In this document: positions 1-46,493 of the stretch, one piece after another
Numbering within the stretch: position 1 is the stretch's first letter
Layout: every line of letters begins with the position of its first letter
Position numbers and translations under genes: made by a program
The notes under the pieces: model-generated
The model's input: the letters and a program-made list of their open reading frames with translations, nothing else
The model's database searches: none
What the model was told of the DNA's origin: nothing
DNA from: Candidatus Nealsonbacteria bacterium DGGOD1a
GTDB lineage: Bacteria > Patescibacteriota > Minisyncoccia > Minisyncoccales > UBA5738
NCBI GenBank assembly: GCA_022530585.1
Contig: CP092821.1
Coordinates: forward strand, 392,222-438,714
Direction of reading: 5' to 3'
Length of the DNA stretch: 46,493 nt

Positions 1-46
1 GCTGCGAAAGAAATTGCCGCAGCTAAAAATGCATTAAAATAAAAAA

Positions 47-493
47 ATGGTCAATAAACAAAAACTTGGTAGTAAAATAAATAATTTGTTGTTGGATTTA
101 AAAAAAATTTCAAATAGTAAAGGTATTCCGGCTGTTGATAGCAACAAGCAGCCTTGCTTGATAAAATTGTGCGATACTGTGGTTGAGTTTGTACCCGAGT
201 TCAAAAATTGCGAAGATTTTTTATTATTTGGAAAGGAAAATCCGTATTTGCATTTTGGAGTGTTTGGAAGTTTTTTGTGTGAACAAATAGATAAAGATAT
301 TGCTTCCGATGCTATTGAGCGCGGATTTAATTTTGTTAATGAATCATATAATAATATGCGTGATGAGCATATCCAAACCATGCTGTCTACTGAAATATTG
401 GAGAAATTAACGGCTTCTGAAAAGATGATAGTTATCGCAAAGAAATTTTTGATAGGAGATGCGCTTAATCAATTTCAAAAGATGCTTGAATAA
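47..493 (+). CDS. hypothetical protein (148 aa), AT-rich compared with neighbours
   Basis: Intact ATG-to-TAA ORF. The only competitor is an antisense shadow ORF. I cannot name a motif. Confidence 0.55.
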   Translation: MVNKQKLGSKINNLLLDLKKISNSKGIPAVDSNKQPCLIKLCDTVVEFVPEFKNCEDFLLFGKENPYLHFGVFGSFLCEQIDKDIASDAIERGFNFVNESYNNMRDEHIQTMLSTEILEKLTASEKMIVIAKKFLIGDALNQFQKMLE

Positions 494-499
494 AATTTT

Positions 500-785
500 G
501 CGTTAAGCGCATCTTCGCCAACGGCCGGATGTTGGCCACGGTGAGGGGGACGGGTGCCAGCGCCAAGGCCTACAATAACCTCACCGACAGCTGGTATCCC
601 TCGCAAAAGCCTCGGGACAGGCAACAAGGGTTAGACCCTTGTAATACCGTCCTGGTAAGCAGTCGCGTCGTGTTGTTTGGTTTGACTTTGAGGATAATTT
701 TGGGTATGATTGCGATGTCGGAAGCACGATGTTGTGCCGCGACGCGTTTTAACGATGATGTTACCCGTGAGCGGGTTTTTTGTTT
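500..785 (+). ncRNA. candidate structured non-coding RNA or repeat-derived region (unidentified)
   Basis: GC-rich stretch with nested complementary segments: gccaac/gttggc, ggtgagg/cctcacc, acaaggg/cccttgt and cgcgtcg/cgacgcg. It ends in a short hairpin plus T-run. The overlapping 95-aa ORF has an implausible composition. Confidence 0.3.
763..782 (+). terminator. short hairpin plus T-run (acccg-tgag-cgggt-tttttt)
   Basis: A 5-bp GC stem followed by six T, read directly. Confidence 0.35.
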
Positions 786-789
786 GCGT

Positions 790-817
790 TTGACAATGGT
801 CGCGAGTCGGCTATAAT
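790..817 (+). promoter_or_regulatory. sigma70-type promoter, TTGACA-16 nt-TATAAT
   Basis: Perfect consensus -35 at 790-795 and -10 at 812-817 with a 16-nt spacer, upstream of the gene starting at 1016. Confidence 0.5.
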
Positions 818-867
818 TCTATTGTTTTGAATGTGAATTATGAATATATAATCATATCAATAATTAT

Positions 868-994
868 CTTGAATTAAGAAATCATTAAATTCAGATACTT
901 TTAAAGGGGTCTAACCCCTGCGTTATCCCTCGGATTATCTCGGGACAGGCAACAGGGATAGACCCCAAAATACAAAGCATTTCGTAATTCAATA
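868..994. mobile_element. MITE-like element, family A (ends resemble the IS982-like TIR)
   Basis: Ends are cttgaattaagaaatc and atttcgtaattcaata. The internal ggggtcta...tagacccc hairpin is homologous to the copies at 15755 and 39799. Confidence 0.55.
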
Positions 995-1015
995 GAATAT
1001 AATCATAAAAATTTC

Positions 1016-2206
1016 ATGATAAATTGGACAAAAAAAGTGCAGGATCGGATCGCGAAAGTGCCGGTGCGGGGCGGGCGGTCGCAAAAAGAGGTTAACGGCG
1101 GGTTTAACGATCTGGTGTTCGCGCCGGCACAGCTGGCAAAACGGCCGGTGGATTATTTCAAGGAAGAAATCAGTTCAAAAACCATTATCGGCAAAAACAG
1201 TTTGAAGCCGGTGGAAATTGCCGCGCCGATCGTGATCGCGGCGATGTCGTTTGGCGCGCTGTCGAAAAACGCCAAGATCGCGCTGGCAAAAGGTTCAACT
1301 TTGGCGGGCACGATTGCCAATACCGGCGAGGGCGGAATGCTGGCCGAGGAGCGCGAGTTTGCCAAAAAATTGGTGATTCAATACAGCACCGGCCGGTTTG
1401 GCATTGACGAAGAAATTCTGAAGCTTGCCGACATTATTGAAATAAAAATCGGGCAGGGGGCGAAAGGCGGGCAAGGGGGATTGTTGCAAAAAGAAAAGTT
1501 GACTCCCGAAGTGGCATCGGCGCGCCGGGTCAAATTGGGCAAAGATGTTCATTCGCCGGCTTGCCATCCGGATATAATTTGCGCCAAGGATTTGAAAGAT
1601 AAAATCGATTGGTTGAGAAAGTTGTCGGGCGGCGTTCCGATTGTCGTCAAACTGGCCGCCGGCGATGTGAAAGATGATGTCGCCCTTGCCATTGAAGCGA
1701 ATCCCGATGTTATCGCCATTGACGGCGGCTGGGGCGGCACGGGCGCGGCGCCGGAAGTGATGCTTGATGAAATGGGGATACCGGCTTTTCACGCGCTGGT
1801 TTCCGCGCGCGAAATTTTGGATAAAAACAAAGCAGAGCAAGAACTTTGGATTGCCGGAGGGTTCTATACCGGCGGCGATATTGCCAAGGCGCTGGCGCTG
1901 GGCGCGGACGCGGTGTTTATGGGTTCGGGAATGCTGGCGGCGATGGGGTGCGCGGGATGTAATTTGTGCTACACCGGCCAATGCCCAAAGGGCGTGGCCA
2001 CGCAAGATCCCAATTTGGCGAAAAATTTGGACATTGATGCCGCGGCCGGCAATATCGCCAACTTCATTAAGCACTGCAACGAAGAAGTGAAAATGATCGC
2101 CGGCGCGACCGGGCATAACGACATCCATCGGCTTGTCAAAGGCGATTTGCGCGCGCTAACTTTGGAAACCTCCCGAATCGCCGGCGTGAAGCTTGCCGGA
2201 GAATAA
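1016..2206 (+). CDS. glutamate synthase-related FMN-binding domain protein (GltS domain 2-like)
   Basis: 396 aa with GEGG, IEIKIGQGAKGGQGG and DGGWGGTGAAP motifs, typical of the GltB FMN domain family. It has a C-terminal Cys cluster. Confidence 0.8.
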   Translation: MINWTKKVQDRIAKVPVRGGRSQKEVNGGFNDLVFAPAQLAKRPVDYFKEEISSKTIIGKNSLKPVEIAAPIVIAAMSFGALSKNAKIALAKGSTLAGTIANTGEGGMLAEEREFAKKLVIQYSTGRFGIDEEILKLADIIEIKIGQGAKGGQGGLLQKEKLTPEVASARRVKLGKDVHSPACHPDIICAKDLKDKIDWLRKLSGGVPIVVKLAAGDVKDDVALAIEANPDVIAIDGGWGGTGAAPEVMLDEMGIPAFHALVSAREILDKNKAEQELWIAGGFYTGGDIAKALALGADAVFMGSGMLAAMGCAGCNLCYTGQCPKGVATQDPNLAKNLDIDAAAGNIANFIKHCNEEVKMIAGATGHNDIHRLVKGDLRALTLETSRIAGVKLAGE

Positions 2207-2248
2207 GCGCGGCCTTTGCCGATTTATCGTTTGGGCATGGAAATTGAA

Positions 2249-2286
2249 AAACGGGCGCCTGATCCGCACCCCGTTTTTGTTTTTTG
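2249..2286 (+). terminator. intrinsic terminator after the GltS-like gene
   Basis: The stem acgggcgc...gcaccccgt is followed by tttttgtttttt. Confidence 0.5.
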
Positions 2287-2313
2287 CGGCAATGTTTGAT
2301 AAAATGAACGAAT

Positions 2314-2688
2314 ATGGCGAGTTTATTCTTCGAATGGTATTTTTTGGAAATTCCCGCGAAAATCAAAAAAATTTGGGGGAATTATTTGTGGTTTTCCGCC
2401 AAGTATTTCGCGCTGTCCGATATGTTGCGGGATTTTTTAAAACCTTGGAAGGGACTGACATTTTCGCGCCAAAAGCGGGCGTTTGAGATCGGCGACGCGT
2501 TTTCGGCGGCGTTCGGCAATTTGATTTCGCGGATGATCGGCGCGCTGGCGCGGCTGTTTTTTATTGCCGTTGGGTTGGCGGCCGAGGCCGCGGTTTTTAT
2601 CGGAGGAATTGCCGCGTATATCGGGTGGCTGGTTTTGATTCCGGCGATTTTTTATTTTCTGTTCAAAGGTCTTGGACTGTTGGTTTAA
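2314..2688 (+). CDS. small membrane protein (124 aa), probably co-transcribed with the Clp-like ATPase
   Basis: The C-terminal half is hydrophobic (two predicted TM helices). It ends 18 nt before the next start codon. Confidence 0.55.
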   Translation: MASLFFEWYFLEIPAKIKKIWGNYLWFSAKYFALSDMLRDFLKPWKGLTFSRQKRAFEIGDAFSAAFGNLISRMIGALARLFFIAVGLAAEAAVFIGGIAAYIGWLVLIPAIFYFLFKGLGLLV

Positions 2689-2706
2689 TGTTGAACAATA
2701 TATTTT

Positions 2707-5304
2707 ATGGCGGATGATTTTTCAAAGTCGGCGACATTCGAATCGGCGGATCGGGCGAAAGCCGCGCCGCTGGGTTTGTTTTTATTTTTGAAACGCGCCA
2801 GTTTCATTGTTCTGGCCGCGGGGCTGTTGATTGAACTGGCGCGCGCTTTGTTTGCCGGGTTTGCGGCCGCGCCGTTATTTTTGGCGGCGATCAATAAAGA
2901 TTTATTGGCCGGAGCGATTTATCTTTCGCTTTCTTTCTGGATGGCTTTTACCTTGGCCGTTGCTTTCGCGCGCCAGAAGATAATGCGGCCGGGCCGGCAA
3001 CTTGATCAATCCGCGGCGGACGGCAATTTGTACGACTATCTTGATTTTGAAGCCGCGCGCATATTAAAAAAGACGCTATCGCGCCAAAATTTGCCGTTTG
3101 ATAAATTGCTTTTGTATTATATTCTTGATTCGGACAATTTGTCGTTCGCGCTTGACCGGCTTTGCGTTGATCGCGCCACCTTGAAGCGCGATTTGCTGTC
3201 CGGGATGAAAAAAAACTCGAAATCAATTGAGTTGGCGGATTCAAAACCGGCGGAACCTGCCAATCGGGAATCGCGCGACGCCGTGATGGCGGCCGCGCTT
3301 GATATCGCCATGGAAAACGGCAATTCCAAAATAACGGTTTTCGCGCTGTTTTTAGCTTTGGCCAACCGCGACCCGGATTTCCAGAAAATGATGGACGAAC
3401 TGGCGCTTTTGAAAGAGGATGTCGAGTCGGCGGTTTTGTGGCAGATGAACCGGCGGGAATACCGGGTTTTCCGGGGAAAATTTTGGGAGCGCGACAATTT
3501 GCGTTTGCTATTGCCAACGAGTCTGGTGCGCGACCTTGTCGGCGGTTATACCGTTGAATTGGATTCTTATTCAAGGGATTTGTCGCAAAACAGCCCTTTG
3601 CGCCGCGGCGGCGTTGTTTTGCATTTATCGGAAATCCAGCGGCTTGAAGAAGCGTTAACGAAGAAAAGCGGGAATGGCGTGCTGTTGGTGGGCCAAACCG
3701 GCTGCGGCCGCAAGAGCGTTGTTTACAATTTCGCCAACCGCGTGGCCGGTGAAACCGGACCGCGGGCGCTGAAGATGCTGCGGATCATGGAACTGGATAT
3801 GCAGAGCGTTATCGGCCGGAACTCCGACAGATCAAAACTGGTCGCGGTAATAGAGAAAATTTTTTATGAAGCGGTCGCGGCGCGCAATGTGGCGATCGTT
3901 ATTCCGGAAATTCAAAATTATATCGGTTCGCGCGCCGATGGGCGGAAATTGGCGCAAATCGATATTAGCCCGATACTTAACAAATATTTAGCGGTTCCGG
4001 GTTTTCGCGTTATCGGAATCACATCTCCCGAAGGCTTGCGCCGTTCAATCGAAACGGCTGGCGACATTGCCGCAAGGTTCACCAAGATTGAATTGCCGCC
4101 GGTGACGGCGCGGGACGCGATGCGCGTGTTAAAAGAGGAAAGTTTGCGCCGCGAAGCCGCGACCGGGTTGTTTTTTCCGATTGCGACGCTGAAGGAAATC
4201 GTGAAGCTTTGCGAAATGATCGGCGGCGAGCGCGTTTTCCCCGAAGTCGCCGTCGATCTTCTGGATGATATTGTTTCCAATAAAATGAATTCTTCAGGCA
4301 AGATAAACAGAATGGTTTCGCCCGGGGAAGTCGCCGCGTTTTTCACCCGCAAATACAATATGCCGGCCGGCGCGGCGCAAAACGAGGAAAAAGAGATTTT
4401 GCTCAACCTTGAGGATTTGATCCACGAAGGCTTGGTGAACCAAAAAGAAGCGGTGGCGGAAATCGCCAACGCGATGCGGCGTTCGCGCGCGGAAATCAAA
4501 CAACAAAAACGCACCATCGGCAATTTCCTGTTTTTGGGGCCCACCGGCGTGGGCAAAACCGAAACCGCCAAGCAGTTGGCCAAAGTCTATTTCGGTTCGG
4601 AAAAGAATATGATCCGTCTCAATATGGCCGAATATCAGACCGTGGACGCGATTGAAAAATTGATTGGTAATGACCGGAATTCGGGGTATTTAACCGGCGC
4701 GGTGCGCGAAAATCCGTTTTCCTTGCTTTTGATCGATGAAATCGAAAAAGCCGATATCCGCTTGCTGGATATATTTTTGAGTATTTTTGACGAAGGCCGG
4801 ATTACCGATGGGCTTGGCCGCGAGATTGATTTCCGGCACGCGATAATCATCGCCACTTCAAACGCGGGCGCGGAATTGATTCGGGAAGCGGTTGGCAACG
4901 GGATGCCGGCGGCGGATATGAGGAATTTAATTATTGACGAATTGCTTAAAAAAGGCGTTTTCAAACCCGAGTTTGTCAATCGCTTCGACGCGGTGGTAAT
5001 GTATCGGTCGCTTGACGAAAAGGAAATCGAGCAAGTGGCGCGGTTGATGCTGGAAAGCGTGCGGGTCGGTTTGGCTCAAAAGCGCATTGAATTTGAAGTA
5101 ACCGATAAACTGGCGCGAGAATTGGCCCGAATCGGTTTTGATCCGGTTTTCGGCGGCCGGGCGATGCGCCGCGTGATTCAGGACAAAGTTGAAAATCCGA
5201 TTGCCACCGCTTTGCTCGGCGGAGAGTTGAAATCCGGCGGGAAATTCGAAATCAATCCGGTTGAATGGCGGGTGGAGCTGGCGTCGGATCGTGAAAATGG
5301 ATAG
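2707..5304 (+). CDS. membrane-anchored Clp/Hsp100-family AAA+ ATPase (ClpC/ClpB-like) with a degenerate first nucleotide-binding domain
   Basis: 865 aa. The N-terminus is hydrophobic over about aa 20-95. D1 reads GQTGCGRKS and VIPEIQ where GxxGxGKT and hhhDE are expected. D2 is canonical: GPTGVGKTETAK, LLLIDEIEKA and GGRAMRR. Confidence 0.85.
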   Translation: MADDFSKSATFESADRAKAAPLGLFLFLKRASFIVLAAGLLIELARALFAGFAAAPLFLAAINKDLLAGAIYLSLSFWMAFTLAVAFARQKIMRPGRQLDQSAADGNLYDYLDFEAARILKKTLSRQNLPFDKLLLYYILDSDNLSFALDRLCVDRATLKRDLLSGMKKNSKSIELADSKPAEPANRESRDAVMAAALDIAMENGNSKITVFALFLALANRDPDFQKMMDELALLKEDVESAVLWQMNRREYRVFRGKFWERDNLRLLLPTSLVRDLVGGYTVELDSYSRDLSQNSPLRRGGVVLHLSEIQRLEEALTKKSGNGVLLVGQTGCGRKSVVYNFANRVAGETGPRALKMLRIMELDMQSVIGRNSDRSKLVAVIEKIFYEAVAARNVAIVIPEIQNYIGSRADGRKLAQIDISPILNKYLAVPGFRVIGITSPEGLRRSIETAGDIAARFTKIELPPVTARDAMRVLKEESLRREAATGLFFPIATLKEIVKLCEMIGGERVFPEVAVDLLDDIVSNKMNSSGKINRMVSPGEVAAFFTRKYNMPAGAAQNEEKEILLNLEDLIHEGLVNQKEAVAEIANAMRRSRAEIKQQKRTIGNFLFLGPTGVGKTETAKQLAKVYFGSEKNMIRLNMAEYQTVDAIEKLIGNDRNSGYLTGAVRENPFSLLLIDEIEKADIRLLDIFLSIFDEGRITDGLGREIDFRHAIIIATSNAGAELIREAVGNGMPAADMRNLIIDELLKKGVFKPEFVNRFDAVVMYRSLDEKEIEQVARLMLESVRVGLAQKRIEFEVTDKLARELARIGFDPVFGGRAMRRVIQDKVENPIATALLGGELKSGGKFEINPVEWRVELASDRENG

Positions 5305-5339
5305 CCTTGCGTTGAAAATTCAATCGCTATACAATAGAT

Positions 5340-5492
5340 CTGCTGCGTAAATATTTCCTACCGCAATTTCCATATTTCGGCTACGCCGAATTCGTCAATC
5401 GTCGGCAGATTTAGGCTCAATATGCCTCCTCATTCCTTATTCGGCTCGCTCGAAATCTGAAAATTTCATCGCGTAAATATTTACGCAGTAGG
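5340..5492. repeat. about 150-bp segment bracketed by 14-bp inverted repeats (ctgcgtaaatattt / aaatatttacgcag)
   Basis: Inverted repeats read directly at 5343-5356 and 5474-5487. Confidence 0.5.
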
Positions 5493-5519
5493 TTTAATAA
5501 AAATACTTTTTTAAAAAAT

Positions 5520-6503
5520 ATGAATATATTCGAGAAATTAAAGGAAGCGAATTTGAAGGGGCGCGGCGGGGCCGGATTCCCGGCGTGGCAAAAATGGCAG
5601 ATGGTGAAAGATGCGCAGGGCGAAAAAAAATATGTCGTTTGCAATGTGTCCGAGGGCGAACCCGCGGTTTCCAAAGATATTTTCATTCTTGAAAACTGGC
5701 CCGAAATCGCGGTTGAAGGGATCGATCTGGCAATGGCCGCCATCGGCGCGGATAAAGGTTATCTTTATCTGCGCAAAGATTATTTTGATAAATACAAAGA
5801 TAAGCTGGCGGGTATTATCGGCGAAAAACAAATCGAAATTGTGCGCGAGCCGGGCGGTTATCTGGGCGGCGAGGAAACCGCGCTTCTGGAATCGATCGAA
5901 GGCAAGCGTTGCGAGCCGCGAATCAAACCGCCGTTTCCTCCGCAAGCGGGATTGTTCGGATGTCCTACCTTGATCAACAACTTGGAAACGCTTTATTTCG
6001 CGGCCAAAATCAACCGCGGCGAATACGACAACACCCGGTTTTATTCAATTTCGGGAGATATCGTCGGCGAAGGCGTTTATGAATTGCCCGAGTCGTGGCC
6101 GATCCGCCGGATTTTGGAAACCACCGGGAATTCGCCTCAAAATGGATTTTTTATTCAAGCGGGCGGCGGCGCCAGCGGCACGATACTGCTCGAAAACGAA
6201 TTGGACGCGCCGTTAACCGGAGCCGGTTCGATTGTGGTTTATGATTTCGCGAAAACCGATCCGCGCGAGCTTGGTTTGCGATGGGCGGAATTTTTTATCA
6301 AAGAAAACTGCGGCAAATGCGTTCCCTGCCGCGAAGGCGTTTATCGCCTGCGCGAAATCTTTTCAAAAGAGCATTTAGATTCGGTTGACATCGGCCGCGC
6401 GCGCGATATTGTGAAATTGCTGGCCGCGGCCAGCTTCTGCCCCTTCGGCAAAGGCGTGGCCAACTCTTTCGGCAGTTTGCTGGAGAAATTGATTAAGCTA
6501 TAG
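5520..6503 (+). CDS. NuoF/HydB-like NAD(P)H-binding flavoprotein subunit (short form)
   Basis: LKGRGGAGFPAWQKW, GEETALLESIEG and ENCGKCVPCREG motifs of the 51-kDa/NuoF family. Confidence 0.8.
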   Translation: MNIFEKLKEANLKGRGGAGFPAWQKWQMVKDAQGEKKYVVCNVSEGEPAVSKDIFILENWPEIAVEGIDLAMAAIGADKGYLYLRKDYFDKYKDKLAGIIGEKQIEIVREPGGYLGGEETALLESIEGKRCEPRIKPPFPPQAGLFGCPTLINNLETLYFAAKINRGEYDNTRFYSISGDIVGEGVYELPESWPIRRILETTGNSPQNGFFIQAGGGASGTILLENELDAPLTGAGSIVVYDFAKTDPRELGLRWAEFFIKENCGKCVPCREGVYRLREIFSKEHLDSVDIGRARDIVKLLAAASFCPFGKGVANSFGSLLEKLIKL

Positions 6504-6505
6504 TT

Positions 6506-7093
6506 ATGAATAATTTAGACATGGATTTAAAAACGGCAAGCGGGTTATTTGAGCGATACATCACCGATTCGATGACTAAATTGCATTCAAGGGAATCCGA
6601 AGTTTTTATGCGGGCGTTGGCGCGCAGGTTTGGTGAAAATGAGGATGATTGGGGAATAATTGGCTTATTGCACGATATTGACTGGGATTTGACAAAAAAT
6701 GACCCGACACAACACTGCGTAAAGGCGGAAAAAATCCTAAAAGACGCCGGGGCTGGCGATTTTTTAGTGGAAACGATATTGTCGCACGGATACGGCCTTG
6801 AAGCAATTCCCGCCTTGAAAGAAAAAACGCGAATTACGAAAATTCAGCATTGCTTGGCCGCGGCCGAGACTTTGACCGGCGTCATCGTGGCCGCGGCATT
6901 GGTTCAGCCGGATAAAAAGATTCAAAGCGTGAGCCTGAAATCACTGAAAAAGAAATTCAAAGACAAATCATTCGCGGCAAAATGCAATCGTGGCGTTATC
7001 TTGGAATGTGAAAAAGCCGGAATCCCGCTTGATGAATTTTTGCAAATCGGATTGGTTTCTTTACAAAATATTGCCGATGAAATCGGTCTATAA
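6506..7093 (+). CDS. HD-domain (HDIG-like) phosphohydrolase
   Basis: LLHDIDW and SHGYG motifs. The start lies 2 nt after the stop of the upstream gene. Confidence 0.6.
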   Translation: MNNLDMDLKTASGLFERYITDSMTKLHSRESEVFMRALARRFGENEDDWGIIGLLHDIDWDLTKNDPTQHCVKAEKILKDAGAGDFLVETILSHGYGLEAIPALKEKTRITKIQHCLAAAETLTGVIVAAALVQPDKKIQSVSLKSLKKKFKDKSFAAKCNRGVILECEKAGIPLDEFLQIGLVSLQNIADEIGL

Positions 7094-7096
7094 TTT

Positions 7097-7143
7097 GCAA
7101 TGCTCAAAGCATTGCGGAAATTCTGCAATGCTTTGAGCATTGC
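7097..7143. repeat. REP-like perfect hairpin (19-bp stem, 9-nt loop), left flank of RAYT-like gene 1
   Basis: gcaatgctcaaagcattgc-ggaaattct-gcaatgctttgagcattgc. Confidence 0.9.
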
Positions 7144-7153
7144 CATAATTGAT

Positions 7154-7912
7154 ATGGGTTCTAGGATTGAGCCCTACGGGGTTGGGAGTTACCTTCATGT
7201 TTATAATCGTGGCGTTAAAAAAGAGCCAATTTTTTTCAGCAAATCGGATTATTGGCGTTTTTTGTGGTGTTTAAGATTTTTTAACGAAGAACGCCCTATC
7301 ACCAAATTGGCAAGATGTTTGAGCGATCTTATTTTTCTCCAAAAACAAACATTGCGAAATTTAAGTTCGCGCGATTATCGCGACGGGCGCAACACTTTTG
7401 AGTGGCGGCAAGAGTGGGGTGAACAAAAGCCAATAGTTGAAATAATATCGTTTAATTTGTCTCCCAATCATTTTCATTTATTGTTGAAAGAAATTATTGT
7501 TGGTGGAATCGCCAAATTTATGCGCAAATTGGGCGCCGGATATACGGAATACCAGAATACTAAAAATAACGGTTCCGGACATATTTTCCAAGGTTCATAT
7601 AAGGCAAAAATCGTTGAAGAGGAAAGATATTTGCAATATTTGGATGCATACATCCATGTATTGAATCCTTTTGAATTGTTTGAAGGTGGAATTGATGAGG
7701 CGATAAAAAATTTCGACAAGGCGTTTGATTTCGCTCTGAATTATCCTTTTTGCAGTTTGGGCGAATCGTTTGGCCTGCGCAATCTAAATATAACAAATAG
7801 AGAGTGTTTCAAGAGTATTTTCAACGATTTGCAAAATTATAAAGAATTTTGCCGCGACGCGCTAATTGTAAGAAATGGAAGAAGTTTTTTGGGCAAATTG
7901 ACTATTGATTAA
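7154..7912 (+). CDS. HUH/Y1 transposase, RAYT/IS200-like (copy 1)
   Basis: HVYNRG, NHFHLLLKE (HUH) and YLDAYIHVLNPFE (catalytic Tyr region). The ATG at 7154 lies just past the flanking hairpin. It is a paralogue of 30349..31050. Confidence 0.8.
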   Translation: MGSRIEPYGVGSYLHVYNRGVKKEPIFFSKSDYWRFLWCLRFFNEERPITKLARCLSDLIFLQKQTLRNLSSRDYRDGRNTFEWRQEWGEQKPIVEIISFNLSPNHFHLLLKEIIVGGIAKFMRKLGAGYTEYQNTKNNGSGHIFQGSYKAKIVEEERYLQYLDAYIHVLNPFELFEGGIDEAIKNFDKAFDFALNYPFCSLGESFGLRNLNITNRECFKSIFNDLQNYKEFCRDALIVRNGRSFLGKLTID

Positions 7913-7916
7913 TTTT

Positions 7917-7963
7917 GCAATGCTCAAAGCATTGCGGAATTTTTGCAATGCTTTGAGCATTGC
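7917..7963. repeat. REP-like perfect hairpin, right flank of RAYT-like gene 1
   Basis: Same 19-bp arms as 7097-7143, with loop ggaattttt, in the same orientation. Confidence 0.9.
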
Positions 7964-8175
7964 AAGGATTGATATTGACATTATTGTGGCAAAAGATATT
8001 GTCAAATTGCCGGCGCTTTTGGAAAAATCGGAATAAATATGAAAGCGCGGGGGAATAATTACGCGCTTGCGGGACAAAACCTTTTGGCGGTTCTCTTGTT
8101 GTGGTAGTATAATTTTAATGGAATAATTTATTTGCCAAAACGAAAAAAAACGGGTTAATAACAATCAACAAAATT

Positions 8176-9924
8176 ATGAAAATAACAATTGACGGCAGGG
8201 AAATTGACGCGAAAGAGGGGCAGACAATACTTGAAATAGCGAAGGAAAACGGAATTGAAATTCCGGCGCTGTGCTATCATCCGGATTTGTGCGTGAAGGC
8301 GAATTGCCGGATGTGCGTGGTGGAAATTGAAGGGATCGCCGCGCCGCAGGCCGCTTGCGCGACAAAAATTAAGGAGGGTATGAAAGTTGTCACGCAAAGC
8401 GAAAATCTTTCGGCTTTACGCAAGACCAATTTGGAATTGCTTTTGGGCCAGCACCGGCGTGATTGCGCCAAATGCGTGTGGCAGGGCAAGTGCGCGCTGT
8501 TGAAATACGCGCTGGAGTTAAAGGCCGATTTGAATGCCTATCCTTTGCGCAATCCCGAACCGGAAATCGTTAAATTCGGACCGATAATTTTGGACAAATC
8601 AAAATGCATCAATTGCCGCAATTGCGTTGATATGTGCTCCCGCCAAACCGGTTCCCGGCGCGGCGGCGAAACCGAATGCAAGTCGGACGGGTTTTTGGAA
8701 ATCGACGGCCGGGGATATGAAAACGGCGTGAAACCGTCCGATGACGGCAAAAAGGATTGCATTTATTGCGGGCAGTGCATCGTGCATTGTCCGGTGGGCG
8801 CGCTGGATGTTGAAAGCGCGGTGGATGAAGTGGACGCGCTGCTGAAAGACAAAAAGGGGAAAACTTTGGCGGTGCAATTCGCGCCTTCAATCCGTGCGTC
8901 AATCGGGGAAATGTTTGGTATTCCTCACGGGAAAGTGGTTACCGGCCAACTAACTGCGGCGTTGAAAAAATTGGGTTTTGACAAAGTTTTCGATACGAAT
9001 ATGTCCGCGGATTTGACCACGGTGGAGGAAGCCAAGGAGCTGGTGCAAAGAATTAAAGAAAACAAGCCTTTGCCGATGTTCACTTCCTGCTGTCCGGCGT
9101 GGATCCGCTATGTTGAATTTTATCGTCCCGACTTGATTCCTCACATTACCACGGTCAAATCGCCGCAAAATATGCTGGGCTCGCTGATCAAGACCCGCTG
9201 GGCGGAAAATAACGCTGTCAAGCCCGAAGATATTGTTTCGGTTTCCATAATGCCCTGTACCGCCAAGAAATATGACGCGTTCAAACCCGAAGAAAAAATC
9301 AATGGTTTAGCGCCGGCGGACTTTGTTTTGACCACTCGCGAGCTGGGGCGGCTTTTGCAAAAAAACAAAATCAATCTCAAAGATATGCCCGAAGGAACCG
9401 CCGACGATCCGTTTGGCGTTTATACCGGCGCGGGGACGATTTTTGGCGCCACGGGCGGCGTAACCGAAGCGGCGGCGCGCACGGCGCACTGGCTGATCAC
9501 CGGCAATAATTTGGAACAGGCCGATTTAAATAATTTGAGAGGCATCGCCGGACTGAAGAAAGCCGAAATTGAGATCGCGGGAATCAAATTGAAAATCGCG
9601 ATTGCCAACGGGATGGAAAATGCTAAAATAATTCTGGACGATCTGGCGAGAGACCCCAAGGCCTATGATTATGTTGAAATTATGGCTTGCCCCGGAGGCT
9701 GTATCGGCGGCGGCGGCCAGCCCCTGCCGGTGAGCGACGAGATTCGCCAAAAGCGCGCGCAAGGGCTCTATTCCGACGATGCTGCCAAGCAAATCCGTTT
9801 TGCCCACGAAAGTCCGGCGGTGGCCGCCGTTTATGACGATCTGCGAAACGACGAACACAAAATTCACGAAATTTTGCACACGCGATACGCGCAAAAAGGA
9901 AAAAGCGAAATCAAAAAACAATAA
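8176..9924 (+). CDS. hydA: [FeFe]-hydrogenase catalytic subunit (2Fe-2S, 4Fe-4S and H-cluster domains)
   Basis: N-terminal 2Fe-2S ferredoxin-like fold, two CxxCxxCxxxCP motifs, and H-cluster signatures TSCCPAW, MPCTAKK and MACPGGCIGGGGQP. Confidence 0.9.
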   Translation: MKITIDGREIDAKEGQTILEIAKENGIEIPALCYHPDLCVKANCRMCVVEIEGIAAPQAACATKIKEGMKVVTQSENLSALRKTNLELLLGQHRRDCAKCVWQGKCALLKYALELKADLNAYPLRNPEPEIVKFGPIILDKSKCINCRNCVDMCSRQTGSRRGGETECKSDGFLEIDGRGYENGVKPSDDGKKDCIYCGQCIVHCPVGALDVESAVDEVDALLKDKKGKTLAVQFAPSIRASIGEMFGIPHGKVVTGQLTAALKKLGFDKVFDTNMSADLTTVEEAKELVQRIKENKPLPMFTSCCPAWIRYVEFYRPDLIPHITTVKSPQNMLGSLIKTRWAENNAVKPEDIVSVSIMPCTAKKYDAFKPEEKINGLAPADFVLTTRELGRLLQKNKINLKDMPEGTADDPFGVYTGAGTIFGATGGVTEAAARTAHWLITGNNLEQADLNNLRGIAGLKKAEIEIAGIKLKIAIANGMENAKIILDDLARDPKAYDYVEIMACPGGCIGGGGQPLPVSDEIRQKRAQGLYSDDAAKQIRFAHESPAVAAVYDDLRNDEHKIHEILHTRYAQKGKSEIKKQ

Positions 9925-10060
9925 TTTCCAATTTTCAGTTATCAATTTTCCCGCCAAAGGACGGATTCGCCTCCGGCGGACATTGAATTTTCAATTTAAC
10001 AATGTGCGTATTTGTATTTTTGTTCGGCACATTGGAAATTGTTGCATCTATTGAAAATTG
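9925..10060. repeat. MITE-like element, family B (copy 1)
   Basis: The 54-nt core at 9942-9995 matches 12415-12468 at 52 of 54 positions. Ends are caattttca / tgaaaattg inverted repeats. Confidence 0.7.
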
Positions 10061-10071
10061 AGAACCGTTGA

Positions 10072-10593
10072 TTGGAAACTGAAATCATGGTTAAATTATC
10101 AACATTATCGATATCAAAAGAAATAGTTTTAACCGCGGGGCTGGTTGGGGCGGCGGTATTGGCGCCGTTGGCGCATTCGCAATTGGTGACCGGAACGATT
10201 GTCAACGCGGTTTTATTCGGCGCGGTGATGCTGGCCGGGTTTCGCGCGGCGTGCGCGGTGGCGGTGATTCCCAGTTTGATCGCTTTGGCCGCGGGAACTT
10301 TGCCGTTGGCGATGGCACCGATGATTCCGTTCATAATGGCGTCCAATGCCGTGTTGGCGGGAGTGTTCGCGTTATTGAAAAAAACAAATTATTGGATCGC
10401 GGCCGCGGTTGCCGGCGGGGCGAAATTCGGATTTTTGGTTTTGAGCGCGAATGTTATTTTGGCGGCGATGACACACGGTAAAATGACCGCGGCGCTGGCA
10501 TCAATGATGGGCTGGCCGCAGTTGATCACCGCGTTGCTGGGCGCCGGATTGGCGTTCGCGGTTTTTGAAAGAAAATTGTTTAAAAAAATGTAA
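10072..10593 (+). CDS. polytopic membrane protein (173 aa), function unknown
   Basis: About five hydrophobic helices rich in Ala, Gly and Leu. I cannot name a motif confidently. Confidence 0.5.
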   Translation: METEIMVKLSTLSISKEIVLTAGLVGAAVLAPLAHSQLVTGTIVNAVLFGAVMLAGFRAACAVAVIPSLIALAAGTLPLAMAPMIPFIMASNAVLAGVFALLKKTNYWIAAAVAGGAKFGFLVLSANVILAAMTHGKMTAALASMMGWPQLITALLGAGLAFAVFERKLFKKM

Positions 10594-10600
10594 AAATAAT

Positions 10601-10822
10601 ATGGCTTTTAACGAAAAAACCACTTTGGAAGAAGTGCTGGAACTTTCCGTTGCGGAGGATGTTTTGTCGAAATATAATGTGCCGTGTTTGGGGTGTCCGA
10701 TGGCAAAGATTGAAGCTTCAAGCCTAACGATTGGACAGATATGCGCGTCCTATGGCATCGACCAGGAGAAGCTGTTGGCCGATCTTAACGCGATCGCGAT
10801 GAAGCCCAAGATCAAAAAGTAG
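10601..10822 (+). CDS. DUF1858-like small redox/disulfide protein (hybrid-cluster-associated type)
   Basis: VPCLGCPMA CxxC motif and the TIGQICASYGID tail. I chose the ATG at 10601 because the earlier start overlaps the upstream gene. Confidence 0.6.
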   Translation: MAFNEKTTLEEVLELSVAEDVLSKYNVPCLGCPMAKIEASSLTIGQICASYGIDQEKLLADLNAIAMKPKIKK

Positions 10823-10824
10823 CT

Positions 10825-10995
10825 GTAACCGCTTATCGGGATTAACTCTGAGAGCGAATGCGAAAGTCAATCCTCAGTTTTTGGGAGGTTTGGTTTTCGC
10901 ATTCGTGCCATTCGTTGCCGCAAATTCGTTGAGGATTGACCTCCCAAAAGTTGAGGTCAAACCTCCACAAATTTGCTCCCCGGTGAGCGGTTGTA
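10825..10995. repeat. complex multi-hairpin palindrome
   Basis: Outer stem aaccgcttatcggg / cccggtgagcggtt and inner stem cgaatgcgaaa / tttcgcattcg. It shares the cagtttttggga module with the MITE at 24783. Confidence 0.6.
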
Positions 10996-11070
10996 AGCGG
11001 GTTGGGTTAGTTGCAAGGTTTGTTGTTTGTGGTATATTTAATTTGTAAAAAATAATTTAACAAAAACCGT

Positions 11071-12093
11071 ATGATAAAAGTTAAGAAAAGCGTGTTGATA
11101 CCGGCAGTTGGATTGATTCTGTTCGCCGCGATTGCCGCGGGAGCGTATTTCTGGATGCCGGCGCAATTTCGCCCGCTGAAAACGATGAAAGCCGATGACG
11201 CGGCCAAGAAAGCGATTGACTATGTCAACAAGAATATGCTTTCGCAAGGAATGGTTGCCACTTATAAAGATGTGAAAAGCGAAAACGGAATGTATACATT
11301 CAAATTGACGGTTCAGGAAAAAGATTATGCCGCTTATGTCACGAAAGACGGCGCGCTTTTCTTCGCGGAAGGAATTCCGCAGGCGATCCCCTTGGATAAA
11401 TCTTTGGAAAGCGAGAGCGCGAACACGGATGTTGCGAAGACCGACAAACCGGATGTGAAAGTTTTTGTGATGAGTTATTGCCCCTATGGCTTGCAGGCGC
11501 AAAAAATGTATTTGCCGGTTTACGATTTGTTGAAAGACAAAGCGACGATAGGCATATATTTCGTGAACTACGCGATGCACGGCAAAAAAGAACTTGACGA
11601 AAACTTGCGGCAGTACTGCATTCAAAAGGATCAATCAGACAAATACGCCGCTTATTTGAAATGTTTTACGGTCGCGACGACCGCCGCGGACGGCACGGCC
11701 GGATACGCCAAATGCTTGACTTCGGCGGGGGTTGATCAATCCAAATTGGGCGCGTGCACGGCGGCGGTTGACAAAGAATTCAAAATTACCGCCGATTACA
11801 ACGACAAGACAACATGGATCAGCGAACAATTCCCGAAATTCGCGGTTAATGATGATTTGAACACGAAATATGGAGTGCAGGGGTCGCCCACGATCGTAAT
11901 CAACGATACCGATGCTTCCTCATTATTGGCGAGCAGATCGCCCGAAGCGTTTAAACAGCTTATTTGTTCGGCGTTCAATACCCAGCCGTCCGAATGCGGC
12001 ACGGCGCTGTCTGATGATCAGCCTTCAACCGGATTCGGCGCGGGTACGGCGGCGGCAAACACGGGCGCGGCGGAAGGTTGCGCGACCAACTAA
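11071..12093 (+). CDS. membrane-anchored thioredoxin-fold/DsbA-like protein
   Basis: N-terminal TM helix, a VFVMSYCPYG CxxG/CPYG-type active-site region and several conserved Cys. Confidence 0.55.
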   Translation: MIKVKKSVLIPAVGLILFAAIAAGAYFWMPAQFRPLKTMKADDAAKKAIDYVNKNMLSQGMVATYKDVKSENGMYTFKLTVQEKDYAAYVTKDGALFFAEGIPQAIPLDKSLESESANTDVAKTDKPDVKVFVMSYCPYGLQAQKMYLPVYDLLKDKATIGIYFVNYAMHGKKELDENLRQYCIQKDQSDKYAAYLKCFTVATTAADGTAGYAKCLTSAGVDQSKLGACTAAVDKEFKITADYNDKTTWISEQFPKFAVNDDLNTKYGVQGSPTIVINDTDASSLLASRSPEAFKQLICSAFNTQPSECGTALSDDQPSTGFGAGTAAANTGAAEGCATN

Positions 12094-12109
12094 ATATCGC
12101 TCAAGAAAC

Positions 12110-12340
12110 ATGATCAAAATCTATTCAACGCCGTTTTGCCCGTATTGTTCAACATTGAAAGACTATTTGAAAGAAAAAAAGGTTGAATTCACCGATGTCG
12201 ATGTTTCGGAAAACGAAAAAGAGAGGGATGAGATGATTGAGTTATCCGGCCAAATTGGCGTACCGGTGGTAAATGTGGACGGCAAAATAATCGTGGGGTT
12301 TGACAAAGAACAGATCGATGAAGTGTTGAAGTTGAAATAA
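12110..12340 (+). CDS. glutaredoxin-like protein
   Basis: MIKIYSTPFCPYCSTLK (CPYC), plus GVPVV and the GF motif. The ATG at 12110 follows the upstream stop. Confidence 0.8.
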   Translation: MIKIYSTPFCPYCSTLKDYLKEKKVEFTDVDVSENEKERDEMIELSGQIGVPVVNVDGKIIVGFDKEQIDEVLKLK

Positions 12341-12394
12341 AAAATCGAAAACATTGGAACTGACGCATCAATTTGCGCCAGTTTTGGTAAAAAA

Positions 12395-12556
12395 TAATTT
12401 TCAATTTTCAAACTTCAATTTTCCCGCCAAAGGACGGGTCCGCCTCCGGCGGACATTGAATTTTCAATGATCCAATGAACAAACGGGATGCCAACCTGCA
12501 TTTTGTTTGAAACATTGCGATTTGGAACATTCATTGAAAATTGTAAATTGAAAATT
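12395..12556. repeat. MITE-like element, family B (copy 2)
   Basis: Core at 12415-12468 in the same orientation as copy 1, with tgaaaattg-type ends. Confidence 0.7.
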
Positions 12557-12566
12557 AGCAATACTT

Positions 12567-13589
12567 ATGGCTAAAATCGCAATCAATGGTCTTGGAAGAA
12601 TCGGTCGGCATGTTTTTAAATTGATCTTGGACAAACACCCGGAGTTGGATTTGGCGGCGGTAAACGATCCCACCGATCCCAAAGTTATCGCCCATCTTTT
12701 AAAATATGATTCCATTTATGGCCGGTGGGATAAAGAGATTGAAGTTTCGGAAAAAGAAATAATCGTGCGCGGCAAAAAGAGCGATAATCGCGCGGCGATT
12801 TTCGCGGAAACCGATCCGGCGAATTTGCCTTGGAAAAAATTGGGCGTGGATGTGGTTTTGGAGTGCACCGGCCGTTTCACGAAATACGATGACGCGGCCA
12901 AGCATTTGATCGCGGGTGCCAAGAAAGTGGTGATTTCGGCGCCGTCCAAGGATGGCGAAAAGGTTCCGTCATATTTATTGGGCATTAACGCCGATGATTA
13001 TGATCCGGCCAAAACCGATATTATGGATATGGGTTCTTGCACCACCAACTGTTTGGCGCCGGTGGCAAAAGTTTTGAATGAAAATTTCGGCATCGTGAAA
13101 GGTTTTATGACCACGGTGCACGCCTATACCAATGACCAAAAAATTCTTGATCTGCCGCATAACGATTTGCGGCGGGCCAGGGCGGCGGGATTGAATATTA
13201 TTCCCACCGGCACGGGCGCGGCCAAAACCATTGGCAAGGTGATTCCCGATTTGAAAGGCAAGCTGGACGGCATTGCCTTGCGCGTGCCGGTACCGACCGG
13301 ATCGGTGGTGGATTTGGTTTGCGAACTTGGCCGGGAAACTACCGCCGCCGAAGTCAACAGCGCTTTGGAATTGGCTTCCAAGAAAAAGCCGCTCAAAGGC
13401 ATTATGTTTTGCGAAACCGCGCCGCTGGTCTCCAGCGATTATATCGGCAGCGGCTATTCCTCAATCGTTGACGCGGGGCTGACAATGGCCAACGGCAATA
13501 TGGTCAAAATCGTGGCGTGGTACGACAACGAGTGGGGCTATTCCACCCGCCTGGCGGAATTTGCCGAATTCGTGGGTAATAAAATCTAA
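12567..13589 (+). CDS. gap: glyceraldehyde-3-phosphate dehydrogenase, type I
   Basis: INGLGRIGR, SCTTNCLAP and WYDNEWGYS motifs. Confidence 0.95.
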   Translation: MAKIAINGLGRIGRHVFKLILDKHPELDLAAVNDPTDPKVIAHLLKYDSIYGRWDKEIEVSEKEIIVRGKKSDNRAAIFAETDPANLPWKKLGVDVVLECTGRFTKYDDAAKHLIAGAKKVVISAPSKDGEKVPSYLLGINADDYDPAKTDIMDMGSCTTNCLAPVAKVLNENFGIVKGFMTTVHAYTNDQKILDLPHNDLRRARAAGLNIIPTGTGAAKTIGKVIPDLKGKLDGIALRVPVPTGSVVDLVCELGRETTAAEVNSALELASKKKPLKGIMFCETAPLVSSDYIGSGYSSIVDAGLTMANGNMVKIVAWYDNEWGYSTRLAEFAEFVGNKI

Positions 13590-13833
13590 AATGAAAAAAC
13601 GAGTTAATAATTTCGCGTATATTGATGGCGCGAATTAAAATAATAAACCCCAATAGAGACGAAACTCTATCAGGGTTGAACTATATATTGAAATCACATT
13701 TAAAAACCGCACTAAAAGTGCGAAAATTAAGGAATCAAATGATTTCAATGATTCCCATCACCGGTGCGGGTTCATAGTGTGATGTGAATAGTATTTTCAA
13801 CTTAGCGAATATCTCTATAAAGTTAAAAAATCC

Positions 13834-15753
13834 ATGATTAAAAAAGGGGAATTGTATTGGCCGGACGCGGCGGCGAAGAAGCGGGCTTGGTTGAAGTCAA
13901 GGGCGGTTTATGCGCTCGCCGAGAAAAATCCGGTGAAGTTTTGGGAAACCATTGCCAAGGAGTTGCTTTGGCGCAAAAAGTGGACTAAGGCCTATATGGA
14001 CACGCCGCCGCATATCAAGTGGTTTGCGGGGGCGAAGTTGAATATTGCGGAGAATTGTTTGGACCGGAATTTGGCGGCGCGGAAAAACAAGGTGGCGCTG
14101 ATCTGGGAGCCGGACGATTCCGCCCAGCCGGCGCGGATCATCACTTATTACGATTTATACCGCCAGGTGAATAAGTTTGCCAACGCTTTAAAAAAACTTG
14201 GCGTCAAAAAGGGCGACCGGGTGGGAATTTATTTGCCGATGATCCCCGAAGTGGTGGTGAGCATTTTGGCGTGCGCGCGCATCGGCGCGGTGCATTCAGT
14301 GGTGTTTTCCGCATTTTCGGCGGCGGCCTTGCAGGTGCGCTTGCAGGATGCGGGCGCCAAAGTTCTGGTCACGGTGGACGGTTATTATCGCCGCGGGAAA
14401 ATCGTTGATCTGAAAAAACAGGCTGATGAAGCATTGAGCGGCACGGCCGTAGAGAAGGTGGTGGTGGTCAAGCGCGCGGGGAATGAAGTGCCGTGGACGC
14501 AAGCGCGCGATGTTTGGTATGAAGAAATTGTTCGCGGCGAATCCGATGAATGCGCGCCGGCGGTAATGGATGCCGAAGATCCGTTGTTTATTCTTTACAC
14601 CAGCGGCTCCACCGGCAAGCCCAAGGGGGCGATGCATACTTGCGGCGGGTATATGGTTTCGGCCTATGCCAGCGATAAATGGATTTTTGATTTAACCGAT
14701 GATGATATTTTCTGGTCTACGGCGGATATCGGCTGGGTGACCGGACACACTTATTCTTGTTATGGCCCGCTATTGAACGGTGCAACCTTTATACAGTTTG
14801 AGGGCTCGCCGGATTATCCCAATCCCGATCGTTGGGCAAGCGTGATTGATAAATACGGTGTGACCGTGTTTTATACCGCACCCACGGCGATTAGAATGTT
14901 TATGAAAAACGGTACGGAAATTTTGAAGCCGTATTCGTTAAAAACATTGCAGGTTTTGGGGTCGGTGGGCGAACCGATTTCGGAGAAGGCGTGGAACTGG
15001 TATTTTACCGAGGTGGGAAAAAAGAAATGTCCCATCCTGGATACTTGGTGGCAGACCGAAACCGGCGGGATTGTGGCGACATCTTTGCCGGGAATCGGGC
15101 CGTTCAAGCCGGCACATACCGGATTGCCGCTGCCGGGGATTCGTATTCGCGTGGTTGACGAGGCGGGCAAAATTTGTCCTGCGGACAAAGAAGGCAGCGT
15201 GGTGCTGGTGCCGCCGTTTACTCCGGGGTTGTTGCGCGGCGTTTGGGGTAATGAACAAAAATTTATTGATACTTATTGGAGCCAGTATAAAAACAAACTA
15301 TATTTTTCCGGCGATCTAGGTTATCGCGATAAAAACGGGTTGTTGCGGGTGGTGGGACGCGCCGACGATATGATCAAAGTGGCGGGACATCGCTTGACCA
15401 CGGGCGAACTGGAGAGCGCGGCGTGCCACGAACCGATGGTGGCCGAATGCGCGGTGGTGGGCGTGGTGGATGAGATAAAGGGCGAAGTGCCGGTGGCGTT
15501 TGTGGTGCCCAAAAGCCAATCTAATGTTGAGGGATTAAAAGAAAAAGTCGTGGCGGCAATTCGTTCCACGATCGGTCCGATTGCCACTCCGCACCAGGTT
15601 TTCATTGTGGCCGATCTGCCCAAAACCCGTTCGGGCAAAATAATGCGCCGCATTTTGCGCAAGGTTTTCACCAAAGAAGAACTGGGCGACCTATCCACCT
15701 TGGCCAATCCCGAAAGCGTGGAAAGCATCAAAAACACTGTCAATTCTGTATAG
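13834..15753 (+). CDS. acs: acetyl-CoA synthetase (AMP-forming)
   Basis: YTSGSTGKPKG, WWQTETGG and the PKTRSGKIMRR C-terminus. Confidence 0.93.
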   Translation: MIKKGELYWPDAAAKKRAWLKSRAVYALAEKNPVKFWETIAKELLWRKKWTKAYMDTPPHIKWFAGAKLNIAENCLDRNLAARKNKVALIWEPDDSAQPARIITYYDLYRQVNKFANALKKLGVKKGDRVGIYLPMIPEVVVSILACARIGAVHSVVFSAFSAAALQVRLQDAGAKVLVTVDGYYRRGKIVDLKKQADEALSGTAVEKVVVVKRAGNEVPWTQARDVWYEEIVRGESDECAPAVMDAEDPLFILYTSGSTGKPKGAMHTCGGYMVSAYASDKWIFDLTDDDIFWSTADIGWVTGHTYSCYGPLLNGATFIQFEGSPDYPNPDRWASVIDKYGVTVFYTAPTAIRMFMKNGTEILKPYSLKTLQVLGSVGEPISEKAWNWYFTEVGKKKCPILDTWWQTETGGIVATSLPGIGPFKPAHTGLPLPGIRIRVVDEAGKICPADKEGSVVLVPPFTPGLLRGVWGNEQKFIDTYWSQYKNKLYFSGDLGYRDKNGLLRVVGRADDMIKVAGHRLTTGELESAACHEPMVAECAVVGVVDEIKGEVPVAFVVPKSQSNVEGLKEKVVAAIRSTIGPIATPHQVFIVADLPKTRSGKIMRRILRKVFTKEELGDLSTLANPESVESIKNTVNSV

Positions 15754-15754
15754 G

Positions 15755-15908
15755 AATTTGTATTTTGGGTCGTTCCCCTGCGTAGCTTCAGCGAAGCAGG
15801 GGTGCGACCCCGGTAAATTGTATTTTTTCAATTTCCCGCTTTTGCGGGATTTTGTTTTGAAATTTTTGAACTACGAAACGCTCGCCTCAACGCATTTCGT
15901 AATTCAAA
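15755..15908. mobile_element. MITE-like element, family A (degenerate left end, mini IR-IR unit at the right end)
   Basis: tttgtattttgggtcg...cgacccc is homologous to the copy at 39799. tttgaactacgaaac and tttcgtaattcaaa lie at 15865-15908. Confidence 0.5.
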
Positions 15909-15929
15909 AAAATGTGGTAAAATAGCAGT

Positions 15930-16166
15930 ATGGAGACAATGGAATTCCGGCAGGCATTGTTTTGGGATGTTAATCCCAAAAATATAGACCCTAAAAAAAA
16001 CGCGCAATATGTGATTGAGCGGATTTTGGATTTCGGCAACGATGCCGAGGTAAAATGGATGTGGGATTATTACGACAAAGCGCTGATAAAAAAGATCGTG
16101 GACAAATCGCGCTGTTTGCGTCCGCGCACCAAAAATGCATGGAAACTGCTTCTGGAAAATTATTGA
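15930..16166 (+). CDS. small conserved partner protein of the AbiEii-like NTase (putative antitoxin)
   Basis: 78 aa. Its stop overlaps a possible start of the downstream NTase gene, suggesting translational coupling. Confidence 0.55.
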   Translation: METMEFRQALFWDVNPKNIDPKKNAQYVIERILDFGNDAEVKWMWDYYDKALIKKIVDKSRCLRPRTKNAWKLLLENY

Positions 16167-16813
16167 ATTTTGGAATTTTACCGCCACAAACCAAAATTGC
16201 GTTTGATTTTTTGTCGTCTCAAACTTGGCTGGAAGGAAGCGGCTGGTACTTGGCGGGCGGCACGGCGCTGGCATTACAGGCAGGGCATCGCAAATCATTC
16301 GATTTGGATTTTTTTATGGCCGGACGAAGCTTTGATACCAAAAAAGTTTTGGCCAATTTTTTAGATATTGCCGATTGGAAAACAAATCTCGATGAAGAAA
16401 ATACGATTTATGGCGAATTATTCGGTGCGAAAGCGAGTTTTATCGCTTATCCTTTTTTTATACCGGCAGATGATTTTATCAAGCATGGGGCGATCAATAT
16501 TTTGACGAGCCGGGATATCGCGGTGATGAAAATTATCGCTATCTCGCAAAGAGGCCGAAAGCGGGATTTTTTTGATTTGTATTGGTGTTCCAAGAATATT
16601 GAGCCGCTGGAAAATATCGTTAGAAGGTTGGGGAAACAATATCCAAGCGTAGCGCACGATTATCACCACATTTTAAAGAGTTTGGCCTATTTTGAAGACG
16701 CGGAGGCGGATTCTGACCCGGAAATAAAATTTAAAGCGAATTGGGGTCAAATTAAAAAATATTTTAAAAGTGAAGTGCCGCAAATTATGAAAAAAATAAT
16801 GGATTTAAAATAA
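16139..16813 (+). CDS. nucleotidyltransferase AbiEii/AbiGii-like toxin family protein
   Basis: The WYLAGGTALALQAGHRKSFDLDFF motif is typical of DUF1814/AbiEii. The start is uncertain: ATG 16139, or TTG 16163 overlapping the upstream TGA. Confidence 0.65.
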   Translation: METASGKLLNFGILPPQTKIAFDFLSSQTWLEGSGWYLAGGTALALQAGHRKSFDLDFFMAGRSFDTKKVLANFLDIADWKTNLDEENTIYGELFGAKASFIAYPFFIPADDFIKHGAINILTSRDIAVMKIIAISQRGRKRDFFDLYWCSKNIEPLENIVRRLGKQYPSVAHDYHHILKSLAYFEDAEADSDPEIKFKANWGQIKKYFKSEVPQIMKKIMDLK

Positions 16814-16931
16814 ACTACCCCGTGGCAAAGCCGGCGGAGTATTGTTGAAGTTTCTCGTTGGTCGGAAATTTATAACGCACTAATCAAAGCGCGCAAAGGC
16901 GATTCCGCGAGTGTTGGCGTGCTTGAAGTGA

Positions 16932-17465
16932 TTGATTGATATGGCGCGTCCCAAAATCAATGTTTTCATCGGTGCAGGCATTGGTTTGGCAATTATATTG
17001 GTTGCCGGTGTCGTTTTTATGCAAAAATACCCTTTTGGGGTTAAAAAATATAAAACCATTTTCGTTGGTATGGATGCGGCGGAGAAAGCGGGTGATTCGA
17101 TCGGTTGGGCGCCGCCGGATGACACTGTTATGGAATCGAAATTTTATGTGTATTCTTTGGGCGATGAAGCAATGTGTATCAATTCAAGCTGTGGTGCGGG
17201 GGCATATTTTGCGGAGTGTCTGGGCGGTTGGATTTCCGGTTATAAAGATATTGGCGATGTGGCCGATTACGGTCTGCGCGAGGCGGGAGTGGACATTAAT
17301 AAACAAAAGATTATTACCATTGCCGACAAAGACGCGAAAATCGTTGGCGTTTACCCCGGCGCCGGCATCAGAAATTTACCTTACATCATGAATAACCATC
17401 GCAATCTTGTTTCAAAAGAAACTTTTGATATTTGCTGGAATATGATGCCGCGGCTATGGAAATAA
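16932..17465 (+). CDS. hypothetical membrane-anchored protein (177 aa)
   Basis: N-terminal TM helix followed by a Cys-containing soluble domain. No motif recognised. Confidence 0.5.
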   Translation: MIDMARPKINVFIGAGIGLAIILVAGVVFMQKYPFGVKKYKTIFVGMDAAEKAGDSIGWAPPDDTVMESKFYVYSLGDEAMCINSSCGAGAYFAECLGGWISGYKDIGDVADYGLREAGVDINKQKIITIADKDAKIVGVYPGAGIRNLPYIMNNHRNLVSKETFDICWNMMPRLWK

Positions 17466-17477
17466 TCAAAATGAGGT

Positions 17478-18488
17478 GTGGTGCCAAAAAATATGAAGGA
17501 AAAAATTGGGCAAAATAAAATAGTTATTTACAAAACCGCGAAAAACGAGGTGGAGTTAAGCGTGCGGCTTGAAAAGGAAACTGCGTGGCTTTCGCTGGAT
17601 CAGATTGCAGATTTGTTCAACAGGGATAAATCGGCAGTTTCTCGTCATATTAAGAATATTTTTAAAGAAAAAGAATTATTTAAAAAATCAGTTGTTGCAA
17701 ATTTTGCAACAACTGCGGCGGATGGAAAAATATACAAAGTGGATTATTATAATTTGGATGTAATCATATCGGTTGGCTATAGGGTTAATTCGGCGCGAGC
17801 AACGCAGTTTCGTATTTGGGCAACTAAAATGCTAAAAAATTATTTGGTTAAGGGTTACGCAATCAACGAAAAGAGGATTTTGGAGGCAAAAGAGAAATTT
17901 GCGGAACTGCAAAGCGTGATTTATTTTTTAGAAGAAAAATCAAAGACGGAATTATTGGCGGGACAAGAAAGCGAAATTTTGAATTTGCTTTCCGGTTACG
18001 CGAAAACACTTTCTTTGCTTGAGCAATACGATAAGGGTGAGATTTCGGAGAGTAAGGGCGCAAAAACAAAGTATGTTTTGAAATATGATGATTGCGTTGA
18101 GGTTATCGCCAAAATTAAGGTGGATTTAATGGGTAAAAGCGAGGCAAGCGACCTTTTTGGTAGCCAAAGAGACGGAAATTTTGAGGGAATTATCGGCGCG
18201 CTATATCAGTCGTTTGGTGGCCAAGTTTTATATCCCGCGCTTGAAGACAAGGCGGCGCATTTGCTATACTTGATTATCAAAGACCATCCGTTTTCTGATG
18301 GCAACAAGCGGATCGGTTCGTTTTTGTTTGTATATTTTTTGGACAAAACAAACACGCTTTATCGCCAGTCGGGCGAGCGCAAAATTAATGATAACGCGTT
18401 AACGGCATTGGCGTTGTTGGTTGCCCAAAGCGATCGGAAAGAAAAAGAAATAATGATAAAAATTATTAAAAATCTAATCGCGGATTAA
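17478..18488 (+). CDS. RhuM-family N-terminal domain fused to a Fic/Doc domain
   Basis: The N-terminus (TAWLSLDQIADLF...VISVGYRVNSARATQFRIWATK) is RhuM-like. The C-terminal HPFSDGNKRIGS is a Fic/Doc active-site motif. An alternative start is the ATG at 17493. Confidence 0.75.
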   Translation: MVPKNMKEKIGQNKIVIYKTAKNEVELSVRLEKETAWLSLDQIADLFNRDKSAVSRHIKNIFKEKELFKKSVVANFATTAADGKIYKVDYYNLDVIISVGYRVNSARATQFRIWATKMLKNYLVKGYAINEKRILEAKEKFAELQSVIYFLEEKSKTELLAGQESEILNLLSGYAKTLSLLEQYDKGEISESKGAKTKYVLKYDDCVEVIAKIKVDLMGKSEASDLFGSQRDGNFEGIIGALYQSFGGQVLYPALEDKAAHLLYLIIKDHPFSDGNKRIGSFLFVYFLDKTNTLYRQSGERKINDNALTALALLVAQSDRKEKEIMIKIIKNLIAD

Positions 18489-18497
18489 AACAATACT

Positions 18498-20915
18498 ATG
18501 GAAACAGAAAATCAAAATATGAAGCAAGATATCAATCAAAATATCAACCAGAAAAATGTGGTTTGGTTTAAGGAGGTGACCAAGAAGGATGTGGAGTTGG
18601 TGGGCGGGAAGAACGGGTCGTTGGGCGAGATGTTTTCCCAGCTGGGCGAAAAAGGCGTGCCGGTGCCCAACGGATTTATCACCACCAGCACGGCTTTTTG
18701 GCGTTATTTGAAATTCAACGGGATCGATAAAAAATTGGGAGATATATTCAACGGCTTGGATGTCAATAATCTAAAACAGCTCAAAAAAGCCAGCATTGCC
18801 GCGCGCAATCTGGTGCTTAAAGGAGAATTTCCGCCGGATTTTAAAAATGAAATTTTGGCGGCCTACAAGGAATTGTCGGCATATTACAAAACCAAAAATT
18901 TGAATGTGGCGGTGCGGTCGTCCGCGACCGCGGAAGATTTGGCCGGAGCGTCGTTTGCTGGCGCGCACGAAACTTATCTAAACATCGATACGCCCGCGGA
19001 ACTGCTGGACGCGGTGAAGAAATGCATTTCGTCGTTGTATTTGGATCGGGCGATCGTTTATCGCGCCGAAAAAGGTTTTGACACGCTCAAAGTGGCGCTG
19101 TCGGTGGGCGTGATGAAAATGGTGCGTTCGGATATGGCTTCCGCCGGGATTATGTTTACCTTGGACACGGAAACCGGATTTCGCAACGCGGTATTGATAA
19201 ATTCAATCTACGGCGCGGGGGAAATGATCGTGAAAGGCCATGTGGTGGCCGATCAATATTATGTTTTTAAGCCCGCCCTTAAAGCTGGAAAAACCGCGAT
19301 TATTTCCAAAACATTGGGCAACAAAGACATTAAATATATTTTTGACAAGAAAGTCGGCTTGAAAGAAATGAAAGTTTCGGCGAAGGATCGGGCGAAATTT
19401 TCGCTCACCGACAAAGAAGCCGAACAGCTGGCCAAATGGGCGGTGATCATCGAAGAGCATTACCAAGGGCCGCAGGACATTGAATGGGCCAAAGACGGTA
19501 AGAGCGGCCAGTTGTTCATTGTTCAAGCGCGGCCCGAAACCATCTATGCCGGAAACGAAGGCAAAAATGTGTACGAAGAATATGAAGTTAAAACCAACGC
19601 CAAACCGCTGGTAACCGGAATCGCCGTGGGGAACAAGATCGGCCAGGGCAAAATCCACATCATTCCCAATGTCAAACAGATCAACCAATTCAAGAAAGGC
19701 GAGATTTTGGTTACGAATATGACCGATCCGGACTGGGTGCCGATCATGCGCATCGCTTCGGCGATCGTGACCGACGAAGGCACCAAAACCTGCCACGCGG
19801 CCATTGTCTCGCGCGAACTGGGCACGCCCTGCATCGTGGGCGCGAGAAACGCCACCAAAGCGTTAAAAAGCGGGGTGATGGCCACGGCCGATTGCACGCA
19901 GGGGTTGGAAGGCCGGGTTTACGCCGGAAAAATTCCTTATGAGAAAAAAGAATACGATCTGGGCGCGGTTCCGGAATTGCCGACAAAGATTATGCTTAAT
20001 GTGGGCACTCCCGAAGGCGCGTTCAAAGCGTCGTTTTTGCCCAATGACGGCGTGGGATTGGCGCGAGTGGAATTTATTTTTGCCGACAAAGTGAAAGTGC
20101 ATCCGCTGGCGTTGATAAATTTCGCTAAATTAAAAGACAAAAAAGTTAAGGCGCAGATTGAGCGGATCACCGCCGGCTACAAAGACAAAAAAGAATTTTT
20201 CGTGGATAAGCTCGCCGAAGGTATTGCTACGATCGCCGCGGCGTTTTATCCCAAACATGTGATCGTGCGGTTTTCGGATTTTAAAACCAACGAGTACAGT
20301 GCGCTGTTGGGCGGCAAAGACTATGAGCCTTTGGAATCCAATCCGATGATCGGCTGGCGCGGCGCGTCCCGTTATTACGACCCGCGCTTCGAGCCGGCGT
20401 TTGCGATGGAATGCGCGGCGATTAAAAAAGTGAGGGAAGCTATGGGTTTGGACAATGTGTGGGTGATGGTTCCTTTTTGCCGTACGGTTGAGGAAGGCGG
20501 GAAAGTTATCGATGTGATGAAAAAGAACGGTTTGGAATCAAACGCCAACGGTTTGAAAATTATGGTGATGTGCGAGATTCCTTCCAATGTGATTTTAGCC
20601 GACCGATTTTTGGATATTTTCGACGGAATGTCGATCGGTTCCAACGACTTGACGCAGTTGGCACTGGGTTTGGATCGCGATGCCGGCCAGCTCACGCACA
20701 TTGCCGACGAGAACAACGAAGCAGTGAAAATTTTAGTGGCGCAGGCGATCAAAGCTTGCAAGGCCAGAGGCAAATATATCGGCATTTGCGGCCAAGCCCC
20801 CAGCGACTATCCGGAATTCGCGGAATTTATTATGAAAGAAGGCATCGAAACCATGTCGCTCAATCCCGACAGCGTGATGAAAACGATTATCAAATTGGGC
20901 GGTCTGCGGAAATAA
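18498..20915 (+). CDS. ppsA: phosphoenolpyruvate synthase (pyruvate, water dikinase)
   Basis: 805 aa with an ATP-grasp N-terminus, the phosphohistidine region TKTCHAAIVSRELG and a PEP-utilising C-terminal domain containing GSNDLTQ. Confidence 0.92.
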   Translation: METENQNMKQDINQNINQKNVVWFKEVTKKDVELVGGKNGSLGEMFSQLGEKGVPVPNGFITTSTAFWRYLKFNGIDKKLGDIFNGLDVNNLKQLKKASIAARNLVLKGEFPPDFKNEILAAYKELSAYYKTKNLNVAVRSSATAEDLAGASFAGAHETYLNIDTPAELLDAVKKCISSLYLDRAIVYRAEKGFDTLKVALSVGVMKMVRSDMASAGIMFTLDTETGFRNAVLINSIYGAGEMIVKGHVVADQYYVFKPALKAGKTAIISKTLGNKDIKYIFDKKVGLKEMKVSAKDRAKFSLTDKEAEQLAKWAVIIEEHYQGPQDIEWAKDGKSGQLFIVQARPETIYAGNEGKNVYEEYEVKTNAKPLVTGIAVGNKIGQGKIHIIPNVKQINQFKKGEILVTNMTDPDWVPIMRIASAIVTDEGTKTCHAAIVSRELGTPCIVGARNATKALKSGVMATADCTQGLEGRVYAGKIPYEKKEYDLGAVPELPTKIMLNVGTPEGAFKASFLPNDGVGLARVEFIFADKVKVHPLALINFAKLKDKKVKAQIERITAGYKDKKEFFVDKLAEGIATIAAAFYPKHVIVRFSDFKTNEYSALLGGKDYEPLESNPMIGWRGASRYYDPRFEPAFAMECAAIKKVREAMGLDNVWVMVPFCRTVEEGGKVIDVMKKNGLESNANGLKIMVMCEIPSNVILADRFLDIFDGMSIGSNDLTQLALGLDRDAGQLTHIADENNEAVKILVAQAIKACKARGKYIGICGQAPSDYPEFAEFIMKEGIETMSLNPDSVMKTIIKLGGLRK

Positions 20916-21189
20916 AAAAGGCAACTTTAATTTGCCAATTTATCTCCGATATATGATCCCGCATAGACTAATACACAACCAAAAAGGATCGCTACGATTT
21001 CGATCAGATTATTTTTAACGATCAAATCTAAATTTGGGATCACCACTATCAGATATAGCAAAAACCCTGCGATTGTGCCTATCAATGTATGTATGAAAAT
21101 CACCTCGTTTTAAGACTATAATAAAAATTGACTTTGTCAACACTCGAGTTTGTTTTATTTGTTTGGAAATTGAAAATTATTTTAACTCT

Positions 21190-22185
21190 ATGTTTGATGC
21201 AATTACTTTCGGGAGCGCGGCGTGGGACGCGTTTATGGATCTGCCGCCAAAATTCGTTAAAAAAAGCGCGCATTTCACTCCGGCAAAGAATTTGGTTTTT
21301 GATCTGGGATCAAAAATCGATGTTCCCGCAACGCGGTTTGCCTTTGGCGGGGGCGGCGTGAATACCGCCCGGACATTCGCCGCGCAGGGTCTTGATACCG
21401 CCTATTGCGGCATGGTGGGCGACGACATTCCCGGCCGTGAAGCGATTGAGTATCTGAAAGGATTGGGCGTTGACGCTTCAATGGCGGTGAAAACCGATAA
21501 AATTTCCACCAACAGTTCCGTGGTGCTGAACGCTCCGGGGATGGATCGCGTGATTTTGGTTTATCGCGGCGCGTCGGAATTGTTGGAAAACAAAAATATC
21601 CAATGGGACAAAATGAACGCCAAATTGTTTTATTTGGCGCCGTTGTCGGGCAAATTATGCCGTCTGACCGAGCAAATCACCGCGCATGCCAAAAAACAAG
21701 GCGCGATGGTGGCGGCCAATTTGGGCAATTCACAACTGGAGATGGGGCGGGCGTGCATTAAAGGTCTGCTGGCGCGGATTGATGTTTTGATATTGAATCT
21801 TGAGGAGGCCGCGGCGATGACGGGAGCGAATTGCGCCGATGAAGCAAGGATTATCAAAAGAATCGTCTATATGCATCCGAAAATCAATGTGATCACGAAA
21901 GGCAAGGACGGCGCGATAATCATTGCCGGCGAGAAAATCTATGAGGCAAAATTAAAACCCTTTAAGGTTGTCGATGTCACCGGCGCCGGAGACGCGTTCG
22001 CTTCAGGATTTATGTCGGGAATGATGGCAAGCGGCAACGATGTCGAATATTCAATGAAGCTGGCGCTGGTTAACGCCAAACATTGCTTGTCTTCGCGCGG
22101 CTCCGAAGGCCTGCCGGCAAAACAGAATCGCCACTTGATCGAGCAAGAAAACATCAAAGTCAAAATCCGTCCGTTGAAAGATTGA
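21190..22185 (+). CDS. PfkB-family carbohydrate kinase
   Basis: FGGGGVN and DVTGAGDAFASGF motifs. I prefer the ATG at 21190 over the TTG at 21163. Confidence 0.8.
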   Translation: MFDAITFGSAAWDAFMDLPPKFVKKSAHFTPAKNLVFDLGSKIDVPATRFAFGGGGVNTARTFAAQGLDTAYCGMVGDDIPGREAIEYLKGLGVDASMAVKTDKISTNSSVVLNAPGMDRVILVYRGASELLENKNIQWDKMNAKLFYLAPLSGKLCRLTEQITAHAKKQGAMVAANLGNSQLEMGRACIKGLLARIDVLILNLEEAAAMTGANCADEARIIKRIVYMHPKINVITKGKDGAIIIAGEKIYEAKLKPFKVVDVTGAGDAFASGFMSGMMASGNDVEYSMKLALVNAKHCLSSRGSEGLPAKQNRHLIEQENIKVKIRPLKD

Positions 22186-22281
22186 ATTCGATTGCCGGCG
22201 AGGTTTGACAATCGGCGAGGTTTGATTTTGCCATTGCGCGTTTTCTGCTATAATCTAAATAAAGAAGTTTAAATTAACATT

Positions 22282-23485
22282 ATGAAAATAACGATTAGCG
22301 TGATCAAGGCGGATTTGGGCGCGATCGGCGGGCATATCCGCCCGTCAAAAGATTTGCTGGCGGCGGTGGAAAATCACATCAAAACGAAAAGCAAGGGAAT
22401 TTTGATTGATTGGCGCGTTAGTTTCACCGGCGACGACATCGCGATTTTGGCGACGCACAACAAAGGTATTGAAAATGAAAAAGTGCACCGGCTTTGCTGG
22501 GACGCGTTTATCGCGGGAATGAAAGTCGCCAAAGATCAGGGGCTTTACGGCGCGGGCCAGGATTTGTTAAATCTCAAATTTTGCGGAACATGCAAAGGGC
22601 TGGGGCCGGCGTGCGCGGAAATGGAATTTGAAGAACGCGACGCCGAGCCGTTCTTGATGATTGCCGCGGACAAAACCGATCCGGGAGCGTTTAATTTGCC
22701 GCTCTATTTGTCGTTTTGCGATCCGATGCACAATGCCGGCTTGGTGATTTCGCCGAAAATCCGGCAGGGATATGTCTTTCGCATTGTTGATTTATTGCCT
22801 TCGGATGAAGCAAAATCCATTGAACTGAAATCTCCCGAGGAAATCTATGATATCGCGGTGTTGTTGCGCGATCAGGAAAGATTCGCGATCGAGTCGATTG
22901 TTTCGCGCGCCGACGGCGAAATCGCGGCGGTTGCCAGCACCACCCGTTTGCACAACATTGCCGGCAAATATGCCGGAAAAGACGATCCGGTGATGATTGT
23001 CAGAACGCAAAAGGGGTTTCCGGGATCGGGGGAAATTTTGTCGCCCTATTCGATAGGACATCTGGTGGCCGGGTTTATGCGCGGATCGCATCACGGCCCT
23101 CAGAACGCAAAAGGGGTTTCCGGGATCGGGGGAAATTTTGTCGCCCTATTCGATAGGACATCTGGTGGCCGGGTTTATGCGCGGATCGCATCACGGCCCG
23201 CTAATGCCGGTCAAGCAGAATACCGCGATTTCGTTTTTCGACGGGCCGCCGATCGTGAGCGCCGCGGCCTACGGCATTCATAATGGCAAGCTCACCGAAG
23301 CCGCGGATTGCTTTGATCAGCCGTATTGGGATTATGTCCGATCGCGCGTTTCCCGAAAAGCCGAAGACATCCGGCGGCAAGGGTTTTTTGGGCCAGCGAT
23401 GCTGGGAATGGGGGAACTGGAATACACCGAAATGGCGCCCATCTTGAAAAATTTAGAAAAAAGGTTTAAAGTACAAGAGAAATAG
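22282..23485 (+). pseudogene. fbp: bifunctional fructose-1,6-bisphosphate aldolase/phosphatase (class V, archaeal type), frame-disrupted by a 100-bp tandem duplication
   Basis: TISVIKADLGAIGGH, GKYAGKDDPVMIVR and MRGSHHGPLMPV motifs. The two ORFs 22282..23283 and 23138..23485 become one 367-codon frame if one repeat copy is removed. Confidence 0.85.
23000..23199 (+). repeat. perfect 2 x 100-bp tandem direct repeat inside fbp
   Basis: 23000-23099 is identical to 23100-23199 by direct reading. Confidence 0.97.
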
Positions 23486-23555
23486 CGGCTTTTCTTAAAA
23501 TCTGTTATCGCGTTTTTCTTGGTGGATGCGGCAATAAGCGATTTTTTTAGAAGCC

Positions 23556-23984
23556 ATGTTTAAAATTTACATTAAAATAGCGGTGGCGGCGCTGGTAACG
23601 GGAATTATTGTTTTTTTGTCTTTCAAGTTGGCGGTCAAGCCAGTGCGGATATCCATTGACCGAGCCGACTACAAAATCGGCGATTCGCTTGAAGTGGCGA
23701 TTAAAAACAATTTCAATCGGCAAATATGTTTTTCGTCGTGTTATCCTTACTTGATCGAGAGGGAAACCGAAGATCATAATTGGACGGCATATCCTTATTC
23801 GGAATGCGGCCACGATCTTGTTCACAAGTGCATCGAGCCGGGCGCGGAACGGAAGTTTCGTTTGGCCATGGATGAAGTTGAACCCGGCCAAAACCGCTTG
23901 AAAATACCGATCTGCGTTGATTGCCAAGGGCGGGTTTTCAGCGCCGAATTTGCCTATTATTCGAATAATTTCGATATTAAATAA
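23556..23984 (+). CDS. hypothetical membrane-anchored or secreted protein (142 aa)
   Basis: N-terminal TM/signal helix and a Cys-containing domain. Confidence 0.5.
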   Translation: MFKIYIKIAVAALVTGIIVFLSFKLAVKPVRISIDRADYKIGDSLEVAIKNNFNRQICFSSCYPYLIERETEDHNWTAYPYSECGHDLVHKCIEPGAERKFRLAMDEVEPGQNRLKIPICVDCQGRVFSAEFAYYSNNFDIK

Positions 23985-24023
23985 TCACTAAAACAGTTCA
24001 TCTCTGCGGAGAACCAAAATTAT

Positions 24024-24695
24024 ATGCTTACGCTTAAATCAAAATCAAGAACAGAACTTGGCCGCGACACGCAAGAATTGCGCCAGAACGGGTTTATTCC
24101 GGCGGTATTGTACGGCCCGGGTATTGCCAACAAGAACATCGCGGTCGATATCAAAGAATTCGTGAAGATGTTTCGCCAGTCGGGCAAAAGCTCGTTGATA
24201 TCTCTGGCGGTCGAGGGCGAAAAAAACAGTTTTATGGTGCTGATCAACGACATTGACACCGATCCGGTGTCGGGCAATATCATCCATGCCGATCTTTATC
24301 AGCCGGACTTGACCAAAGAAATCGAAGCCGAAGTGCCGCTGGTGTTCGAAGGCGAATCGCCGGCCGTCAAAGATTTGGGAGGCACATTGGTTAAAAATAT
24401 CTCCGATATTACCGTGAAAGCTCTGCCGGCCGATCTGCCGCGCGAAATCAAGGTTGACATTTCCAAACTCGCCACTTTCGAAGATGCCATTCTGGTTAAG
24501 GATTTGATCATCGGCGATAAAGTGGAATTGCTCAAGAATCCCGACGAGATCGTGGCTTTGGCCGCTCCGGTGCAAAAAGTGGAAGAAGAACTGGAAAAAC
24601 CGATTGAAGAAAAAGTCGAGGAAGTCGGCACAGTGGAGAAAAAGGAGAAGGATGTGGTTACCGAAGAAGAAGCCGCTCCGACGGCGAAGAAGTAG
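24024..24695 (+). CDS. rplY: 50S ribosomal protein L25/general stress protein Ctc form
   Basis: RQNGFIPAVLYG motif and a long acidic/Lys C-terminal tail. Confidence 0.88.
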   Translation: MLTLKSKSRTELGRDTQELRQNGFIPAVLYGPGIANKNIAVDIKEFVKMFRQSGKSSLISLAVEGEKNSFMVLINDIDTDPVSGNIIHADLYQPDLTKEIEAEVPLVFEGESPAVKDLGGTLVKNISDITVKALPADLPREIKVDISKLATFEDAILVKDLIIGDKVELLKNPDEIVALAAPVQKVEEELEKPIEEKVEEVGTVEKKEKDVVTEEEAAPTAKK

Positions 24696-24712
24696 TTTTC
24701 CGATTGTTTACG

Positions 24713-24745
24713 GCGCCCGCGGTTGCAAAATCGCGGGCGTTTGCG
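24713..24745 (+). terminator. intrinsic terminator after rplY
   Basis: gcgcccgcg-gttgcaaaat-cgcgggcg followed by tttgcgtt. Confidence 0.55.
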
Positions 24746-24782
24746 TTAAGATAGGTAGTGTGGGAGTGTAACAGCTAATATA

Positions 24783-24939
24783 CTTTGAATTGCGAAACTA
24801 GCGTTTGGGGAAATTTGACTTCAGTTTTTGGGAAGTCAATTTTCACCAAACGCGGCGGTTGCCGCGCGAATTCTAAAATCAAATTTCCGCGATTACGCCG
24901 AAAATTGATTTCAGAATTCGCTAGTTTCGCAATTTAGAG
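24783..24939. mobile_element. MITE-like element, family A, folding as an outer stem closing three hairpins
   Basis: Left end ctttgaattgcgaaac has one mismatch to the IS TIR; right end is gtttcgcaatttagag. A 16-bp outer stem (aattgcgaaactagcg) encloses three internal hairpins. Confidence 0.7.
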
Positions 24940-24956
24940 TAGTAAATATATTAACA

Positions 24957-26312
24957 ATGAATACCAAACCAATAATCGCGATTTTTTCGGCATTGATATT
25001 GTTGTCCGCGTCCGGGCGGGAATTATTCGCGCAAGCGACAACGATTGAAACCGGCGAGTGCACCGACAAAGCGACTTGCCAGTCGCTTCTGGACAAATAC
25101 GAATCGTTATTGAAGCAGTATGATTCCGACATCACCAAAACCGCCGGAGAGAAAAAAACCTTGCAGAACCAAATTTCGGCGTTGAAGAAGAAAGCCGATT
25201 CGCTGGCAATTCAGATCAAGAAGAGCAATGCGATGATCGGGGACATCACGCTCCAGATTAGCGATACCGAGGATTCGGTGAAAACGACCGGCGAAAAGAT
25301 TAGCGATTCGCAAAGATATCTGGCGACGATCGTGCGCGCCATTGACGATGCCGACCAGACGCCGCTGATTCAATCGCTTTTGGCCGAGCGGAAATTGTCG
25401 GATTTCTTTGACAATCTGGTTTATCTGGAAAATTTGAACGAAAAATCAAACCGGATTTTGCAGGACATCAAAGGGTTGAAACAATCATTGGAGGATCAGA
25501 AAGTCGGCCTTGAAAACGAGAAGGGCGATTTGGAAGAAACCACCAAAATGAAAGAATTGCAAAGGCAGGCGCACGAACAAGCCAAAGCCGAATACAACAA
25601 AACTCTTTTGGTGAAAGATGCCGAATTAAAGCAAACAACCGAAGCCAAAAAATTGACCGCGCAAGTGATTCAAAAAATCAGGGAAAGGCTGTTTTCGCTG
25701 GCGGGCGTCGCCGATTCGGACGCGCCGAACTTTGAACAGGCCTACCAGATCGCCAAAACCGCGGGCGCGGCGACCGGAGTGCGGCCGGCGTTTTTATTGG
25801 CGATTTTGACGCAGGAATCGAATCTGGGCAAAAATGTGGGTCAGTGTTATATGACCAACGACGCGACTGGCGCGGGTATTAATATCAGGACCGGCGCCGC
25901 CACCGCCAAGGTAATGAAGCCGACGCGCGATGTGGCGCCGTTTATCGAAATCGTTACCGCGATCGGCAAAGATCCGCACGCGACCCGGGTTTCCTGCCCG
26001 ATGAGTTTCGGTTACGGCGGCGCGATGGGTCCGGGGCAATTTATTCCGTCCACATGGAAGCTTTACGCGTCGCGCTTGCAGGCGGTTTTGGGCCGTCCGG
26101 GAAACCCTTGGAACATCAATGACGCGTTTATGGCCACGGCTTTGTATGTTTCCGACTACGGCGCCACCAGCCAAACCACGGCGGGCGAATGGAAAGCGGC
26201 AATGATCTACTTTGCCGGCACGGTGAACACCAAGTACCGTTTCTACGGCGACAATGTCGTGGCGATCGCCCAAGGGTACGCGGACGATATTGCCGCGATC
26301 GAGGGAAGGTAA
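24957..26312 (+). CDS. secreted coiled-coil protein with a C-terminal lytic transglycosylase-like domain
   Basis: Signal/TM N-terminus and a long heptad-like region. LLAILTQESNLG resembles the SLT catalytic Glu-Ser motif. Confidence 0.65.
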   Translation: MNTKPIIAIFSALILLSASGRELFAQATTIETGECTDKATCQSLLDKYESLLKQYDSDITKTAGEKKTLQNQISALKKKADSLAIQIKKSNAMIGDITLQISDTEDSVKTTGEKISDSQRYLATIVRAIDDADQTPLIQSLLAERKLSDFFDNLVYLENLNEKSNRILQDIKGLKQSLEDQKVGLENEKGDLEETTKMKELQRQAHEQAKAEYNKTLLVKDAELKQTTEAKKLTAQVIQKIRERLFSLAGVADSDAPNFEQAYQIAKTAGAATGVRPAFLLAILTQESNLGKNVGQCYMTNDATGAGINIRTGAATAKVMKPTRDVAPFIEIVTAIGKDPHATRVSCPMSFGYGGAMGPGQFIPSTWKLYASRLQAVLGRPGNPWNINDAFMATALYVSDYGATSQTTAGEWKAAMIYFAGTVNTKYRFYGDNVVAIAQGYADDIAAIEGR

Positions 26313-26326
26313 TCCGCCGAAATCAT

Positions 26327-26437
26327 ATTTGAATACGATTTAAATCAAACGCGGCGGCAACCGCGCGAATTCTGAAATCAAATTTTCGCGATTACGCCGA
26401 AAATTGATTTCAGAATTCGCTGTTTCGCGATTCAAAG
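26327..26437. mobile_element. MITE-like element, family A (shorter copy)
   Basis: It shares the aaacgcggcgg..ccgcgcgaattctgaaatcaa...ttgatttcagaattcgc module with 24850-24920. The right end is gtttcgcgattcaaag. Confidence 0.65.
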
Positions 26438-26496
26438 AAATTAAGCAAAAACCGCATAAAGCGGTTTGTTCTTTCAATTTATGGCTCAATGCGCCA

Positions 26497-27549
26497 TTAT
26501 TCCGGTTTATCCAATTCTTCCTGCAGGGATTTGGAGATGTCTTCGATGTTGCCGTTGAAGATGCCTTCGATGTCGTGCCAGCTTTTTTTGATGCGATGGT
26601 CGGTGACGCGGTCTTGCGGAATATTGTAAGTGCGGATCTTTTCACTGCGCTCGCCGCCGCCGATCTGTTCCTTGCGGGCGCCGCCAAAGGCCGCGTTTTC
26701 ATCGGCCGTGCGTTTTTCCTGCAAGCGGTATTCAAGCAGGGCCATGGCGTTTTCGCGGTTTTGAAGTTGGTTGCGTTCGGTTTGCGAAAACACCGCCAGT
26801 CCGGTTGGGATATGCGTGATGCGCACCGCGGATTCGCGTTTGTTCACGAACTGGCCGCCCGGGCCGGACGACCGGCAAAATTCAATCCTGATTTCATCGG
26901 GCCGGATGGAAATTTCACTCTTTTTCGGTTTGGGCAAGACGGCCACGGTCGCGGTTGAAGTGTGGATGCGGCCGTTTTTTTCGGTTTCAGGAATGCGCTG
27001 GATGCGGTGCACGCCGCCTTCGTATTTCATCGCTTCCCAAACGCCCTTGCCTTTGAGCTCAAAAATTATCTCTTTATAACCGCCGATTTCGGTTTGGTTT
27101 GAGTCCAGAATTTTTTGATTCCAGCCTTTGGTTTGGGCAAAGCGCGCGTACATGCGGTAAATATCCGCCGCGAACAGCGCCGCTTCCTCGCCGCCGGTAC
27201 CGCCGCGGATTTCAACCACGATGGCATCCGGTCCGGCCGGTTTGTTCTCGCTTTTGATCAATTCTTGCGATTCCTTTTCCAGAATCGTTTGCCGAGCCTT
27301 TAATTGTTCGTTTTCAACCTCGGCCAGCGATGTCAATTCGGGGTCTTCTTCGGAGAGTATGATGAGCCGGTTTTCTTCGATTTTGTTGCCGATTTCTCTG
27401 ATCTCGCTTTCTTTTTCGATCAATTTTTCGAGAAATGACTTTCTTTTGTTGAGGGTTTCGAACTTTTCCCAATCGGAAATCAACTCAGGGTCGCTGAGTT
27501 GATTGAGAATTTTATCGTATTCTTGCCGGGGAGAAAGAGCTTGCGTCAT
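26497..27549 (-). CDS. prfA: peptide chain release factor 1
   Basis: GGQ motif (SGPGGQFVNK) and RIHTSTATVAVLP (PxT region). The ATG at 27549 avoids overlap with rpmE. Confidence 0.9.
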   Translation of the reverse strand: MTQALSPRQEYDKILNQLSDPELISDWEKFETLNKRKSFLEKLIEKESEIREIGNKIEENRLIILSEEDPELTSLAEVENEQLKARQTILEKESQELIKSENKPAGPDAIVVEIRGGTGGEEAALFAADIYRMYARFAQTKGWNQKILDSNQTEIGGYKEIIFELKGKGVWEAMKYEGGVHRIQRIPETEKNGRIHTSTATVAVLPKPKKSEISIRPDEIRIEFCRSSGPGGQFVNKRESAVRITHIPTGLAVFSQTERNQLQNRENAMALLEYRLQEKRTADENAAFGGARKEQIGGGERSEKIRTYNIPQDRVTDHRIKKSWHDIEGIFNGNIEDISKSLQEELDKPE

Positions 27550-27586
27550 TTTAATGATTGGGCAAAAAAGTTTTCCCGCTTTGAGA

Positions 27587-27814
27587 TTATTTCGCTTTTT
27601 TGGCGAAAGTGTCTTTTTTGGCAACCTTCTTCAGGAACTTGTCCACGCGTCCCATGGCGTTCACCAATCTGGCCTTGCCGGTATAGAAGGGGTGGCAGGA
27701 CGAACAAGTTTCGGTTTCGGTGTATTCCTTGGTCGAACCGATGGAATAGGTTTTCCCGCACGAACATTTCACCTGCGCATCGGGATAATATTTGGGATGG
27801 ATGTCTTTTTTCAT
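27587..27814 (-). CDS. rpmE: 50S ribosomal protein L31
   Basis: MKKDIHPKY start and CxxC...CSSCHPFYTG. Confidence 0.93.
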   Translation of the reverse strand: MKKDIHPKYYPDAQVKCSCGKTYSIGSTKEYTETETCSSCHPFYTGKARLVNAMGRVDKFLKKVAKKDTFAKKAK

Positions 27815-28027
27815 AGAAAAATAAATCGTTCGTTTTTAACGATAAAAATCACTCATTTTTGATGATAAACCAAGTATAACGCAAAAAGCGATGATTGGCA
27901 AGAGGCTTCAAGCGGGCGAGCCGGTTGCCCAAAGGCTTGAAAAAAGAGGCGGGATGTGATATGAATTATAAATATGATAATTAGCGCCTGTTAAGTGGAA
28001 ATATTTTACAGGTTAAACCAAGAAACA

Positions 28028-28744
28028 ATGAATAACAATCTTTCAGTTGAAGAAATGTCAAAAGCGGGCTTGCAATTCGGCCATAAGAAATCAAGGATTC
28101 ATCCCAAGATGAAGCCTTATATTTTTGGCGTGCGCAATACGGTTTTCATTATCGATCTTGAAAAAGTGGTTGATAAATTCCAAGCGGCCTTGGATTATAT
28201 TGAAAAAATCGTGGGCGAAGGCAAAACAATCGTGATCGTGGGCACCAAGACCCAGTTCAAGAAGATGGTCAAAGAAGCGGCGCTGGCGGGCGATATGCCC
28301 TATGTCAACGAACGCTGGCTCGGCGGAACCTTCACCAATTTCAAAATTATCAAAAAACGCATTGACTATTTCAAAGAGCTGGAGCGCAAGACCGCGGCCG
28401 GCGAGTTTGAAAAATACACCAAAAAAGAGCAGTCCGAGATCCAAAAGGAGATCAAAGTTCTGGAAAAGAAGCTGGGCGGAATCAAGATGATGGAGAAAAT
28501 GCCCGAAGCCATTTTCGTTCTCGATATGAAGAAGGACAAATTGGCGGTTAAGGAAGCCAGCGAAAATGGCGTGAAGGTGATCGGCATTGCCGATGTTAAC
28601 ATCGATCCCAACTTGGCCGATTATTCGATCATTGCCAATGACGACTCGATGTCGTCGATGACCTATATCTTGGGCAAGGTTAAGGAAGCGGTTTTGGCCG
28701 GCAAGCAAGCTATCGCGGAAAAACCCGCAACGGAATCAAAGTAA
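28028..28744 (+). CDS. rpsB: 30S ribosomal protein S2
   Basis: AGLQFGHKKSRIHPKM, ERWLGGTFTN and the DPN motif. Confidence 0.93.
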   Translation: MNNNLSVEEMSKAGLQFGHKKSRIHPKMKPYIFGVRNTVFIIDLEKVVDKFQAALDYIEKIVGEGKTIVIVGTKTQFKKMVKEAALAGDMPYVNERWLGGTFTNFKIIKKRIDYFKELERKTAAGEFEKYTKKEQSEIQKEIKVLEKKLGGIKMMEKMPEAIFVLDMKKDKLAVKEASENGVKVIGIADVNIDPNLADYSIIANDDSMSSMTYILGKVKEAVLAGKQAIAEKPATESK

Positions 28745-28872
28745 ATCCGAATATCGAAATCCGAAATCCGAAACAATATCGAATATCGAAAAGCAAATAC
28801 TGAAAACGGAATCCTGTTTTAAAAATTCGAATTTGTTTCAATATTCGAGATTCGTATTTCGAAATTGATTAT
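28745..28872. repeat. AT-rich long imperfect palindrome filling the rpsB-tsf spacer
   Basis: cgaaatccgaaatccgaaacaatatcgaa arms mirror ttcgaatttgtttcaatattcgagattcg, around a central aaaacgg-aat-cctgtttt hairpin. Confidence 0.6.
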
Positions 28873-28875
28873 TTT

Positions 28876-29319
28876 ATGGCAAACATTGAACTTATCAAAC
28901 AGCTTCGCGATGAGACCGGAATTTCCATTGGCGAATGCAAAAAAGCCGTCGAAGAAGGCGGCAGTATTGAAAAAGCCAAAGAAATTCTGAAAAAATGGGG
29001 TAAGGATTTGGCGTCCAAAAAGAGCGATCGAACGACCGGCCAGGGCAAGGTTGACGCGTATCTTCACGCGAACGGCAAGATCGGCGTGATGGTCGAGTTG
29101 CGTTGCGAAACCGACTTTGTGGCAAATTCCGATGATTTCAAATGCCTCGCGCACGAGCTTTGCTTGCAAATTGCGGCCATGGGTGATGATCTGGAAATCA
29201 TTTTAGCTTCGCCGTGGATCAAAAATCCGTCGAAATCCGTCAAAGATCTCATCGAGGAAACCGTTGCCAAAGTGGGCGAGAACATTGTCCTCAAGAAAGC
29301 GGCCAGATTTGAAATATAA
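28876..29319 (+). CDS. tsf: elongation factor Ts (short, 147 aa)
   Basis: The N-terminus IKQLRDETGISIGECKKAL-like is UBA-type, and VELRCETDFVA is the core motif. Confidence 0.88.
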   Translation: MANIELIKQLRDETGISIGECKKAVEEGGSIEKAKEILKKWGKDLASKKSDRTTGQGKVDAYLHANGKIGVMVELRCETDFVANSDDFKCLAHELCLQIAAMGDDLEIILASPWIKNPSKSVKDLIEETVAKVGENIVLKKAARFEI

Positions 29320-29362
29320 TTGTTTTTTTGCATTTCTCATTAACCCTGTCCATCAGCTATTT

Positions 29363-29959
29363 ATGGTTGAATTGATCGCTTCCATAGTTTTCATCGGGAG
29401 TGTCGCGGGTATTGGCGTGATCGCGGCGCGGAATATGCCTCAAGCCATGCGAGAGGCGCAGCTTTCGCCTGAAGCGAAGCTTTTAAACTTCCGCGATGCG
29501 GCCAAGAACTGGTTTGCGGCTCGATTGAAGAATAACCGCTATTTCAAGGATTTTTCCTGGATTGATTTTGTGCAAAAGAGACTTTTGAAAGTGCGCGTGT
29601 TGGTTATGAAAGCCGAGAACAAAATCAACGAATATACGGTCAAATTGCGCGAGCGCGCCGAAAACCAGAAAAAAAAGGAAGAAGCGCTCTTGGACAACTA
29701 CTGGCGCGATTTGAGAACGATTGTCAAAACCAAAAAAACCGGCTACAAGCGTGATTCGAAAACATCGGCGGCTGAGTTGGAAGCGGCGCCGGATGAAGAC
29801 GCGGCCGGCGGCGGCGCGATCGCGGGTTCCGCGGAGGCTAAAGCCGAACCGATGATCGGCAGAGTGGTGATGCCCGCGCAGGTTCTGCCGCGGGAACCGC
29901 GCGGCAAGAAAAAACACAATCCGAAAAAGAAAAAAATGAAAGACCCTTTCAAATGGTAA
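29363..29959 (+). CDS. hypothetical membrane-anchored, Lys-rich protein
   Basis: The ATG at 29363 lies after the tsf stop. It has an N-terminal TM helix and a basic C-terminus. Confidence 0.5.
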   Translation: MVELIASIVFIGSVAGIGVIAARNMPQAMREAQLSPEAKLLNFRDAAKNWFAARLKNNRYFKDFSWIDFVQKRLLKVRVLVMKAENKINEYTVKLRERAENQKKKEEALLDNYWRDLRTIVKTKKTGYKRDSKTSAAELEAAPDEDAAGGGAIAGSAEAKAEPMIGRVVMPAQVLPREPRGKKKHNPKKKKMKDPFKW

Positions 29960-30115
29960 AAAAGATAACCGCGAGGCTATCTTTTTTGAAACTTGATAAT
30001 TTGCCGATTTGAAGTAATATACTAATTGTTGTTTGGTTTGGCCGGCATTTGTTTTTGAGCCGTTGCCAGTTGGTTTTAAACTATTAACTATAAATAATTT
30101 TTGTTTTGCAAAAAT

Positions 30116-30187
30116 GCCGGCGTAGCTCAGCGGTAGAGCAACTGTTTTGTAAACAGTAGGTCGGGGGTCCGAATCCCTTCGTCGGCT
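30116..30187 (+). tRNA. tRNA-Thr (anticodon TGT)
   Basis: Manual cloverleaf fold. The acceptor stem GCCGGCG/CGTCGGC has one G-U pair. The D arm is GCTC-AGCGGTA-GAGC. The anticodon stem ACTGT/ACAGT carries loop TTTGTAA. The variable loop is 5 nt and the T arm is GGGGG-TCCGAAT-CCCTT. Confidence 0.85.
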
Positions 30188-30261
30188 CATGGCAGCATAA
30201 TTTTACAAGCACTCTCAACGGGGTGCGTTTTGTATTTTGTATCGCGCCATTGGAATAGCCT

Positions 30262-30313
30262 GTTGAAATCAAATATCAACAGCTTTAAATCTTTGTTGAT
30301 ATTTGATTTCAAC
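30262..30313. repeat. REP-like perfect hairpin (20-bp stem, 12-nt loop), left flank of RAYT-like gene 2
   Basis: gttgaaatcaaatatcaaca-gctttaaatctt-tgttgatatttgatttcaac. Confidence 0.9.
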
Positions 30314-30348
30314 AAATTTCAACAAATTAAGTATGTTAAAATTTTATT

Positions 30349-31050
30349 ATGAGAAAAGAGCCTTTTTTTGTTGGTGATTTTGTGCATGTTTATAACCGGG
30401 GCAATCGTAGGATGGATATTGTTAGCGATACCAATGACCGTTGGCGGTTTGTGAATATTTTGAGATATTTCAATGACGAAATGTCCTCGGTTAACAAATT
30501 GCGCAATATCTCATTTTTATTGAAATCGAATTTTAACCGGTATAGTTGGCCTAAAGAATGGAAAGCCCAGCGACCGATAGTTAAAATATTGGCATATTGC
30601 CTTATGCCGAATCATTTTCACTTACTTTTGAAAGAAATCAAGGAAGGCGGGATTACCGCATTTATGCGGCGCGTGGGCGTTGGCTATACGAACTATAAAA
30701 ATACAAAAGAAAATAATGTAGGGAAAATTTTTCAAGGTTCCTATAAGGCGCGAACGATTAAAGACGAAATTCATCTGCAATATGTTGATGCATATATACA
30801 AGTTTTTAACCCATTTGAATTAATCGATGGAGCTGACTTAAAAAATAATTTTGATAAGGCTTTTAGGGCGGCCGCAGACTATAATTTCTGCAGCTTGGCC
30901 GAATCGTTTGGAGAAAAGAATAGATTAATTGTGGATCGGGATATTTTGGCGGATAAATTTGAAACAATTGAAAAATACAAAGAATTTGCTTACGATGCGT
31001 TCAGTTGCGGCGGAATTACTAAATTTTTACGCGAGGCGTCGATTGATTAA
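30349..31050 (+). CDS. HUH/Y1 transposase, RAYT/IS200-like (copy 2)
   Basis: HVYNRG, PNHFHLLLKE and YVDAYIQVFNPFE. It aligns along its whole length with 7154..7912. Confidence 0.8.
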   Translation: MRKEPFFVGDFVHVYNRGNRRMDIVSDTNDRWRFVNILRYFNDEMSSVNKLRNISFLLKSNFNRYSWPKEWKAQRPIVKILAYCLMPNHFHLLLKEIKEGGITAFMRRVGVGYTNYKNTKENNVGKIFQGSYKARTIKDEIHLQYVDAYIQVFNPFELIDGADLKNNFDKAFRAAADYNFCSLAESFGEKNRLIVDRDILADKFETIEKYKEFAYDAFSCGGITKFLREASID

Positions 31051-31057
31051 CGGAACC

Positions 31058-31109
31058 GTTGAAATCAAATATCAACAGCTTTAAATCTTTGTTGATATTT
31101 GATTTCAAC
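31058..31109. repeat. REP-like perfect hairpin, right flank of RAYT-like gene 2
   Basis: Arms and loop are identical to 30262-30313, in the same orientation. Confidence 0.9.
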
Positions 31110-31116
31110 AGCTTTA

Positions 31117-31365
31117 AACAGCTTTAAAGTTAAGTCGGTTTTGGTGAAATCCGGATTGCCGGACGCGGAGTGGGCGGTGAATTCGCATATCGGCTGCGCT
31201 TTCGGGCGCGAGTATTGCTATGCGGCGTTCATCGGCCGGTGGAATATTCCGACGAGGAACGGCGCGAGTTTGCGAATGCGAGAATCAACGCGCCGGAAAT
31301 TCCGCGCGGACAGCAAAATTCCAGATGGCGGATTGTCGGAAGATAATAAGATTGTTTTTTTATGA
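31117..31365 (+). pseudogene. decayed 5' remnant of a radical-SAM (SplB/COG1533-like) gene
   Basis: KSVLVKSGLPDAEWAVNSHIGCAFGREYCYAAF resembles the N-terminus INPYxGCxHGCxYCYA with the middle Cys replaced by Arg. The homologous continuation EERREFANARINAPEI is in another frame, and the gene stops after about 80 codons. Confidence 0.45.
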
Positions 31366-31399
31366 GGATTGAGGTAAAATACAATATTGTTTAAATCAC

Positions 31400-32476
31400 A
31401 TGGATAGTTTGGATTTGGAAAAAATCAAGATGGAGGCGGTTGCGGAAATCGGGGCGGCTCAAAGCGAGAATGAGCTGGTTTCGGTTAACAAGAGATATTT
31501 GGACAAGGATGGAACGCTGGGGGAATTTTTCAAATCTTTGGGATCGCTGTCTAAAGAGGAGCGCGGGGTTGCCGGGGTGAAGGCCAATCGGATAAAACAA
31601 GAGATATTGGCGGTGTTTGAAAAAAAAGCGTCGGAGTTGAAGGAAAAAAACAAAAACAAGCGGTCGGACAAGGATTGGCTGGATGTTACTCTGCCCGGAA
31701 TTAATCCGAGGGTGGGACATTTGCATCCGCTCACCTTGGTGGAGCGGCGGATCGTTGAGATTTTTTACGGGATGGGATTCGAGATTATTCAAAGCCAGGA
31801 GATCGAAAACGAGTGGTACAATTTTGACGCGCTGAATATTCCCAAAGATCATCCGGCGCGCGATGTGTTTGACACTTTATTTTTAAAAGACGGATCGCCT
31901 CTGCGTCCGCACACAAGTCCGGGGCAGGTGCGCTATATGGAAAATCATCAGCCGCCTTTGCGAGTGATCGTGCCCGGCCGAGTTTTTCGCCGCGACGCGG
32001 TTGACGCGTCCCATATGCCCAATTTTTATCAGATTGAAGGGTTGATGGTTGACAAAGCGCTTTCGGTGGCCAATTTCAAGGCGGTTATCGATGAATTCTT
32101 CAAGCAGTTTTTTTGCGATTCCGAAACCGAACTTGATGTTTATGGGAAAAATTCCGCCAAGGCAACCGCGGAAAAAGACAATATCCGGTTGCGGCCGTCG
32201 TTTTTTCCGTTTACCGAGCCATCGTTCGAGGTTGATTTGCGGTGCGTGCATTGCGCGGGCAAGGGTTGTTCGGCGTGCAAAGGCACGGGTTGGATGGAAG
32301 TGATGGGCGCGGGCATGGTGCATCCGAATGTTTTGAAGAACGCGGGGGTCAATCCGCAATTCTGGCAGGGGTTCGCTTTTGGGATTGGAATGGACCGGCT
32401 GGCGATGATCAAATATAAAGTCAACGACATTCGCCTGTTTTACGAAAACGACCAGAGATTTTTGGAACAATTCTAA
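31400..32476 (+). CDS. pheS: phenylalanine--tRNA ligase alpha subunit
   Basis: HPLT, FPFTEPSFEVD, the CxxC...CxxC insert and the GMVHPNVL motif. Confidence 0.93.
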   Translation: MDSLDLEKIKMEAVAEIGAAQSENELVSVNKRYLDKDGTLGEFFKSLGSLSKEERGVAGVKANRIKQEILAVFEKKASELKEKNKNKRSDKDWLDVTLPGINPRVGHLHPLTLVERRIVEIFYGMGFEIIQSQEIENEWYNFDALNIPKDHPARDVFDTLFLKDGSPLRPHTSPGQVRYMENHQPPLRVIVPGRVFRRDAVDASHMPNFYQIEGLMVDKALSVANFKAVIDEFFKQFFCDSETELDVYGKNSAKATAEKDNIRLRPSFFPFTEPSFEVDLRCVHCAGKGCSACKGTGWMEVMGAGMVHPNVLKNAGVNPQFWQGFAFGIGMDRLAMIKYKVNDIRLFYENDQRFLEQF

Positions 32477-32482
32477 AAAAAT

Positions 32483-32594
32483 GAAAATTTAAAAATCAAA
32501 ATTAAAAATGACAGTTCAAAATGTAAAATTTGGAATTCAATAATTTTTAATTTTACATTGTCATTTTGATTTTTGATTTTTACATTTTAAATTA
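32483..32594. repeat. AT-rich imperfect palindrome of about 110 nt filling the pheS-pheT spacer
   Basis: aaaaatcaaaattaaaaatgacag...aaatgtaaaatt mirrors aattttacattgtcattttgatttttgattttt. Confidence 0.65.
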
Positions 32595-34622
32595 ATGTTG
32601 TTTAGCTATTCTTGGCTTCAATCGTTTTTTGAGAAGAAATTGCCTGAACCCAAAGTTCTGGCGGATTTGATAATCCGGCACAGTTTTGAGGTGGAGGGGA
32701 TGGAAAAAAAAGGAAAGGACACGATCTTTGATATTTCAATTTTGTCCAACCGGCCGGATTGTTTCGCGCATATCGGCATCGCGCGGGAGATTGGTGCGGT
32801 TTTGGGCCGAAAATTGATATTGCCCAAAGCAAAAGCGGATAAAATGAAAAACGCGGTCGCGGCCAAAACTTTGGCGGATGTGAAAATCGAAAATCCGGAA
32901 GCCTGCCGGCGTTATACGGCGATGATGGTGAGCGGCGTCAAGATCGGGCCGTCGCCCAAATGGATGCGGGAGCGGCTTGAGGCGTGCGGAATGCGCGCAA
33001 TCAACAATGTGGTTGACGCGACCAATTATGTACTCTTGGAAACCGGCCAGCCTTTACATGCGTTTGATTGGGACAAACTTCAGAATGTCGGTTCAAAAAC
33101 AAAAGCCAAAAAAATTATCGTGCGTTTCGCGAGAAACGGCGAAACAATCGACGCGCTGACCGGAAAAAAATACGAACTGGACTCAAAGACTCTGGTTATC
33201 AGCGATGAAACCGGACCGCTGGCGGTCGCGGGCATCAAAGGCGGCCGGCGCGCGGAGATTTCGGAAAAAACTGCCGTGATTGTGATCGAATCGGCCAATT
33301 TCGACCGCCGGTCGGTGCGAGCGGCGTCGCGCCGGCTTGGTTTGCAGACCGACGCGTCGCTGCGTTTCGAGCATGACCTTGATCCGGGCCAAACCGCCGA
33401 GGTTGCCCGGCGCGCCGCGGAACTGATCGCCCAAATTTCCGGGGGACAGGTTTTGGCGGGCGCGGTGGATCGCTATCCCGCTTCGGCAAAGCCAAAGAAG
33501 ATTATTTTGGAAATGGAAACCGCGGAAAAGCTGTTGGGAATCCAATTGCAGACCGCGCGCGTGAAAAAGATATTGGAATCGCTGGGCTTTTCGGTGCGCA
33601 AAGGCAAGGGGCTGTCGCTGGAGGTCGCGTCGCCCACGCGCCGCACCGATGTTTTCGCGCCGCAGGACTTGATTGAAGAAATCGGCCGTATCGGCGGCTA
33701 TGAGGCGATTGATCCGAAATTGCCGGCGGCGACAATCGCGCCGCCGGCGGAAAATTATTTTTGGCGGTGGAAAAACATCGCAAAAGACGCGCTGGCCGCG
33801 GCCGGATGGACCGAGACGCGCAATTCCACTTTCATATCCGCCGGCGATTGCCGAAATTTCGATTTTAGGGAGAATGATGTTTTGGAGATTAAGAATCCGG
33901 TTAACGCGGATTTGAGGTTTATGCGGCCCAGCCTTTTGCCGGGGTTGCTGAAAAACGCGGCGGCCAATTCGCAAACCGAAATTTTGCGGCAATTTGAGAT
34001 CGGGCGGATTTTCGCGCCGGATTTGCGGATGGAGCCGACAATGCTGTCCGGGTTTGACCGCGGCGGTTCGTTTTTTGAAGCGAAGGGCGCGCTGGAATTT
34101 GTTTGCCGGAAGTTGGGCATCGCGGATTTTCGCTGCGCGCCGCTGGGAGACCGCGTTGATTCGCTTTTTGACCCGGCGCGGAGCGCGCGCGTTTTTGCCA
34201 ACGGCAAGGAAATCGGCATTATCGGGCAACTGGCCGCGGCGGTTGGCGCGGCATTGGGATTGGGGCCGTTGGCGGTTTTTGAGCTAAGTTTGGATGCGTT
34301 ATCGGCGATGGCTACGCGGAAGATTGAATACAAGCGGTTGTCGATTTATCCCGAAGCGATTCGCGATATTTCGGTTGATATGCCGATTCAAACATTGTCG
34401 GGCGATGTGATGGACGCGGTAAAAGCGGCGGACAATCTGAAATTGATTAAAAGTTTTGAAATATCCGGCGCGCCGTACATTTCCGGCAAAAATAAAAACA
34501 TTTTGTTTAAATTCCATCTCCACTCCGATCAAAAAACGCTGGATTCAAAAGAGATCGGCGATTGGCAGGAAAAAACCATCGGCGCGATCGAGAAAAATCC
34601 GGAGTGGCGGGTAAAAAAATAA
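32595..34622 (+). CDS. pheT: phenylalanine--tRNA ligase beta subunit (lacks the N-terminal OB-fold tRNA-binding domain)
   Basis: MLFSYSWLQSFF start and SNRPDCF at about aa 50. B3/4, B5 and FDX-ACB-like regions are recognisable. Length is 675 aa. Confidence 0.9.
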   Translation: MLFSYSWLQSFFEKKLPEPKVLADLIIRHSFEVEGMEKKGKDTIFDISILSNRPDCFAHIGIAREIGAVLGRKLILPKAKADKMKNAVAAKTLADVKIENPEACRRYTAMMVSGVKIGPSPKWMRERLEACGMRAINNVVDATNYVLLETGQPLHAFDWDKLQNVGSKTKAKKIIVRFARNGETIDALTGKKYELDSKTLVISDETGPLAVAGIKGGRRAEISEKTAVIVIESANFDRRSVRAASRRLGLQTDASLRFEHDLDPGQTAEVARRAAELIAQISGGQVLAGAVDRYPASAKPKKIILEMETAEKLLGIQLQTARVKKILESLGFSVRKGKGLSLEVASPTRRTDVFAPQDLIEEIGRIGGYEAIDPKLPAATIAPPAENYFWRWKNIAKDALAAAGWTETRNSTFISAGDCRNFDFRENDVLEIKNPVNADLRFMRPSLLPGLLKNAAANSQTEILRQFEIGRIFAPDLRMEPTMLSGFDRGGSFFEAKGALEFVCRKLGIADFRCAPLGDRVDSLFDPARSARVFANGKEIGIIGQLAAAVGAALGLGPLAVFELSLDALSAMATRKIEYKRLSIYPEAIRDISVDMPIQTLSGDVMDAVKAADNLKLIKSFEISGAPYISGKNKNILFKFHLHSDQKTLDSKEIGDWQEKTIGAIEKNPEWRVKK

Positions 34623-34643
34623 ACCGCTTGTTTTTCAAAATAA

Positions 34644-36578
<1,935 letters not shown>

Positions 36579-36630
36579 TCAATGAGCCCGGTATTTTAAT
36601 CGGCGGCGCGAAAACGCCGCCGCGCAATTT

Positions 36631-38376
36631 GTGGCTGACAGAAAAATTTTTTGGTTCTGGTCTTTATGGGTGATCACGGGGCTGACGGCGGCGTTATTTT
36701 TGTACGCGCCGCTTTTTGATTCTTTCTGGGGCTCAATCGCCGGAATTTTTATTTTTGGTTTTTTTCTTTCGGCGCCTTTGGCGCTGGGCTTGGGGAAATT
36801 GTCGCGCAATCGTTGGTTGCAAAATTGGCGGAACGCGGGATGGGCGGTTGCCGGGTTTTGCGTTTTCTTTTTCATATTTTACGCGGCGTTTTCAATCCAT
36901 AAGCACGATAATTTTTTTACCGGGTATGATTTGTCGATTTTCGACCAGGCGGTTTGGCATTTGAGCCGGATGGAAACGCCGGAAAGCAGTATCCGCAATG
37001 TCCCCTTGGTTTTTGGCGATCATTTTGATCCGATATTGATTCTGCTGGCGCCGCTTTACGCCCTTTTCCCGGCGCCGCAAACTCTTTTGCTGGCGCAGGC
37101 GTTTTTATTGGTTCTGCCCGCCGGGATTATTTGTTTGTGGGCGTATAAATCCGGTTTAAGCCCGTTTTGGGGATTGCTGCTGGCGTTTTTTTACCTGGGG
37201 CATCCGGGCATACAGGGAGCGGTAAACTGCGATTTCCACGAAATCGCCTTCGCGCCGCTTTTCCTGACCGCGGCGCTGTATTTTTTGTCGCGCAAGAATT
37301 GGCGCGGATATTTTATTTCCATTGTTTTGCTTTTGCTGGTTAAGGAGGAATTCGCGTTATGGGCCGTCGCAATCGGGATTTTTGCCGTTCTGCTCGGCAA
37401 ACGATTTCGCGTTGGCGGAATCGCGATAATTTTGGGAATTGTTTATTTTGTCGTGTTGATGAAGCTGGCGATGCCGGCATTGAATTATCCCGGCGTCGGT
37501 TATGCTTACGGTAATTTATATCCGGGGTTTGAAAACGGATTTTTATCCGGAATTGTCAACTATGCGTCAAATCCCGCCGCGATCGGCGCGATTCTAACCC
37601 AATTCCCGGAAAAATGGTGGACGATGGCGTTATATATCGCTCCCTTGCTTCTTCCGCTTGCGTTTTGCGCGGCGGCGGCCGCGCTTTTTCTGCCGGCGGC
37701 GGCCACGCGCATATTAAGTTCCTATGCCTATCTTTCTTACGCCGGGCTTTATTATAACGCGGTCTTCGCTCCGCTGGCCGCCGCGGTTTTCATTTATTTT
37801 CTGGATTCGCCGAGAAAATCCCGCGCCGGGAGCGCGATTCAAAGTAAATTCGACAAAATCAATTTATCGTTTCCGATTTGGGTTATATCTTTGGCGATGT
37901 CGGTGAATTTGTTGTACGGTTACAATTATTCCTATATTCTGGATCCAGTTTATAATTGGAAATCGGTTGATCATCCCGATACCGCTCAAATGGCCGATCT
38001 CATTGATCAGATACCCGCGGACGCCTCGGTTTCGGCAAGCTATTTTTTGCTTCCTCATTTGAGCCAGCGCGACAATCTCTATGTTTTGCCGCGGATTGGC
38101 GACGCGCGATTCGTGATTTTTGATTATTGCGAATCCATCGCGTGCAACTATTGGCCGGTCAACGCCAAGATTATGCCGCAGATCCGCGATTTTCTGTCCG
38201 CCAGTCCGTTGTTTAAAATAAAAAAAGAAACCCGGTTCGGGATTGTTTTTGAAAGAACCGGCGATATTGACGCGGCCGCGAAGAGCGAAATGGCGGCATT
38301 CTGCCGGAGAACGCTCGAGCAAGCCGAATTACAGCCGATACACCGCAAGTATCTCTTGGAAAATTGCTTGATGTGA
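36631..38376 (+). CDS. polytopic membrane protein, DUF2079-like
   Basis: At least 10 TM helices. The FDQAVWHLS...GDHFDPILILLAPLY pattern recalls DUF2079. It uses a GTG start. Confidence 0.6.
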   Translation: MADRKIFWFWSLWVITGLTAALFLYAPLFDSFWGSIAGIFIFGFFLSAPLALGLGKLSRNRWLQNWRNAGWAVAGFCVFFFIFYAAFSIHKHDNFFTGYDLSIFDQAVWHLSRMETPESSIRNVPLVFGDHFDPILILLAPLYALFPAPQTLLLAQAFLLVLPAGIICLWAYKSGLSPFWGLLLAFFYLGHPGIQGAVNCDFHEIAFAPLFLTAALYFLSRKNWRGYFISIVLLLLVKEEFALWAVAIGIFAVLLGKRFRVGGIAIILGIVYFVVLMKLAMPALNYPGVGYAYGNLYPGFENGFLSGIVNYASNPAAIGAILTQFPEKWWTMALYIAPLLLPLAFCAAAAALFLPAAATRILSSYAYLSYAGLYYNAVFAPLAAAVFIYFLDSPRKSRAGSAIQSKFDKINLSFPIWVISLAMSVNLLYGYNYSYILDPVYNWKSVDHPDTAQMADLIDQIPADASVSASYFLLPHLSQRDNLYVLPRIGDARFVIFDYCESIACNYWPVNAKIMPQIRDFLSASPLFKIKKETRFGIVFERTGDIDAAAKSEMAAFCRRTLEQAELQPIHRKYLLENCLM

Positions 38377-38399
38377 TTCGCGCCAACCCTAGCTTTTCT

Positions 38400-38428
38400 T
38401 TGACATTCGCCGGAATGTTTGGTATTAT
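38400..38428 (+). promoter_or_regulatory. sigma70-type promoter TTGACA-17 nt-TATTAT upstream of secE
   Basis: Consensus -35 at 38400-38405 and -10 at 38423-38428. It is followed by the agccc-cga-gggct hairpin plus T5 at 38437-38454. Confidence 0.5.
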
Positions 38429-38476
38429 GCGTTAAGAGCCCCGAGGGCTTTTTTAAGAAGGGTAAAAATATTTGTT

Positions 38477-38674
38477 ATGAATATCGTTAACTTTATCGTC
38501 AAATTTTTGAAGGAGGTGCGCGTCGAGGTCAAGAAGGTCAATTGGCTTGGCCGCCGGCAGTTGATGAACTATACCTTTTTGGTGATCGGTTTTATACTGG
38601 TGACGGCCGCGTTTTTCGGTTCGCTTGATTACGGGTTCGCGTTTTTGCTTCAAAAATATGTAATCGGCCAGTAA
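38477..38674 (+). CDS. secE: preprotein translocase subunit SecE
   Basis: 65 aa with FLKEVRVEVKKVNW followed by a single TM helix, located upstream of nusG. Confidence 0.85.
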   Translation: MNIVNFIVKFLKEVRVEVKKVNWLGRRQLMNYTFLVIGFILVTAAFFGSLDYGFAFLLQKYVIGQ

Positions 38675-38725
38675 CTTTTCGCGTTTATACTTTAAGTTTT
38701 TCAATTTTAGCTTTAAGCTATCAAT

Positions 38726-39271
38726 ATGCCAAAACAACAAATAATGTCCGAGAAAAATTGGTATGTCATTCATACCTACTCGGGTTATGAGGAAGCGGTG
38801 GCCAAAAATCTCAAACAGAGGATCGAATCGCTGGGAATGGAAGACAAGATTTTCAATGTGATCGTGCCCAAAGAAAAGAAAGTTAAGATCAAGGAGGGCA
38901 AGCGCAAGACCATTGAGGAAAAAATTTATCCGGGTTATATTCTGGTGGAAATGATGGTTACCGACGATTCCTGGTATGTGGTGAGAAACACGCCCAATGT
39001 CACCGGGTTTGTGGGCGCCGGCACCACGCCGATCCCGGTTTCGTTTGAAGAGATCACCGAATTAAAAAAACGGATGGAAATGTCGGAGCCTGAATTTAAC
39101 ATTGATGTGATCATCGGCGAATCGGTGAAAATCATTGATGGCCCGTTCAAGGATTCGGAAGGCAAGGTGTCGGAGATTGACCGCGAGCGCGGCAAGGTCA
39201 AGGTGCTGGTGAGTATGTTCGGCCGCGACACGCCGGTGGAATTGGATTCGTTGCAGATCAATAAAATATAA
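38726..39271 (+). CDS. nusG: transcription termination/antitermination factor NusG
   Basis: WYVIHTYSGYE NGN start and a KOW region (GPFKDSEGKV). Confidence 0.93.
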   Translation: MPKQQIMSEKNWYVIHTYSGYEEAVAKNLKQRIESLGMEDKIFNVIVPKEKKVKIKEGKRKTIEEKIYPGYILVEMMVTDDSWYVVRNTPNVTGFVGAGTTPIPVSFEEITELKKRMEMSEPEFNIDVIIGESVKIIDGPFKDSEGKVSEIDRERGKVKVLVSMFGRDTPVELDSLQINKI

Positions 39272-39358
39272 AACCGAATATTCCGAATCCAGCAGTTTGA
39301 GTCGGAGCAAAACCGAAACAAGCTGAAATTACTTGGTTGCGGGAAATCGACAAACAAA

Positions 39359-39781
39359 ATGGCAAAAAAAGTAAAGAAAGTGATCGGACTTCAAATACAA
39401 GCGGGGAAAGCGACTCCGGCGCCGCCGATCGGGCCGTCTTTGGCGCCGCATGGCATTAACTTGGCGGAATTTGTCAAGCAATTCAACGATCTTTCGCGCC
39501 CGATGATGGGCTTCAAGGTTCCGGTGGAGATCACGATCTACGAGGACAGATCGTTTTCGCTGAAATTAAAGCAGCCGCCGGCATCCGAGCTTTTAAAGAA
39601 AGCCGCCGGCGTTGAAGCCGGTTCGGGCAATCCCAACAAAAAGAAAGTGGGAAAAATCACCAAAGCGCAATTAAAAAAGATCGCCGAACAAAAAATGCCC
39701 GATCTGAACGCCGGCACGATCGAAGCCGCGATGAAAACCATCGCCGGCACCGCCCGCAATATGGGGATCGAGGTGGAATAG
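39359..39781 (+). CDS. rplK: 50S ribosomal protein L11
   Basis: [23 protein letters not shown] motif. Confidence 0.95.
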
Positions 39782-39798
39782 AAGTACATATTTAAATT

Positions 39799-39905
39799 CT
39801 CTTGAATTACTGCGAAACGCTTTGTATTTGGGGTCTATCCCTTGCGTAATCGCAAGGGTTAGACCCCTTCAAAGCATTTGAATTTAATTGTTTCGTAATC
39901 CAAAG
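39799..39905. mobile_element. MITE-like element, family A
   Basis: Ends are tcttgaattactgcgaaac and gtttcgtaatccaaag. The internal perfect hairpin is ggggtctatcccttgcg-taat-cgcaagggttagacccc. Confidence 0.65.
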
Positions 39906-40016
39906 TAAATTCGTATTTAAATATGTATTTAAATACGAACTGACGCAAGCATTGAATTTGAAGCCCCGCGCAAGCGGGTCTTTTGAATAAATTTGGAGGT
40001 GTGGTAGGATTGGGAT

Positions 40017-40313
40017 ATGAAGAAGGTTGGTTTTATCAATTCAAAAAACCGGGCGAAATTGAACGCGATATTTAAGGAATACGGCGTGGTCAAAGCCGCG
40101 GTTTTCGGGTCGTACGCGCGGGGCGACGAAAGGAAGAGGAGCGATATCGATTTTTTGATTAAAATGGAAAGCGGTCGGAGTTTGATGGATTTGGGCGGTT
40201 TGAAAGTCGATCTGGAGAAGCTTTTCGGCCGAAAAGTTGATTTGGTGGAATACGAATGCATCCACCCGAAGCTCAAAAAGGAAATCCTTGGCGAGCAAGT
40301 TCCAATTTTATGA
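40017..40313 (+). CDS. MNT-type nucleotidyltransferase antitoxin (MntA-like), module 1
   Basis: GSYARGDERKRSDIDFLI NTase motif. ATGA overlap with the downstream HEPN gene. Confidence 0.85.
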   Translation: MKKVGFINSKNRAKLNAIFKEYGVVKAAVFGSYARGDERKRSDIDFLIKMESGRSLMDLGGLKVDLEKLFGRKVDLVEYECIHPKLKKEILGEQVPIL

Positions 40314-40669
40314 AAAAAAGAGATCCGGAAATATTGGTTGACGATATAGCGAAATCAATAGCGGCGATCCGGGATTATACTTTGGATTTGAGCAAAAAAG
40401 AGTTTAATGGCGACAAGAAAACACAAGACGCGGTTTTTAAGCGAATTGAAAATATGGGAGAGGCGGTTAAAAATTTGCCATATGATTTCCGCCGGCAATA
40501 TCCGGATATTCCCTGGAAAAAAATTGCGGGAATGAGGGATGTTTTGGTGCACGACTATTTTGGCATTGATACGGAAAAAGTTTGGAATGTGGTCGCAAAC
40601 GAGATTCCCGATCTGAAAGAAAAAATCGCAAAAATTATTGGCGAGAACAAACAAAAGAAATTATTGTAA
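40310..40669 (+). CDS. HEPN/DUF86 toxin (HepT-like), module 1
   Basis: RDVLVHDYFGID (Rx4-6H motif). 119 aa. Confidence 0.85.
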   Translation: MKKRDPEILVDDIAKSIAAIRDYTLDLSKKEFNGDKKTQDAVFKRIENMGEAVKNLPYDFRRQYPDIPWKKIAGMRDVLVHDYFGIDTEKVWNVVANEIPDLKEKIAKIIGENKQKKLL

Positions 40670-40671
40670 TT

Positions 40672-40762
40672 TTTTGAATTATTGAATTCGTATTTTGCAT
40701 TTAAGGTCGTTCCCCCGCCACGGCGGGGTGCGACCTTGTCAAACCGCGTTTCGTTTTTTGAT
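40672..40762. repeat. degenerate family-A MITE-like repeat between the two TA modules
   Basis: ttgaattattgaattcgtattttg and the hairpin aggtcgttcccccgccacggcggggtgcgacct, then gtttcgttttttga. Confidence 0.4.
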
Positions 40763-40865
40763 TTGCCTTTCGCAAGAGTTTTTTTGTTTTAAAAATAACC
40801 GTAAAACAACAACCGAAAATTTGGGTATAGTTTGAGTTGTTTTTAAGGTGTGGTAGGATTGGGAT

Positions 40866-41162
40866 ATGAAGAAGGTTGATTTTATCAATGCAAAGAATCG
40901 GGCGAAATTGAACGCGATTTTCAAGGAATACGGCGTGGTCAAAGCCGCGGTTTTCGGGTCGTACGCGCGGGGCGAGCAAAAAAAGCGAAGCGACATTGAT
41001 TTATTGGTGGAGATGGAAGATGGGCGAACCTTGTTTGATTTGGGCGGGTTGAGCGTTGATTTGGAAGATCTTTTTGGAAAGAAAATCGATCTTGTCGAAT
41101 ATGAAGCGATCCATCCTTTGTTAAAAAAACAAATATTGGCTGACCAAATAAAAATTTTTTGA
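40866..41162 (+). CDS. MNT-type nucleotidyltransferase antitoxin (MntA-like), module 2
   Basis: GSYARGEQKKRSDIDLLV. A 51-nt stretch is identical to module 1. Confidence 0.85.
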   Translation: MKKVDFINAKNRAKLNAIFKEYGVVKAAVFGSYARGEQKKRSDIDLLVEMEDGRTLFDLGGLSVDLEDLFGKKIDLVEYEAIHPLLKKQILADQIKIF

Positions 41163-41166
41163 AGAT

Positions 41167-41526
41167 ATGAAAAGAAGCCAAGAACATTTTATCCAAGATA
41201 TTGCCGATGCGATAGAGAGAATCGAAGAATATACGCGCAATATGGCCGAAAATGAATTCAAAGCCGACAAGAAAACCCAAGAAGCGGTAGTTTATTGTTT
41301 CCATATCATCAGCGAGGCGGCAAGCCATATTTCCGCGGATTTAAAAAAGAAACATTCCGAAATCGAGTGGGCTAAAATCAAGGGGTTTCGCAATAAATTG
41401 ATCCACGAATATTTCGGCGTTAAAATTGAGACCGTTTGGGGCACGGTCCAAAAAGACATTCCCGATCTGAAAGAAAAAATCGCAAAAATCGCCGGTGAAA
41501 CCAAACAAAAGAAATTATTAAAATAA
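41167..41526 (+). CDS. HEPN/DUF86 toxin (HepT-like), module 2
   Basis: RNKLIHEYFGV motif. The C-terminal IPDLKEKIAKI.GE.KQKKLL is shared with module 1. Confidence 0.85.
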   Translation: MKRSQEHFIQDIADAIERIEEYTRNMAENEFKADKKTQEAVVYCFHIISEAASHISADLKKKHSEIEWAKIKGFRNKLIHEYFGVKIETVWGTVQKDIPDLKEKIAKIAGETKQKKLLK

Positions 41527-41531
41527 ATGCA

Positions 41532-41556
41532 AAGCCCCGCGCAAGCGGGTCTTTTG
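41532..41556 (+). terminator. hairpin plus T-run (aagccccgcgcaagcgggtcttttg); an identical copy lies at 39961-39985
   Basis: A 25-nt exact direct repeat brackets both TA modules. Confidence 0.55.
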
Positions 41557-41687
41557 GTTGAAAATCAATCAACGAATCGGGTGGTTTGTCAAGATTGGCG
41601 AATATGATTAAAAAAGATATAATCAACAACTGGGATAAATTCCAATTTCCAATTTTCAAAAAATATCCGCAAAATTAATCAAATCCA

Positions 41688-42026
41688 ATGTCTGTTATAA
41701 TCTATCGGAGCATATATAAAGTTGGTGATAAATGTCCCGCTTGCAATGGGGATAGAACTGGAAAGGGTGGATTGATTGTTAAAAAATGGAGCAAAAACCG
41801 TGCCTTTGCGGGATGTTCAAGGTATCCGGAATGTAAATTCGCGAGCAAAGAGATTGTTTTAACTCAAATTGAAAAAGATAAAAAATTAGGATTAAAAAAG
41901 AGCAACAGACGACGCAAAAAAATTGAGATAGATTCAAATAAATATGCAAACATTACCATTAGACCCTATTGCTACCACAATTATTATCTTTGCCTCCGCA
42001 GTTTTAATCGTTGCGGTTTTCGTTAA
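41688..42026 (+). CDS. small protein with a topoisomerase-type C4 zinc ribbon
   Basis: CPACNG...FAGCSRYPECKF. The C-terminal tail looks unnatural, so the 3' end is uncertain. Confidence 0.55.
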   Translation: MSVIIYRSIYKVGDKCPACNGDRTGKGGLIVKKWSKNRAFAGCSRYPECKFASKEIVLTQIEKDKKLGLKKSNRRRKKIEIDSNKYANITIRPYCYHNYYLCLRSFNRCGFR

Positions 42027-42085
42027 ATTCGTTTTGAAAAAGTAATTTAACCGCTTTAATAGTGAGCGATGCGGTGTGGTAATCT

Positions 42086-42319
42086 TTAATATCTCCAAAA
42101 TCCTATCCCGCGTAAAATAATACCAACCAATTTATACGCAATCAGTCCAATAATAATAAGGGCAAGGTCATCTACAATTGATGTGCTGAAAAACTTGGAG
42201 CCAATAAAAAATAGACCTAAACAAATTAGCCGATATAGGAATGACAACCTCGCCTTTGAATGAATAATATCCCCCTTTTCATTATTGGAAAGATTACTAC
42301 CAAAGGTCATAAAAAACAA
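42086..42319 (-). CDS. small membrane protein (77 aa)
   Basis: Two hydrophobic helices. It is bracketed by copies of the aatagtgagcgat repeat head. Confidence 0.45.
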   Translation of the reverse strand: MFFMTFGSNLSNNEKGDIIHSKARLSFLYRLICLGLFFIGSKFFSTSIVDDLALIIIGLIAYKLVGIILRGIGFWRY

Positions 42320-42437
42320 TAGTGAGCGATAGGGTGGGGTAAATTATACTTTCATGGTTTCAGGCCTCAAATCAGGAATATAAACATATCCAGTTTGTTT
42401 CTCAAAAATAGTTCTAACATTGTCCACGATTCCCCGC
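42318..42437 (+). repeat. about 120-bp direct repeat R1 (upstream of the 3-gene operon)
   Basis: It aligns along its whole length with 44073-44193. A partial copy of its head lies at 42058-42083. Confidence 0.85.
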
Positions 42438-42642
42438 TAACCACTTTTTGATCTTAAATTTTGCTAACCCATCGTGGACATTAGAACTTTTTACATCTCT
42501 TGTGGTAAAAATTATCGAAACATGTAAAAATATAACAAGAGGGGACAGATTTATTTATTTTACATTTTTGGTAGTGTTCTGGCTTACTGGCTGATTCGAC
42601 TATTCATTCGGGATTTAATTGTTATTTAGTATAAATTACACC

Positions 42643-43269
42643 ATGAAATCATTTAAACTCACATCATTTAGTGTTGTCTTTTTGTATTCCGAGCCAATCA
42701 AAGGTGTTGATATTTCGGATGTTAAAAAGGCGTTTAATTTAAGTGGCGAAGATAAAGTAGTTTTGATTGATGCTGGAGGTATTGCCGGCGGGGTGGCAGC
42801 CGGTCTTTTAGCGTTTGATGATCAAAAAAGAGTCGTTTTTGAAATGAATCGAATACTATTTTCAGATGGCAAACCGCAGGATAATGGATTAAATAATTTG
42901 GAAAAATATTTTACGCCGTTATTTAAAGTAATAGAAAAACTACCCCTAAAGGCTTATGGTTTTAATTATGATATTGCCGTAGATTGCGAAGCAGATAATT
43001 ATTGGCAAGATTTCTTGTCAAAAGATATTGAAAAAATCGTTAAGGATCGGAAAGTTGATTCTTTTGGAATCAAATTAGCTCTAATCGTTGGTGAAGGGAA
43101 ATACCGGATTGATATTAATTCTATCGAAGGAGGGGAAAAGAAATCACTATTAATTAAATTAAATGATCATCACGAGGCAACGGCTATTCCAGCCGCAAAG
43201 GAGCTTTTAGCGCAAGCTGAAGAAAGCTTGAAATCGCTAATTGAAATGATAAAGCCTATTTTAAAATAA
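42643..43269 (+). CDS. hypothetical protein (208 aa), first gene of the repeat-bracketed operon
   Basis: ATG at 42643 (the TTG at 42619 is also possible). No motif recognised. It ends 3 nt before the next gene. Confidence 0.6.
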   Translation: MKSFKLTSFSVVFLYSEPIKGVDISDVKKAFNLSGEDKVVLIDAGGIAGGVAAGLLAFDDQKRVVFEMNRILFSDGKPQDNGLNNLEKYFTPLFKVIEKLPLKAYGFNYDIAVDCEADNYWQDFLSKDIEKIVKDRKVDSFGIKLALIVGEGKYRIDINSIEGGEKKSLLIKLNDHHEATAIPAAKELLAQAEESLKSLIEMIKPILK

Positions 43270-43272
43270 GGT

Positions 43273-43791
43273 ATGAACACTACCTACTTACCATTGTCAA
43301 AGGAAACAGGTACGCTCGATACGGAAAACCATAATCCTGCTTTTGTCTTTGCGCCGGGCGGCAACGCGTTAATGGGCGTTTATCAAGCCAACGATACAAC
43401 AATAGATTCATTCTTGATGAATCGTTTAAGTGGCCATTTTGCACCACTGTTTAACGATTTTCAATCAAGAATTTCATTGCTTGAACAAAAGCTAAGTAAT
43501 TTTGGAGAACGGCAACCAAAGCAAATACTCCTAAATAATTTACGCAGTTCAAAGCTTTCGCTGAAGCAACCGCTTTCGGTTGTTTTTGAAAGAAATGAAT
43601 CAGAAATAGTTTGTGATTGTCCCGATATAGATCTTTACGGCGTAGGCGATACGGAGCAAGAAGCCATAACGGATCTTTCCGAAAGTCTAGAAGAATTATA
43701 TTTTACTTTAAAGGAAGAGGGTGAAAAGAATCTTACTCCGCAATTTACTTATATATGGCGTTTTCTGAAAAAGACAATTAAGAAAATTTAA
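43273..43791 (+). CDS. protein with a C-terminal HicB-like (UPF0150-type) domain and an unknown N-terminal half
   Basis: EIVCDCPDIDLYGVGDTEQEAITDLSESLEELY resembles the HicB N-domain pattern (xPxLPGxxxxGxTxEEAxxNxxEAI). TAATG overlap with the next gene. Confidence 0.5.
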   Translation: MNTTYLPLSKETGTLDTENHNPAFVFAPGGNALMGVYQANDTTIDSFLMNRLSGHFAPLFNDFQSRISLLEQKLSNFGERQPKQILLNNLRSSKLSLKQPLSVVFERNESEIVCDCPDIDLYGVGDTEQEAITDLSESLEELYFTLKEEGEKNLTPQFTYIWRFLKKTIKKI

Positions 43792-44063
43792 TGCAATTAA
43801 AAGTAAAACAAGTTGAAAGAATATTTCAAAAATTAGGAATGGAAGTTAAGCCATCACATCATAAACTGGCTTTTTTCCGTCATAACGGCAAATTAATTTT
43901 AAAAACAAGATTATCGAATGGCAGTGGAGATGCAAAGGCAATTGATAAAATAAGGCAAGATTTTAAACTAACAGAGAAAGATTTTTGCGACTTAAGAGAT
44001 TGCCCATTGAGCAAGGAGGGTTATGTAGAAATTCTTAAAGCAAAGGGTATTATTACAGTTTAA
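43791..44063 (+). CDS. HicA-like small protein (putative mRNA interferase toxin) with an extra C-terminal helix
   Basis: VKQVERIFQKLGMEVKPSHHKLAFFRHNGKLILKT resembles the HicA pattern (LxKxGfxxxxxxGSHxxf). 90 aa. Confidence 0.45.
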   Translation: MQLKVKQVERIFQKLGMEVKPSHHKLAFFRHNGKLILKTRLSNGSGDAKAIDKIRQDFKLTEKDFCDLRDCPLSKEGYVEILKAKGIITV

Positions 44064-44072
44064 TTTTTAATA

Positions 44073-44193
44073 AATAATGAGCGACTTGGGTGGGGTAAAT
44101 CAAACTTTTATCGTTTCAGGCCTTAAATCCGGTATGTAAATATACCGGTTTTGATTTACGAAAATAGTTCTAACATTGCCCACGATTCCCCGC
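44073..44193 (+). repeat. about 120-bp direct repeat R2 (downstream of the 3-gene operon)
   Basis: Same orientation as R1. Conserved blocks are tgagcga, ggtggggtaaat, gtttcaggcc and aaaatagttctaacattg.ccacgattccccgc. Confidence 0.85.
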
Positions 44194-44469
44194 CCTTTTG
44201 GTTTTTTGTATTTCGTGTGGGTCGTGCGGGCGAAAACATGGTTTCGCCCCTACAATGCAAATGCGATGCGGGCGGAGATCCGCCTTCGCTAAAGCTACGG
44301 CGAGACAAAGCAATGCCCGCCTCTACGGGTGCAAAATGCGGGTTTTGGTTTATTTTTGCGAGAAATATGAAGGCGGGAGCAAATAAAATAAATTGTTGTA
44401 AAATAAAGCCCCGCATTGATGTTGGCGTGGGGTTTGGAATAAAAAAAGAACCGATCAGATTAATTATTG

Positions 44470-45473
44470 CTTTGAATTACGAAACTCCTAAAAAATGCTA
44501 AAATGACACCAGAGCCGGCGACTGGTAAATCGCCGACTCAACACCAACATGAAAGTTGTAATTCCATTTTACAACGAAATCAGGAAGGTGGTAAGTATTT
44601 TTTCACAACAATTAAAAATTGACAAGCTCACAAACAAAACCGGTCGAAAATTGGCGTTGCCGATAATCACAGTATTATCGCTGGCGATATTCAAGCAAGC
44701 CGGCGGTATCGCTACCAAAAAATCATTATTCACCATTTTCAATCTTCACAAAATCTGCTCCTACAAAACATTGGTCATGAGCATCAATCGTTGGGCAATT
44801 CTGGCATTGCGATTAATGTTTATTATCATGAGGATGAGCAGGAAAAACCAACACATTATCAAACACATTGATTCCACCGATATCCCCGTTTGTTTGTTCA
44901 AAAATGCCAACAAACACAAAGTGATGAAAATGTTCGCCAGTTTCGGCAGAAGCGCAAAAGGTACCTATTTCGGCTTAAAAATGCACCTGATCGCGGATTT
45001 CAAAAGGCAAATACTGGCCATCAAATTCACTTCCGCGAATGTTGACGACCGCGATGTCGTTATCAAATTATCCAAGAAATTGAACGGCGTGTTCATTGCC
45101 GACGCCGGATATGTTTCCGAGAAATTGCAAAGAAAATTCCACCGCGCCCGCAAAAGAATTTTGCTGGTGAAAGCCAGGAACAACATGAAAAAAGTCATCA
45201 CTCAATTCCAGAAAAAATTATATGATACCAGAATGATCATTGAATTGAATTTTCGCAATTTGAAAATGTTTTACGGGCTGATTACCAGCCTCCCCAAATC
45301 AGTGGACGGATATTTGTCCAATTATATCTACAGTCTGCTGGCTTATCAAATTATTTAGTTGTGAACCGTGAAAAAACTTACCGCAATCGAATGTTTTCCG
45401 CCAAACCCCGCGCCGCGGGCAGGTTTTTGTTTCGCAATCGTTTTTCTTTTAAAGCGGGTTTCGTAATTCAAAG
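44470..45473 (+). mobile_element. IS982-family-like insertion sequence (1004 bp) with 16-bp perfect TIRs and a 6-bp TSD
   Basis: TIR ctttgaattacgaaac at 44470-44485 and its exact reverse complement at 45458-45473. TTATTG lies on both flanks, at 44464-44469 and 45474-45479. Confidence 0.85.
44549..45358 (+). CDS. DDE transposase, IS982-family-like
   Basis: HIDSTDIPVC, FIADAGYVS and IIELNFRNLK supply the D, D, E candidates. Its size of 269 aa and the 1-kb element fit IS982. Confidence 0.75.
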   Translation: MKVVIPFYNEIRKVVSIFSQQLKIDKLTNKTGRKLALPIITVLSLAIFKQAGGIATKKSLFTIFNLHKICSYKTLVMSINRWAILALRLMFIIMRMSRKNQHIIKHIDSTDIPVCLFKNANKHKVMKMFASFGRSAKGTYFGLKMHLIADFKRQILAIKFTSANVDDRDVVIKLSKKLNGVFIADAGYVSEKLQRKFHRARKRILLVKARNNMKKVITQFQKKLYDTRMIIELNFRNLKMFYGLITSLPKSVDGYLSNYIYSLLAYQII

Positions 45474-45737
45474 TTATTGATCAGTTATTCCCCACTCTTT
45501 CATTTCCTTGGGGTTGAGGATGATGCGTCCATAGATTATGTGGCGCTTTTTGTCCTTGTTCCCGCGTATAAGAAAAACACCGGGGTTATCTTCTATGGAA
45601 TCAATTTGCAGCGTTGGCAATTCTTCTTTAGGGAATGCTTCACGAAACACTTCAAGCAAATCAGATTTTTTCGTTGTGTTTTTTAAAGCCGAGTTTTTTA
45701 GTTTTCCCCTTATATCGTACAATGCGAAAACTACCAT
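45474..45737 (-). CDS. hypothetical small protein (87 aa) wedged between two IS elements
   Basis: This C-terminal part of the 229-aa minus ORF has a natural composition and starts at an internal ATG. The upstream part is antisense to the IS30 transposase. Confidence 0.4.
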   Translation of the reverse strand: MVVFALYDIRGKLKNSALKNTTKKSDLLEVFREAFPKEELPTLQIDSIEDNPGVFLIRGNKDKKRHIIYGRIILNPKEMKEWGITDQ

Positions 45738-45783
45738 TTCGAAAATTCTCTTTTGAAATGCAACTTCGGTAAAATGAAGTTGT

Positions 45784-46493
45784 ATGAAAAAACAAATCCG
45801 CAAAAAACGAAAAAAGAAGCGGCATTTTCGCCATTTGAAGCAAACCGACCGGGATCGAATCGAAGCGCTGTTGAATGCCGGCCACAAACAAGAGGAAGTT
45901 GCCAAAATACTTGATTTTGATGCCAGCGCCATCAGCCGGGAGATGAAAAGAAAACGCAAGAACGGCAAATACTCGGCGCTGACCGCCCAGCTGAAAGCAA
46001 GAGCGAAAAGATTAAACAGCAAGCATCCGGGAATGAAGGTTGAGCAATATCCGGAGTTAAGGGAACAAATCATCAAAGGGTTGAAAGACCACCGCTCCCC
46101 GGATGAGATCGCCGGGCGGATGAAGCGTGAAAAGCAAAACCCGCGGGTCGGCGCCAATGCCATCTACAAATGGCTGTACAGCGCTTGGGGCCAGGCATAT
46201 TGCCCGCTTCTTTGCACCAAGCGATATCATCCGCGCAAACAGAAAAAGAAAACCAAAAGAGAAATGATTCCTAATCGTATTTCCATCAAAAAGAGGCCAA
46301 AGCGAGGAATCCACGCCGAAGGCGATCTGTTTGTTTCGCCGACCAAAACCGGCAGCCAAAACAGCGGCGCAATCATTTGCGTTCCAGCCTCGAAACTGCT
46401 TGCCGGCACGATGATTGAAAGCAAAAAACCGGCCGTAATGAGGCTGGCCGTTAAAAGCATGTTGTTGGATTTGAGCATTGATGATCTGACTTT
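45784..46493 (+). CDS. IS30-family transposase (5' complete, runs off the window end)
   Basis: My translation from the ATG at 45784 gives LKQTDRDRIEALLNAGHKQEEVAKILDFDASAISREMKR (HTH). It continues with SPDEIAGRM, AIYKWLY and IKKRPKRGIHAEGDL. There is no stop before the window end, so it is absent from the ORF track. Confidence 0.85.
   Translation, partial: MKKQIRKKRKKKRHFRHLKQTDRDRIEALLNAGHKQEEVAKILDFDASAISREMKRKRKNGKYSALTAQLKARAKRLNSKHPGMKVEQYPELREQIIKGLKDHRSPDEIAGRMKREKQNPRVGANAIYKWLYSAWGQAYCPLLCTKRYHPRKQKKKTKREMIPNRISIKKRPKRGIHAEGDLFVSPTKTGSQNSGAIICVPASKLLAGTMIESKKPAVMRLAVKSMLLDLSIDDLT

Follow-up and report, generated by a model that had tools for sequence, protein, structure and literature searches.

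Three closely spaced open reading frames lie on the plus strand of the window, by which we mean the whole analysed stretch of 46,493 nucleotides from Candidatus Nealsonbacteria bacterium DGGOD1a (Table 1). Gene 1 is separated from gene 2 by 3 nt, and genes 2 and 3 overlap in TAATG. The genes are bracketed by two copies of one repeat, R1 (42318-42437 in the alignment) and R2 (44073-44193), which have the same orientation and 82.6% identity across 121 nt (blastn, E 8e-30). A partial third copy, R0, matches the repeat head in 23 of 25 bases (42058-42082), with none expected in shuffles. The tightly coupled operon, the two same-orientation repeats of about 120 bp and the partial third copy had been proposed in an earlier reading of the letters (the sequence-only reading), and all of them were confirmed. 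Remnants with the head alone were also found in L003 and L001 and among the nhmmer matches (9), and the 188 nhmmer hits further included 57 copies reduced to the core and 69 reduced to the tail. Rfam, searched over 41900-44600 at the gathering threshold and at E<=10, returned no match for the repeats, and the small hydrophobic ORF between R0 and R1 matched no family in Pfam, NCBIfam, PADLOC or PHROGs.

Table 1. Features of the repeat-bounded locus (positions in the window).
Feature	Position	Strand	Description
IS200-like Y1 transposase gene	30349-31050		12 kb distant
R0	42058..42083	-	remnant with head alone; TTACCACACCGCATCGCTCACTATT on minus strand
Hydrophobic ORF	42086..42319	-	74-77 aa; R0-R1 interval; antisense to usual cargo direction
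R1	42318..42430	-	derived from the 3'-terminal part of a large serine recombinase gene
R1 head	42318-42342		
R1 tail frame	stop ~42344		open frame ending in IVDNVRTIFEKQTGYVYIPDLRPETMKV and stop
R1 core	42410-42430		ATCGTGGACAATGTTAGAACT
Palindrome arms	42410-42430 and 42471-42488		80 nt in total, 3-nt bulge
tRNA-Trp 3'-end scrap	42431..42437	+	TCCCCGC; left direct repeat of operon cassette
Cassette B	42438-44186		~1.75 kb, no recombinase; three-gene operon as apparent cargo
Cassette left end and leader	42438..42642	+	33-nt spacer, inverted N=1 core, extended -10-like element
Inverted N=1 core	42471-42488		ATCGTGGACATTAGAACT
Extended -10-like element	42503-42512		TGGTAAAAAT; candidate promoter
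Gene 1	42643..43269	+	208 aa; unannotated family
Gene 2	43273..43791	+	172 aa; C-terminal domain HicB-like, antitoxin-like
Gene 3	43791..44063	+	90 aa; predicted HicA-like alpha-beta-beta-beta-alpha, two extra C-terminal helices
R2	44073..44186	-	right end of operon cassette
R2 head	44073-44098		
R2 tail frame			open frame ending in IVGNVRTIFVNQNRYIYIPDLRPETIKV and stop
R2 hairpin	44129-44148	+	followed by T run; terminator-like
R2 core	44166-44186		
tRNA-Trp-like scrap	44187..44193	+	TCCCCGC; right direct repeat of cassette

The sequence-only reading had suggested that the repeat-bounded cassette could be novel. The repeat is not a new kind of element: on the minus strand, each copy is the last ~25 codons of a gene for a large serine recombinase (LSR) together with the gene's 3' flank, joined as an att junction to a scrap of a tRNA 3' end. 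In L079, the minus-strand frame of the repeat extends upstream into an ORF of 509 aa ending in NWRNIVDNVRTILQQQTEYIYIPDLSPRV and a stop. The encoded protein has the resolvase catalytic, recombinase and zinc-ribbon domains of large serine recombinases and matches solved LSRs, namely SPbeta YokA (residues 6-399, E 1.4e-8) and the C-terminal domains of the A118 integrase (residues 213-415, E 9e-6). With this LSR as tblastn query both repeats of the window were found, R1 and R2 matching its C-terminus with E 3.4e-7 and 3.1e-5, respectively. The corresponding nhmmer values against the repeat profile were 4e-29 for R1, which is itself among the 19 seed sequences, and 4e-20 for R2. Across 55 distinct copies, variation at the three codon positions was 0.81, 0.54 and 1.15, and stops interrupted the frame in two copies compared with 47 and 55 for the other two frames. 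In the orphan copies, conservation sets in sharply ~9 nt ahead of the core and stops at CTCACTAT, and most of their frames have no start codon and open at the junction.

An LSR body was present in few related loci (L079, L015, L206, L068 and L073) and, by tblastn, in neither the window nor cassette B. In L206, an antisense LSR body (aa 1-483) adjoins tRNA-Ser(tga) precisely at TCCGCCA and the final ~25 residues of the enzyme are lost; intact LSR genes read TGGCGGAAC across the point where this gene is split. L079 and L015 carry an inverted copy upstream of the LSR gene which forms a second att-like site; its identification with the N=1 core was rejected. A search of IMG/VR with core and LSR gave chance matches plus one LSR lacking the tail, and the elements are not evidently phages.

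The second component of the junction is tRNA-derived. The ~125-nt element was found in more than 140 retrieved contigs from many phyla. Usually it has no recombinase with it, and an intact tRNA gene lies 0.4-3 kb upstream. Its orientation relative to this tRNA is fixed, and its end usually repeats the tRNA's 3' terminus. For 24 cores, a tRNA on the same strand lay no more than 6 kb upstream; 13 of these cores were followed by an exact 6-mer of the tRNA 3' end and most others were one base off. The tRNAs linked to the cores are those for Trp, Gln, Asn and Ser. Related loci have an intact tRNA at one end and its displaced 3' copy at the other, and the window has the two TCCCCGC scraps and no tRNA-Trp. 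Interpretations of the repeat as a tRNA-like or other small RNA gene or as a guide-RNA scaffold of TnpB/IscB were dropped upon finding the LSR reading frame and the tRNA scraps, and R-like sequence in resident LSR genes was given up as the target in favour of tRNA genes.

The three-gene operon thus appears to be the cargo of a recombinase-less cassette of ~1.75 kb, cassette B, with TCCCCGC on either side. Across 205 nt its leader is identical to that of L003-L006 at 91% of positions, and for the R head the figure is 97%. In L003-L006, which come from close relatives, the operon cassette lies directly 3' of tRNA-Trp and homology has its boundary at the tRNA end: in L003 the tRNA ends in GCGCCCCCG, and beyond the boundary CT and the same leader follow. 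The R copy of L003 has an internal deletion. The left-end module also occurs behind tRNAs or R copies in L035, L048, L147 and others. The extended -10-like element in the leader may serve as the promoter of cassette B, and the plus-strand hairpin with its T run in R2 looks like a terminator for the three genes.

In arrays of other genomes, too, copies of this repeat family have unrelated genes between them, and the alternation of repeats and genes described in the sequence-only reading holds there as well. Adjacent repeats have the same orientation in 46 of 47 pairs, with a median spacing of 995 nt, and 69 of the 82 ORFs between copies are antisense to the repeat. The 68 proteins encoded in these intervals fall into 60 clusters, among them ParE, Fic/Doc with MazE, SocA, DUF4160/DUF2442, RibD_C, MscL and NUDIX. 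The array of L147 is composed of five regular units, each consisting of scrap, terminator, N=1 core, promoter, cargo and R. Hosts are mainly Patescibacteria/CPR, and related cores are present in several other phyla.

The explanation that we find reasonably probable is that R1 and R2 are attR-like right ends of cassettes inserted by an LSR at tRNA genes and that the operon is toxin-antitoxin cargo with gene 1 as a modulating partner. An LSR would insert small integrative cassettes at the 3' end of tRNA genes, using an att site of its own situated within the last ~25 codons of the LSR gene, and every cassette right end would hence carry the gene tail. Such a right end would comprise the core (ATCGTGGAC-NNNN-TTAGAACT), the tail encoding ..YIYIPDL.., the stop and a 25-nt head, and once integrated it would be followed by 7-10 nt that duplicate the tRNA 3' end. 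Repeated insertion at one tRNA would displace older cassettes outward and produce a co-oriented array in which recurring units of cassette, R and scrap come after the tRNA. The window would contain a piece of such an array from a tRNA-Trp site. Cassette B, with its own leader and putative promoter, would depend on an LSR acting in trans for any movement. Neither a tRNA, tRNA-Trp included, nor an LSR is present in the window and the array is placed after rplK, which indicates that this copy has been displaced or has decayed; with an IS next door, decay is what it looks like. The sequence relationships, the architecture of the arrays and the tRNA scraps are observed, whereas LSR catalysis at these sites, the exact position of the crossover, mobilisation in trans, toxin activity and the role of gene 1 are inferred.

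Several observations count against this explanation. A split recombinase gene was seen at one locus alone, L206, and L007-L010 have the operon without a detectable R. Public assembly contigs contained no excision or circle junction of the cassette. Textbook accounts of LSRs do not lead one to expect tandem reuse of an attB. LSR attP and attB sites are compact, ~40-50 bp long, with half-sites inverted about a central dinucleotide, and in attP the half-site motif is shifted by ~5 bp compared with attB. In the core, GTTCTAA is 20 nt away from the segment shared with the tRNA; the corresponding distance for the T-loop GTTCGAA in the tRNA is 15 nt. This spacing fits the 5-bp offset for one arm. A matching partner arm next to the crossover is missing, and at 33-45 nt from the presumed crossover the inverted N=1 core is too distant for a canonical LSR half-site.

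A more passive history would account for part of the same picture. The cassettes could be fossils of recombinase-bearing tRNA islands from which the recombinase and most cargo were deleted in place, the operon cassette never having moved by itself. The abundance of copies reduced to core, tail or head, the internally deleted R of L003, the lack of an LSR in the window and the lack of any precise excision joint or circle junction in public assembly contigs aligned to 39500-46400 all agree with this. We nevertheless consider it unlikely: both the 1.75-kb unit and the left-end module occur at the tRNA-Trp of L003-L006 and again in the window array, homology of the unit stops exactly at the tRNA scrap, the units of L147 are regular, and independent decay would hardly keep both ends so uniform. 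Very improbable in our view is an origin of R that has nothing to do with site-specific integration, either as a MITE-like dispersed miniature repeat or as an independent small functional gene or RNA. Orphan copies are indeed numerous across phyla, most retain a short open frame, and R2 has its terminator-like hairpin on the plus strand, but terminal inverted repeats and a target-site duplication are absent, the ends being the tRNA scrap and CTCACTAT. The strict orientation towards an upstream tRNA in whose 3' bases the repeat ends, the frames that begin at the junction without a start codon and the empty Rfam search speak against it as well. The co-orientation of adjacent copies with unrelated genes between them is likewise not what a dispersed MITE without cassette pattern, an outcome considered in the sequence-only reading, would give.

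That reading had instead seen in the palindrome at R1 a folded site of the kind used by single-strand recombinases. The 80-nt imperfect palindrome with its 3-nt bulge is real and non-random: as single-stranded DNA it folds with -13.9 kcal/mol (z = -6.0), a value matched by none of 200 shuffles. It is not intrinsic to the repeat, however, since it is found solely at R1 and R2 has no inverted partner; it is formed where one cassette's right end meets the left end of the next, and it is not a single-strand recombination site. Attribution of the repeats to attC-like sites of novel cassettes, moved by a single-strand recombinase of the integron or IS200/IS605 type, could draw on this fold, on the cassette-like layout with cargo varying between repeats and on the IS200-like Y1 transposase gene. 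But the inverted arm lies outside the repeat proper, the repeat derives from coding sequence of a serine recombinase, an enzyme class that acts on double-stranded att sites, tRNA scraps mark the junctions, and each cassette has a promoter-like module, unlike integron cassettes. This attribution is largely refuted and we give it hardly any credence.

The proposed insertion of cassettes by an LSR at tRNA genes has parallels in known systems. Tycheposons of Prochlorococcus integrate at tRNA 3' ends and have the tRNA on one flank and a displaced partial tRNA on the other; older elements move outward as integration recurs, degenerate remnants and partial tRNAs lie scattered through the island, and a large serine recombinase is employed by a minority (bioRxiv 10.1101/2020.12.28.424599). 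Islander-type islands and tycheposons thus share with the present elements the tRNA 3'-end target, the displaced partial tRNA and the tandem outward stacking. Here, in contrast, the units have a median of ~1 kb and mostly lack an integrase (neither the window nor cassette B has one of its own), a 125-nt stretch of the recombinase gene itself makes up the conserved junction, and the hosts belong for the most part to Patescibacteria/CPR, related cores occurring in several other phyla. SCCmec and the cassette chromosomes of Enterococcus rely on the CcrAB LSRs to place highly variable cargo at a single conserved gene's 3' end; they have ~50-bp direct-repeat att flanks with inverted repeats both at attR and within the circular att site, and remnants without recombinase persist (PMC6222049). 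LSR, variable cargo, the 3' end of a conserved gene and recombinase-less remnants are common to both, whereas the target is a tRNA here and rlmH there, the present cassettes are at least ten-fold smaller and their att overlaps the recombinase's own C-terminal codons.

An att site within the recombinase gene is also known from SSV1-type archaeal integrases, tyrosine recombinases with attP inside int and a tRNA target, whose gene is split near the middle. The present elements likewise have an att site within the recombinase gene and a tRNA target, and integration likewise splits the gene, but the enzyme is a serine recombinase that loses only its last ~25 residues (L206). Integron cassettes with attC resemble them in the short units of one to three genes, the recurring site of ~120 nt and the frequency of toxin-antitoxin modules as cargo. 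They differ in that no intrinsic attC palindrome is present here, promoter-like modules are, the site consists of recombinase-coding DNA plus tRNA scrap, and the associated enzyme is a serine recombinase and not the tyrosine recombinase IntI.

A wider version of our preferred reading, which we put forward as tentative and on balance doubtful, would make these arrays an integron-like LSR platform for gene capture in Patescibacteria, with variant tails in other phyla, and the module of the window a new tripartite HicAB-derived system spread by it. tRNA genes would then anchor stacks of promoter-bearing ~1-kb cassettes without recombinase that are moved in trans, each integration would remove the last 25 codons of the recombinase and a neighbouring cassette would restore them, and the state of the array could thereby feed back on recombinase activity. 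CPR/Patescibacteria have tiny genomes with few recognised mobile elements. If the cassettes are active, these organisms would have a simple way of exchanging genes that can be defined from sequence, with tRNA genes as loading docks for stacked modules of one to three genes (toxin-antitoxin systems, small enzymes, membrane proteins). For delimiting accessory DNA in such genomes, the conserved 21-nt core combined with the tRNA scrap offers a practical marker. The LSRs would be candidate tools for tRNA-directed integration, and the location of att inside the recombinase C-terminus suggests a built-in switch between integrated and free state.

We then come to the cargo itself. Pfam, NCBIfam, PADLOC and PHROGs together gave a single weak match for the three operon proteins and the hydrophobic ORF: residues 101-152 of gene 2 matched PHROG 497, 'HicB-like' (E 3.7e-4), as did 11 of 13 family members. 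Pfam PHD_like matched 12 of the 13 members below threshold (best E 3.2e-4). When aligned to E. coli HicB with hhalign, YGVGDTEQEAI of gene 2 fell on LTQGETVAEAM, and the proteins share the motif G-x-T-x-x-E-A; at E 0.29 this alignment is not significant. The HicB-like C-terminus of gene 2 proposed in the sequence-only reading has weak support. Gene 2 ends ~20 residues past this domain, and a C-terminal DNA-binding domain (RHH or HTH) is absent, no DNA-binding family having matched. Gene 3 and 15 family members were not matched by the HicA models of Pfam (HicA_toxin) and NCBIfam (HicA), even at E<=1, and hhalign to E. coli HicA was not significant (E 0.15). The AF2 model of gene 3 (mean pLDDT 71; H5-15, E18-20, E25-31, E34-41, H46-58) has 1WHZ, which we take to be a HicA-family protein, as its best Foldseek match in the PDB (probability 0.87, TM 0.50/0.61, E 0.22; none at E<=0.001). 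H24, at least 90% conserved in the family and placed at the start of beta2 in the model, may be the equivalent of the catalytic His of HicA. For the proposed HicA likeness of gene 3, the predicted fold speaks in favour, and the missing HMM match and the Foldseek E value do not. Taken together, genes 2 and 3 show weak signals of HicB/HicA similarity rather than none.

Gene 1 had no motif recognisable in the sequence-only reading, and Pfam, NCBIfam, PADLOC, PHROG and PDB likewise gave no match. Profile searches of PDB sequences with the families of all three genes returned nothing relevant, and the AF2 model of gene 1 (pLDDT 44) is unusable, its Foldseek matches (TM<0.3) being meaningless. The protein belongs to an unannotated family of ~205 aa with 34 clusters at 50% identity and conserved R70, G106, N108, N174 and H176. 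Co-occurrence with the HicAB-like pair, proposed earlier as a check, was observed: gene 1 is syntenic with genes 2 and 3 in at least four other contig families. It occurs only where gene 2 bears its N-terminal extension of ~95 aa, which in turn is restricted to three-gene loci, and a two-gene form with a short gene 2 and gene 3 exists.

The cargo is therefore probably a HicAB-like toxin-antitoxin pair with a third partner, most likely as a type II module in which gene 3 would be a HicA-like RNase toxin neutralised by the HicB-like domain of gene 2, and gene 1 would dock on the N-terminal extension of gene 2 as a modulating partner. The operon could also encode something other than a toxin-antitoxin system: for example, gene 1 might be a small enzyme accompanied by two proteins of accessory or regulatory function, or the three genes might form a defence system of different logic. 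The conserved polar residues R70, N108, N174 and H176 may suggest catalysis, genes 1 and 3 have no HMM match and PADLOC was empty; however, the top fold match of gene 3 is a HicA-family structure, the gene 2 motif aligns to E. coli HicB with PHROG and Pfam antitoxin models matching repeatedly, the two-gene form exists, and toxin-antitoxin pairs abound among neighbours and sister cassettes. We judge such an alternative possible but somewhat improbable.

As a toxin-antitoxin module, the operon resembles HicAB in coupling a small alpha-beta-beta-beta-alpha protein with a conserved His, as predicted, to a protein with a G-x-T-x-x-E-A domain. It differs from E. coli hicA-hicB in that the antitoxin gene precedes the toxin gene, the putative toxin has a 30-aa two-helix extension, the putative antitoxin has a 95-aa N-terminal extension and lacks a DNA-binding domain, a third, obligatory-looking gene is present, and the curated HicA/HicB models do not match. 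Three-component systems are known as toxin-antitoxin-chaperone, omega-epsilon-zeta and paaR-paaA-parE. Like these, the present module has an extra protein co-evolving with an antitoxin extension or a missing function, but gene 1 is unlike known third components and comes first in the operon. The module is a candidate tripartite HicAB variant that includes an unannotated protein family.

Metagenome runs X1-X3 contain this sequence at 100% of words. As a minor observation, the public contigs aligned to 39500-46400 display presence or absence of the IS, and two weak joints skip the whole islet.

R1 and R2, the two copies in the window of a repeat of about 125 nt that we call R, are 82.6% identical across 121 nt in the same orientation, and the partial third copy (R0) that the sequence-only reading had reported beside them was recovered over 25 nt. 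On the minus strand one frame stays open in both R1 (...IVDNVRTIFEKQTGYVYIPDLRPETMKV*) and R2 (...IVGNVRTIFVNQNRYIYIPDLRPETIKV*), and many of the differences between the two are synonymous in this frame. When the core pattern ATCGTGGRC-N1-4-TTAGAACT, taken from the 21-nt end of R, was scanned against public metagenomes and GTDB genomes, each yielded at least 120 stretches, with Patescibacteria and several other phyla among the matches listed. In the public contig L079 the R frame extends upstream into a 509-aa protein (C-terminus ...NWRNIVDNVRTILQQQTEYIYIPDLSPRV*) that is similar to large serine recombinases of known structure (SPbeta YokA, E 1.4e-8; A118 integrase, E 9e-6) and itself matches R1 (E 3.4e-7) and R2 (E 3.1e-5) by tblastn. 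The majority of R copies are orphans. The conserved stretch of R sets in some 9 nt ahead of the core and stops about 125 nt later at ...TTTACCCTACCCnnCTACTCACTAT. In 55 distinct copies, variability at the three codon positions was 0.81, 0.54 and 1.15, and stops interrupted this frame in 2 copies but the two alternative frames in 47 and 55, although the choice of copies biases this comparison somewhat. Because of the frame continuation in L079, the recombinase matches, the codon-position variability and the scarcity of in-frame stops, we conclude that R is by homology a piece of a recombinase gene, corresponding to the 3' end of a large serine recombinase.

Two other identities of R were considered. 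An RNA gene was rejected since R had no match in Rfam, and the MITE family that the sequence-only reading had named as the case against a cassette was rejected as well, R being a piece of a recombinase gene.

Features of the window around cassette B, the unit that follows R1 and has R2 as its right end
Feature	Position	Remarks
tRNA-Thr	30116-30188	sole tRNA in the window
IS200-like Y1 transposase gene	30349-31050	immediately downstream of tRNA-Thr
Miniature element	39799-39906	about 108 nt
MNT (nucleotidyltransferase)/HepT	40017-41526	two tandem toxin-antitoxin pairs
R0	42058-42082	copy of the first 25 nt of R1/R2; 0 expected by chance
Hydrophobic ORF		74-77 aa; left of cassette B, alongside head-only remnant R0
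R1	42318-42437	direct repeat of R2
Bulged palindrome	42410-42430, 42471-42488	21-nt R1 end and 18-nt inverted copy
TCCCCGC flanks	42431-42437, 44187-44193	
Cassette B	42438-44186	limits from sequence comparison
Gene 1	42643-43269	208 aa
Gene 2	43273-43791	172 aa
Gene 3	43791-44063	90 aa
R2	44073-44193	direct repeat of R1
GC-rich repeat block	44194-44350	immediately past R2
IS	44464-45473	DDE_Tnp_1_3 transposase at 44549-45358

With loci oriented so that flanking genes run forward, which corresponds to the + strand of the window, R copies are placed downstream of a tRNA (Trp, Gln, Asn or Ser) encoded on the same strand, at a distance of 0.4-3 kb. The bases directly 3' of the R core are scraps that match the 3' end of that upstream tRNA, for example GCGGAGCCA behind tRNA-Asn and GCCCTGCCA behind tRNA-Trp; the match is exact in 13 of 24 testable cases and differs by one base in most others. 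At one locus, L206, an antisense recombinase body (aa 1-483) meets tRNA-Ser(tga) exactly at TCCGCCA, and intact recombinase genes read through this break point (TGGCGGAAC), which would place the recombination site of this locus within the last ~25 codons of the recombinase, where integration would truncate the gene. The distance to the shared segment is 20 nt from the core GTTCTAA and 15 nt from the tRNA T-loop GTTCGAA. Structural work on large serine recombinases has established that attP and attB half-sites differ by such an offset, and the 5-bp offset seen here may be of the same kind. In the L073 and L079 arrays, the R of a neighbouring cassette can restore an intact-looking recombinase gene; cutting and restoring the C-terminal ~25 residues could thus be a switch on recombinase activity. 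In addition, L079 (reverse strand 60-180) and L015 carry an inverted copy of recombinase codons 452-484 upstream of the recombinase start, which ends exactly at CCGCCA behind a T-loop-like arm (GGTTCGGATATTTTCAAATACACA) and is a putative second att-like site facing the first.

Among the loci fetched, an nhmmer search with a profile built on R detected 188 copies at 141 loci, 34 of which hold 2-5 copies. Adjacent copies share their orientation in 46 of 47 pairs at a median spacing of 995 nt (range 359-3464), and 69 of the 82 ORFs between them run forward. The suspected cassette-like layout with changing genes was borne out in these 34 loci, the 68 between-copy proteins falling into 60 clusters. 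Their Pfam assignments include ParE, Fic/Doc with a MazE-type antitoxin, SocA/Panacea, DUF4160/DUF2442, RibD_C, serine hydrolases, MscL, NUDIX, SAM synthetase and radical SAM, besides others. Five regular units follow each other in L147, each in the order tRNA-Gln scrap, terminator hairpin, inverted short core (ATGGACGTTAGAAC), extended -10 (TGGTAGAAT), cargo and R. A short 'N=1' core, ATCGTGGAC-N-TTAGAACTTTT, is located 33-45 nt past a tRNA or past R plus scrap, with R downstream of it in most informative loci. Each unit thus appears to have a promoter-bearing module at its left end and R as its right end, and this array architecture is evident at the level of sequence. The literature searched yielded no description of such R arrays; the individual ingredients all have precedents.

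The palindrome, previously taken for a possible folded recombination site, is present at R1 and folds far better than shuffled sequences (z = -6.0), but R2 has no inverted partner in the window and hence no palindrome. Being composed of the R1 core, scrap, a 33-nt spacer and the inverted short core of cassette B, it is best read as the junction of two consecutive units, where the right end of the first meets the left end of the second; circularisation of a single unit would give the same arrangement.

R1 and R2 both end in ...CCACGAT/TCCCCGC. In the related contigs L003-L006, the operon proteins are 93-97% identical to those of the window and the 205-nt leader is 91% identical, beginning immediately behind a tRNA-Trp that ends ...GCGCCCCCG/CT; behind the operon come the leading 39 nt of R, at 97% identity to R2, the remainder being deleted or diverged. 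The limits of cassette B can be set by these two comparisons, since R1 and R2 end at TCCCCGC and the leader begins at the tRNA-Trp end. As neither tRNA-Trp nor a recombinase body is found in the window, the array segment there has been displaced or has decayed, and it represents an ordinary case of these arrays in partial decay. Public contigs covering the region, in which the neighbouring IS is seen present or absent, contained no precise joint for cassette B. Two low-depth contig joints in metagenome run X12 (41656-44459 and 41668-45738) skip the whole islet, from the Zn-ribbon gene to R2 or to the IS; their shorter sides span only 21-24 nt, so strain variation or chimeric assembly may account for them.

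As the sequence-only reading had proposed, the three genes between R1 and R2 are tightly coupled, with a 3-nt gap between genes 1 and 2 and a TAATG overlap between genes 2 and 3. They are syntenic, with differing neighbours, in four or more further contig families (L001/L002; L003-L006; L007-L010; a 1.8-kb contig with P0005, P0017 and P0029), which answers the question of gene 1 co-occurrence in the affirmative. A two-gene form consists of gene 3 and a gene 2 cut to its C-terminal ~95-133 aa (L011, L012/13, P0019-P0025). Gene 1 occurs only where gene 2 has its N-terminal extension, which argues that the two may interact. The proposed HicA likeness of gene 3 is favoured by its AF2 model (pLDDT 71; alpha-beta-beta-beta-alpha plus two helices), whose best PDB match is 1WHZ (probability 0.87, E 0.22), a HicA-family protein, and by H24, nearly invariant in the family, but no HMM matched. 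Likewise, residues ~100-155 of gene 2 match PHROG 497 'HicB-like' (E 3.7e-4; 11 of 13 members) and, below threshold, Pfam PHD_like (12 of 13), but the alignment of YGVGDTEQEAI with LTQGETVAEAM of E. coli HicB is not significant and gene 2 has no DNA-binding domain. Gene 1 indeed lacks a recognised motif, with no match in Pfam, NCBIfam or PDB and an unusable structure model; its family (~205 aa, 34 clusters at 50% identity) conserves R70, G106, N108, N174 and H176. We regard the cargo as a probable toxin-antitoxin pair derived from HicAB, whose antitoxin would bind a third partner through its extension, gene 3 being the putative toxin and gene 1 the putative partner.

We infer that a large serine recombinase would insert circular elements at tRNA 3' ends, with crossover presumably within the 7-10 nt shared by element and tRNA. 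The right end of the integrated element would bear the recombinase-gene tail, and recombinase-less derivatives would retain both ends and the promoter. New arrivals, presumably reusing the occupied tRNA site, would push these derivatives outward into a stack behind the tRNA, and cassettes without a recombinase would be mobilised in trans. Tycheposons of Prochlorococcus are alike in that older elements are pushed outward by repeated integration at a tRNA (bioRxiv 10.1101/2020.12.28.424599), and in SCC/ECC cassette chromosome elements recombinase-less remnants persist (PMC6222049), as do the R units without recombinase here.

The 41-45 kb region has 34-40% G+C versus ~48% elsewhere in the window and is placed after nusG and rplK, with the MNT/HepT pairs and the IS as neighbours. 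To the left of R0 lie a Zn-ribbon protein and then the MNT/HepT pairs, which may all be older cargo; the latter region includes a 300-nt duplication (78% identity, copies 849 nt apart). The 25-40-nt head of R, surviving or copied, stands alone at several sites (window 42058-42083; L003 2741-2783; L001 11513-11567), some of them directly 3' of the operon in loci without the rest of R. The IS has perfect 16-nt terminal inverted repeats (44470-44485/45458-45473), and public contigs of two runs link 44463 to 45474, so it is missing from part of the population. The ends of the miniature element (CTCTTGAATTACTGCGAAAC ... GTTTCGTAATCCAAAG) resemble these inverted repeats; at 39731-39961 contig word depth rises to 10-40 times the level of neighbouring sequence, and this element is therefore multi-copy. 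The GC-rich block, of very high depth in one metagenome, contains GCCTTCGCTAAAGCTACGGCGAGAC, which recurs in L001 and L012 and, beside junctions of R or of a tRNA, in L206, L187 and L041.
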